A stretch of DNA of 64,000 bases from Octopus sinensis (Eukaryota), in the NCBI RefSeq assembly GCF_006345805.1, contig NC_043005.1, forward strand, positions 27,280,001 through 27,344,000, read 5' to 3'. The translations under genes and the position numbers were made by a program. Positions within the stretch are counted from its first letter, which is position 1; each line of letters begins with the position of its first letter. The notes below the pieces were generated by a model. The model made no database searches. It saw only the letters and a list, made by a program, of their open reading frames with translations, and was not told where the DNA came from. Positions 1 through 64,000 of the stretch are shown here, in pieces.

Positions 1-99
1 CAACAACAACAACAGCAACGATTACGAAAGAAACGAAATTAACAGCAATAACAGAGATATATACCAACAATAACAATTACACGAACAACATCAACGTTT

Positions 100-322
100 T
101 CATTGCCATTATCATTATTGATGTCGTCGTCGCCTTCTTCTTCTTCCTCCTCCTTCTCTTCCTCTTCCTCTTCCCCTTTTCCTTCTTTCCCCTCTTCTTC
201 AATCCACCCCTTCTCCATTTCCTCCCCGCCTCCACTCTCTCTTTTGCGTCCTCCTCCTTCCTTTTCCTCCTCCTCCTTTAATCATTCCTCCCCTCCCTTC
301 TCCTCCTCTTCTTCTTCCTTCT

Positions 323-357
<35 letters not shown>

Positions 358-486
358 TTTCTCCTCCTCATCATCGTCATCATTATCATCATCATCTTCA
401 TCATCATCATCATCGTCATCATCATCATTATCCTCCTCCTCCTCCTCCTCCATCCTCTGCCCCCCCCATCATCATCATCAGTCATC
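100..486. repeat. Compound triplet microsatellite (TTC/TCC/ATC)n
   Basis: Directly visible; explains the poly-S/F/I/L ORFs. Confidence 0.9.
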
Positions 487-790
487 ACAGCTAAGACTGT
501 CCATGGCTTTGGCGTCACTTGATGAGCTTTCTCCATACTGGTCGGCATCTTCGTCTTGTGGTTGCCATTTATTATGGATCAATTCCTTTCCACTTCATCC
601 TCTTTTTTGCAGCATCTTTGAATCTCAGTCTACATCTTCCATGGTTTCTTTTTCTCTTTACATAGTTGGGAGTAAAGGAGTTGTTTGGTCAGTTTGCTGT
701 TGTCCATCCTCTGGACGTGGCCCATCCAACGTAAGTTTCTATCAGAAAAGAAAATTTCCATCGTAAGCGGCAGACCAGCATGACAACAGA
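487..790 (-). mobile_element. RTE-clade LINE 3' end fragment
   Basis: Minus strand translates to LRWMGHVQRMDNSKLTKQLLYSQL...GRCRLRFKD, matching the RTE C-terminal LRWxGHVxRM motif, and runs into a (GAT)n tail. Confidence 0.7.
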
Positions 791-809
791 CATAACGTCA
801 ACAAGCACA

Positions 810-1179
810 TAAACACCACCACCACCACAACTACCACCACCACTATCACCACAACCTCCACCACTGCCACCACCACCACCACTATCACTGCAACCTCCAC
901 AATGCCACCACCACCACCACCACCGCCCCTACCACCACCACCATCATCACCACTACCATTACAACCACCACCAACACACCATCAGCACCGGCACCGGCAC
1001 CGCCGCCGCCACTACCACCATCACCACCACCACCACCACCACCACCACCGCCGCCACTGCCATCACAACCACCACCATCATCATTAACAATTAACAGCGA
1101 ATATCCTGACAGAACAACCACAATAAGTTAAACAACTACAACAACAACAACAACGAAACCACATCAGCAGCAACAATCA

Positions 1180-1238
<59 letters not shown>

Positions 1239-1240
1239 AA
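810..1240. repeat. (ACC)n and (CTA)n microsatellites
   Basis: Directly visible. Confidence 0.9.
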
Positions 1241-1319
1241 TAAAAAGAACGATAACAACAATATTGATGTAAAAACGATTAACGCATGAGATACATAATA
1301 AAAATAACAAAATGTTAAA

Positions 1320-2250
1320 ATAATGAAGGAAATTGTTGTACACAGTGCTCAGGTGCACTACAAAAACAAAAAAACAAAAAACAACAACAAAAAACAAAGA
1401 AACAAAAAGACCATCAGGTGTACTGTTGGCAGATTTCAGGAAGCATGGAAGTTTTGAAGGACGTAGTGTCTTGACAGCTAATGACTGATGCAGGTAGTTT
1501 ATTCCATGCTTCAGCAATTCTGAGAATGAAAAAAAATGTTTCCGAAAGACATGGGTGCTGTGTTGTTGTTTTGATTTTATAAGCATATCTGCGAGTGTTT
1601 GTCATATGGAATTCAAAAAGGTTCCCAAGGTTGTTGTTGGAAAGATGGTGGATAATCTTATGGGCGTCAACCTAAGTCAGTTGCCAGACATCTGAGCTTC
1701 AATGTATCCATGCCCAGGGAAGCAACACATTCAGAGTATGGTAAGATGTCTGACGGTGGGTATTCCTTTTGTTGCACGTTTCTGAACAGTTTCCTGGAGA
1801 GTTATATACTGAGCAAGATTGGGGTTCCAGACTGGCGATGCAAATTCCAAGTGTGGATGGACCATTGTCGTATACAATTTTAAATAGGTAGCTGGAGGGC
1901 GGCTGATAAAGGTCTTACTGAGTGATGCTTGCACCCCCTCAGCCTTCTTTACAGTCTTAGAGATGTGGTTTGTCCAACGCAGATCGTTGTTTACAATAAT
2001 GCCCAGATCAGGTCCGTTGGAAGACTTCTTGAGATTGGTGTTGCTGAGGGAGTATGTAAAGGCTAGATTTTCCATCATAAAATGCATGGTGATGCACTTG
2101 TCCACAGCTAGCTTGAGTTGCCAGTCAGAGATCCATGCAATGCTGCATTGTATCCAGGACTGATTGCAGGAAAGATCTATAGCGCATAGGATCTGTTCTT
2201 TTTATTTCGAGGTACAGCTTGACGTCATCTGCATATTTCAGCACTGTTAA
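1320..2250 (-). mobile_element. CR1/L2-group LINE, decayed 3' fragment (RT YADD to C-terminus)
   Basis: LKYADDVKLY at ~2224-2240, then DLGIIVNNDLRW...HLEFASPVWNP...VQKRATK (ORF 1731..2105) and FFILRIAEAWNKLP (ORF 1414..1605); frameshifted. Confidence 0.85.
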
Positions 2251-2935
2251 GATTGGCACAAAATATTCATTTTTCTTTTCCTATTTTCGACTTCCAAATT
2301 CGGGTTGGCCACATCGTTAACACATCAGATAACATGCTTTGCGATATTCCTTTCGGTTCAAATCGCACTGAAGTCAACTTTGCATTCCCTTCCTTCAGGA
2401 TGGTGAAATTAAAATACCAGATGTGTATTGAGCTCCTTAATATCGACCTCTCTTCCTCTCATAATTGCTGGCCTGGTGCAAAATTTTGAATTCAGAAATG
2501 GAACTACCTGGTTGTAAAACGAACTTCTTACATATTTGGACATTCAACCATGCTGCACTTTCAATAAATACGTTCACTCGTTTGTGGTATACATGCAAAT
2601 AGAATAGAGAGTATTTGCTGATGTGCAACAACGCTGGGAAAAGAAAATTGTAAATTTTAAGTTGCTGTAATAACGCAAAGATTATCCAGGGTCACTCGAG
2701 TACACGGTGCTGAGGAACTGCAAAATGCATCGAAATATCGACATCCACCGTTCTCTACGGATCGAGTTGTCTCGCCTGGTTTGAGCTTGACGTCTTCAAG
2801 GTATATTTCCTCTGGTGCTATCCTGCAGTTAGTGTTTGAATAATTGGAGCAGCTAACAATTCATTACACACATACACACACATGCGCACATACATACATA
2901 CATACATACATACATACATACATACATACATACAT

Positions 2936-2982
<47 letters not shown>

Positions 2983-3560
2983 ATGGATTAGGTGGCATTA
3001 CATTTATTGCATGGTTTACAATCGTTTCATCAACGTGTGGGTGACAAATCAAACATCATGTCCATTACATACCGACATACGCACAGATATATTCCCTGTT
3101 CCTAGGAAACGGGCAGGAGGAATTGTTTTTGTCCTGATCACATAGGATATCTTTGATGTCAGTCTCTAGCCCCATTATCCTATTTCGTAGTTTCTCTCTG
3201 ACAAAGCATTATTCCTATACAACTAAAATTTGAGCGGGTTTTTTCTTAGGTCCAGAGTTTTTCTTTCATTTTAGTATTTCTTGTTGACGGATTTGCTTCA
3301 CTCAATATGTCTTAAGTAATGAAGGATACTGGTCGTGAAATGAAGTTCCGATTCAGTTTTTATTTAAAATTTTATTTTTTTTTAACGTATTTTATTTCTA
3401 TTTTTTTCAATTATTTTTTAATCTGCAAATATTTCCTTTATCTTTTATCTAATTTACTTTGTTTTTCAGTACAAAAAACTTCAAGCTTGTACTTTAATAT
3501 TTTCCTTATCTACTGAGAGACATTTTGACGCCCATATTCCATTATTATATTTATTTGCAA

Positions 3561-3752
3561 GGCGGCGAGCTGCCAGAAACGTTAGCACACCGGGAAAAAT
3601 GCTTAACAGTATTTCGTTCAAATTCCGCCGAGGTCGACTTTGCCTGTCATCCCTTCGAGGTCGATAAATTAAGTACCAGTTGCATACTGGGGATCGATCT
3701 AATCGACTTACCCATCCCCAAAATTTCAGGCCTTGTGCCTACAGTAGAAAAT
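3561..3752 (+). mobile_element. SINE family B (tRNA-like head, GGCGGCGAGCTG...AGTAGAAA)
   Basis: Same ~200 bp element recurs at 21.8, 35.0, 35.2, 47.3-48.0, 62.0 and 63.3 kb. Confidence 0.8.
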
Positions 3753-3824
3753 TTTATATTTATTTGCCTATATTTGATTGGTTATGAGTATTTTCGTAGT
3801 AAACTGGATTACCTTTATCTGTAT

Positions 3825-3970
3825 ACATTATTTACATTATTTACATTATGTACATTAGATTTATCCTCATCTTGCTTGTTTTTAACACAACGTTTCGGCT
3901 GATAAACCCTCCAGCGTTCATCAGGTGTCTTGGGGAAATTTCGAACCTAGTTTCTCATTCCTAAGGTATT
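3825..3970 (-). mobile_element. Family E element, 3' part only
   Basis: Near-identical to 44700-44860 and 45520-45665; ends in (TGTAAATAA)n repeats. Confidence 0.8.
3884..3929 (-). ncRNA. Minimal type I hammerhead ribozyme motif (family E)
   Basis: Minus: GACAC CUGAUGA A CGCUG-loop-CAGCC GAAACGUU GUGUU; one stem II mismatch. Confidence 0.65.
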
Positions 3971-3974
3971 CCGA

Positions 3975-4780
3975 ACTTTGCATGGTAGATTCCCAAAGGT
4001 ATTAGCAGCAAATAGTAGAAGTGAGACATGGTTATGGATGCAGAAAGGAAGGCTGAAAAGGGGGGGGGCAGTAAGTCTGTTAGTAGCAGCGCAAGATCAA
4101 GCATTAAGGACTAAGTGAATAAAAGCCCAGATAAGACAAAAACCAAGTAGATTCCCAATGTAGGCTATGCAAATCAAAAGAGGAAAGTGTTACTCAAATA
4201 GTAAGTGGTGAAGAAGAAGAAGAAGAAGAAGAAGGAGGAGGAGGAGGAGGAGGTGGAGAAATTGGATCGCTAATCATAGCTGGGCAGGAAGAAACCATCA
4301 GAATGAACTCGATAAAGGCAAGACTAATGAAATTCAATCAGGCAGCAATTGAAGAAAGAGTCGAAAGAACTAACTAAGCGAGCACAGTAAGCTAAGGCAA
4401 AAGAATTCATTGAGATATCTGTGTCGGTAAAGTAGTTTACTGAATGTTAATCAAGGCCGTAGTTTACTGAATGTTAGTTGAGACCGTAGATTTGAGGTGG
4501 CGAATATATAGTATGAACACGAGGTCAATGACAATTACAGAAGTTTATGCGATTTCTCCATATAGACTGATCATATTACTGAAACAAGTGGACCAGATTC
4601 ATTCGTGAAGGACAGAAAATAGGAACATCTCCCATACGAGAGGAGAGTGGATATTTCTGAAGCTGAGGACATTGAGAAATATCAAGATTTATCCAGAGAA
4701 GATTGTGTAACATTAGGGTAAAAATGTTCATAAGATAAGTGGTGCACCGAGCACAACCTCTAAAATGCTATCTCTACAAG
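3975..4780 (+). mobile_element. R4/Dong-clade non-LTR retrotransposon, decayed C-terminal fragments
   Basis: LHGRF...TWLWMQKGRLK, AAQDQALRT, CRLCKSKEESVTQIVSG (CCHC region), and EKYQDLSRE near 4675. Confidence 0.65.
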
Positions 4781-5429
4781 AGGAACAGTGAGAGTTAGTG
4801 ACAAGAAAGGGAGAAGACATTGAGTATTCTCTTTCAAAGAAAATAGTAATTTAATCTTCGAACCCAAGAAAACAAATTTTAGCAAAAGATAAACAATTGA
4901 AAAAGATGATAAATAGATTAAAAAGAAGATAAACGAGGAAAATGACAATAAATCAAACAGATAAATCTTCAAGTACAGAAGATTTAAAATCTGAAAACGC
5001 AAATTGGCACGACATAACCAACAGCAGCAGCAAAAGCGACCACAATGACGATGACGACAACGACAATGTACACACGCTTTTTGTCAAAGGAGTAACTAAA
5101 TTGAAAGCAATTTCCGCTCAATCTACGTTGCCAGTGGCAAAGAGATTTTGAAAGGTGTCCACGGAGCCGAGAAAAAATAGTTTGCGAAAGTTTTGTAACC
5201 AAGAAGGGCGTTTATTTACCCTTATTTACCAAAACCTTTCATTCAAATGAGTATTTCAGTTTGAGAAACAGTAGACAAATTACCGACCTCAGTATCGTCA
5301 AAAACCGGAGTTAAATAGACGTCAACAAACGTCTATTTAAGCTAACAAAAGAATATTTAGAAGTAGTCCTGGTTAATATGTCAGAAAATATCTCCTCTAT
5401 CAACCAGCGGAAAAGTTAAAGAACTGGAT

Positions 5430-5810
5430 GTGAAGTTTTTCAAAGCTGAAGATACGGTGAAGAAGAAAAACAAGCTGTTGTATCATTCTGCTTTCCATAC
5501 ATTTGTATCACAATACTCGGGTCGGGTATTAACTACAATGTTCTCCCTAGGCTTGACGTCTCTTTTGTGGTACGTTATGGGCAGGTTATAAGTGCGGAGG
5601 CAGTCAAGAATATATAGACAAGTGGAGAATCAATGGACAAAGATGTTCTAATGATACCGGAAGACCACTGACCCAACACAAAGCTGTGTCCCGTCAAGAG
5701 AGAATAGGAGAAGGTCATTAGACTGGTCATGCAAAATAGAAACGTCTAGGTGCTACACTTGTGGCAGTAAGCACCATATGAGGGCTATTTCCTAAGTAAA
5801 AATCTAGAAA
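5430..5810 (+). pseudogene. Possible decayed LINE ORF1 with gag-type zinc knuckle
   Basis: RCYTCGSKHHMRAI(S) at ~5748-5792 fits CX2CX4HX4C except the last Cys; flanks are heavily disrupted. Confidence 0.3.
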
Positions 5811-6750
5811 CAGAAAAATGAGCAGCAGAGGAAGCATCAACAACGTCAACTTACACAGATTTCTGCTTCAACAACATAACGAATTATACTACAGGTTATA
5901 TCGTCGACGATAACCCGAAAACGTGCCTCGTCTTCAATCTCAAAATCCCGCTGATAATGAAGCAGACAACCAGGAAAGTAAGGAGTTCAATACAGTAGTA
6001 CAACCTCATTTTCTTGTGACAAAGAGAAGAGGAACAAGGATTAGATTATAAAACTACCAGAAACATTTAAAAGGCCACAAACTCCTCAATGCATCCAAAA
6101 GGAAAATAACCGAAGGGGAAGACAAGGAAATGCCCAATGTTATTGTCTATATAGTCGTATTCTAGATTGGATGAATATGTTATTTAGCTTTTCTAGTGTA
6201 CATTGTCTTACTTCGTATGATCAGATCCATTGCAGTATTCCAAGTTTACACCAAAAGCGTATTATTATTTTTTCTAAACCTAGGTAAAATAATTGCAGAA
6301 AAAAAAACAGGATCTTTAGTTTTGAAGGCATATTCGTAAATGTAACATAAATTATAGTCTCCTCAGATTTATATTCCAACCCTGGACATGCTTCAAGCAA
6401 TTTTCAGCCTGTGCAAGGGGTTGCAATTTTAGTTCTAGTTTTATGGTTAGACATTGGTAGATCATGTGTATTCTTTTACTTTTTGTGTGTGATTTTGTCT
6501 CGTTTTCGCCCTATCAATCTATATAAACTGTGCACTTCATGTAGCCTTAATGGTCTTAACCCTTATTTCTGGCAATACAGGTGCTATTCAACATAGTCAC
6601 TCACAATTAAAGATAGTTAAATTTTCCGTTTTGACTTCATATTGCGCCTAGCTGCTTATATCAATTTTTAGTATATACATGAACATTTCGCTAAATCCGC
6701 CATAAATTTAAGTAGTAAAAATATATATACAGACAGATGTCTGTCTATCC

Positions 6751-6823
<73 letters not shown>

Positions 6824-7182
6824 ACTATCTATCTATCTATTTATTTGGCACTGTGGACGAGTGTGAAACTAACAGAGGAAACCGGTCCAGTGATCCTAGC
6901 TTTGCTAAGGGGCGGTTATCACCCCTGTCAGTGTATATAAATTGTGCACATTATGTAGCCTTAAGGATTCTGATTCTCATTTCTTGCAGTATAGGTGCTA
7001 CTCAGCACGCCCAGTCACAATTAGTGCGATTATACATACATACATACATACATACATACATACATACATACATACATCATACATACATACATACATACAT
7101 GCATGCATGCATGCGCGCATACATACATATTCATATATATATATCGATATGAATATATATATATATATATAATATATATATA

Positions 7183-7238
<56 letters not shown>

Positions 7239-8463
7239 TTGTGTATTATATATATATAATCGCACTATATATATATAGAACAAAAGCGCAATAGAGGACA
7301 ATAAAACATTCGGACAGATAGACGATATATAGGCGGACAGGAGAAACAACAATTAGAAATAAAAGAATATATATATACATATATATATATAGAAAGGTAG
7401 ATAGATAGATAGACACAGACATACAGACATAGATAAATAGATAGATAGATAGACAGACAGACTGACAGACAGATAAATAGCTAGCTGGCTAGCTCGTTAG
7501 ATAGATAGATAGATAGATAGTTAGATAAATAGATAGACTGACAGACAGATAAACAGGTAGATCGATAGATAGACAGATAGAGAGAGAGAGATACATACAT
7601 ACATACACACATACATACATACATACATACATACATAAACAGATGTTTTATATATGGATATAAACTATGCATATACACGTACACACTCCAACACACATAT
7701 CTATGTACACACACGCACATACATATATGTGTGTGTGTTTATATGTATATGTATATGTATGTGATATATATATATAATATATATACATATATAGATATGC
7801 ACACACATATATATACGTACAAGAGTGAGCGAGAAAGACAGACAGAGAAAACATGTTAAGAAGATCAGTAACAATAACGATAAACATTAACCTCAGCATC
7901 AGCATCAGCATCAGCAGCATCATCAAAACAATACCAAGAACAACAACAAGAAATAACATCATCAATTTTAAGAACTGTAGCAGATTGACGTAGGCACACA
8001 CACACACACACACACACGCACACACAACACACGCACACACACACACACAAAGGCAGCCATGTATGTGAGCCACATAGACAGAGGCACACAAATACACACA
8101 CACTCACATATACATATATGTACGCCAACTTGCTGCAGTGACAGTGAACGGTGTGTAGACGATTAAAGCAGAATGCACCGAGTCAACTCTGGGAAACCGA
8201 ACGGAATCGAATGAGATGGCGGAGGCGGGGGGGGGGGGATGAAAGGAGCGGGGGGCGACGGGGAGAGGCAGGAATATAAGCGAGGGTGGGAGTGAGGGAG
8301 TGGAATATATAGCGGAGGTGGTTATGGTGGTGGTGGTGGTGAGTGTGTGGGGGAGATTAAATGTGGAGCAGAACACATTTATTTCTGTTTCACAGTCATT
8401 GTATTACAGACACACTGACGCATTGATTGATAGATAGACACATAGCTAGCTAAGATAGATAGG

Positions 8464-8535
<72 letters not shown>

Positions 8536-8788
8536 CTGGTAGATAGATAGATAGACAGATAGACAGATAGATAGATAATTAGATAGATAGATAGATAAAA
8601 GAAGAAAGAAAGAAAGAAAGAAAAAGAGAGAGAGATAGGCAGATAGATAGATAGACAGAGATGGATAGATACATACATTACATATATACATTACATACAT
8701 ACATACATAGGTAGGCTGAGTGAAAGACTGATGGTCAAAAAGATGCAGAGGTAGTATCTCTCTCTCTCTCCTCTCCTCTCTCTCTCTG

Positions 8789-8840
<52 letters not shown>

Positions 8841-8884
8841 ATGTATGTATGTATGTTGTATGTATGTATGTATGTATGTATGTA

Positions 8885-9175
8885 TAAAATACAAAATGGG
8901 ACAAGAACGCAAAATATCCTGACAAGTGATACAAAAATGGGACAGCAAAACAACTAGATAGACGATACAAAGAAAATAAGGACAGATCATTCGGAGTTTT
9001 CTTTCCTCGGTCGAGTTCCAGATTATCTTTACAATTTCGGCTGGTTATATTCGAGATTGCTCCAACTGGCCAGCGTCAAGGAAAAACTAAGTTAAGGGCA
9101 TTAGATTCCTTGGAAGAAAGCAGCGGATGTATACGAAAACAGGAGGGAAAAAAATACGGAGAATGTTACACAACA
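8885..9175. repeat. Interspersed repeat family F
   Basis: A second copy lies in opposite orientation at 37790-38135; both are flanked by microsatellites. Confidence 0.75.
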
Positions 9176-9258
9176 CATACATACATACATACATACATAC
9201 AACATACATACATACATACATACATACATAACATACATTACATACATACATACTATAA

Positions 9259-9309
<51 letters not shown>

Positions 9310-9320
<11 letters not shown>

Positions 9321-9627
9321 GGCAAAATGTCTGTCTGTGTGTGTATCCCTTATACAAATCCACAATTTTTCAGTTAGAGGGCTTGTACTTTCTATGGTCA
9401 TTCAAAACCGTCCAAGGGTGGTAGTGCACATATTTACATTTCCCCAGTCACCCCGCAAAGCCATTAAAAAATCAATAGAAGTGACTTTTTTGTGAATTTT
9501 CTATCAAAAACCCAATCAAAATGCCCGAAACTTGATACGCCAATTGAATGCCAGCTACCTGTATGTGATTGGTCAGAGATTTGGACAGTACTCGCGCGTA
9601 TGTGCGCACCCCGGGTCATAGTGCTAG
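9310..9627 (+). mobile_element. Non-autonomous Helitron-like element
   Basis: Near-identical to 39779-40162; ends ...CCGGGTCATAGTGCTAG|T with the 5' half of the terminal hairpin deleted. Confidence 0.7.
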
Positions 9628-9728
9628 TATTTATATATATAAATATATATAAATATATATAAATATATATATATATCTGTGTGTGTATGTATGCATGTAA
9701 GTATATATATGTATGTATATATATATAT

Positions 9729-9785
<57 letters not shown>

Positions 9786-9796
9786 CACATAAATTT

Positions 9797-10025
9797 TACT
9801 CTTTTACTTGTTTCAGTCATTTGACTGCGGACATGCTGGAGCACCACCTTTTGTCGAGCAATCGACCCCAGGACTTATTCTTTGGAAGTCTAGAACTTAT
9901 TCTATCGGTTGCTTTTGCCGAACCAGTAAGTTACGGGGGACGTAAACACACCAGCATCTGTTGTCAGGCAATGCGGGGGGGATGGGGGGGGGACAAACAC
10001 AGACGCACAAACATACACACACACG

Positions 10026-10111
<86 letters not shown>

Positions 10112-10282
10112 CGACGGCTACTTTCAGTTTCCGTCTAACAAATCCACTCACAAGGCTTAGGTCAGCCCGAGGCTATAGTAGAAGACTGATACTGGCTCAA
10201 CAAGGTGCCATGCAGTGGGACTGAACGCAGAACCATGTGGTTGGTAAGCAAGCTACTCACCACACAACCACTCCTACGCCTA
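9797..10282 (-). mobile_element. SINE family A (tRNA head, internal TA/TG microsatellite, LINE-type tail)
   Basis: Head has A box TGGTTGTGTGG and B box variant GCGTTCAGTCC; tail ends TGACTGAAACAAGTAAAAGAG. Confidence 0.85.
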
Positions 10283-10457
10283 TTGGTGTATTTATATATA
10301 TATTATTGTGTCTGAAGGAATACATCTTACACCTTTGATGGGTGATGGCGATTATATAATATGTTGATTAAATCATCTCACCGATGTACTACGAGTGCAA
10401 AAATATGTCGAAAGAATTTCAAATGATTTTAAATAAAGAATGCCGGATAATGCATTC

Positions 10458-10545
<88 letters not shown>

Positions 10546-10881
10546 GCTAGCTAGCTAGCTAGCTAGCGCTAGCTTGCTATGTACCTATTTATCTAGACAG
10601 TATATATATATATATATATGGATTCGTATATAGAAATTTGTGTGTGTGTGTGTGTGTGTGTGAGTTGTGTTTTCTGCATCCAATGGAAGCCATGTCATGA
10701 ACGCCTAAGTTACGTAAATGTATGTAACAAACGCGATTTTAATGTAATCTTCCATTTTACGAAGTTTCCTGGGAAGTGGCATGTACATGTCTGTACCTTG
10801 CGTGAATTTTAAGGATTTTTGTATTTGAATTTCCATCCCTTGGCTTAAGTACATCTGTGGATGTGTTTGCATATGTATGTT

Positions 10882-10936
<55 letters not shown>

Positions 10937-11348
10937 ATGTATGTATGTATGTATGTATGTATGTATGCATGAATGTAAACATGTGTGTTTCACATCCTCA
11001 CACACACACTGACACATGTACTGTGCAGATATGTAAATGTGTACATATATTGTTGCATATATATGTGCATATATATAGGTGTATGTGTGCATGTATGTGT
11101 TTCACGCGAGTGTGATTGATCATATGCATATAGACACATGTACGTGGGTTTTCGAGCGCGCATGTGTATGTACGTACATGCGCGCATTCGCGTTTTCTAT
11201 GAGCATTTTTACTTTTTTACTTTCTCCTCTTCCGTTTTTTTCCCTTATTTCACGGTCATTCTAATAGCTCTTTTATCTTAATAACGGTCAATTACATAGT
11301 AATTTCCCTTTGTTTAACGGTCATTTTCATAGGATTTTTTGATTCCCT

Positions 11349-11411
11349 TGATAACTGACGAGATGCCGGAGCAGATTTCCGCTCCAACATCCGAAACTCG
11401 GAGTTTTATTA
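11349..11411 (+). ncRNA. Type I hammerhead ribozyme motif with extended stem II
   Basis: UGAUAA CUGACGA GAUG..GGAGC-loop-GCUCC..CAUC C GAAA CUC G GAG UU UUAUUA: 6-bp stem I, 4-bp stem III, GUU triplet. Confidence 0.7.
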
Positions 11412-11584
11412 TGGCAGCCGAATAATTGTCACATTTATATTACAGATAAATTCCTCTATTTACATAATATCGAGGTCTCATTCATGTTTTTGTTATCATA
11501 CCATTACTATTAATATATATATATATATAATATATATATATATATATAGAAAGAGAGAGAGAGATAGAGAGAATACATGTGTGT

Positions 11585-11818
11585 ACTCAGTATTCGAACT
11601 CAATGCTGGGAGCACTGCCTTGAGGGGTTTACTTGAACAAATCGACCCTAGTACAACTTTTTAAAGCCCGGAACTTATTCTATCGGTATCGTTTACCGAA
11701 CCGCTAGTTGGCGGGGTCGTAATCAATCCAACACTGGTTGTCAAGTGGTGCGGGCGGGGAGCACACACACAAAGATACACACACACACACACACATACAC
11801 ACACACAAACAAAAGCAA

Positions 11819-11871
<53 letters not shown>

Positions 11872-12013
11872 CGACGTGCTTCTCTCAGTTTCCGTCTACT
11901 AAATCCACTCACAAGGTTTTTGTTGGCCCGAGGCTACAGTTGAAGACACTTGCCCAAGGTGCCATGCAGTAAGACTGAACCTGAAAACACGTGGTTGGAA
12001 AGTATATTTACCA
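11585..12013 (-). mobile_element. SINE family A, diverged copy
   Basis: Homologous to the other A copies; abuts the transposon end. Confidence 0.75.
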
Positions 12014-13283
12014 AAATTACATAAAAATATCTTGAAATACTAAAGAGTAAATTTATTCAATAAATTTGCCTTTGGTTTTAACCACGGCCGCCAGACGATT
12101 TCTGAATCTCCTGCAACTCTTCTTGACGGTCTCCTTGTTTAAGTTGGTGAACGCTGCCATAATCCTTGCCTTCAGTTCATATTTGGTGTTACAAGGAATT
12201 TTGTTGGTCTCTTGCTCAACTGCGTCCCGCACAATAATCAAGGTTTTGCAGTCTGGGGAGTTAGGTGACTAGATGTTAGTGGTATGTGGTCGTAGCAATT
12301 GTCTGACATCCATGATTGGTTTCTCCTGCTTGTGTGACATGATGCAGAGTCCTGTTGCCAGACATAGGGTGTTCCAGTAGCCACCCTCTTGACTAAGGAC
12401 AACACTACCTCCTCCAGGCACTTGATGTAGGCCTCTGTGTTGAGTCTGAGGTCGTGTGGGAGGCATAACGTCGCTATCACTAGTGATCACTCCAAACACC
12501 ATGATGTTGACTGGATGTTTAATTTTCATCACTCTCGGTACATGTTTTAGGGACAAAGCAAGCCAACGGTTGTTCTGTGTGTTCACCGTCTGATACTGGC
12601 AGAAATTTTTCTCTTCTGAGAAGAACCAAAGCATGTTATCTTGAAGGGGCTCCTTGAGTTTGTTCAAAAGCTTCGTAGAGCGGTCTTTCCTCTTGCCCTT
12701 GATGGCTTGAGATAAAAATTGGCTCTTTCTGATGTTGTATGAGGAATACCGAATGTCTTCATGCACTATATGCCTGATAAGAAACTCAGACACTCCCATG
12801 TCCCTGGCAATGGACCTGATTGACTTGGAGGGATCGTTGTCAACCATGGCAGGGATCTCACCAACAAATTCAGGAGTTCTTTTCTTATCAGAACGATCAG
12901 AGTAAGTTTTCCAAACTGCCGTACTTTCATAATCACCATTAGACTCATCCAACTCTTTCCGAATCCTCTACATTGTTCTCAGACTGACACCCAAATACTC
13001 TAAAATGTTCAAATTGGCGCTTCCGGTACGAATGCCAAGCAGTACAGCATGTCGTTTCCAAATTTCTGGCAGAGTGAATGGTGTGTCATGCTGCTGTTTT
13101 TTTACAGACGGTGCCAACTAATCCTACTGTACTGTGTAGCTTTCATATCTTTGATAGGCTTCGACCAGTATAGACCCAGGCCATGTCTAACTCAATAGCA
13201 CGACATCTGTAGTCGATAAAATCAAAACCAAACAATACGCATGCGCGAAATTCAAAATATAAAATGGCAACGGTTTACCCAAC
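12014..13283 (-). mobile_element. Tc1/mariner-superfamily transposon, maT (DD37D)-like, transposase pseudogene
   Basis: HTH region SIRSIARDMGVS, WFFSEEKNF, WQQDSASCH and a frameshifted PNSPDC motif; D-to-D spacing is about 37 after allowing for indels. Confidence 0.85.
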
Positions 13284-13294
13284 GTGTGTATATA

Positions 13295-13327
<33 letters not shown>

Positions 13328-13339
13328 TATATATACATA

Positions 13340-13498
13340 GAGAAGGCTTCTTTCAATTTGCACCTACGAATTCCACTTACAAGGCTTTGGTCAGTCTGAG
13401 GTTAAAGTAGAAGACACTCCCCCACGGTTCCACGCAGTGAGACTGAAACCAGAACCACGTGATTGGGAAGCAAGCTTCTTACCACATAGCGACGCCAG
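13340..13498 (-). mobile_element. SINE family A head-half fragment
   Basis: Matches the 5' half of family A. Confidence 0.7.
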
Positions 13499-14114
13499 GT
13501 AGATAGTGAGAAAGTAAGAGTGTGAGAGAGAGAGAAAGAGAAAGAAAGTAAGTAAGAAAGAAAGGAAGGAAGAAAGAAAGAAAGAAAGAAAGAAAAAAGG
13601 AAGAATGAAAGAAGGAAAGAAAGAAAGGGAAATTATAGCGACAAGGGAAAATAACAAAGTAAGTGTGAAGTGCGTAGAATAAGTGCAACACAATGCAATA
13701 TATTGCACTGACTGCACATTAAAATTGATTATGTAACTTGGTCGGTGAGATGGACAGACGTACTAATCGATGGTCAGATAGATCGATAGCCCTAGATATT
13801 ATATGACAAACAGAACAATCAGAAAAGGCGGGTAAGGTCAGTAGAGTTGGTTAACAAGTCTACATTGCAATCTGTTACTCATCCAGCCGATAGGTTTTTA
13901 CCCCCCAACCCAGTCTTACTCACCACTTGGTAAACGGAAGCTTTAGACAATGCTAATTAATACATGATATTCGTGTGAAATGCTGCAGGTGCCAATCCCG
14001 AAACCCAGTCTTCAGTGAAGCTCTATATTATTACGTTAATAAAAAAAATCTGATAGGCTGTAATTGTTGCTATATAATTTCCAACTTGTAAAGCAGTTTT
14101 GTATTATCTCGTCG

Positions 14115-14146
<32 letters not shown>

Positions 14147-14700
14147 TGTATGTATGTATGTATGTATGTATGTATGTATGTATGTATGTATGTATGTATG
14201 TGTGTGTGTATGTATGTATGTATGTATGTATGTATGTATGTATGTATGTATGTATGTATGTATGTATGTATGTATGTATGTATGTGTGTGTGTATATATG
14301 TATGTATGTATGTATTTATATATCTATGTATCTATGTACGTATGTATGTATGTATGTATGTACGTATGTATGTATGTATGTATGTATGATGTATGTATGT
14401 ATGTATGTATGTAGGTATGTATGTATGTATGCATGTATGTATGTATATATATAAATATGTATGTATGTATTTATGCATGTATATATGTATGCATGGATGT
14501 GTGTGCATCTATGTATGTATGCATGTATGTATCCATGTATGTATATATGTATGTATGTATGCATATATGCATGCATGTATGCATGTATGTATGTATGTAT
14601 GTATTATGCATGTATGTATCTATGTGTGCATGCATGTATACATGTATGTATGTATGTATGTATGTATGTATGTTTACACATATACATAAACATGTTTGTA
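14115..14700. repeat. (TATG)n microsatellite block
   Basis: Directly visible. Confidence 0.95.
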
Positions 14701-15499
14701 TGAGTGTGTGGGTATATTATATATATATATATAGATATATATTATATATTATGTATATATATATATATATATATTATGTATGTGTGTATGTAAGAAATAA
14801 TTGAGATTCAGATGAATTAAGTACTTAGGCTGAAACACCAAATCAGTGCGGTTTTATTCGTACAACTAACTCTATATATATATTAATATTTATATATATA
14901 TTATATATATATAATATATATATATTATATGGAGAGAGAGTAGAGAGAGAGAAAGGAGAGAGAAACATATGACTGCAATATGCTTGTGAGTTTGTGTCCT
15001 TCGTTAAAAATATTTATTGTAAATTTTATATATGCACGCTCACGGGCGCATGCTCAGACACACATGCATATTCATATCCGCATATACATTAAGATTCAAG
15101 ATAATAATTACTGTAGAATCATTTGTCGTTTTTTTTCAATTGTACTGAGAAACCTTTCAAAATATATTGCGTATATAATGTTGTTTAAGGAGTGAGTAAG
15201 CGGGAGAGGTTGTAGAAAGGGAGAGAAGAATGAAACGAAAAGTCGAAAAGTGAAGAAAGTGGAAGGAAGAAAAGTTGTCTAGATTTTGTGCGAAATGCTA
15301 TTTCGGTGAAATCCTTTTCTTGCAGACATGGTGTGCATATTTATGACACTGCAGAGATTTTGACTTTAAAAACACGTATTTCACTCTCAAGGACCATGAA
15401 GCATTTTACAAACTACCCCTTCGATTGTCTTTTCATTCTTACCAAAGGAGATATTAGGATTTGTATGATTTCAGAACTTCACTATGCTGCGCTTACTTC

Positions 15500-15800
15500 T
15501 TAAGAGATATCACTATTCGAATGATCAATTGGTTTAAACCCCACTCTACCCAAAAAAAGAAAATAGGTTTATTGAATTTGACAACTTTAATTTTCGAACC
15601 TCTCTTGATTGATGCACTCATTATTTCAAAGAAGCCTATTACTGAGTCTGAGACTAACTTAATTCAATGCGCAAGAAAATTCATAATATTCTAAGTTAAT
15701 AGCGACTGGATATAAAAAAAGACAAAGCAAATCTAACCGTTATACTATTTTATGTGATTATAGGGTGCAAAGTTTCGAATGAATCTGGTGCTATTGATGT
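15500..15800 (+). mobile_element. Penelope-like element RT remnant
   Basis: MINWFK...LIDAL...NLIQCARKFIIF..DWI resembles the VIxWFK...HARKSLLF...WxKK stretch of PLE RTs (recalled pattern). Confidence 0.5.
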
Positions 15801-15837
15801 ATTATGTTTTAAACCGTCTGCAGTCTGAGATTACTCA

Positions 15838-16065
15838 TACTCTTTTACTCTTTACTCTTTTACTTGTTTCAGTCATATGACTGCGACCATGCTGGAGCAC
15901 CGCCTTTAATCGAGCAACTCGACCCCGGGACTTATTCTTTTGTAAGCCCAGTACTTATTCTATCGGTCTCTTTTGCGAACCGCTAGGTAACGGGGACTAT
16001 ACACACCAGCAATCGGTTGTCAAGCAATGCTAGGGGGGGACAACACAGACACACAAACACACACA

Positions 16066-16118
<53 letters not shown>

Positions 16119-16288
16119 CTATATACGACGGGCTTCTTTCAGTTTCCGTCTACCAAAACCACTCACAAGGCTTTGGTCGGCCCGGCTATAGTAGAAGACA
16201 CTTGTCCAAGGTGCCACGCAGTGGGACTGAACCCGGAACCGTGTGGTTGGTAAACAAGCTACTTACCACACAGCCACTCCTGCGCCTA
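15838..16288 (-). mobile_element. SINE family A, full length
   Basis: Head, internal (TA)n and tail all present. Confidence 0.9.
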
Positions 16289-16294
16289 TTCTTT

Positions 16295-17299
16295 TCCTTT
16301 TAGAAACATTAAGAAAGAGCTAACTTCTCAAATACATATGGTCGCTAAGTGGTAGTCAGTGGGATCAAGATCGGCTGAGCATGGTGGATGATGGAGAACT
16401 TCCAACTTCAACTCTTGTAGTTTTGCCAATGTCATTTTTGCGATGTGTGGTCTGGAATATGTCTTAAAATAAAATAGGAGTGGATCTATTGACTAATCTA
16501 GGTTTTTTTGTAAGTTTCTGCATAAGATGGTCCAGTTGGCTGCAGTATACTTCGGCCGTGACTGATGAGCCAGGTTTAATGAAATCATAATGGCTCGCAC
16601 CTGTGCCAGACCACCAAATACACACCATCAGCTTCTTTTGATGAATTTTGCTTTTTGAGCTGTGTTTTGGTGGCTCGTCTTTGTCCAACCATTGTGTTGA
16701 ACGTTTACGGTTTTGTTGTATTGAATGTATTTCTCATCACATGTTACAATTCAATTAAAAAATGATTCACTTTTGTGACGAGAAAGTAGCATAATGAAGG
16801 CTTCCAAACGTTGCTGTTTCTGATTTTCATTGTGTGCATGTGGAACCCACTTATCCAACTTTTTCACTTTACTGATTTGAACTAGGCGAGTCAATATTGT
16901 TTGCTTGCTAACACCAAACAACTCGACCGCGGCTTTCAGTTCGTCATCATCCACCTTTGTTTCTGGTTGACCGCGTTGCTCATTTGTAAAATCAAAGTTA
17001 CCAGAACGAAATTTTACAAACCAATTTGATACTGTCTGCTGAGTAAAAACATTAGAAAGAAATACTCCATTAATATCCCGAGCTGTCTGTGATGCTGTAT
17101 TTGCAAGAAAGAACTGATATTTCAAAACTGTACGAATTTCCGACTTATCCACCTCTAAACAAAAATATCAAAAAACGATTTATAAAATGAGTTAATATAA
17201 AAAAAATAGATGTGTCAGCTTTCTAACAAAATGTAGGGTCAAAATATAATAATGACGCAAAATGAGCAGCTGCCAAACTTTATACTTGATTTCCTAATA
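16295..17299 (-). mobile_element. Mariner (DD34D-type) transposon, transposase pseudogene
   Basis: MDKSEIR..., WFVKFRSGNF, WVPH, IVTCDEK, KKLMVCIWWS and HPPCSADLDPTDYH; TATTAGG-type terminus at ~17299; internal deletion and stops. Confidence 0.9.
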
Positions 17300-17315
17300 T
17301 ATATGTATATATACG

Positions 17316-17347
<32 letters not shown>

Positions 17348-17586
17348 TGTATGTATGTATGTATGTATGTATGTATGTATGATGTATGTATGTACGTACG
17401 TACGTACGTTACTACGTATGTATGTATGTATGTATGTATGTATGTATGTATGTAGTATGTATGATGTATGTATGCATTTATGCATGCATGCATGCATGCA
17501 TGCATGTATGTATATATATATATGTATATATAGTGAAAATTTACAAAAAAGAAAAACAAAAGACGAGACGGGTGTGTATTAATTTA

Positions 17587-17686
17587 NNNNNNNNNNNNNN
17601 NNNNNNNNNNNNNNNNNNNNNNNNNNNNNNNNNNNNNNNNNNNNNNNNNNNNNNNNNNNNNNNNNNNNNNNNNNNNNNNNNNNNNN
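17587..17686. other. Assembly gap (100 N)
   Basis: Directly visible. Confidence 1.
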
Positions 17687-17844
17687 GTGCATGTGTTTAT
17701 GTGCGTCCGTTTGTATGTGTGTGTGTGTAAGATGTGTGTGTGGGTGGGCGTAAGTGTGCGTGCGTGCATGCGCTTAAATGTATGTGTAAGATGAGTGTTT
17801 GTGTTTGAGCGTGGTTGTATGTGTGTGTGCGTGTATGTGAGTGC

Positions 17845-17880
<36 letters not shown>

Positions 17881-18089
17881 GTGTGTGTGTGTACGCGTGT
17901 GAAACAGAACTCAATACATAAAAGCTACATTGTTTAAGCTAAGAAGCTACATCAGTGACTCAAGGGCCTAGACTTTCGTTCCGGAACACGTATCAGTTTC
18001 ATAAGTGCTCTTGCACGAAATTCTAAGTACTTGAGTTTTTAGAAATAGCTTCTCGTCTACAAATACCACTAATATGGCACACACACACA

Positions 18090-18103
18090 CGCATGTATGT
18101 ATG

Positions 18104-18137
<34 letters not shown>

Positions 18138-18527
18138 TGTATGTATGTATGTATGTATGTATGATGTATGTATGTGTGTATGTATGTATGTATGTATGTA
18201 TATATGAGTGTGTATGTATGTATGTATGTATGTATGTATGTATGTATGTATGTGTGTATGTATGTATGTATGTATGTATGTGTGTATGTATGTATGTATG
18301 TATGTATATATGAGTGTGTATGTATGTATGTATGTATGTATGTATGTATGTATGTATGTATATATGAGTGTGTATGTATGTATGTATGTATGTATATATG
18401 AGTGTGTATGTATGTATGTATGTATGTATGTATGTATGTATGTATGTATGTATGTATGTATGTATATATGAGTGTGTATGTATGTATGTATGTATGTATG
18501 TACGTATGTATGTGTGTGTGTGTGTGT

Positions 18528-18570
<43 letters not shown>
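18090..18570. repeat. (TATG)n array punctuated by TATATGAGTGTG units
   Basis: Directly visible. Confidence 0.9.
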
Positions 18571-18572
<2 letters not shown>

Positions 18573-18785
18573 TCTTTCGTGATGAAAACAGTGAGATTGC
18601 TTTCCTAGCACAACTTAACTATGGCGGTGCAATTTCATGTGATGTAGGAACTCTTTAGTGAAAAAGAGAAAAAAGAAAAAGAAGTTCCGAAAAATAGCGT
18701 AGGTAAATACTAACACACATGTAACAACAACAACAACTGCAGCAGCAACAGCAACATCAACAGCATTCGTACAGCATCACTGTAG

Positions 18786-18988
<203 letters not shown>

Positions 18989-19053
18989 AATAATGCCTGT
19001 TTAATCGTGACTGTGAGTTTCTTTGAAGTTTGCAAGAGCGAGAAAAACTGAGA

Positions 19054-19103
<50 letters not shown>

Positions 19104-19514
19104 GAGAGAGTGAGAGGGAAACAGAGAAATATTGAAAATAACATTTGTCTTACAGTTATATAATTTTCAGTTAATACTCTTTATTTGGCGTGTATCTTCC
19201 ATTACAAAATGTCAAAGGTGAGAGGTCGGGCTTTTTTGTTTCATCACTTTACTCATTTCTTATATGAGTGTATGTGTGTTCGAGCGCGTCTCTATGCGCG
19301 TGTGTGTATAATATAATATAATTATTTATACATACATGCATATATAATATACATATAAAGGTATATAATATATATTATATATATATATAAATTATATATT
19401 TTATATAATATAAAAATATATATATATGCATGTATGTATATATATGTATATAAATATATATATTGCATGTATGCATGTATATATATATATATATATTATA
19501 TATATATATATATA

Positions 19515-19566
<52 letters not shown>

Positions 19567-20184
19567 TATACATACATTCATGCTGGTAAATGGTTCTGTA
19601 TATTTCGTTTGATTTTTATTGAGTCTGTTGTTGTTTCAAATCTTCTCTCTTTTGCTTCTTTTATGTCTATTAAGTGTAAATTGATTTCTATGAGGAAGAG
19701 AGATGCTGTGGGTGTTGTGCGTTGCTGGTATGTCAACCTCCTGGCCTGAAGCCACGAACTTCAATTGCTATGATCAAAAGTTGTCGCAATATCTTCGACA
19801 AATACACTTCACTCTCAATACAATAATACTGTACCTTTCTCTGTGTAAATAGACAGTAGGGGTCATCAGGTTCAGTCTGCTTCCACAATGATAATAATAT
19901 AAAAATTGACATGCGGTTCGTTATTTCATATCCTCCTGTGGCAGACTATTGAACTGAAGCGAACAGCTTTTAAACCAGATGATGTTGCGTTTTCTCTGTT
20001 AGTTTTGTTGCCCCTTGCGCTAGCATTAAAAAAAATGAGGTCTTTTCTTTATAAAATAATGTCGTAATAGCTATCAGCTTTATCGAAAGTTTAACATGTA
20101 TTAGATATTTTTCTTCTTAAGTTGTTAAATATCATCTCATTCTAGCACCGACTTGAATTTTCTTTGCACAATTACAAAATATTT

Positions 20185-20530
20185 CCAGTCAAGTATAAGT
20201 ACTGTAAGCTGCTTAACAAAATAAACATAAAGATCAGTTACAGTTGTCAAAAAAATGTCAGAAACGTACTAATGACTAAACTTTAAAGGAACAAAGAGAA
20301 CAACCTAAAGAAAGCTTAATGCAATTTCAAGGTAAAAGAGAACTGTCTTCATAATGAAAAATTAGTTAAAGAAAGCTATTATCTATCTAACATCTCAGGA
20401 GCCAACAGTAAAATATATTAGCATGTGCGAAGGCAAATTTAAAAACCGTTTCGTTAAACACAGATGTACCTTCGCAAATGCGAAAACCAAAAAGTACCAC
20501 AATCTTATCCTGGTATATATAGATGGCATT
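20185..20530 (+). mobile_element. Penelope-like element remnant (RT C-terminus plus GIY-YIG endonuclease)
   Basis: KLLNKINIKISYSC, then ENCL...KYISMCEGKFKNRFVKHRCTF, fitting the YIG..E..FK.R...H..SF pattern. Confidence 0.55.
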
Positions 20531-21149
20531 TGCAAAATGCCATACAAACATTATCACACACATACACAGACGTGCACGTACTCACGCACGCACTCGCACG
20601 CACACACACACAAACTCCCACACACGCACAAAACCACTAGATCGCTTCCCAGGCACACATACAAAATGCGTAGAGATTTTCTTTTAGCTAAACGATTGAA
20701 AATAGACACCAGAAGGCAGTAAAACTTTTCAATGGGTTCTGTTCTGCAAAGATGCTTAGACAATCACAAATCTCGGTCTATGAAATTTATTTCTCCCAAC
20801 AGTGTTGTCACGCATGCTCATCCCCGACCAAAATGAATTCGAAACTAACGCAAATACCATCTTAATCCTTTGCTTCATTATAAACAAAACTTGACTCTGT
20901 TCGACTTCATTTTATTCTATTACAAAATATGTCTGCATTATCAATGCTACTTTTATTCAAATTTTAAATTCACAGTGCTTCATACAATTCTTCAAAATAA
21001 TTTACATACATTTTGCCATAATACTTAAAAAAGTATTTCGACTTTTTCAGGTAGCCATTAACATCATGACGGGTATGAAATGACATCTTAAAAGTGGAGA
21101 CCAAATAATCAAAGAATTAAAAGAGCCGTCACCGTATCCTACTTATATA

Positions 21150-21430
21150 CACTGTTGATCGGCCAGCTACTGAGGTTTCCGTCCTAAGATAATCTCTCTC
21201 AGAGACAATAAAAACACAATATCAAGGGGAGGCGAAAATCGCCCCAGCGGCAGCTAACGAGACGTCGTTGATGTATACTCGCAACCAGTCACATGCCTGG
21301 ACGAGAATTCGTCTATCATTCTCGGCAATTTTTCGTCTCCCTCCGATACTTATTGTTTTTAATACTGAACGTGCTTTTAAGAGATGTTATCTCAGAACGA
21401 ATACCGGCTGTGACTGGCCTATCAACAGTG
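21150..21430. mobile_element. MITE with 17-bp TIRs and TA target duplication
   Basis: TA|CACTGTTGATCGGCCAG ... CTGGCCTATCAACAGTG|TA (1 mismatch). Confidence 0.7.
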
Positions 21431-21739
21431 TATAATACTCTAGGTGTGATACACAGATGTTTATTTTAACTTAATACTGCCTCAGTTGCGTATATCGGAG
21501 CCAAAGAATTTCATTTACCAAACCATCACTACTGAAAATTAAACCCAAAATTATCGCGTGGAAGGGAATAATTCATATCGAAAGGTTTCGACCGGAGGAG
21601 ATGCTTGTATGAGGCTCGGAATTCTGCTGATATGGCTGGTTGCATGTAGGCAACCCCGCCCAAAAGAAAAGCGAAACTAATTTCAAATTTGTCTTAACTT
21701 TCAGTTTCTTGGGTAGGAATTTCGAAGCCCGAAATATCT

Positions 21740-21957
21740 ATTTCTTTACTACCCACAAGGGGCTACACACAGAGGGGACAAATAAGGACAGACAAACATA
21801 TTACGTTGATCCCAGTGCGTAACTAGTACTTAATTTATCGGCCCCGAAAGGATGAAAGGCAAAGTCGACCTCGGCGGAATTTGAACTCAGAACGTAACGG
21901 CAGGCGAAATACAGCTACGCATTTCGCCCAGCGTGCTAACGTTTCCGCCAGCTCGCC
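21740..21957 (-). mobile_element. SINE family B
   Basis: Reverse complement of the 3561-3752 element. Confidence 0.8.
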
Positions 21958-22775
21958 ATTTTATAAAAAACATTTTTTGCATTCTCGCTGATTTCATTTC
22001 TGCCAACACTGACTACAAGTATGTAATTGCAGCCATTAACACGGGCTTTTTTTATTGAGCCTGGTTGCAGTTCATTTACTTTCGTTCAGAGTTTGGTGGT
22101 CGTCTTAGAGGTGCCCTGTGTCAAAAAATATCATTCATAGCAGACGTTCTCTCGACATCGTTCACATGCGCCTGACTCGGGCTCGGGAGTTACAGCCCGA
22201 CTTGTATTCTATAATCGTAACAATTAAAAGTAATTCAAAATTCAATGTTTTCTTGAAACAATAAATTTCTATAGAGATTAGGATTTAAATTCCGATCTAT
22301 GAAAAGTTACCGTTCTACAATATTCTTACAGGAACGAAAAATTATCCAGCAACTCGGGCTAATATGAATGAGCTTGGTGGATGTAAAAAAAGTAGGTGAC
22401 AGTCAGATCGCTGCTGTTTGTTGTGCGCTCCGCTGTCGTTATTTGATTGCCGTTATTCTGTGCGTCTGTGTGGAGAGAAGAGTTGTGCTTTGCAAACTTG
22501 CTTTATTCTTACCCTTACCTAAGAAATGAAGAAAAAAACATAGTGCTAGATAAAAAAAAAAAAAAGCCGTTTGGGGTTAGAAATATTGCGGAAAAATGTG
22601 AAATTCTTCGAGCAGGCATATCTTATGCGAAATCTGTGATTAGCCCGAGTGATGCTGATGGTCTGCTTCCCCTCTGATATATATATATATATAAATATAT
22701 ATATATATGTGTATATATATATATATATATATACATACATACATACATACATACATACATACATACATACATACA

Positions 22776-22807
<32 letters not shown>

Positions 22808-24179
22808 CAACACAATTATTGTAGTGTCCGCATAGGGAACACCAATAGGTTTCACGGATCATCAGAAGAGAATGCGCACCATTTCGGCGCCCTCTTCTCG
22901 GCAGTTTTACAGTGCATCTGCCCGTTGATGTTAAGTCATTCACTTCAGGACCATGAATTCTATTGAAAATGAGGAGTCATAGAGATCTGATTTGCCATAT
23001 TGGCTATCAGCTATCAGCCGCATACTTATGCATCACTTCACTATCCAGGTTTTACACACACACACGTGCATACATTTATATATACATACCTATATGTATA
23101 TATTCTATACGCAGAGAGAGTGAAAGAATAATAGATAGATGCATAGTCATGCATGATTGTACGCATATGTGAGTACGTGTATACGTCATATATATGCATA
23201 TATATATATCTATATTTATCTATCCATCTATATATATATATATTTATTTATATATATAGATACATGTATGTGGGGGGACAGGTGTGGGTGTGTGGTGAGA
23301 AGCTTGTTTGCCAACCACAGGGTTCCGGGTTCTGCGTGGCAGCTGGAGGCAACTGCAAGAGTTGCAGGGAATATGAGACCGAGAATAGACAAACAATACA
23401 TGGATAACAAACGATACAGAAGTGGACATACGAAAGAGAATGAATGTAATTCAAGACGAGGTCGCTAGTGGACGGACGGGGTACTAAAACGGAATGAATA
23501 AAAAAAAACAGAATGCAGCCTTAAGGCCAGATGCAAACGAAGCATGGGTAACGCTTAGAGGGAAATCCTAAAGAATTTGGAACAGAAGGGCAACAGATAT
23601 CGAAACAGGCTGAAATGGAGACTAGAGTTGCAGGGACTCGCAGGTGCCTCCAGCTGGAAAGTAATATTATCGTTAAAGGCATGAGATTGCGTCAAACCTT
23701 CTGATCGATAACTGATGAGAAATTGGGGACCTTCTGTATCTGTTTTCCGTTCGTCTGTGCATTTGATATATGTTTATACCTTACGATTCTGTGTCTGTTT
23801 TTCGTTTGTGCATTTACTATACATTTTTTTCATTTATTAAACAACAGAAAGCAACACCCTTTAGTTTCATTCACAGTAAGCTTTATATATATATATTAAA
23901 GAGTGAGAGGGGAGACAAACAAACCGACAAATAGAGACATAAAGATTAGATACATACGAATGTAATTATACACTCACACACGCGCGAGCACACACAAGCA
24001 CGCATTTCTATCTTCTTATCTCTTGGCGACATCTAATTTATTACATGTCACTCTTGACTGATCCTATCATTTTCTTTTTTCCACCAGAATATATTTATAA
24101 GTAGGTATATGTATCCATATATACATATACATGTACATGTGTGTGTATGTGTGTGTGTTCTTTTATTATTTAATATACA

Positions 24180-24386
24180 TTTTTACTTGTTTCAGTTATT
24201 TGGCTGTGGCCATGCTGCAGCACCGCCTTTAGTCGAACAAATCGAGCCCAGATCTTATTCTTTGTAAGCCCATTACTTATACCATCGATCTCTTTTGTCA
24301 AACTATGTTACGGGTACGTAAACACATGAACATCGACTGTCAAGCGGTTTTGGGGGAACAAACACAGACACACAAGCATATATATA

Positions 24387-24400
<14 letters not shown>
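24180..24400 (-). mobile_element. SINE family A tail-half fragment
   Basis: Homologous to the family A 3' half. Confidence 0.7.
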
Positions 24401-24436
<36 letters not shown>

Positions 24437-24674
24437 AGAGTGAAAGAGGGAGAACAAACTTCTTCATCCACATTAGTTTGTACGTTAAACGTGAAACTAG
24501 TTTTGTATTGATCACAGTAACTAATAAAATAGACTTTATCTAATTCGCCTACCTTACATCGTACCAAGGAGAAAAGTCCGTTTGTTTTTATTTAATTTTT
24601 TTAAAAAACAACGGTTATTCAACACGTATAGAGTTGACTTTAACTGCTCTTTCTCCCTCTCTTTGTCTATATAT

Positions 24675-24984
24675 ATCACCGTGATCACCGTGACCGACCA
24701 GGCTATCAGATGTTGCTACACATCGCATTGTTTTAGCCTTCAAATGACGCCACCTCGCTGGCTAAGCGAGCAGGCCAACAGAAGAAAGAGTGAGAGAAAG
24801 TTGTGGAGAAAGAGTATAGCAGGGATCGCCACCATCCACTGCCGGAGCCTCGTGGAGCTTTAGGTGGAGCTCAATAAACACTCACAACGCCCGGTCTGGA
24901 AATCGAAACCGCGATCCTACGACCGGGCCATTGCACCTCCACACTTTCGGGTAAGATTTTCTTACTGGGCCATTGCGCCTCCAC
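24675..24984 (-). mobile_element. SINE family C, tail type 1
   Basis: Head GTGGAGGCGCAATGGCCCAGT (duplicated); B box GGTTTCGATTTCC; core shared with the 26.5 and 31.7 kb copies. Confidence 0.75.
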
Positions 24985-26449
24985 ACTTGTTCCCGGCACC
25001 CTTAGTCACTTTTAGTAACGGTATACATATGTGTATGTATGTATGTATGTATGTATGTATGTATGTATGTATGTATGTATGTATGTATGTATGTATGTAT
25101 GTATGTATGTATGCAGGTATTTACGCAGACACACGCACACATATAAATATACATACATGCATGCATACATACATACGTATACCTGCATATATATCCAATA
25201 TCCTATGTAATTTTGTTTTTAAGCTTTCAGGAGTCACCGGGAATCTTCGTAAATGGATCACCACTTCACGCTATTACTATAAATGAATAACTAAATTAAA
25301 CTTCAAAGTGAGACAGAATATGTAAGGCAATGTAATAAATGAAAACAAAGATAAAATATATTGTATTACCTTATATAAGTTTTTCAAAGATTCTATTACA
25401 TTTCGGGTAAGATTTTCCTTTTCAAATATAAGGCAGTAAATAATCAAAGTCTTTGGAGAAATGTATTTAACGGGCAAGCCATTTTAATGTTTTGAATTCT
25501 GATGAAATGAAAATATGATTATCAATCTCTTTATGGTATTTTGGTATTTATTAACATTTTTTTGTTTCTTCTGCTCAAATTAGAAATTTAATAAAATGGT
25601 AATTACAAAGCTATGCTTACACACCGAATAATATATTGATCATAATTGTTTGCAGATATTGTTTCTTTTCACATGTTCCAAACATGTGCAGCATACATGT
25701 TTCGTGTGTTTTTTCTACATGTCTTACACATCATATCCATCGTGTTTGAAACATAATCAACCAGCAAACTAATGTTCCGTTGACCTTTCTATCTTCCCGC
25801 CATTAACGCACACTTTTTCATCTTTGAACTTATCGTAGTCGTCGAGAAAATATTTCAACTACTGATGTCGGGAAAGTCTTAACACTAAAACATGCATGTA
25901 ATTTTTACGAAAGGCTATCCATCATATTTACACTTCGCTGTTTGCAGTAATCAAGTGATTACATATTTCTAAACGAGTTTTCAGCAACAATCTTGGCTCG
26001 GTTTCTAACTCAACTTCAGGTATTCATTCCTCAGCGGTGTCATTTTCCATCGGTTCCATAATTTGTGATCCAATAAAAATGACGGCTTTTAATTTTGCTA
26101 TCAATTGGAGGTGAAAGGTAATAGAACGCGCTTCCATCTTCATTAAGAGAATCTACGAATGTTTTATGCATCATATCTGTGTATGTGTGTGTGTATGCGT
26201 GCGTGTGTCTGTTTACACACACATACATATATCGAAAGAGAAATAGACAGACAGTCAGACAGATAGATTCGTAATTTCCTATAACGAATATATATACATG
26301 TCATATATTGTGTGTGTGAGTGTGTGTATGTATATGTGTGTGAAAGGAGGATATCTCGTAGGGCCTATAAAAGTGATGATATATAATTTTTGTTCTAAAA
26401 ATGCAAACGGAATCGCATGTTATATATCGATATTCAGTCATTAGAATTC

Positions 26450-26836
26450 CACTCGTGGCACTCCGTCGGTTACGACGACGACGGTTCCAGTTGATCCGAT
26501 CAACGGAACATGCTCCTCGTGAAATTAACGTGCAAGTGGCTGAGCACTCCACAGACGCGTGTACCCTTAACGTAGTTCTCGGGGGGAAGATTCAGCGTGA
26601 CACAGAGTGTCACAAGGCTGGCCCCTTTGAAATACAAGTACAACAGAAAGAGGAAGAAAGAGTGAAAGTTGTAGTGAAAGAGTACAACAGGGTTTGCCAC
26701 CACCCCTCGCCGGAACCTCGTGAAGCTTTAGGTGTTTTCACTCAATACACTCTCACAACGCCCGGTTTGGGAATCGAAACCGCAATCCTATGACCACGAG
26801 TCCGCTGCCCAAACCACTGGGCCATTGCACCTCCAC
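26450..26836 (-). mobile_element. SINE family C, tail type 2
   Basis: Same head and core; unrelated 3' half ending ...GTCGTCGTAACCGACGGAGTGCCAC. Confidence 0.8.
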
Positions 26837-27160
26837 AGATCTCCACTATTCCAATGCTTTTAGAGCGGTGCCTTAGTCTGAACTCCTGATCTTAAAATAA
26901 CTTTACGTACTTCTGCAAGAATTGCCATAACATTTTTTGAGATCCTGGCAGAAGGACGTAAACCAGTTTCCCTATACCGCCGGCAAAAGAGCATCTTATT
27001 GCCTTTGAACCACGCAAACTAATCAATTGTGTAATTGATAATTTATAGTAATTTTCAAAACATTCCAAGCAATCACATGTTTCAAAAACGGTAAGAAAGA
27101 TGTTGTTAATGCTATGGTAATCACAACCATCACCTCTACTATTAGTACAACCACCGCAGT

Positions 27161-27208
<48 letters not shown>

Positions 27209-27842
27209 GACTACTACTATATCTAATACCAGTGCCACCACCACCAGCATAACCTTACTACTTTTTATCACACAACCACGACAACACTACTACTACTACT
27301 GCTACTGCTACTGCTACTACAACTGCTGCTGCCACGACTTATGTCACTACTGCTGCCCTTGCTGCTACTGCTTTAAGACATTGTTTATGTTCATTGTTGT
27401 CCATTTATCTTTAGTATTTATCGATCACATAAATTTGATTGATTGTGTTTCAGTCGAAATCTCATTTCAAGCTTAAATCCACAACTCTGTGATGTTAACG
27501 GCTGCTATTTCCATTTGTTTCCTGTCACTTTTGAGTGTTCTCTTCAACATTTTACATTAGATCCATCTAATGTATTCCTAATGTACAAATAACAATTTGT
27601 TTTTAAAGTATCTTTTTGGCTTTTTATCTCAGCCAACATTTTCGTTCCTTGCTTGCTATTACGTAAATTTGTCTCGTGTTGTGTTAAGTTAGATTATGTG
27701 AAAGAGTAAACAGAACTTATGACGTGTGTGTGTGTATATATGTATGCATGTATGTTTGTATGTCTAATATTATGCATATATATATATACACACACATACA
27801 CATACATATATATATATATGTATTTATGTATGTGTATATATA

Positions 27843-27931
27843 GGATGACCGAGTGGTCTAAGACGCTGCATTCAATGCGTTCAGATTGAAATCGGATCTT
27901 CCTAGCGTGAGTTCGAATTTACATGCATCCA
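27843..27931 (+). pseudogene. tRNA-derived (Leu/Ser-like) pseudogene or isolated SINE head
   Basis: GGATGACCGAGTGGTCTAAGACGCTGCATTCAA...GCGTGAGTTCGAAT; no proper 7-bp acceptor stem seen. Confidence 0.45.
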
Positions 27932-28097
27932 CTAGTGTAGCTAGAAGCTTTCCTTTTCTGACTGGCCAGCATCTCCCACGCATCGATGAGCGTCATAAAC
28001 ACTTCGATGTATAAAACGCTAAAGTTAGCTATTCGAGTTTAGCAAATGTCACTAACAACATCGCACGCTACAACAAAAACGAACACGCATATACAGT

Positions 28098-28134
<37 letters not shown>

Positions 28135-28140
28135 AATAAT

Positions 28141-28520
28141 AAATATTAGGGAATAAATCAAATTTACAGGGAAAAAATCAGATTTAGGATTAAATCCAAT
28201 TTTATAGTAAAATATTATAAAATATTATTAGAGACAAACCACTATTTTGCAAAACAAACAAGGAAAGGACTTAATCAATACATAAAATTTTAATAAATAG
28301 TCAAAAAACCGCCACTACAATTGTTACTTGTCTTGATCGACAATCTTCAGGTGACTTCCAATAAGTCAGTTTCAAAGACTTATTGGAAGTCCACCTGAAG
28401 ATTGTCGATCAAGACAAGTAACAATTGTAGTGGCGGTTTTTTTGACTATTTATTAAAATTTTATGTATTGATTAGTCTTTCCTTGTTTGTTTTGCAAAAT
28501 AGTGGTTTTGTCTCTAATAT
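28141..28520. repeat. Foldback (family G): ~140-bp arms, 9-nt loop, hammerhead motif in each arm
   Basis: Arms ~28227-28367 and 28377-28518 are near-perfect reverse complements. Confidence 0.9.
28391..28433 (+). ncRNA. Hammerhead motif with A13U lesion (mirror copy 28312-28354 minus)
   Basis: CCAC CUGAAGA UUGUC GAUCAA GACAA GUAA CAAUUG UA GUGG. Confidence 0.55.
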
Positions 28521-28526
28521 ATTTTT

Positions 28527-28574
<48 letters not shown>

Positions 28575-28578
<4 letters not shown>

Positions 28579-28835
28579 ATTAGGGAATAAATCCAAATTT
28601 ACAGGAAAAAATCAGATTTAGGATTAATCCATTTTTATAGGTAAAATATTATATAATATTAATAGAGATAAAACCACTATTTTGCAAAACAAACAAGGAA
28701 AGACTTAATCAATACATAAAATTTTTATAAAAAGTAAAAAAACCGCCACTACTATTGTTTCATGTATAAAATTTTATGTATTGATTAAGTCTTTCCTTGT
28801 TTGTTTTGCAAAATAGTGGTTTTGTCTCTAATTAA
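28575..28835. repeat. Second family G foldback with central deletion
   Basis: Direct repeat of 28141-28330 joined to a partial right arm; keeps GAAAC on the minus strand at ~28757-28761. Confidence 0.85.
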
Positions 28836-28997
28836 TATTATATATATATATATAATATATACGTTGTGCGCATTAATATATGCATATATAAATGTGAATA
28901 TATACGTGTATGCATACGCATAAATATACGTATGTCCAGATCACTATATGTGTATATAAGTGTATATACATACATACATATATTCTTTTATTTGTTT

Positions 28998-29416
28998 ATT
29001 CTTTTACTTGTTTCAGTCATTTGACTGCGGTTATACTGGAGCACCGCCTTACAGCGTTTTACTCGAAGACTTCGACCCCAGGACTTCCTCTTTGTAACCA
29101 AAGTACTTATGTTTTGCCGAACCGCTACGTTAGGGGACGTAAACACACCAAGTGACGTCAAGTGAGTGTTGGGAGGCAAACACAGACACAAAGACACACG
29201 CGCGCGCACACACACACACATACAAACACACAGACACATAGACACACAAACATATATATACGACGGGCTTCTTTCAGTTTCCGTCTACCAGATCCACTGA
29301 CAAAAATTTAGTTGGCCCGAGGCTAGAAAAAGACACTTGCCCACACTGTCACGCAATGCGACTGAACCCGGAACTTTGTGGTTGGAAAGCAAGTTTCTTA
29401 CCACACGGCCATGCCT
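28998..29416 (-). mobile_element. SINE family A
   Basis: Homology to the other copies. Confidence 0.85.
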
Positions 29417-29611
29417 ATATGTGTGTGTGTGTGTGTGTATGCATGCATATATTGACAATGATATATATACATATATACATATATATAGAGAGAGAGATAC
29501 ACACACATATGTGTGTGTGCAATTAATGTCTGTATATGTACACACATATATCCAATTATGTATACATACATACACACACCACATATACACATATATATAT
29601 ATAAATATATA

Positions 29612-29642
<31 letters not shown>

Positions 29643-29803
29643 ATATATAATATATCTATATATATATATAATATATATACATGCATATATATGTGTATAT
29701 ATATATATATATATGATATATATATATATTATATATATATATATATATATAAATATTATATATATACATGCATATATATGTATATATATTGTATATATAT
29801 ATG

Positions 29804-29854
<51 letters not shown>

Positions 29855-29907
29855 ATTTCAGTTTTGGATTTGGTTTGCACGATTTTTTATGTGAGTTCGT
29901 GTGTTGA

Positions 29908-30190
29908 AGCATATTTTGTTGTGTTTAGAGAGTCATTCTCTTTTAGTGTTTGTTATTTAACACACTCACCGGTAAAGTTTCCACTCATTTACTTATTTAT
30001 TTTTCCCAAAATTTTCGTTACGCCTTGCAACCTTTTTAATAGAGCCAACGACTATTGAAAAGGTTGCAAGACGTAACGAAAATTTTTGGAAAAATAAATA
30101 AGTTAATGAGTGGAAATCGCACCGGTGAGTGTGTTAAATAACAAGGCACTAAAAGACAATGACTTTCACCAGACACAACAATATATGCTT
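29908..30190. repeat. Foldback (family H): ~135-bp arms, 9-nt loop
   Basis: 29908-30042 and 30052-30190 are reverse-complementary. Confidence 0.9.
30052..30089 (+). ncRNA. Hammerhead-like motif with U3-A8 core
   Basis: CUA UUGAAAA G GUUGC AAGAC GUAAC GAAA AUUUU UGG; stem I is short and the triplet is weak. Confidence 0.4.
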
Positions 30191-30477
30191 ATATATATTT
30201 ACAGATATTCATAAATGTGTAAGTGTGTATGTAGTATATATGAATATATACGCAGGTGTGTATATACACGCATGCATGTTTACCCATGTGTATGTCCGCC
30301 TCTGTGTGTGTGTGTGTGTGTGTGTGTGTATTAACATGTAAAGCATGAAACTCTCTGTTGTCGGGTAATATCGCTAAACAACTTGCATCAAATGCTTTAC
30401 ATATATATCAATGTTTTCTCTACTTCGTGAAACAACATATGCCTCTCTTTCTCTCTCTTCCTCTCTCACTGTCTCTT

Positions 30478-30770
<293 letters not shown>

Positions 30771-31164
30771 ACACACATATGTGTGTGTATCTATCAATCT
30801 ATCTGTATACACTAACACATATATAAAAGAAGACCTTGTCTTTTGTATATGTTTATCTAATTGGGATTATCCGGCACTACTTAATCGCTAACCATGGTTG
30901 ATCGAATTTATGATGTTATTTCTGTAATCTGGTAGAAAATTTTGGTTCTTTTGGGAAATATTTGTTTTCTTTCTTCTTTCTTGTATATTGGAATGGATTT
31001 ATTGAAGAATTTTAGAATTTTATCAAGTGCAGTTTTTAGAATATTCTTTAAAAAAAAAAAGGTAACTGAAATCAAAAACGGAAACTTAATTTCGTCTAAA
31101 TGTTATAGATTACCGTTAATTTCATGTAAGAAAAACATTCATGTTGAGAATGTTGTCATAGGTA

Positions 31165-31346
31165 CAGGCATGGATGTGGGGTTATGATGCTCGTTTCCGA
31201 AACACATCGTTATGGGTTCAGTCCCAAGTTACGTGAGTGGTACCTCTTGGGCTAGTGTGTCCTATAATAGCCTCCGAATTTCAATGTTTCTCTTGCTCCG
31301 AGCGGGCTGACCAATGCGTTATGAGTGGATTGGTAGACGGAATTCT

Positions 31347-31410
<64 letters not shown>

Positions 31411-31650
31411 CGTGCACACGTCTTTGTGTCCGTCTTAGTTCACCCCCCGTCGCTTGACAACCGGTGTTGGTTTGTTTTTGCCATATTAACTTTGCGTATT
31501 AGCAAATGACGCCAATAGAATAAGTATCACAAAAAGTACCAGGATTTTGAAAACTAAACATTGGGGTTGATTTCTTCAACTCAAAACCCTTCCAGGCGGT
31601 ACCGCTGCTTGGCCACAGTCGCCCGGTGACTAAAACAGAGAAAAGATAAT
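31165..31650 (+). mobile_element. SINE family A, old diverged copy
   Basis: GGGTTCAGTCCC B box, GAGTGGATTGGTAGACGGAA, internal (TG)n and a degenerate tail. Confidence 0.65.
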
Positions 31651-31734
31651 GACTAACAGTTCCACTACCATTAGATCTACTGGAAGTTTAGAAATACCAT
31701 TTTAATATGTTCAAATGCATGTTGTTAATATCAT

Positions 31735-32038
31735 GTTTCTTTCTTCTCGAGCCACGCCTGGCTCATAAGGGCCGGTTTCCCGGTTTCCTTGGCGTATAGG
31801 TACCCCACCTGGATGGGACGCCGGTTCGTCGCAGGTGAGCTGCAAGATGCAGGAGGAAAGAGTGAGAGAAAGTTGTGGCGAAAGAGTCAGCAGAAGTTCG
31901 CCATTACCTTCTGTCGAAGCCGCGTGGAGCTCAGGTGTTTCGCTCATAAACACAAACACATCACCCGGTCTGAGATTCGAACCCGCGATCCCTCGACCGC
32001 GAGTCCGCTGCTGTAACCACTAGGCCATGTGCCTCCAC
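31735..32038 (-). mobile_element. SINE family C, tail type 3
   Basis: Same head and core; 3' half is CCTGCGACGAACCGGCGTCCCATCCAGG... Confidence 0.8.
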
Positions 32039-32370
32039 TTTAATATCATAGATTGAGCAAAAAAGGATCCACAAAATGACAATGCAACATGCAAGAAGGC
32101 GACGAGGACCTTAAGGATGCAAACCTTAAAAATTCCTTTTAAATTCAAGAGACGTGTGTGCCCCTAATTTAATTCTGTGTTAGAATCAGCGTGACATAGA
32201 GTGTGACGTGGCTGTACCTTCATATAGCTGGCACAATCCAACCATAGACTTCCATACCTTTGCCGGTCACCTGATATCATTTACAAGTGTTAGGTTGCTA
32301 CGCAATGCTATCGAACTCATATCTTCGTGATTGCAAATCTAACCATCCAGTGATATACGCACACACACAC

Positions 32371-32435
<65 letters not shown>

Positions 32436-33034
32436 GATATATATATATATATATATATAATATATATATATATATAGATCATATATATGTATGTATGTGT
32501 ATATTATATACATATTAACAGAAAGAAAGATAGAAAGAGTGAGAGAGAGATAAAGATATACGTATGCATGTGTGCTTGTATAAATATGTGTATTTATTAT
32601 GCATATATATGTAAACAAATAAGCATATATGCATATATTCACAAACACACACATGTCTGCCTATGTGTGTGTTTAAATATATATATATATATAATATATA
32701 TATATATATGCGTGTGTCTATGTATACCTATATACGCGTGTGAATGTCTGCCTGCGTATGTATTTACGCATACATCTCATTTTCCAAACAATACCTTGTC
32801 ACAAATACATTATGTGAAAAAAATTGATACTGCTTAAATGGCGGTAAAGATCAAAGGAAATTTATTTCTCTCTTCTAGCTTCACTATTTACCATTTTACC
32901 ATTTCCTTATCTACAACAACCAATCAATGCAAAATAAGAATTAAAATAGATACGATAAAATATTTTAATCTAATTCGAATTGCAATTTTATGCTTTTATA
33001 CATTCTTTTAATATATATATATATACATACATGC

Positions 33035-33085
<51 letters not shown>

Positions 33086-33106
33086 TATATAATATATATA
33101 TATATA

Positions 33107-33167
<61 letters not shown>

Positions 33168-34069
33168 CTGCCAAGAGCAAGAGAAACAGATTGAAATTCA
33201 AATAAAATAGATATAAATATATGGCAGAAAGACAGAGAGAGAATATTTGTTAATGTTGTGACAGAGAAAGAGAGAGACAGAGAGACAGGGAAACATGGAG
33301 TCATGGAGACAGGTAGACAGACGCAAACAAATAGAGACAAAGAATTTCACTATCATGTCCTCGTATTTCAGATTCTTCCTTTGTTGCGTCACGTCTCGTC
33401 GGTTCACACGAACGGAATGCTCCTTGTTTGCGACCAGCTGCGGCAGATAGATAGTTGCCAAATTATATTCTAGACAAAGTCTACTAGGCTGGCGTTTTGT
33501 CCCTCGCACAACAGATCAGCACGTTCCCATTCTCGTCTGTTGTAATCATCCCTTTACAAACTACATTCTGTCATTAGCAAAGAGTCCCAGCTGTCCTCGT
33601 GGTGGACACTGCAATAATATACCAAGAAAGAGAAGAAGGCCAATCGATATGATATTAGCCTCAAGGGACTCCTAGGTCAGAAAATAACTCTTGCCAACAG
33701 CATTACTATCATCAGACGATGGTAACTCTCTATGAGAAATAGAGAAGTCGTCCAAGTATAAAAATGTAGAAATAAGGATAACCTGAATGTGGTGAGTGAA
33801 AATCGAAATAATCCTCATAATAACAGTTGGGGCTTAACTATGACAAAAATATATGCAGACAAATACATATCACTTAACACAGTACAGAAAATTTGCATCC
33901 AATAAACACTTCACACCTTACGTGGAGTATTGTTAATACGATAGAAAAATGCAAGACGGAAACATAATACTGCATATACCTGAGGCCATCAGAGTTGAAA
34001 TCAATGATATAGTGAAAGCACGCAAAACATATAAGAACTACTGAATGATAATAATAAGAATAATAAAAT

Positions 34070-34112
<43 letters not shown>

Positions 34113-34130
34113 AATAATAATAATAATAAC

Positions 34131-34164
<34 letters not shown>

Positions 34165-34189
34165 TAATAATAATAATAATAATAATAAC

Positions 34190-34238
<49 letters not shown>

Positions 34239-34451
34239 GCTTTTAAAATTGAAAGATATTTACAAATTTATCACAATCTTAGTTGTCAGAATCGGGTTTC
34301 CTTTCTTTACAATACATCATTGCTTATCATAAATAACACCCATAGTGAAATGTCCAATTTGCTATTACTTGCGATCTCTGGGTATAAGAAGTGGAACCAC
34401 ATCTCGTACAAAACAAAGCAGCAACAACGAAAATAATTGTAGTAGTAGTAT

Positions 34452-34518
<67 letters not shown>

Positions 34519-34961
34519 TGGAGGAGGAGGGGGAGGAGGGGGAGGAGGAGGAGGAGGAGGAGGAGGAGGAGGAGGTGGAGGAGGTGGAGGAGGAATGTCA
34601 CTAATGTTCATTAGTATCGCCTCTCCCCGGGGTACTCGTTAGCACTTCTTTTGTCCTTTCAACAACCGGTGGAAGCAGGGTAAGAAGAAGAGAGGGTTAG
34701 ATTATAGGAAATATTATAAAGGAATTGCGACAACGATCAATGAAGTAAAGTAGAAAAGAAAGCAGAAAACAGCCGAAATCAGAAAATACGTTGAAAGAAA
34801 GAAATCAATATAGAAAACCTCATCAATCAAACCAGAAACACAGAATTGATATTTTGGAAAGAAAAAGCGAGAAACAATAGCGTAAGACCATGTACAAAAG
34901 AAGGTGTGTTGTTTGGAGAGAAATTTGATGCAGGGGAGTGGAAGAGCCAAGTTCTTGATAA

Positions 34962-35430
34962 TATATCCTTTTCTACTCTAAGCCCGAAATTTTGGGGGAG
35001 GGGCCAATCGATTAGATTGACCTCACTACGCAACTGGTACTTAATTTATCGACCCCGAAAGGATGAAAAGCAAAGTCGACTTCGGCGGAATTTGAACTCA
35101 GAACGTAACGGCAGCCGAAATACGGCTACGCATTTCGCCCGGCGTGCTAACATTTCTGCCAGTTCGCCGCCTTCCTGTCCTAGTTATATTCTTTTCTACT
35201 CTAGGCGCAAAGCCCGAAATTTGGTGGGAGGGCCCAGTCGATTTGATCAACTGGTACTTAATTTATCGACCCCAAAAAGATGAAAGGCAAAGTCGACCTC
35301 GGAGGAATTTGAACTCAGAACGTAAAGACAGATGAAATACAGCTAAGAATTTGAACTCAGAACGTAAAGACAGACGAAATACAGCTAAGAATTTCGCCCT
35401 GCGTGCTAACGTTTCTGCCAACTCGCTGCC
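34962..35430 (-). mobile_element. Two tandem SINE family B copies, the second with an internal duplication
   Basis: 34962-35165 and 35190-35430; AATTTGAACTCAGAACGTAAAGACAGA occurs twice. Confidence 0.85.
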
Positions 35431-35479
35431 TTTCACTTAATAATATATCACATAATAATAAATCATGTGGAAAATTACA

Positions 35480-36170
35480 CAGAAAATGTTGAGGTGTGGA
35501 AAGATATAGTGTCCACATGAAAGGAAATATTCGAAAATAATTGAGAAAAAAGATAGGAAAGTGGAAAGATGTAGGAAAACACTTGGTTCATGGCTAATTT
35601 GTTAAAAGATTTACAAGCTTCACTGAAGCTCTGGAGGTAAAAATAAATGAATGCATATCAAAGAGGGGTGTACCAATGAGGCTAACGAAAGGAAGGACCT
35701 ACCTAATACTGACAAACAAATTAAAGGAAAACGCTGACTGAGATGAACGACCAATTACGTGTCTACTAATTATATGGAAACTGCTATCAGGGATAAGTGT
35801 AGAAGAGATATAATTAACACTTATATGAGAAACAATAAAAGAAGCTAATGAGTAGAAATACCGTCGTGTACAGAGCAGAGGAATGGAAGACCGGTTAAAT
35901 ATTAGCAAAATGTTCTTCAGATATTGCAGAAATAAGTTGACAAATTTATACATCGCGATGTTCGATTATTGTAAATCATGACTTTGTCACACAGTTGTAG
36001 ATCAAGTGGAAGCCTGGATTCAAGATTAAGAAGATTAAGCGTCTTTTGGAAAATGCAATGCATCACTGGAGAACAGAGTTAAAATCAGGGAGTGAAAGGT
36101 TAAGGTAGAGATCAGAAGAGGAATCTTTCAAGGTGATAGCTTTTCTGGCATCATGTTTGTAATTAACGAA
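35480..36170 (+). mobile_element. R4/Dong-clade RT remnant
   Basis: RPITCLLIIWKLLSG and IRRGIFQGDSFSGIMF; many stops. Confidence 0.7.
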
Positions 36171-36221
36171 GTTAAGGAAGGGTATTCATTGGGAAAGGGT
36201 AGGGGAAATGTGATTCTCTCA

Positions 36222-36628
36222 CTCTCTTTACTCTTTTACTTGTTTCAGTCATTTGACTGCGGCCATGCTGGAGCACCGCCTTAAGTCGAGCAAATCGACC
36301 CCAGGACTTATTCTTTGTAAGCCTAGTACTTATTCTATCGGTCACTTTTGCCAAACCGCTAAGTTACAGGGACATGAACACACCAGCATCGGTTGTCAAG
36401 CGATGTTGGGAGGACAAACACAAATACAGACACACAAACACACACATATATATATATATATACACGACAGGCTTCTTTCAGTTTCCTTCTACCAAATCCA
36501 CTCACAAGGCTTTGGTCGGCCCGAGGCTATAGTAGAAGACACTTGCCCAAAGTGCCAAGCAGTGGGACTGAACACGGAACCATGTGGTTGGTAAGCAAGC
36601 TACTTACCACACAGCCACTCCTGTGCCT
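36222..36628 (-). mobile_element. SINE family A, full length
   Basis: All modules present. Confidence 0.9.
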
Positions 36629-36852
36629 ATTGTTTATTTCTGGATAATTTAAAACTCTGGACTCCTTAGTGCAAACTGTTCGAATATGTAGAAATGATTT
36701 AGGGGGGAAAAACACTTATTAAATATATTTGCCTAATAATGAGAATATGAAATCATTGAAAGCAGAAGGTATGCAAATAACTGGAAAGAGTAGAAAATGA
36801 CACAATCAAAAGATAGAGAAATGAGAGGCCCCTCTGAGTGTGTGTGTGTGTG

Positions 36853-36887
<35 letters not shown>

Positions 36888-37356
36888 CCGTGTCGGTGCG
36901 GATGTGTGTATATTGTAAACTAATCGAATGTTTGTTCAGCGAATTACATGTGTCCTATACTTTTCGCATCATGATTCTTTTCGCACTATTAACTCGCACT
37001 ATTTTTCTGCACTACTTCCGCCATCAGAATGGTGCCTTATTGGGTTTGACTGAAAAAGCGGCTGCCCGCTGTGAAAACTCCGGAGTAACAAACCACTGAA
37101 CTGGCCATAATGAAGAGTGTGTGTGCGTGTGTGCGCGCGCGCGCGCGTGTCTTCGTGTGTGTGTGTGTGTCTGTGTGTGTGCGCGCACTTATGTATGTAT
37201 GCTTGTATATACGTATTTATACATGCTCACACACACACACACATATATACATATATGATGAATTCAAACAAAGAAGAACAAACAAGAAAAAACAATAACG
37301 CGAGGACGTGGTACAAGTACTGTATTACCAGACGCTCAGGAAAGGAATCAACGACG

Positions 37357-37391
37357 ATTTAACGTTTCAAGCAAAGTTCTTCATCAGAAAT
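37357..37391 (-). ncRNA. Minimal hammerhead motif in a short repeat (~37300-37420)
   Basis: AUUU CUGAUGA A GAAC UUU GCUU GAAACGUU AAAU; stem II has one mismatch. Confidence 0.55.
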
Positions 37392-37789
37392 AGAGGAAAC
37401 TCCAAAAGACTGTCCCATTTTGTATTATATATATATATATATATATAGCGGCGTACATACACTTTGGTCTCTTATATGTAAGTATACATTTTTCTAAATC
37501 TTGTACGGCTCTATTTCTATCTATCAGCCCTTTCACGCTCTTTCGTTCATTCCACTCTCACATTTCTTTGCCTTCTCTTCTTGCTCACTTTCCCTCCACA
37601 TTTCACTGTCATTTTTTCTCTCCTCTCCTTAATTATTTTGTCCCTCTCCCTCTCTCTCTCATCTCTTCCCACATGCCCGCCGTTTCTTTCTTGGTCTGGC
37701 CGTTGTCCGTGCAAAATCGATATTCCTCCCTGTGACTGTGAAATATTGTATCCCTGCCGTAAGGCTTCATTTCCACACGCGACAGGTTA

Positions 37790-38135
37790 ATCTAATTCGT
37801 CCTTAGTCGAAAGACACCTGTTGTTATGTCCTGTTATTGTTTTTATTGTATTTGTGTAACATTGTCCGTTTCTTTCCGTCCTTGTTTTTTATACATTCGC
37901 TGCTTTCTTCCAAGGAATCTAATGCTCTTAGCTTAGTTTTTCCTTGGGATTGGCCAGATTGGAGCAATATCGAGTATAACCAACCGAAATTGCAAAGATA
38001 ACCTGGAACTCGACTGAGGAAAGAAAACACCGAATGACCCGTCCTTGTTTTCGTTGTATCGTCTATCTGGATGTTTTGTTGCCCCTTTTTTGTATCACCT
38101 AACTGTCTGGATGTTTTGCGTTCTTGTCCCATTTT
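37790..38135. repeat. Interspersed repeat family F, second copy
   Basis: Reverse complement of 8885-9175. Confidence 0.75.
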
Positions 38136-38147
38136 GTATTATATATA

Positions 38148-38193
<46 letters not shown>

Positions 38194-38347
38194 CCAAGAG
38201 ATTTAGAGGTTGTGAATCCAACCAACTAAAGGATAATATCTATCCAGTATACTGCTGGTAGAATAATAAATGAGTGACGGTAAAAATTTATTCAGCAATT
38301 ATTGCCGTATATACTATATATATATAGATATATATATATATATATAT

Positions 38348-38407
<60 letters not shown>

Positions 38408-38414
38408 AAGGGTG

Positions 38415-38453
<39 letters not shown>

Positions 38454-38593
38454 ATATATATATAAAAGTAAATAAATGGTACAACGAGGCACCGATATTT
38501 ACTTTCATTTAGTTTCATATATATATATATATACACACACACACTTTTGCTCATTTCAGCCATGCGGATGTGGTCATGCTGGAGCACCATATA

Positions 38594-39688
38594 TCTACTA
38601 CATAAGTGAAAAATCGGTGTGTGTTGGTTTGTGGCGTTGTTAGCTAATTCCTCCTACATCGTTTTATTGATTTTAATGAAACTTGACACGTGAGTAGAAC
38701 TCGTGTCTGGAAACCTCGTTAATACTTAGATTGTTGAAAAAATCGATAATACGGCCCCTGGAAGGGACCTTTATATCTACCTCATATTACTAATTCTTTT
38801 AAACACCCAAGGGAAATAGCCCATACCACCTGCACAATATGTTTTTAAAACACATCAAGGGAAATAACCCATTCCATAGTTTATGTTCGGTTACTTTGAA
38901 TACGGATTTTTTGCGTGTCCAATTTCTAATTTTTGGAGACAATATCACTTTTTTACTTTATTTGACACGTGGAAACCTCGTCTGGAAACCTCGTGACATG
39001 CTTAGATTGTTAAAAAATCGATAATAGTGCCCATCCAATGGATCCTCCTATCTACTACATATTACTAATATTTTATTTAGGCAGCCCAAGGAAAATAACC
39101 CACACCACCTGCAGTTTTTAGCGAAGCGATCAATATTTGATCCTCACGATCAGCTGACCTGATTCTACATTTCACTACTCACAGTTTTGAACTGCTAAAC
39201 ATTATTATTGCACTTCCTTAATTTGAATCTCTTTATTCATACGTTTCTATATATATACATACTTTTTTGAATGCCCATTACTCCGATAATTCTGCATTTT
39301 TACAGTTACACTTTCTCCATGACAGTAGATAATTTTGTTTTCCACAACGTATTTGTAGAGGCGTCATGCAGGCATAGCGTGGATTCGATCCCCCTTTGCC
39401 AAATTTCACTTAACACTTCAACAACGCTTTTCTCACGGTAAAACAATAGTTTTTCTGTGAACGACAATCTCTCTCGCCAACCTCCGAAAACCTCTCTCAA
39501 CAACCTCCGATGACCTCTCTTGCCAACCTTCGACAACCTTTCTCCTCTAGCTGACAGTTTTTGTACTTTTACGTGACAGAAAATATACCTTTTGCGGCAG
39601 TTATAACGAAATTGCTTTCTTATATTAGAGTTTAAGGCGTTTCAATAGAACATCTTTGGCCCCGGGAATTGCCGGGCACACCAGCTAG
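38594..39688 (+). mobile_element. Non-autonomous Helitron-like element (~1.1 kb)
   Basis: A|TCTACTACATAA start; GCCCGG-GAATTG-CCGGGC hairpin, then CTAG|T end; internal ~130-bp diverged duplication; no TSD. Confidence 0.75.
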
Positions 39689-39705
39689 TATATATATATA
39701 TATGT

Positions 39706-39747
<42 letters not shown>

Positions 39748-39778
39748 TGTGTGTGTGTGTGTGTAAGCAAGAAATGTA

Positions 39779-40162
39779 TCTATATATATATAAAAGGCAA
39801 AATGTCTGTCTGTCTATCTGTCTCTGTGTGTGCGTGTCCTTTATACAAATCCACAATTTTTCAGTTAGAGGGTTCACACTTTCTATGGTCATTCAAAACC
39901 GTCCAAGGGTGGTAGTGCACATATTTACATTTCCCCAGTCACTCGGCAAAGCCATTAAAAAATCAATAGAAGTGACTTTTTTGTGAATTTTCTATCCAAA
40001 ACCCAATCAAAATGCCCGAAACTTGATACGCCAATTGAATGCCAGCTAGCTGTATGTGATTGGTCGGAGATTTGGACAGTACTCGCGTGTATGTGTGCAC
40101 GCACGCAGCTGTATATGCATGCACTAGCGCTATGACCCGGCAACGCCGGGTCATAGTGCTAG
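39779..40162 (+). mobile_element. Non-autonomous Helitron-like element
   Basis: A|TCTATATA start; ACTAGCGCTATGACCCGG-CAACG-CCGGGTCATAGTGCTAG|T end. Confidence 0.8.
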
Positions 40163-40224
40163 TTTTATTATAAAATGCAGATAACAAATGACAAAAGTTC
40201 AGATATTGTTATATCAGACTTTTT

Positions 40225-40400
40225 AATTGCCCCGTTCTACCTATGCTCTTAAACGCAAGTGAGACCTGGGCTGTTATGAAGAGGATAGAACATCGATTGG
40301 CTACGATGCAAAGGGATATAGAAAGATCTATGCTTGGCATATTATTACGAAAGCATATTCGAAATGAGAATATCAACGGAGCCGATTAAACGAGGTGATG
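40225..40400 (+). mobile_element. RTE-clade LINE remnant
   Basis: VLPMLLNASETWAVMKRIEHRLATMQRDIERSMLGI. Confidence 0.65.
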
Positions 40401-40805
40401 GCAGAGTTCCAAAACATAACCTAAAGATATCTAAAGGGAATAATTCAGTTCTCTGATCTTTTGTAGTTACGGCGTCCTCAGAAAGGCATTGTCGGCGCAC
40501 ATCTACAAGGACTTCGGAATGACTAAACGATATGGCTATTGGTTTAAAAAAAGTAGTTGATATTTTGCACTTTAGTACCTGTTTTTCATTCTGAAGAGAG
40601 CCATGAGAAATTTTCCAGTGTCGTTATTTATTACTCAATCAGCGAAATATTTTCACACGAAAACTCTATTGTCTTAGTGGTTCCTGTATCTTCGTAGCTG
40701 AGACTTTTTGTTGAGCAGAGGATATTAAGTACACACACACACACATTATGTGATTATAATCCTCTATCCCTTTATTCTTTCATTCGCTGCGGTCATGCGA
40801 ATATA

Positions 40806-40843
<38 letters not shown>

Positions 40844-41085
40844 CACATATATTCATACACACATACACACATGTGCATATATGTTTTTATCTCTCTCAAT
40901 ATGTGTGTGTATGCTCGCGCGTGATATTCTTATGTTTAATTATAACTAAAACAATTTTACGGCAATCTGAGGGGTTTATATATTTAATTAATTAATCTAA
41001 AACAACGAAGAAAGACGCAACATACATGTATGTATGTATGTATGTATGTATGTATGTATGTACACGTAAATGCGCAAAGACACTC

Positions 41086-41197
<112 letters not shown>

Positions 41198-41310
41198 CGA
41201 TTATTAAAAGCGAATGTTTATCTCGTGACTCACGCCACTTTGATCTTAACAATATGTATTGAGCTTTCCTCACTCACAAGTTCGACACAATTCAACGTTA
41301 ATATATACAT

Positions 41311-41349
<39 letters not shown>

Positions 41350-42249
41350 CATATATATATACACATACATTCATACATACACAAATATATATATGTATAT
41401 GCATACATATACATATACTAAACATATACACATACATATATATATATATGTGTATGCATGTATGTGCTTAATATGTGATATGTGCGCGTGTGTCAATGTT
41501 TTGCGCCCTCCCCTCTTCAGCGAAACATAAGGAATAAACAATAATAAAAAAGAACAAACATTATAATAAGTTATAATACAACAAAATAATAATTGATAAA
41601 AAATGTTACGTAAATACTTTTGGTTTATATTAGTTACATTACAATTAAATAGAAAACTAGATTGTCTCGAATCTACAAACGTCTGTGTAAACAATAAATA
41701 TGTTTAAGTTATGAGACGTAAATTAAGATTAATTTTTAAAAAAATAAGATAGCTATTAAATATGGCAATGAAGAATTTTGAAACGAGGAGATATATGCAG
41801 CGGTAGAAACAATGCAACGAGTTTGTTTACAGAAATATCGATTCTGGAATAAACACAAAAAGAGATCTGTCTGAGTTTGAAACAGCGGTAACAGTGTCAA
41901 TATTTACGAATTACAGACTCCGTCTACATTGCTACTACGAGTAAAAGGAAGAGGTCAGTGAATTTAAGGTGTTGATTTACAATAAATATTATTTAAACAA
42001 TACACTAATACACTCTCACACACACATACATACACACGAGCGAGCGTGCACTTTCACATACACACACAAACACACACATTGTAACTTCCCCGAAGAACTG
42101 TGCAGCCACTGTCAAAACTTTCAGACTGCTTGACGAATGTGTATGTATGTATGTATGTATGTATGTATGCATGTTTGTTTGTATGTATGAATGCATGTAT
42201 GTATGTATGTATGCGTGTATATGTATATATATATAATACATATGTATGC

Positions 42250-42295
<46 letters not shown>

Positions 42296-42361
42296 GTATA
42301 TATGTGTGTATATACATACATACATACATACATACATACATACATACATACATACATGCAT

Positions 42362-42548
42362 ATTACAAGTTCAGGTTTATACCTGTAATTACTGGACCCC
42401 TAGGATATGTAACACACTGCCTTAATACCAATCTTGAGAAATTAGGCTTCTCAAAACCAGAAAGGAGAAAGCTAATTCGAAGACTATAGATCGAAGCCAT
42501 CACTGGAACTGTAAAAATCTGTAAAACTGTCCAGAAGTTTATCGTTTA
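42362..42548 (+). mobile_element. C-terminus of an RLE-type (R4/Dong-like) LINE
   Basis: YKFRFIPVITGPLGYV...LEKLGF...IEAITGTVKICKTVQKF. Confidence 0.6.
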
Positions 42549-43108
42549 AATATACATGAGCATGTCTAGATATGCAACTATATGCATGAGAATATATACA
42601 TACAGCAAAACATACAAATCTGCACATATACATACATACATACATACATACATACATACATACATACATACATACATACATACATACATACATACATACA
42701 TACATACATTGGTCAGTCTCAGAGAGTTTTACCTGAGAGTTTATTTATATAATCAAATTCAAGAGAGGTGAGAGGTGAAAAATATTTATTGCGTATGTTT
42801 ACATTTGTTTCATAATCTGTACCCAGTTACACCATTGACATTAAAATGGCCCTACACACATATCGATGTACACTTATAGTTGTGTGGTAAACATAACGAG
42901 CAGGATTTCTCTTGAGAACATTTTATGGAGATACAACATTTAATTCTGTCGAATGACGCTGCGTCGACTCAATTTCTACGATTGACATGATTAGAAGGAA
43001 AGAGAGAATCTACCTTTTAGTTTTCAGAAATGACAATTATGAGAACATTAACATGACTATATAAAATGAAAATAAATAGAATAGAATAAGTGGCTGACTA
43101 ATTACTTA

Positions 43109-43159
<51 letters not shown>

Positions 43160-44361
43160 CATATATATATGCATATATACACACATACATGTACATGCCT
43201 ACATATATATGTATATATACATGCAAAGTGACGTCTTGTACCCATATATGCATGTGTATATACATGTATATATGCATATATATATATATATATATACATG
43301 TACATGTATGTGTGTATATATGCATATATATCATTTATATTATTATATGATCGAACGCCACGCATCCATTTCCAAGCATATATACATACATACATACATA
43401 CACACACACACAAATATATACATACATACACACACACATACATATATACACACACACACATACATATATACATATATATTTATACACACACACATATGTA
43501 TGTGTTTGGAATAAAATGTTATATATGTATATGTATGGCTACATGTGTATGCATACGTATGTGTATGTAAGTGTGTGGGAGTGTTTGTCTTTCTGTGTTT
43601 CACTGGTGATGCTTATGTATGTGGTATTCACATTTAGGGTCATCACTAATGATATTTGTAGGCCGAGGGACGTAACCAGATGAACCACTAAAATAACGCA
43701 CTCAGATCTAAGACCAAGACCAGCAAATTTAAGAGGAGAGGAGTCTGCCGAAACCATCGGCCTCAGTACTTGACTGGAACTTTATTTTATCGACCCCCTG
43801 AAGGAGGAAAGGTAATTTGACCTCCTCGTTGAAAAAATTAAAAATCTAAAATTAAATTGGGAAAAATACAAACTGAAATTCTGAATATAAGATATTTGAA
43901 AATCGAAACCTAAATGCAAACGTATGGAGGTGAAGGAGTGCTTCATGCCTTCTAATTTAATTTCAGTCATTCAGTGCAGTTTGAAAGACAGAGAAGAGAC
44001 AAAATTTGGGCTTTTATAATAAGAGTTCTAATAAATAAGTAAATCGCTTTTCAGAAAGCAGTCAATAAAAATATAAATATTGTATTGCACGAATGTGATG
44101 ATTTATTTTCATATTGAAATTTTATGTCAAAAAAATATGTGAATTTTAATGAACGCTGAGGACAGAGTTTATTCCTTGTCTCATTGACGATTAATAAACT
44201 TTCCATATATTTCTTCATTTATATCTTTCTATATTTTAATCACAACTGTCTTTAATTCAGTGATTCTTCCGCCTTAATTTAATCTTCAAATCTGCACCAG
44301 AGTTTGTAATAGAGTCCAAATCAGATAATTGGGTGAAATTATAATAATAATAATAATAATG

Positions 44362-44408
<47 letters not shown>

Positions 44409-44699
44409 TAATAATAATAATAATAGAGTGTGAAATAATGATTTTGAGTTAAACGAGGTACGCTTTGTGTCATTATATTGATGGAATTTAAACGTCCTTA
44501 ACTTAAACTTTACTAATTTTGAAAGAAGCAATGACCAGGTTTTTAAGTTTGCAATTCTCTCCTCCGCATCTAACTTCTTTCATCAGCTTTGTAAAATGAA
44601 AAATTCATTGCATCGCTACATACAACATACTTCTAGTATCAGAAATGTAACGAAGAAAAGCAAAAATTAAAAGGTAACAAAGGAGAAGCAAGTTTTAAC

Positions 44700-45071
<372 letters not shown>

Positions 45072-45190
45072 TGAAATATTGTATGAATATGGTTTTATAG
45101 CTAATTTTCTTATGAATAAGAAAACTTAATTCCTGTAAAAATTTAAAATGGTTGACAGTTACTGCATACTTCTACATTCATACATCTCTT

Positions 45191-45265
45191 CCACGGGCAT
45201 ATCGCGTAGTGGTTAAGAGCGCCGGCTACTAACCCCAAGATTCCAAATTCGATTCCAGAGAGTGA

Positions 45266-45313
<48 letters not shown>

Positions 45314-45478
45314 GAATAATAATAATAATAAGAGAAAAGAAGAAGAAGAAGAAGAGAAGAAAAGAAGAAGAAGAAGAAGAAGAAGAGAAGAAAAGAAGAA
45401 GAAGAGAAGAAGAAGAAGAAGAAGAAGAAGAAGAAGAAGAAGAAGAAGAAGAAGAAGAAGAAGAAGAAGAAGAAGAAG

Positions 45479-45521
<43 letters not shown>

Positions 45522-45665
45522 TTAAAAATACCTTGGGAATGAAAACCCAGGTTCGAAATTTCTCCAAGACACCTGATGAAGGCTGGAGGGTACAACAGTC
45601 GAAACGTTGTGTTAACAAACAAGATAAGGACAAATATCCGTCAATTGTAAATAATGTACATAATT
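45191..45665 (+). mobile_element. Family E: tRNA-headed, hammerhead-bearing SINE, full length
   Basis: A-box-like 45202-45212, B-box-like 45247-45256, (AAT)(AAG)(AAC)n linker, hammerhead, TGTAAATAA tail. Confidence 0.85.
45568..45613 (+). ncRNA. Minimal type I hammerhead ribozyme motif
   Basis: GACAC CUGAUGA A GGCUG GAGGGUACAA CAGUC GAAACGUU GUGUU; predicted cleavage after 45608. Confidence 0.8.
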
Positions 45666-47289
45666 CCTCATCTCTTAAATATAGAACTGTATTGGTTGTA
45701 TTAGTTTAACGCTTAAAAGAAGGGTGGGGTGGGAAAAGAATCCTAACGTTTCGGACGTTAGTCTTTCATTGGAAGAAAAGCAAAAGAGAAATGAGAAAAA
45801 GAGAAATGGTTCAGAAAGAAAGGAAAAAAGCGGGATAGAAGTTAAGAACCAGATGAGAAAGCGGTTCTGGGGGACAGTTGAGAAGGGAAGAGGGATCGGG
45901 GCTGCATGCATAAGGGGACGTGGCTGCACGCAAAACACGTAGATCCGTGTTTTGAAAGAGGGATAGAATGAGAGGAATTGTTGGATGCGTACCTTTCGGT
46001 GGGAGAGATGTATCAATGTAGAAGTATGCAGTATCTATCTATCAGCTATTTTCAATTTTTAGAGGAATTAAGTTTTCGTAAGAAAATAAGCTATAAATCC
46101 ATATTCATACAATATTTCAGTTATGGCTTATTCAGTAACATGTTTTTGTATAAAACTGTAAATGTACAATATTTCATTTAGGATTATTTTTTATAATTCT
46201 CAGTAAAACTGAATTATCACTACGGAAAATATTAATATCACTGTAGGATAATTTAAAGGTCGTCTAGAACAGAAACTTATTATAATGCAAATATGTGTAT
46301 ATTTTTAAAACCTTAACCATGCTCATATTAATTGTGGCTATAGGAATGTTTGTTGTCAGTAATTTAAGGTTCATACCGGCATTTCTACACCAGATCCACC
46401 TGGATTATTAAATTTAGACTGTTGCTTATATATAAATAATAGTTTTTCTTACGTTTTTCCTTTCTGACAAAACTTAAGAAAAAAAAGGACCTTTTTAATA
46501 TACGAAAAATTTTAATATATTTTGGATTTTTATTTCAGAACAATTTCCTCCAGTAACTGAAAGAAATTCATAAATTTTCATTCAGTTTGCTTTTTTTTTT
46601 TTTTTCCTTCACTTACTAACATTTAATGCAAATAAGAGAGATGGACTTTGTCGCATTGAAGATGAAATGACGGTATGTTTGTATGATTATCTCAAATATA
46701 CGTCTAAAGAGAAAATGTCGCCAAAAGACATCGAACTCAGGTTTGTCATTGATAACTATGCTTCATTTATTGAGAAAGAAGTAAGCACTTTATAAGTTTA
46801 TGATGTTTAAAATGAAATCTATTTATAGGTAAATATAAAAAATTCAGGGTGAATATTTGATAACTGTAAGCACCTGTATATGCCAGTTAGTGGTGTAGGT
46901 GATAGGGTATATTTATAAAAAGAAAAACAGGATGCAAAGGATTTAGCGGTACATATGTTTCTGGCTTTATTGGACAGTTTATATCAATGCATAATTGATG
47001 TAACATGTATGTCAATAGCCTTCTTCAGCCGCGCACAATTACCACACCAAAGACATGTATTACATTATAGCAGGTTTGAGAAGAAGTTTGGGAAAAAGAC
47101 GACTTTCGTTGGGAATGCAAATCCTCATAGTCGTATATGGCAAAGCGGGACACCGAATAAAACGTCCATACCGTTTTTTCACTCGATTCTTAATAAAACT
47201 TCTTTTAAAACTTCATACACGAAATGTGCCAAGATGTTTTGTTTTTTTTTATTTGCTCAAAAACATAATAATGGTTCTTTATTGTTTTG

Positions 47290-47747
47290 GTACCAGCAAT
47301 TTTGAGAGGGAAAGACAAGTCGATTACATCGACCCCCCACTGCTACGAACTTTATATTATCGACCCTGAAAGGATGAAAAGCAAAATTGACCACGATGAG
47401 AATTAAATTCTGATCGTAATGAAGCGGATCAAATTCTGAAAAGCATTCTGTTCGACGCGCTAACGATCACGCCAGGTCACCACCTTAACACAACAACAAC
47501 AACAATAATAATAATGGTTTCAGATTTTGGCACAAGGCCTGAAATTTGGTGGGAGGTGACTAATCGATAACATCGATCCAAGTGTTTCACTGGTATTTAA
47601 TTTCTCGACTCAGGATGAAAGGCAAAGTCGACCTCAGCGGAATTTGAACTCAGAACGAACGAAAATGACGGACGAAATGTCGCTAAGAATTTCGCCCGGC
47701 GTGCTAACGATTCTGCCAGTTCACCACCTTAATTATAATAATAATAA

Positions 47748-47819
<72 letters not shown>

Positions 47820-48033
47820 TAATCCTTTCTACTAAAGGCCCAAGGCCTGAAATTTCTATGGAGGGAACTAATCGATTACATTGGCCACAGCGTTTCACTG
47901 GCACTTAATTAATCGACCCCTGAAAGGATGAAATGCACAGTCGACCTCGGCGGAATTTAAACTCAGAACGTAGCGATGAGCGAAATACTGCTAAGCATTT
48001 TGTTCAGCGTGCTAACGATTCTGCCAGTTCGCC
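47290..48033 (-). mobile_element. Three head-to-tail SINE family B copies separated by (AAC/AAT)n
   Basis: ~47290-47470, 47525-47730 and 47825-48033. Confidence 0.85.
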
Positions 48034-48057
48034 AATAATATACAAATCCACATCAAT

Positions 48058-48470
48058 AGGCGCAGGAGTGGCTGTGTGGTAAGTAGCTTGCTAACCAACC
48101 ACATGGTTCCGGGTTCAGTCCCACTGCGTGGCATCTTGGGCAAGTGTCTTCTGCTATAGCCCCGGGCCGACCAATGCCTTGTGATTGGATTTGGTAGACG
48201 GAAACTGAAAGAAGCCTGTCGTATATATGTATATATATATGTATGTGTGTGTGTGTGTGTTTGTGTTTGTCCCCCTAGCATTGCTTGACCACCGATGCTG
48301 GTGTGTTTACGCCCCCGTCACTTAGCGGTTCGGCAAAAGAGACCGATAGAATAAGTACTGGGCTTACAAAGAATAAGTCCCGGGGTCGATTTGCTCGACT
48401 AAAGGTGGTGCTCCAGCATGGCCGCAGTCAAATGACTGAAACAAGTAAAAGAGTAAAAGAGTAAAGAGTA
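48058..48470 (+). mobile_element. SINE family A, young full-length copy
   Basis: Almost identical to 59439-59840 and 60788-61197. Confidence 0.9.
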
Positions 48471-48662
48471 ATCTGGTTGTCATAACATATTTATTACTGG
48501 AGATTAATGTGTTAACGTACAAGGTTAATTGAAGAAAAGATTGTAACATTACATGAATATATTCTGTTTGCAATCACATATCTCCAAGTAAGTGAGGCGA
48601 ACGTGCGAGCGAGTGTGTATATGCGGCGGCACGATCCAATACATGTCGAAGACTCAACAGGC

Positions 48663-48773
48663 ACTGAATGGCGCGAATTTAGCAATTCCTTCCTTTATAT
48701 AAGGGATGAACCGGAAGTCCCCGACTTCCGCGTAAACCGGAAGGTTTCAGAATGTTCGAGAACATTCTAGAAG
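48663..48773 (-). promoter_or_regulatory. Heat-shock-type Pol II promoter (HSE, ETS sites, TATA, Inr)
   Basis: GAA-TTT-GAA-TTC-GAA-TTC-GAA at 5-nt spacing (48740-48772); CCGGAAGT at 48711; minus-strand TATAAA at 48699-48694; ATTCAGT Inr at 48669-48663. Confidence 0.7.
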
Positions 48774-48988
48774 CTCGAGAGAAATTACTCTCGTTAAATC
48801 CCTTTTCAGTTTTGCTTCCTAACGTGTCCGCCAGGGTTCAGTACACGTGTATGCATCGATAATTCAACCACATATTTACAAACACCGGGAATTCTCTCTT
48901 AACTCAAACACTCTTGTCACTTTGGTGACCGGCTCGAACTCTCAAGAACTTGAATTAAGCTCAAAGAAAAATCATACATATACATACA

Positions 48989-49022
<34 letters not shown>

Positions 49023-49280
49023 CACACATACATACATACACACATACACATACATACAAACACACACACATACATACATACATGCATACATACATACATA
49101 CATACATGCACACATACATGCATGCATACACACACACGCACACGTGTATGTATACGTTTGGTAATATATGAATGTATCTAGAGATGAATACACTTGCAAC
49201 AATTAATGGATAATATATATGCGTGTGTGCGTGTGTGAGTGCGTGCGTATGTGTGTGCCCGTGTGTGTGTATGGTGATAC

Positions 49281-49440
<160 letters not shown>

Positions 49441-49441
49441 C

Positions 49442-49805
<364 letters not shown>

Positions 49806-50011
49806 AAAAACTAACAGAAATTATTTTAATCGAACCAGAATCTTGGTTTTGTACAGAGCTTCTTACACAATACGAGTAATCGGATTGTCCGCCTTGTCTT
49901 TCTTGTCTTTCTTCTTCTTTAGGTATTTGGCACGGACCAGAGTTTTGCGATAGAGTTTTACGGAAATTACCAAAGGACTTATATAACAAAATTATATTAA
50001 TTATATTATAT

Positions 50012-50159
50012 AGGCGTAGGAGTGGCTGTGTGGTAAGTAGCTTGCTTACGAACCACATGGTTCCGGGTTCAGTCGTACTGCGTGGCATCTTGGGCAGCCT
50101 CGGGCCGACCAAAGTCTTGTGAGTGGATTTGGTAGACGGAAACTGAAAGAAGCCCGTCG

Positions 50160-50207
<48 letters not shown>

Positions 50208-50442
50208 TGTGTGTATATGTTTGTGTGTCTGTGTTTGTCTCCTAACATCGCTTGACAACCGATGCTGGTGTGTTTACATCCCCGTAACCTGGCGGTTCGG
50301 CAAAAGAGTCCGATAGAATAAGTACTAGGCTCACAAAGAATAAGTCCTGGGGTCGATTTGCTCGACTAAAGGCAGTGCTCCAGCATGGCCACAGTCAAAC
50401 GACTGAAACAAGTAAAAGAGTAAAAGAGTAAAAAGAGAGTAA
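50012..50442 (+). mobile_element. SINE family A, full length
   Basis: All modules present. Confidence 0.9.
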
Positions 50443-51649
50443 ACCTTGACACATCTTCGCTCAAGTTTCAGCTGTTAATACACTGCTCCACTCAAGTTTT
50501 TACTCCATCAAAGATTTTTATTTTATTTATCTATGTATTAATTCTTTCTGTTTCTATATATGTTTTTATTTATTTTTTTGATAAGTACTGTACCTAGTTT
50601 AAATATTTTATTTCTAAGATAAAAATCACGGTTTCTCTAAACGCCCAACGTCTCTCCTGCCACCAACGCTCGTCGTTAGCATTCACCGCGTACTTGTCAG
50701 AGATTAAAACGTCCCTAAGGATACGTTACCGCTCAGGTTAAAAACCGGTGGGTATTATATAAGTTTGTAAGCCAGTCCGTTTGGGTACAATCTACCCAAC
50801 TAAACCACCACCCTACCTGTGACTGATTGTTATGTGTGGAGATGGAAAGCGAGAGGGAGAAGGAAAAAGGCAGACGGATAGAAAACGAAAGCTTATAATC
50901 TTTGTTTTATGTCATGTTATTTGAGAATGAGATAACAAGGTATCGTGTTTACCAATTCCATTAATCTATAACCGACTACACCCCCTTTCCGAAGCCTCCA
51001 ACCACCTCCACCTTCATCTTCCTCCGCGCAACATCACCACCACCACCACCATCCATTTATCCACCAACCAAAACGTCAAAAATTTCATTTAAAATTAATT
51101 AATTAACGTCACTAATTAACACCACGTGTCATTCAAAAATATTTTTAGAAAAAGGACGGCGACCAGTAAACAAGTATAATCGGGTGTGTTGTGTATATCG
51201 AATTAATAATTTACTAATTAGGATCCTTGACTAATTATAATTTGACTTTTAGAATTAAGCTTTAATTGGTTTTTCATTAAGTGTTGCCATCGCAATCTTT
51301 CGAACTGTGTCCAGTGAGACTGTGTGACTTAGTGATGTTCATGCCCTTCCAAAGAAATAGCAACGTTTTGAACTTGATTGGAGGGATAAGACAGAAATTT
51401 TCATTACACTTCATTTCGAACTGGAATCGAAACTGTGTTGCCAATTTTATTTGTCTCCTATTTTCAAATTATACTGATACTTTATTTGATCGACCCCGGA
51501 GGAACGAAAGGGGAAATAAACTTCAGCGTGGTTTGAACTCAGAATGTAAAGAGCCGGAACATATGGCACAAGGCGTTCAATTTTAGGTTAGCACTTTTTT
51601 TTTTGATTCTTCTCAAATATTCCTACCTTCTACATTTTCCGACGGAGAA

Positions 51650-51830
51650 TTCTATGTGCCTCCAATACATACACCAGAGTACTTGCAACAGTTACCTCCA
51701 TTCATTGCCTTGATTAGTGTCTCATATGGGAGTTTAATCTCTTCGCACTCTGATATATTCCCCTGGACCAATTCTGACCCAGATTTCCAGTTTGCATCCA
51801 TTTCAAGACATCTATATACAGCCTGATACC
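51650..51830 (-). mobile_element. R4/Dong-clade RT remnant
   Basis: EEIKLPYETLIKAMNGGNCCKYSGV resembles the EGIxLP...IK...YKYLGV region. Confidence 0.45.
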
Positions 51831-52311
51831 CACATAAATTCTACCAGGAATAAAACAAATCTGAGTCAAATCCAAACGAATAATAATAATATACAAGAGT
51901 AAACAGAATTGGAAAAGAAACAATGGTGTATTATAAAAACTCGGAGTATGAATTTCTCAGTCAGTTTAACAAGTTTATGATCCAAGTAGTTATCATTCGG
52001 TTTTAAGAATAGTGACAAAGAATTTAAGAGTAAAACTTTGAAAATTTGATCTTCATCTGGGAATGGGTCAAGTGCAAAAAGCCTGTTTACTTGGATCAGC
52101 AAGAATTATCCATGATATAAAGTAAGGCTTGGATAGAATGTAGAGACATATGGGCAGCATAGAGGGATCTTAATAAGACAGGAGATAAGAATACTTCTCA
52201 TTCCGGTCCACAGGTTCTTGTTTGGCTGGAAGGGTAATTAAACCGGTTTACAAACACCAATACCATGTAACGGCAGAGTAGTAGTAGTAGTAGTGTAGTA
52301 GTAGTAGTAGT

Positions 52312-52343
<32 letters not shown>

Positions 52344-52484
52344 TAGTTGCAGTTGTTGTTGTTGCAATATAACTTCTAACAAAGGCCACAGAATTGTGGA
52401 GGGAGGGAGGGATGGACACCACAGCCTAGCGTTTGTACTTATTCTAATAAATGTTACTTCAATAATAATAATAATAATAATAAT

Positions 52485-53072
52485 GCAGTACCAGGATGCC
52501 CTGATGCAGTACCTAAATGCCCTGATGCAGTACCAGGCAGAGGCTCTCATGGCTTGTGATCTTAACTGATTGGAAGTGTTATCATGTACATTGTTTTGTC
52601 TTGGTATAAAAGATGGGCTACAGCAAATATTCTGCTCAATACCACAGATTTGCTTGTCAGTTGTTTGACCTTAACCAGTTGAGCATGTCCCTTAGTGGCT
52701 GACGATATGTGCATCTCTGATCACGAGCAGAAGTAGTGGGGGAGCATCATAGCCATGTGTTGAGAAGGATTCTTTGGGGTTTGAATAATTCACCTCTGGA
52801 AACATGGGTGTTTCGTTCAACGTCCTTAAACAACCCTTATTCAGGGACCTTTTGAGCGGGATGGGTTACTCGATCTGAAGAAAATTCTAACTGGGCTCCA
52901 CCTGCAAGGTCATGTGCTGTTTATCTTGATATGAGATCATCATATCGCGCACATATGGTTGTGATGCATGTGCCTGGTGTACCCTTATCAGACGGGTAGT
53001 CATGATGGGTATACTGGGCTTCGTATATTTTACCCCAGTGTCACTTTGATGGCATGCTCTGCTCGCTCACTC
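52485..53072. mobile_element. Non-coding ~590-bp element (family D) inside an (AAT)n tract
   Basis: (AAT)n on both sides; three ATGCAGTACC-containing repeats at the left end; partial second copy at 61739-61849. Confidence 0.75.
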
Positions 53073-53137
<65 letters not shown>

Positions 53138-53573
53138 TAATAATAATGAGAGTAACATCAACATATACATCAGCAATAACACCAACAACACAACATTCAC
53201 TTGTCTGAAAAGAATTAAGCTCTTGTGTCTTAGTACAATTGTGGTACTAAAGACCGGCGTTTATATTCATGTATATATTTTATTATTGTCAAATAAATTG
53301 GATTTCTTTGAAATCAAAGTCTTCCTTAATAGGTTTCAGACATAAGGTTAGGGTAAAGCAGGGAGAATAACTATATTTTTTCTGTGATTATATGAAGGAA
53401 ATGTTGCGAGTGAGAGGTGTGAGTCAACAAAATTAACCACCAGAGCACGGTTATACTGGCAATAAAACTGCCAGAGATGACTATCAAATGTAAAAAAATG
53501 TACATACACAAATAATGACGTTTGTTGGGCACATAATACACTACACATTTCTGGTGTATATAATAAAAATAAA

Positions 53574-53641
<68 letters not shown>

Positions 53642-53658
53642 TAATAGTAATAATAATA

Positions 53659-53718
<60 letters not shown>

Positions 53719-53754
53719 CAACAACAACAACAACAACAACACAACAACAACAAC

Positions 53755-53902
53755 ATCGAAAAATACCTTAGGAATAAGAACCCAGGCTCGAAATTTCCCC
53801 AAGACCCCTGATGAAGGCTTGGGGGGTATATCAGCCGAAACGTTGTGTCAGCAATAAACAAGATGAGGACAAATATCCGTCGAATGTAAATAATGTAAAT
53901 AA
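53755..53902 (+). mobile_element. Family E 3' part with hammerhead at 53803-53849
   Basis: GACCC CUGAUGA A GGCU-loop-AGCC GAAACGUU GUGUC; follows a long (AAT)n(AAC)n tract; no head visible. Confidence 0.75.
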
Positions 53903-54293
53903 ATTACATTGAATTAATCATGATTTTAGTTCTACAAGTTCACATGTTTTTCTTGCAAAAATAACATGGCGCCGAAATTTTGTATATTTTTCATCATTGC
54001 TGAGTCATAGAAGAAGCAGGAGAAATGGTTATAAATTGTAACAGCAGCAGCAGCTTTTAGTAATAGTTCTTGATAAAGTCAAAAGACAGATTTTCTTAAA
54101 TCAAAAATTATTAATTGTATTTTTTGAAAAAACCTTTCTAGTGGAAGGAAGTTTCTGTTTTAAGCTCTTTTCGCTTTTTCAGCTTTTCAAACACACGTGT
54201 TATAAAATAATCCGTAGTGTCTGTGTCAATCTGCTTACTCTAAATATATATAAACACAGACAGACAGAGAGACAGACAGACACACAGACAGAC

Positions 54294-54362
<69 letters not shown>

Positions 54363-54559
54363 TAGATAGATAGATAGATAGATATGGATATATACATATA
54401 TATATATATATGTATACATATATATGTGTTTGTATGTAAATATATAAGTAAGAATGAATGAGTGAGTGAGTGAGTCAGTCAGTCAGTAAACGTAGCTCTT
54501 TTTATATCAACTTTTTACCCTAATTCCCAAGATATAGGCTTATAATCCTTGTTTGTCAA

Positions 54560-54900
54560 CGCATATAAAGATTTTAAAAATTACCTCTGTTTTCTCTTCC
54601 TTATTGGTATTGGATGGCTTATGACTGATATTTTCTTGTCAAACATAAATTCCAATATAGATTTAACAATGTCGGTACACTTACTTCTATTCTTCTGTTG
54701 CCAAACGTGCTTTGAGAGCGGTGTGGTGTTTTCTTTGACTGGTTTGTGTGCATATTTTGGTGTAGTCGGTTGAGATAAAGCTCTGTAAGGCCATTTTTCT
54801 AGGTTTGGTTCTGTGATAAAGTTATTTATGTATTGCCTGACTTGAAGGACTCTGTGGATATGCGACGATATTATATTTTTTGTCCGTAATGGATTAACTG
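54560..54900 (-). mobile_element. Possible PLE GIY-YIG remnant
   Basis: ENTTPLSKHVWQQKN resembles N.T.LSK..W.LK; otherwise very decayed. Confidence 0.3.
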
Positions 54901-55134
54901 TTTTATTAAATATTTTCCCTGTCGAATAAATTATGGTGTTTGTTGTTGTATTTGTGAGTGTTTGTTGATTACGGAAAGGAACTGTCTCATCGGAGAAGCT
55001 ACAATGCCTTGATTCTACGGGAGATTAAACCAACTACACTTCTCTCTTTGGTGGTGGTGGCAGTGGTGGTGGTGGTGGTGTTTGCGTGTGTGTGTGTGTG
55101 GTGTGTGTGTGTGTGTGGTGTGTGTGTGTGTGTT

Positions 55135-55170
<36 letters not shown>

Positions 55171-55269
55171 GTGCGTGGATTAACGACGGGAGTGGTATCA
55201 ATACCAAAAGGTAATCTTTGTATGCAACTTATCGTGGATATCTTTTCTAAAGCACTGAATACTTCGTTA

Positions 55270-55437
55270 TTAGGCTTGAGAGATCCTCCGAAATAGGCCT
55301 CCCGCTGATGACTTTAAGTAGAATGAAGTTGCGTGATATGGGAATTCCGGCGCCCATGACAGGCGATTTTTGTCTGCAATGATCTATGGGTGTTTTCATG
55401 CAACAAGCGCCTATACGAGAGGACCTCTCAAGGCTAA
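55270..55437. mobile_element. Small MITE-like element
   Basis: TAGGCTTGAGAGATCCTC versus the reverse complement of GAGGACCTCTCAAGGCTA: 16/18 match. Confidence 0.45.
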
Positions 55438-55449
55438 CAACGCAGTATT

Positions 55450-57660
<2,211 letters not shown>

Positions 57661-58040
57661 TATCTATGTCGGTGTGTGTGTGTCTTTATGCCCGTTCTTA
57701 TGCACCAACTGCTGTTGGTGTATTTACGTCCTCGTAAATTAGCCGTTCGGCAAAAGAAAAGGAACAATAAAATAAGTACAAGACGTACTGGGGTCATGAA
57801 CGAATTGACCCCAGTTCTTGAAGGCGGTACCCCAACATATTCTCAGCCTAATGACTAAAACCCGTTAGCGTGGTGCCCCAGCATGGCCGCTCTCTAATAC
57901 TGAAACAAGTAAAATCTAAAATGTGTGTGTGATGGACTCTCCCGTCGTTAGACGACATATGAAGGTTCGACAATTTATTATTGAACAACCACACAGATGA
58001 TTTGTTTAGACATAAGACACAGATATGACATAAGACACAG

Positions 58041-59135
58041 AGTGGTGTTCCGCAAGGCTCTGTTTTGGGACCACTACTGTTCATAATGGCCCTCTCAGAC
58101 ATGCCCTCAGCCACGCAGAGAGCCACGATCACAAGTTATGCAGATGATACAAAAGTTTCACAAGCAATACAGAACCCTGAAGACACTATGCACCTGCAAT
58201 GTGAGCTGGACAAAACATACAAGTGGGCTGAAAAGAATAGCATGCAGTTCAATGCTGAAAAGTTTCAAGCTTTATGCTATCAGCATGCAAAACTAAATGC
58301 AATACCCAATAAATACACGGGGCCTGGAGGGATTGCAATCCCAGAGGCACAATCAGTGCGAGACCTGGGTATTCACATGAGTGATGATGCAACTTTTCAT
58401 GTGCATGTTGCTAAATTGGCAATGAAATGTAGGCGGCTGACCGGATAGATTCTTAGAACCTTTAGAACAAGAGACCAGGAAACCATAATGGTCCTCTGGA
58501 GGACACTTATCCTAAGCCACTTTGACTATTGCTCTCAGCTATGGTCACCATCCAGTGTCAAGTTAATCACAGAACTTGAGGCGATCCAACGAAGCTACAC
58601 GAAGAAGATAGCCTCTGTGCAGCATATAAGCTACTGGGAAAGACTCAAGAGATTAAGACTCTATTCCTTAGAGCGTAGGCGAGAAAGATATGCCATAATA
58701 TACATCTGGAAGATCCTAGAAGGACTTGTCCCAAACTTTGGCATCGAGAGTTACACAAATGCTAGAACTGGGCGCCACTGCATAGTGCCAAGGACTCCAA
58801 ATTTGCCATCAAGATGTAGGACAAGATACTGTGATAGCCTGGGCTTCAGAGGCCCACAGCTCTTCAATATCCTCCCGAAGAACCTGAGAGACCTGCATGG
58901 AGTGGATGCAGATGTCTTTAAAATAAAACTGGATCTCTTCCTGTCAGATGTCCCAGATGAACCAACTTCACGGCAGGAGGTGCAGATGAGAGCAGCTGCA
59001 TCGAAATCTCTCATGCACCAAATGGCAATTGCTAAAAAGCATTCGTGAAGTAAAATCATGTAGCAACACCAAATGGTGGTGCCCCAGCATGGCCAAAGCT
59101 CGTGAGCTGAAACTAGATAAAATAAAATAAAATAA
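58041..59135 (+). mobile_element. 5'-truncated CR1/L2-group LINE (RT 3' half, 3' UTR, (ATAAA)n tail)
   Basis: SGVPQGSVLGPLLF, YADDTK, RDLG, DYCSQLWSP and LYSLERRRERY in one frame, broken by a single TAG at 58446-58448. Confidence 0.92.
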
Positions 59136-59174
59136 CATAAATAAAGATGATTTGTGTAGACATAAGCTCACTCC

Positions 59175-59362
59175 TTCCATCAGATCGACATTACCTGTAC
59201 AGGCGCAACAGGTGCCACATGTCAGATGCCGAAATGATCGCAGAGCAACATGAAATGAAGTGCTTTCCTCAAGAACACAACGCAACGCCCGGTATGGGAA
59301 TCGAACCCGCAATCTCGCAATCGTGCGTGCAACAACCTAACCACTAAGCCACACGCCTTCAC
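59175..59362 (-). mobile_element. tRNA-headed SINE of a further family
   Basis: Minus: GTGAAGGCGTGTGGCTTAGTGGTTAGG...GCGGGTTCGATTCCC, then GTGTTCTTGAGGAAAGCACTT. Confidence 0.65.
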
Positions 59363-59438
59363 TTATATACATACATAAATATAGATAGATAGATGGATAG
59401 ATGGATAGATGTATATAATATTTATGTGTATATATTTA

Positions 59439-59840
59439 TACTCTTTTACTCTTTTACTTGTTTCAGTCATTTGACTACGGCCATACTGGAGCACCGCCTT
59501 TAGTCGAGCAAATCGACCCCGGGACTTATTCTTTGTAAGCCCAGTACTTATTCTATCGGTCTCTTTTGCCGAACCGCTAAGTGACGGGGACGTAAACACA
59601 CCAGCATCGGTTGTCAAGCAATGCTAGGGGGACAAACACAGACACACAAACACACACACACATATATATATATACATATATACGACAGGCTTCTTTCAGT
59701 TTCCGTCTACCAAATCCACTCACAAGGCATTGGTCGGCCCGGGGCTATAGCAGAAGACACTTGCCCAAGATGCCACGCAGTGGGACTGGACGCGGACCAT
59801 GTGGTGGTTAGCAAGCTACTTACCACACAGCCACTCCTGC
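59439..59840 (-). mobile_element. SINE family A, young copy
   Basis: Near-identical to the 48058 and 60788 copies. Confidence 0.9.
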
Positions 59841-59863
59841 ATATGTATATATATATATGTGTG

Positions 59864-59912
<49 letters not shown>

Positions 59913-59986
59913 TATGTATATAATATATGTATGTATGTATGTATATGTATATATATATATATGCATATATATAATATATATATATG

Positions 59987-60050
<64 letters not shown>

Positions 60051-60079
60051 TAATATATATATCATGTGTGTGTGTTACA

Positions 60080-60289
60080 CAGGGTTGTTTAAAAATAGAT
60101 TACAGGTATTCAACTAACTCTTTCGCATTCATATATTAACAGTTTAGATCTTAATTATAAAAAATATGAAACCATTATTCTATGCTAACTTGATTAATTG
60201 TAAGAAAGAAATTTAAATGTAATAAGATGTTTTAAAAGAAATTTAAAGTGCCTACGTGATAACTGTAAACTTACTTTTGGGCCACCCTG
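60080..60289. mobile_element. Possible degenerate mariner-type MITE
   Basis: CAGGGT... and ...ACCCTG|TA ends, divergent further in. Confidence 0.3.
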
Positions 60290-60787
60290 TATATTTCAAG
60301 TCACTCTAAGAAGCAGTGCACGTTACTAGAATTTTCGACTGGAATTAAATGTAACAAGCCACTTGAAATCGTTGTAAGAGCATCCGCATAAGTAGTGTTA
60401 AGACATGATAGTTTGTTCTGGCATTGAGTGGTATTAGATGTAATAATAATGTCAAACCAAAGAGTGAAGTTTTGAAATAATTTACTGCTTTAACTGAGGA
60501 AGGTATTACGCAATGCATGCATTTCCTATCATATATTATGCAAACCTGGAACGTACGTATTAAATTATCTCAAAATATCAGTGTTTTATTTGGCCTTATT
60601 ACAACTACGTGTGTATGTGCATGTGTATGTGTGTGAGTGCATGCTTTTGTCCTTCTCCGTCGCTTGACAACCTAGGTTGGACTTTTACGTCCCTGTAACT
60701 TGGTTGCTCGGCCAAAGAGACATAACAAGTACTGATGACTGGATCAAATAAAAGAGGAAAAAAAGGGTAAAAGATAATATACATCAA

Positions 60788-60956
60788 CGCAGGAGTGGCT
60801 GTGTGGTAAGTAGCTTGCTAACCAACCACATGGTTCCGGGTTCAGTCCCACTGCGTGGCATCTTAGGCAAGTGTCTTCTGCTATAGCCCCGGGCCGACCA
60901 ATGCCTTGTGAGTGGATTTGGTAGACGGAAACTGAAAGAAGCCTGTCGTATATATG

Positions 60957-60991
<35 letters not shown>

Positions 60992-61197
60992 TTGTGTGTC
61001 CCCCTAGCATTGCTTGACAACCGATGCTGGTGTGTTTACGTCCCCGTTACTTAGCGGTTCGGCAAAAGAGACCGATAGAATAAGTACTGGGCTTACAAAG
61101 AATAAGTCTCGGGATCGATTTGCTCGACTAAAGGCGGTGCTCCAGCATGGCCACAGTCAAATGACTGAAACAAGTAAAAGAGTAAAAAAAGAGTAAA
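60788..61197 (+). mobile_element. SINE family A, young copy with probable 7-bp TSD
   Basis: ATCAACG at 60783-60789 and 61197-61203. Confidence 0.9.
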
Positions 61198-61209
61198 TCA
61201 ACGAAAAGG

Positions 61210-61540
61210 AACACACATCCATGTGAATAGTTCGCCAGTTAGAAAATATCTGGAGAAATACCACATCTGGAATATCAAGGCCGGCCATGAAAGCGACAAG
61301 ATGGAATATCGGAAATTTGACAATTAACGAATACATTGTTATTTAAGAATTAAAGCCCACCAACGATGGTGGACAACAAATGTACGACGCTCGTTAGTAA
61401 CTTAAAACACTCCTAATCTGGTCTTGTCGTAAAGCCTTCCTATCGCATCCCTCACATATCTGCACAGGTCAAAACTACATTTACATACACTCCTATGTTA
61501 TTGATAAGGGCTTTTTATAGCCGAAATATTAAAATATTAG
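61210..61540 (+). mobile_element. Decayed PLE 3' end with U3-A8 hammerhead-like motif (61501-61530)
   Basis: LTINEYIVI*ELKPTND resembles the PLE L.I.EA..I...KP.LN motif; then UUGAUAA G GGCU-6nt-AGCC GAAAUAUU. Confidence 0.5.
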
Positions 61541-61634
61541 ATAAAAGTGTAACATGTTGTTTCATGATTTTTTTTTTTTATATTAAACCCCTTTTTATTT
61601 TCTTCTTTTGCAGTAGTTGCTTTCTAAATCTCTT

Positions 61635-61672
<38 letters not shown>

Positions 61673-61681
61673 TAATAATAA

Positions 61682-61712
<31 letters not shown>

Positions 61713-61738
61713 AGTAATAGTAATAGTAATAGTAATAG

Positions 61739-61849
61739 TGATGCATGTGCCTGGTGTACCCTTATTAGACGGGTAGTCATGATGGGTATACTGGGCTTCG
61801 TATATTTTACCCCAGTGTCACTTTGATGGCATGCACTGATCTCTCACTC
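61739..61849. mobile_element. Family D partial copy in a triplet tract
   Basis: Matches 52960-53072. Confidence 0.8.
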
Positions 61850-61925
61850 AATAATGATGATGATGATGATGATGATGATGATAATTTCTTTTATAATAAT
61901 GATAATAATACTAATAGCAATAATT

Positions 61926-61964
<39 letters not shown>

Positions 61965-61974
61965 GTTTCAATTT

Positions 61975-62150
61975 TTGGTAATTTCGGTAAGTCGATTGCA
62001 TCAACCCTAGTGCTTAACTGGTACTTATTTTATTGACCCCTTAAAAGGATAAAAAGTAGAGTCGACCTCGGCGGAATTTGAACTGAGAACATAAAGACGG
62101 ACGAAATGCCGCTAAGCTTTACCATGTCGCCCGACATGGTAACTGTTCCG
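61975..62150 (-). mobile_element. SINE family B
   Basis: Homology to the other B copies. Confidence 0.75.
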
Positions 62151-62699
62151 CCTCTGTCTCACCACCTCAAATTGTCAATTTATTTATCGACATCGAAAGG
62201 ATGGATAAAAGGTAAAGTTGACCGATGCGGACTGACACTCAATGTAAGAGAGTTAGGAAAGAGAAAGAGAAAGAGGGAGAGAGAGAGAGGGGGGATAGAG
62301 GGAGAGAGAGAGAGAGAGACCTATGAAAAAAGACAGTCGGGAAAAGAATTAATTCTCATGCTAAAATACGTATACACATAAACACACACACACACACGCA
62401 AAAGTACATGCATGCATAAATGCATATATACATGCGTACACACACATACACACGCCGAGCAGCCGGGTGTGGGTTCTTAGTTTTGTATCTAAATCAGAAT
62501 TGTGTACATATGTATGTATGTATGCATGTGTACACAGACACGTATATGCGTGTGTATAGGTACGTATATGCGTCTATATATGTATACATATACAATTAAT
62601 CATTATATATGCATTATATATATTTCGACGAATATACATGTATGTGTACGTGTATGTATGGATGTATACTTATAATCATTATATAAGCAATAAATAAAA

Positions 62700-62751
<52 letters not shown>

Positions 62752-62771
62752 GTGTGTGTGTATGTGCGCGC

Positions 62772-62802
<31 letters not shown>

Positions 62803-63289
62803 TGTGTGTGTGTGTCAAGAGGAACTCACACAAACATCCATATCTTTAGTTCTGAGTTAAGATAACAACGATTCGCGAGTGCCAATTATTCAGCTAACAA
62901 ACAGATTTAGCAGGAATGGTCTTACGGAATAACTCTAAACTAGCCAGCTGTACAATAAACAATTTCAGAACTTTTCTACCAGTTAAATATTTCCAGAAGA
63001 CGAAAATATTGTTCTTTGTGTAGTTTTGGAAACAATAATATAAGGAAGTAATAATAATAACAATGGTGGTAATAATAATAATAATTTATCTCATTGTACA
63101 TCAAGCTAACAATTCCTATTTCTTCTTTATCCGACAGTCCTTCCACTCGTTGACTATTTTACCGTTTTCCATATTGTCCTCCCCCACCTCCCCCTCTTCT
63201 TTGGCACTTTCTTTCAACTGCAGTGTCTGCTACACTATTCGTTTAAGACTTATAATAACTTTTTTTTTCTTTCTAATATAAGCACAAGG

Positions 63290-63478
63290 CCAGCAATTTT
63301 GAAGGGAGAGATAAGCCGATTACATCAACATCAAGTTCTCAACTGGTATTTAGTATATCAATCCTGAATGGATGAAAGGCAAAGTCAACCTCGGTTGCAT
63401 TTGAACACAGAACGTAAAGTCGGAAGAAATGCCGCTGAAAATTTTGTTCGGCGCAGTAGCGATTCTGCCAGTTCGCCC
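63290..63478 (-). mobile_element. SINE family B
   Basis: Homology to the other B copies. Confidence 0.75.
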
Positions 63479-63491
63479 AATAATAATAGAA

Positions 63492-64000
63492 TTTGTAGAC
63501 AAAAATGGTGAAACCGTATGGCATATTACCAGTCAATGTACGCCACTAGTCCAGGAAGAATATGATACATCATGACAATATAGCAATGATTGTCCATAGG
63601 ACACTTTCCAACAAGTATGGATTTGATAGAGCAAACAGTGGTACGTACATAAACACGAAGGCATCATCGAAAATGATAATGCAAAGATCCTACGGGATTT
63701 TATGACTCAGTGCGACCTTGAGAGAGAGAGAGAGAATAGGAAGCCAGACAAAGAGTTAATTGAGAAAGAAAGCAAACTATGCTGGATCATAGATATAGCA
63801 TGTCCAGCTGACAAGGTGTGCGATAAAGAAGAAAGAAAAGTCGATAGATGTAATAGGTTAGCTTGGGAGGTCAAACAGTTGTGGTCGCTAAAAATGGTGG
63901 TAGTAGTACAAATAATCGTCGGAGCCCTAGAAACAGTGAGTAAGAATATTGAGAAGTATATGGAACAAATAGGGGCAACAATAAAGGTGGAGCACTTGCA
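63492..64000 (+). mobile_element. R4/Dong-clade LINE: CCHC region and restriction-like endonuclease, decayed, runs off the window
   Basis: ETVWHITSQC...HDNIAMIVH, NDNAKILRDFMTQCD, RKPD...WIIDIACPAD...EVKQLW...IIVGALETV. Confidence 0.85.

What the first reader, a model, noticed from the sequence alone, without database searches (positions are those of the whole stretch)
48560..48790. Orphan heat-shock promoter with no visible HSP gene
Seen: five perfect alternating nGAAn units (48750-48772), extending to seven with one mismatch. Three ETS-type CGGAAG sites, a minus-strand TATAAA and an ATTCAGT initiator follow in canonical order and spacing (HSE about -75 to -108, TATA about -34, start ~48665), in a CpG-richer island. 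Established: this is HSF-target architecture. I recognised no chaperone exon in the 48 kb downstream; the transcript would first cross SINEs and then the sense ribozyme at 44770. Inference: either a non-coding first exon with a very long intron, a stress-induced lncRNA, or a stranded promoter.
Basis: partly seen in the sequence, partly recalled or inferred. Interest (0 to 1): 0.7.

Follow-up and report, generated by a model that had tools for sequence, protein, structure and literature searches.

The report
Orphan heat-shock-type promoter in repeat-rich DNA
A compact, very well-formed heat-shock-factor promoter sits alone in a gene-less, repeat-filled stretch of what looks like an octopus genome; it is not a chance match, but what it drives cannot be told from this window and is most likely a non-coding transcript.

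Summary
At 48740-48772 there are seven alternating GAA/TTC units, five of them perfect. They abut three ETS-type CGGAAG sites. On the minus strand a TATATAAA box (48701-48694) and an ATTCAGT initiator (A+1 at 48665) follow at canonical distances. A perfect five-unit element is expected about 3e-4 times per window, and three CGGAAG sites beside it make coincidence negligible. The 0.5-kb block is single-copy in the window, lying between a SINE and a microsatellite. Its six-frame translation matches nothing in 5.8 billion predicted proteins, while a flanking non-coding SINE frame finds 35 clusters, so it is not an abundant repeat. No chaperone exon, and no host-gene exon of any kind, was detected on either strand of the 64 kb; only mariner and reverse-transcriptase fragments appear. 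Neither direction offers a good splice donor near the start, and the minus strand has AATAAA at +171. My best reading (about 0.45) is a genuine HSF-responsive initiation region whose output here is a short or long non-coding RNA. Rivals are a solo-LTR-like transposon promoter, a stranded relic, or the first exon of a gene outside the window. This is a known kind of element and of moderate interest. Genome-wide copy number, cross-species conservation and heat-shock transcription data would decide.

The parts
48740..48772 (.). Heat-shock element array: seven alternating GAA/TTC units. Units 3-7 (48750-48772) are perfect and unit 2 is TTT. It contains the high-affinity TTCTAGAA core.
   Evidence: It is the only HSE of 3 or more perfect units in the window. 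A perfect 5-unit array is expected 2.7e-4 times per 64 kb.
48710..48744 (.). Three ETS/GABP-type sites (ACCGGAAGT +, CGCGGAAGT -, ACCGGAAGG +) with GGAA cores 13 bp apart. Sites 1 and 2 form the palindrome CGGAAGTCcccGACTTCCG. Site 3 overlaps HSE unit 1.
   Evidence: P(3 or more CGGAAG in a given 40 bp) is about 4e-8 at the window's own rate.
48694..48701 (-). TATA box TATATAAA on the minus strand (-36 to -29 relative to 48665). It also reads TATATAAG on the plus strand.
48663..48669 (-). Initiator ATTCAGT (TCA+1GT type), with the predicted start at A 48665.
   Evidence: Position is inferred from the TATA spacing; there are no transcript data.
48472..48665 (-). Putative minus-strand transcribed leader. 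It has a 31-codon ORF with no homolog, no good splice donor, and AATAAA at 48495->48490 (+171), ending at the tail of the SINE.
   Evidence: The RNA fold z-score is -0.32, so there is no structured RNA.
48806..48842 (+). Two initiator-like TCAGT motifs on the plus strand (48806-48810, 48838-48842), 143 and 175 bp from the minus-strand start. They are candidates for a divergent start site and have no TATA.
   Evidence: The plus-strand 48808-48975 folds less well than shuffles (z +1.65).
48777..48849 (.). Upstream flank (relative to the minus-strand start) with GAGAGA (48777-48782) and a palindromic E-box TACACGTGTA (CACGTG at 48844-48849).
   Evidence: These are motif matches only.
48472..48979 (.). 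The 0.5-kb block that carries all of the above. It is single-copy in the window and is bounded by SINE-A (48059-48470, +) and an (ATAC)n microsatellite (48980-49134).
   Evidence: No protein-database match in any frame, against 35 clusters for a SINE frame.

Best explanation
This is a genuine RNA polymerase II initiation region built to respond to heat-shock factor.

Proposed mechanism (inferred from established promoter grammar, not shown here):
- ETS/GABP-type factors on the three CGGAAG sites, and perhaps a CACGTG-binding factor, keep the 150-bp module open.
- On proteotoxic stress, two HSF trimers bind cooperatively to the 5-7-unit array centred about 90 bp upstream of a TATA-plus-initiator core promoter.
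- They drive transcription leftwards from about 48665. A weaker TATA-less start probably fires rightwards from about 48808-48840.

Within the window the product is non-coding. I expect either a short unspliced RNA of about 190-200 nt ending after the AATAAA at +171, or read-through RNA running antisense through the SINEs. So the locus belongs to the non-coding arm of the heat-shock response (a stress lncRNA or an enhancer-type transcript) and is not the promoter of a chaperone gene.

Shown: motif content, spacing, improbability by chance, single-copy status in the window, and the absence of coding exons. Inferred: factor binding, heat inducibility, start sites, and transcript ends.
For: - Motif quality and order.
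- Chance expectation: a perfect 5-unit HSE is expected about 2.7e-4 times per window and about 10 times per 2.5 Gb. Given one, three CGGAAG sites within 100 bp has a probability of about 8e-6.
- Four of the five perfect units carry the preferred A before GAA.
- The HSE lies 75-107 bp upstream of TATA/Inr. In Drosophila, HSF-dependent activation is concentrated where HSF binds within 200 bp upstream of the start site (PMC5002978).
- The block has no second copy in the 64 kb, while the adjacent SINE has 14.
- Its six frames match no predicted protein, whereas a non-coding SINE frame finds 35 clusters.
- No host coding exon was detected anywhere in the window.
- No usable splice donor lies near either start, and there is an early AATAAA on the minus strand.
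- Non-coding HSF targets are an established class: lincRNAs, pseudogenes and repeats in C. elegans (PMC6765114); SatIII, NEAT1 and eRNAs in mammals; hsr-omega in Drosophila (PMC9032817).
Against: - There are no expression, binding or conservation data.
- A motif alone does not ensure occupancy. In Drosophila S2 cells, 708 good HSE motifs were HSF-free against 442 HSE-containing bound peaks, and chromatin state decided which were bound (PMC2936546).
- The TATA box sits at -36/-34, a few bases further upstream than the textbook -31/-30.
- Exons in ORFs under 40 aa, in repeat-masked parts, or outside the window would have been missed by the domain and homolog screens.
- The splice-donor matrix was a rough generic one typed from general knowledge.
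- Genome-wide copy number could not be measured, so a transposon origin is not excluded.
Confidence: 0.45

Rival explanations
1. The block is a solo LTR or another remnant of a heat-responsive transposable element. It would be a U3-R-U5-like unit (enhancer motifs, TATA, start, AATAAA) left after the internal part was lost. It could still fire on heat shock but serves no host gene.
For: - Promoter and poly(A) signal lie in the same orientation within one 0.5-kb block (TATA 48701, start 48665, AATAAA 48495).
- The minus-strand ends read TG... (48974) and ...CA (about 48474).
- Dense arrays of factor sites are typical of LTR U3 regions.
- Transposons that spread HSEs are documented: Helitrons in Caenorhabditis (PMC6927752), and ONSEN as cited in PMC9032817.
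- The surroundings are saturated with repeats.
Against: - There is no second copy in 64 kb.
- No hit in any frame among 5.8 billion predicted proteins, although a non-coding SINE frame from the same window finds 35 clusters.
- No gag, pol or RT remnant adjoins it.
- TG/CA ends and an AATAAA are weak evidence in AT-rich DNA.
- Target-site duplications are unreadable because a SINE and a microsatellite abut the ends.
Confidence: 0.2
2. It is a stranded relic: the promoter of a former HSF-target gene (for example an intronless HSP70 copy) whose coding part was deleted or rearranged away. It would now be inert or only spuriously active.
For: - It has a classic inducible-gene core (TATA + Inr + proximal multi-unit HSE) with no gene behind it.
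- Both flanks have been overrun by SINE insertions and microsatellites.
- The plus-strand flank 48808-48975 is C/A-rich (56% A+C), unusually unstructured (z +1.65) and ends ...AAAAATCAT just where the (ATAC)n tract starts. This is reminiscent of an HSP leader, but it is only a resemblance.
Against: - tblastn with HSP70, HSP90, HSP60, HSP10, DnaJ, sHSP and ubiquitin probes finds no decayed remnant anywhere in the window.
- The motifs are almost undecayed: one defect in seven HSE units, all three CpG-containing ETS sites intact, and a perfect TATA. Neighbouring SINE copies differ from each other by 3-25%.
Confidence: 0.15
3. It is the true promoter and first (largely non-coding) exon of a protein-coding gene whose other exons lie outside the window. 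That would mean more than 48.6 kb to the left or more than 15 kb to the right.
For: - Cephalopod-type genomes are gene-poor, and this window has no host exon at all, so very long introns are plausible.
- The window's CpG o/e of about 0.8 suggests it is not the methylated body of a broadly expressed gene (PMC9476566). That is compatible with an inducible gene.
Against: - No good 5' splice site lies within 1.5 kb on the minus strand or within 1.2 kb on the plus strand. The first strong ones are SINE-borne.
- AATAAA at +171 comes before any donor.
- Fast heat-inducible genes are typically compact. A first intron of more than 48 kb would delay product by tens of minutes (general knowledge).
Confidence: 0.12
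4. It is an assembly artefact. The promoter belongs to a gene that was separated from it by a mis-join or by collapse at the flanking microsatellites.
For: - The window contains a 100-N scaffold gap at 17587-17686.
- The block is flanked by long microsatellites, which are typical break or collapse points.
Against: - No gap lies within 30 kb of the block.
- The sequence runs continuously from the block into the SINE and the microsatellite.
Confidence: 0.05
5. It is a chance cluster of short motifs in AT-rich DNA, with no regulatory history.
For: By composition alone, a perfect 5-unit HSE should occur about 10 times in a 2.5-Gb genome. A genome-wide scan will therefore find some by chance.
Against: The joint occurrence with three CGGAAG sites (about 8e-6 given the HSE), a TATA box and an initiator in the right order, strand and spacing brings the genome-wide expectation to well below 1e-3.
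Confidence: 0.02

Closest known systems
Canonical HSP-gene promoters (e.g. Drosophila hsp70; human HSPA1A)
   Same: Multi-unit nGAAn array within about 100 bp upstream of a TATA box and a focused initiator. GAGA-type and other accessory sites lie nearby. HSE-to-start distances are in the range where HSF activates (PMC5002978).
   Different: No chaperone gene or any other coding gene follows it. ETS-type sites fill the space between the HSE and TATA. The TATA box is a few bp further from the initiator.
HSF-driven non-coding loci: Drosophila hsr-omega, human Satellite III and NEAT1, C. elegans heat-induced lincRNAs and pseudogenes
   Same: An HSE-bearing promoter whose transcript has no meaningful ORF. 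hsr-omega and NEAT1 are single-copy genes, as this block appears to be (PMC9032817; PMC6765114).
   Different: No long-period tandem repeat tract lies downstream, only ordinary microsatellites and SINEs. There is no sequence similarity and no expression evidence.
HSF1-bound transcribed enhancers (divergent eRNA units)
   Same: A central factor-site cluster is flanked by initiator-like motifs on opposite strands about 143-175 bp apart. There is an early poly(A) signal and no 5' splice site, which would give short unstable RNAs (PMC9032817, section 2.4).
   Different: One side has a full TATA + Inr core, which is more typical of a strong focused promoter. HSF acting at a distance is reported to be weak and rare, at least in Drosophila (PMC5002978).
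Transposon-borne HSEs (Caenorhabditis Helitrons; plant ONSEN LTR)
   Same: HSEs and a promoter sit in non-genic, repeat-rich DNA. The block has an LTR-like layout with TATA, start and AATAAA.
   Different: No other copy lies in the window, there is no trace in protein-prediction databases where the neighbouring SINE is visible, and no element termini or coding remnants were recognised.

Membership tests
HSF-dependent heat-shock promoter | At least three contiguous inverted nGAAn units (HSE) | tested here: met
   Five perfect units, and seven with one mismatch, at 48740-48772.
HSF-dependent heat-shock promoter | HSE within about 200 bp upstream of a core promoter (TATA and/or initiator) on the same strand | tested here: met
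   The HSE lies at -75 to -107, TATATAAA at -36 to -29, and ATTCAGT at the start, all on the minus strand. This is sequence-level evidence only.
HSF-dependent heat-shock promoter | A chaperone or other heat-shock-response gene immediately downstream | tested here: not met
   Pfam scans of all ORFs of 40 aa or more on both strands, tblastn with seven chaperone/ubiquitin probes, and a homolog search of 86 unique minus-strand ORFs gave only transposon fragments.
HSF-dependent heat-shock promoter | Heat-induced HSF occupancy and transcription | not testable with these tools
   This needs ChIP or CUT&Tag and nascent or capped RNA data from heat-shocked tissue.
Stress lncRNA loci of the hsr-omega / Satellite III type | The transcript lacks protein-coding capacity | tested here: inconclusive
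   No coding exon was detected in the window, but the transcript's extent is unknown.
Stress lncRNA loci of the hsr-omega / Satellite III type | A long tandem-repeat tract within the transcription unit | tested here: not met
   TRF finds only 2-4-bp microsatellites and a few short arrays downstream.
Transposon-borne HSE / solo LTR | Multiple dispersed copies of the block | tested here: inconclusive
   It is single-copy within 64 kb. There are 0 database hits for its six frames against 35 clusters for a SINE frame. The genome-wide count is not obtainable with these tools.
Transposon-borne HSE / solo LTR | Element termini (TG...CA), target-site duplication, and an adjacent PBS/PPT or coding remnants | tested here: inconclusive
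   TG and CA are present near the block ends, but this is trivial. The flanks are occupied by a SINE tail and a microsatellite. No gag or pol domains lie nearby.
Divergently transcribed HSF-bound enhancer | Paired opposite-strand start sites about 110-200 bp apart around the factor sites, with an early poly(A) site and no 5' splice site | tested here: met
   TCAGT lies at 48665 (-) and at 48808 or 48840 (+). AATAAA lies at +171 (-). The best donor scores within 400 nt are 4.1-4.4. These are motif-level tests only.
Vertebrate-style CpG-island promoter | GC above 50% and CpG o/e above 0.6 over more than 200 bp, standing out from a depleted background | tested here: not met
   GC is 0.41-0.47. 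CpG o/e is 1.24-1.54, but the background is already 0.8 and other parts of the window tie the peak. The criterion is also inappropriate for a sparsely methylated genome (PMC9476566).

The most novel reading that the evidence does not exclude
This could be a single-copy, HSF-driven stress lncRNA gene of a cephalopod, a lophotrochozoan counterpart of hsr-omega, NEAT1 or SatIII. Its heat-induced read-through transcript would run antisense through SINEs and, 3.9 kb downstream, carry a sense-oriented hammerhead-motif repeat (44778-44810). Heat shock would then be coupled to the production, and perhaps the self-cleavage, of ribozyme-bearing repeat RNA.
Probability: 0.08. Interest if true: 0.65.

Novelty: new member of a known kind. 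Interest (0 to 1): 0.3.

Why it matters
If it is active, it would be a clean example from a mollusc or cephalopod of the non-coding arm of the heat-shock response. That arm has so far been documented mainly in flies, nematodes and mammals. The roughly 110-bp HSE-ETS-TATA-Inr module would also be a natural candidate for a compact heat-inducible promoter in emerging cephalopod genetic systems. If it proves to be a transposon remnant or a relic, it illustrates how strong stress-responsive promoters are scattered in repeat-rich genomes, and why an HSE alone should not be used to annotate heat-shock genes.

Tried and rejected
1. A hidden HSP gene. Pfam scans of every stop-to-stop ORF of 40 aa or more (entropy-filtered) on both strands of the whole window found only mariner transposase/HTH and reverse-transcriptase fragments, plus noise-level hits. 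tblastn with memory-typed HSP70, HSP90, HSP60, HSP10, DnaJ, alpha-crystallin and ubiquitin probes found nothing.

2. Any annotated or predicted protein exon downstream. A composite of 86 unique minus-strand ORFs gave 0 hits.

3. A multi-copy element. Self-BLAST gave no second copy. The six-frame composite of the block gave 0 hits. A control with a SINE frame gave 35 clusters.

4. A structured RNA gene under the TATA box (snRNA or Pol III type). Rfam shows nothing at this site, and the fold z-scores are -0.32 and +1.65.

5. A satellite-type lncRNA body. No long-period repeats were found.

6. Relatives in public nucleotide collections. The ETS+HSE composite pattern gave 0 hits. The 20-nt ETS palindrome gave 3 hits in GC-rich bacterial contigs with no flanking similarity, so these are chance.

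7. Extending the context beyond the window by exact-protein look-up. The protein was not on record.

8. DNA references with stop codons are not accepted by the family scanner. I worked around this with alignments of individual ORFs.

9. The bacterial-type promoter/terminator scan is irrelevant here.

10. Literature searches for octopus HSE promoters or octopus heat-stress lncRNAs returned nothing specific.

Full report
WHAT IS THERE

The plus strand of 48680-48790 holds a dense run of motifs:
- ACCGGAAGT at 48710-48718.
- ACTTCCGCG at 48724-48732, which is CGCGGAAGT on the minus strand.
- ACCGGAAGG at 48736-48744.
- From the GAA of that last site onward, GAAggTTTcaGAAtgTTCgaGAAcaTTCtaGAA at 48740-48772.

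That last stretch is seven alternating GAA/TTC units at exact 5-bp phase. Five are perfect (48750-48772). One is defective (TTT at 48745, which loses the critical G on the other strand). Four of the five perfect units have the preferred A before GAA, and the array contains the TTCTAGAA core.

To the left, on the minus strand, TATATAAA reads 48701->48694 and ATTCAGT reads 48669->48663. With A+1 at 48665, TATAAA starts at -34, the ETS sites span -45 to -79, and the HSE spans -75 to -107.

On the far side of the HSE lie GAGAGA (48777-48782), two plus-strand TCAGT motifs (48806 and 48838) and a palindromic E-box (CACGTG at 48844).

IS IT MORE THAN CHANCE?

- The HSE pattern search finds only this locus in the window: 0.07 expected with up to 2 mismatches, and 0 of 100 shuffles reach the observed count.
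- The only perfect 3-unit HSEs in 64 kb, and the only 4-unit HSEs with up to 1 mismatch, are the registers of this one array.
- From the window's base composition, a perfect 5-unit array is expected 2.7e-4 times per window but about 10 times per 2.5 Gb. On its own, then, it could be a genome-wide chance find.
- The context settles it. Three of the window's ten CGGAAG sites lie within 32 bp. The probability of three or more in a given 40 bp is about 4e-8, or about 8e-6 within 100 bp of a given point.
- A TATA box and an initiator then follow in the right order, strand and spacing.

The module is a product of selection, or was inherited from something that was selected. It is not coincidence.

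CONTEXT

The window looks like a cephalopod genome.
- It is packed with microsatellites.
- It carries 14 copies of the 3' half of a roughly 420-bp tRNA-type SINE with an internal (TG)n tract.
- A reverse-transcriptase-adjacent ORF has 135 homologs, one of them named Octopus vulgaris. This is a lead, not an identification.

The promoter sits in a 0.5-kb block (48472-48979). On the left it is bounded by one such SINE (48059-48470, plus orientation, with three copies of a second SINE beyond it down to 47298). On the right it is bounded by (ATAC)n (48980-49134).

Copy number:
- The block has no second copy in the window.
- Its six reading frames match none of 5.8 billion predicted proteins.
- As a control that non-coding repeats of this genome type do show up in such collections, one antisense frame of the neighbouring SINE finds 35 cluster representatives at up to 74-81% identity. 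That control used a different search tool and library, so the comparison is indicative only.
- The block is therefore not an abundant repeat. A low-copy element cannot be excluded.

CpG enrichment is real but modest: o/e is 1.24 against 0.80 for the window, and GC is 0.41-0.47. It is also of little diagnostic value if this is an octopus. [quoted passage not shown]

IS THERE A GENE?

I translated all stop-to-stop ORFs of 40 aa or more (low-complexity ones removed) and scanned them against Pfam.
- Minus strand 1-48800: only mariner Transposase_1 (2e-25) and HTH_48.
- Both strands from 48600 to 64000: only RVT_1.
- Plus strand 1-48600: nothing above noise.

A composite of the 86 unique, non-repeat minus-strand ORFs between 2900 and 48470 found no homolog at all.

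The window contains no recognisable host exon on either strand.

WHAT WOULD BE TRANSCRIBED?

Minus strand, downstream of 48665:
- There is a 31-codon ORF with no homolog.
- No structured RNA is predicted (z -0.32) and there is no Rfam match.
- No convincing 5' splice site appears. The best score within 200 nt is 4.1 and within 1.5 kb is 5.8, and the latter lies inside a SINE. Sites scoring 6 or more occur about once per 450 nt in the window by chance.
- There is an AATAAA at +171 (48495->48490), just before the SINE tail.

Plus strand, from 48808:
- No good donor appears until SINE-borne ones beyond +1200, and no AATAAA until +882.
- This flank is C/A-rich (56% A+C) and folds worse than 192 of 200 shuffles.

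Only microsatellites and SINEs lie further downstream. There is no hsr-omega- or SatIII-like long-period repeat. Sequence therefore gives no support to a spliced first exon. It fits short unspliced RNAs or read-through non-coding RNA.

MECHANISM

Established knowledge says that HSF trimers bind three or more inverted nGAAn units, cooperatively on longer arrays. In Drosophila, HSF-dependent activation is concentrated where HSF binds within 200 bp upstream of the start, while action at a distance is weak and rare (PMC5002978). Here a 5-7-unit array lies 75-107 bp from a TATA + initiator core, which is the working geometry.

The three top-consensus ETS sites, two of them as a perfect palindrome, are the kind of constitutive sites that could keep the module accessible. 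That matters because in vivo HSF occupies only HSEs in pre-opened chromatin: 442 HSE-containing bound peaks against 708 free motifs in S2 cells (PMC2936546).

I therefore propose a heat-inducible initiation region firing mainly leftwards from about 48665, possibly divergently, with non-coding output. These steps are inferred. Nothing here shows binding or transcription.

ALTERNATIVES

- Solo LTR or other transposon remnant (confidence 0.20). TATA, start and AATAAA in one 0.5-kb block with TG/CA near the ends is an LTR-like layout, and transposons that spread HSEs are known (PMC6927752). Against it: single copy in the window, database silence, and no coding remnants nearby.
- Stranded relic of a lost HSF-target gene (0.15). 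This fits the missing gene, but not the near-perfect preservation of the motifs amid SINE copies that differ by 3-25%. No pseudogene trace was found either.
- First exon of a gene outside the window (0.12). This is possible in a gene-poor genome, but it lacks a donor and has an early poly(A) signal.
- Mis-assembly (0.05). There is a 100-N gap at 17587-17686, and microsatellites flank the block.
- Pure chance (0.02).

COMPARISON WITH KNOWN SYSTEMS AND NOVELTY

By architecture the site works like a canonical HSP promoter, but it fails the membership feature of having a heat-shock gene behind it. It resembles HSF-driven non-coding loci (C. elegans heat-induced lincRNAs and pseudogenes, PMC6765114; SatIII, NEAT1, eRNAs and hsr-omega, PMC9032817). 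It lacks their repeat tracts and any expression evidence.

I file it as a new member of a known kind, an orphan or non-coding HSF target, of moderate interest. What would raise the interest is conservation as a single-copy element, together with heat-induced transcription that reads into the sense-oriented hammerhead-motif repeat 3.9 kb downstream.

DEAD ENDS

Public nucleotide scans gave nothing homologous. An exact-protein look-up to extend the contig failed. Literature searches for octopus HSE promoters or heat-stress lncRNAs found nothing specific.

Noticed in passing
window 3892-3924 (-), 44778-44810 (-), 45573-45605 (+), 53808-53841 (+): A hammerhead-ribozyme core motif, CTGATGA-(GGCTG...CAGCC)-CGAAAC, occurs four times (0.03 expected). 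Each lies inside a copy (about 86% identical) of a repeat of about 185 nt next to an (AAT)n tract. The 44745-44830 minus-strand RNA folds into the three-helix hammerhead junction as its minimum-energy structure. No Rfam hammerhead family matches the window at the gathering score, and the more permissive E<=1 scan, which covered only the 44778 and 45573 copies, found none either. This looks like a SINE- or retrozyme-borne minimal hammerhead.
   Followed up: partly
window 48059-48470 (+), 50013-50445 (+), and 12 further partial copies (e.g. 9794-9982, 15838-16047, 36221-36422, 59439-59640, 60993-61197): A SINE of about 420 bp with a tRNA-like head, an internal (TG)n microsatellite, a conserved 3' half and an (AAAAGAGTA)n tail. 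There are 14 copies of the 3' half in 64 kb, at 71-98% identity. Its antisense frame appears as 'proteins' in public prediction sets (35 clusters).
   Followed up: partly
window 47298-48057: Three head-to-tail copies of a second SINE family end in (AAT)n tails and are stacked directly against the first SINE. This suggests repeated insertion into A-rich tails next to the promoter block.
   Followed up: no
window 12272-12967 (-) and 16754-17167 (-): Mariner/Tc1-type transposase fragments: Pfam Transposase_1 at 2e-25 and HTH_48 at 6.5e-12 (coordinates assigned by ORF length and sequence).
   Followed up: no
window 58029-59045 (+); also 1734-2201 (-) and 285-930 (-): Non-LTR retrotransposon reverse-transcriptase fragments. 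RVT_1 scores 1.2e-12. The downstream ORF 58488-59045 has 135 homologs, the best at 67-74% identity on short ENA contigs, and one named Octopus vulgaris at 59%. This is the only lead to the organism.
   Followed up: partly
window 17587-17686: A run of exactly 100 N, which is a scaffold gap, so the window comes from a gapped assembly.
   Followed up: no
window 40800-43540 and 49030-49260: (ATAC)n and (AT)n microsatellites score up to 71 bits against microRNA families such as mir-297, mir-3149 and mir-466 in a permissive Rfam scan. All are below gathering scores and are low-complexity artefacts.
   Followed up: yes
window 48585-48593 (+): A near-consensus 5' splice site, CAA|GTAAGT, lies on the plus strand inside the promoter block, 75 bp left of the minus-strand start. 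It follows a 12-codon ATG-initiated frame (48553-48588). Hand scoring gives about 8.7. Sites scoring 8 or more occur about once per 1.6 kb, so it is probably chance.
   Followed up: partly
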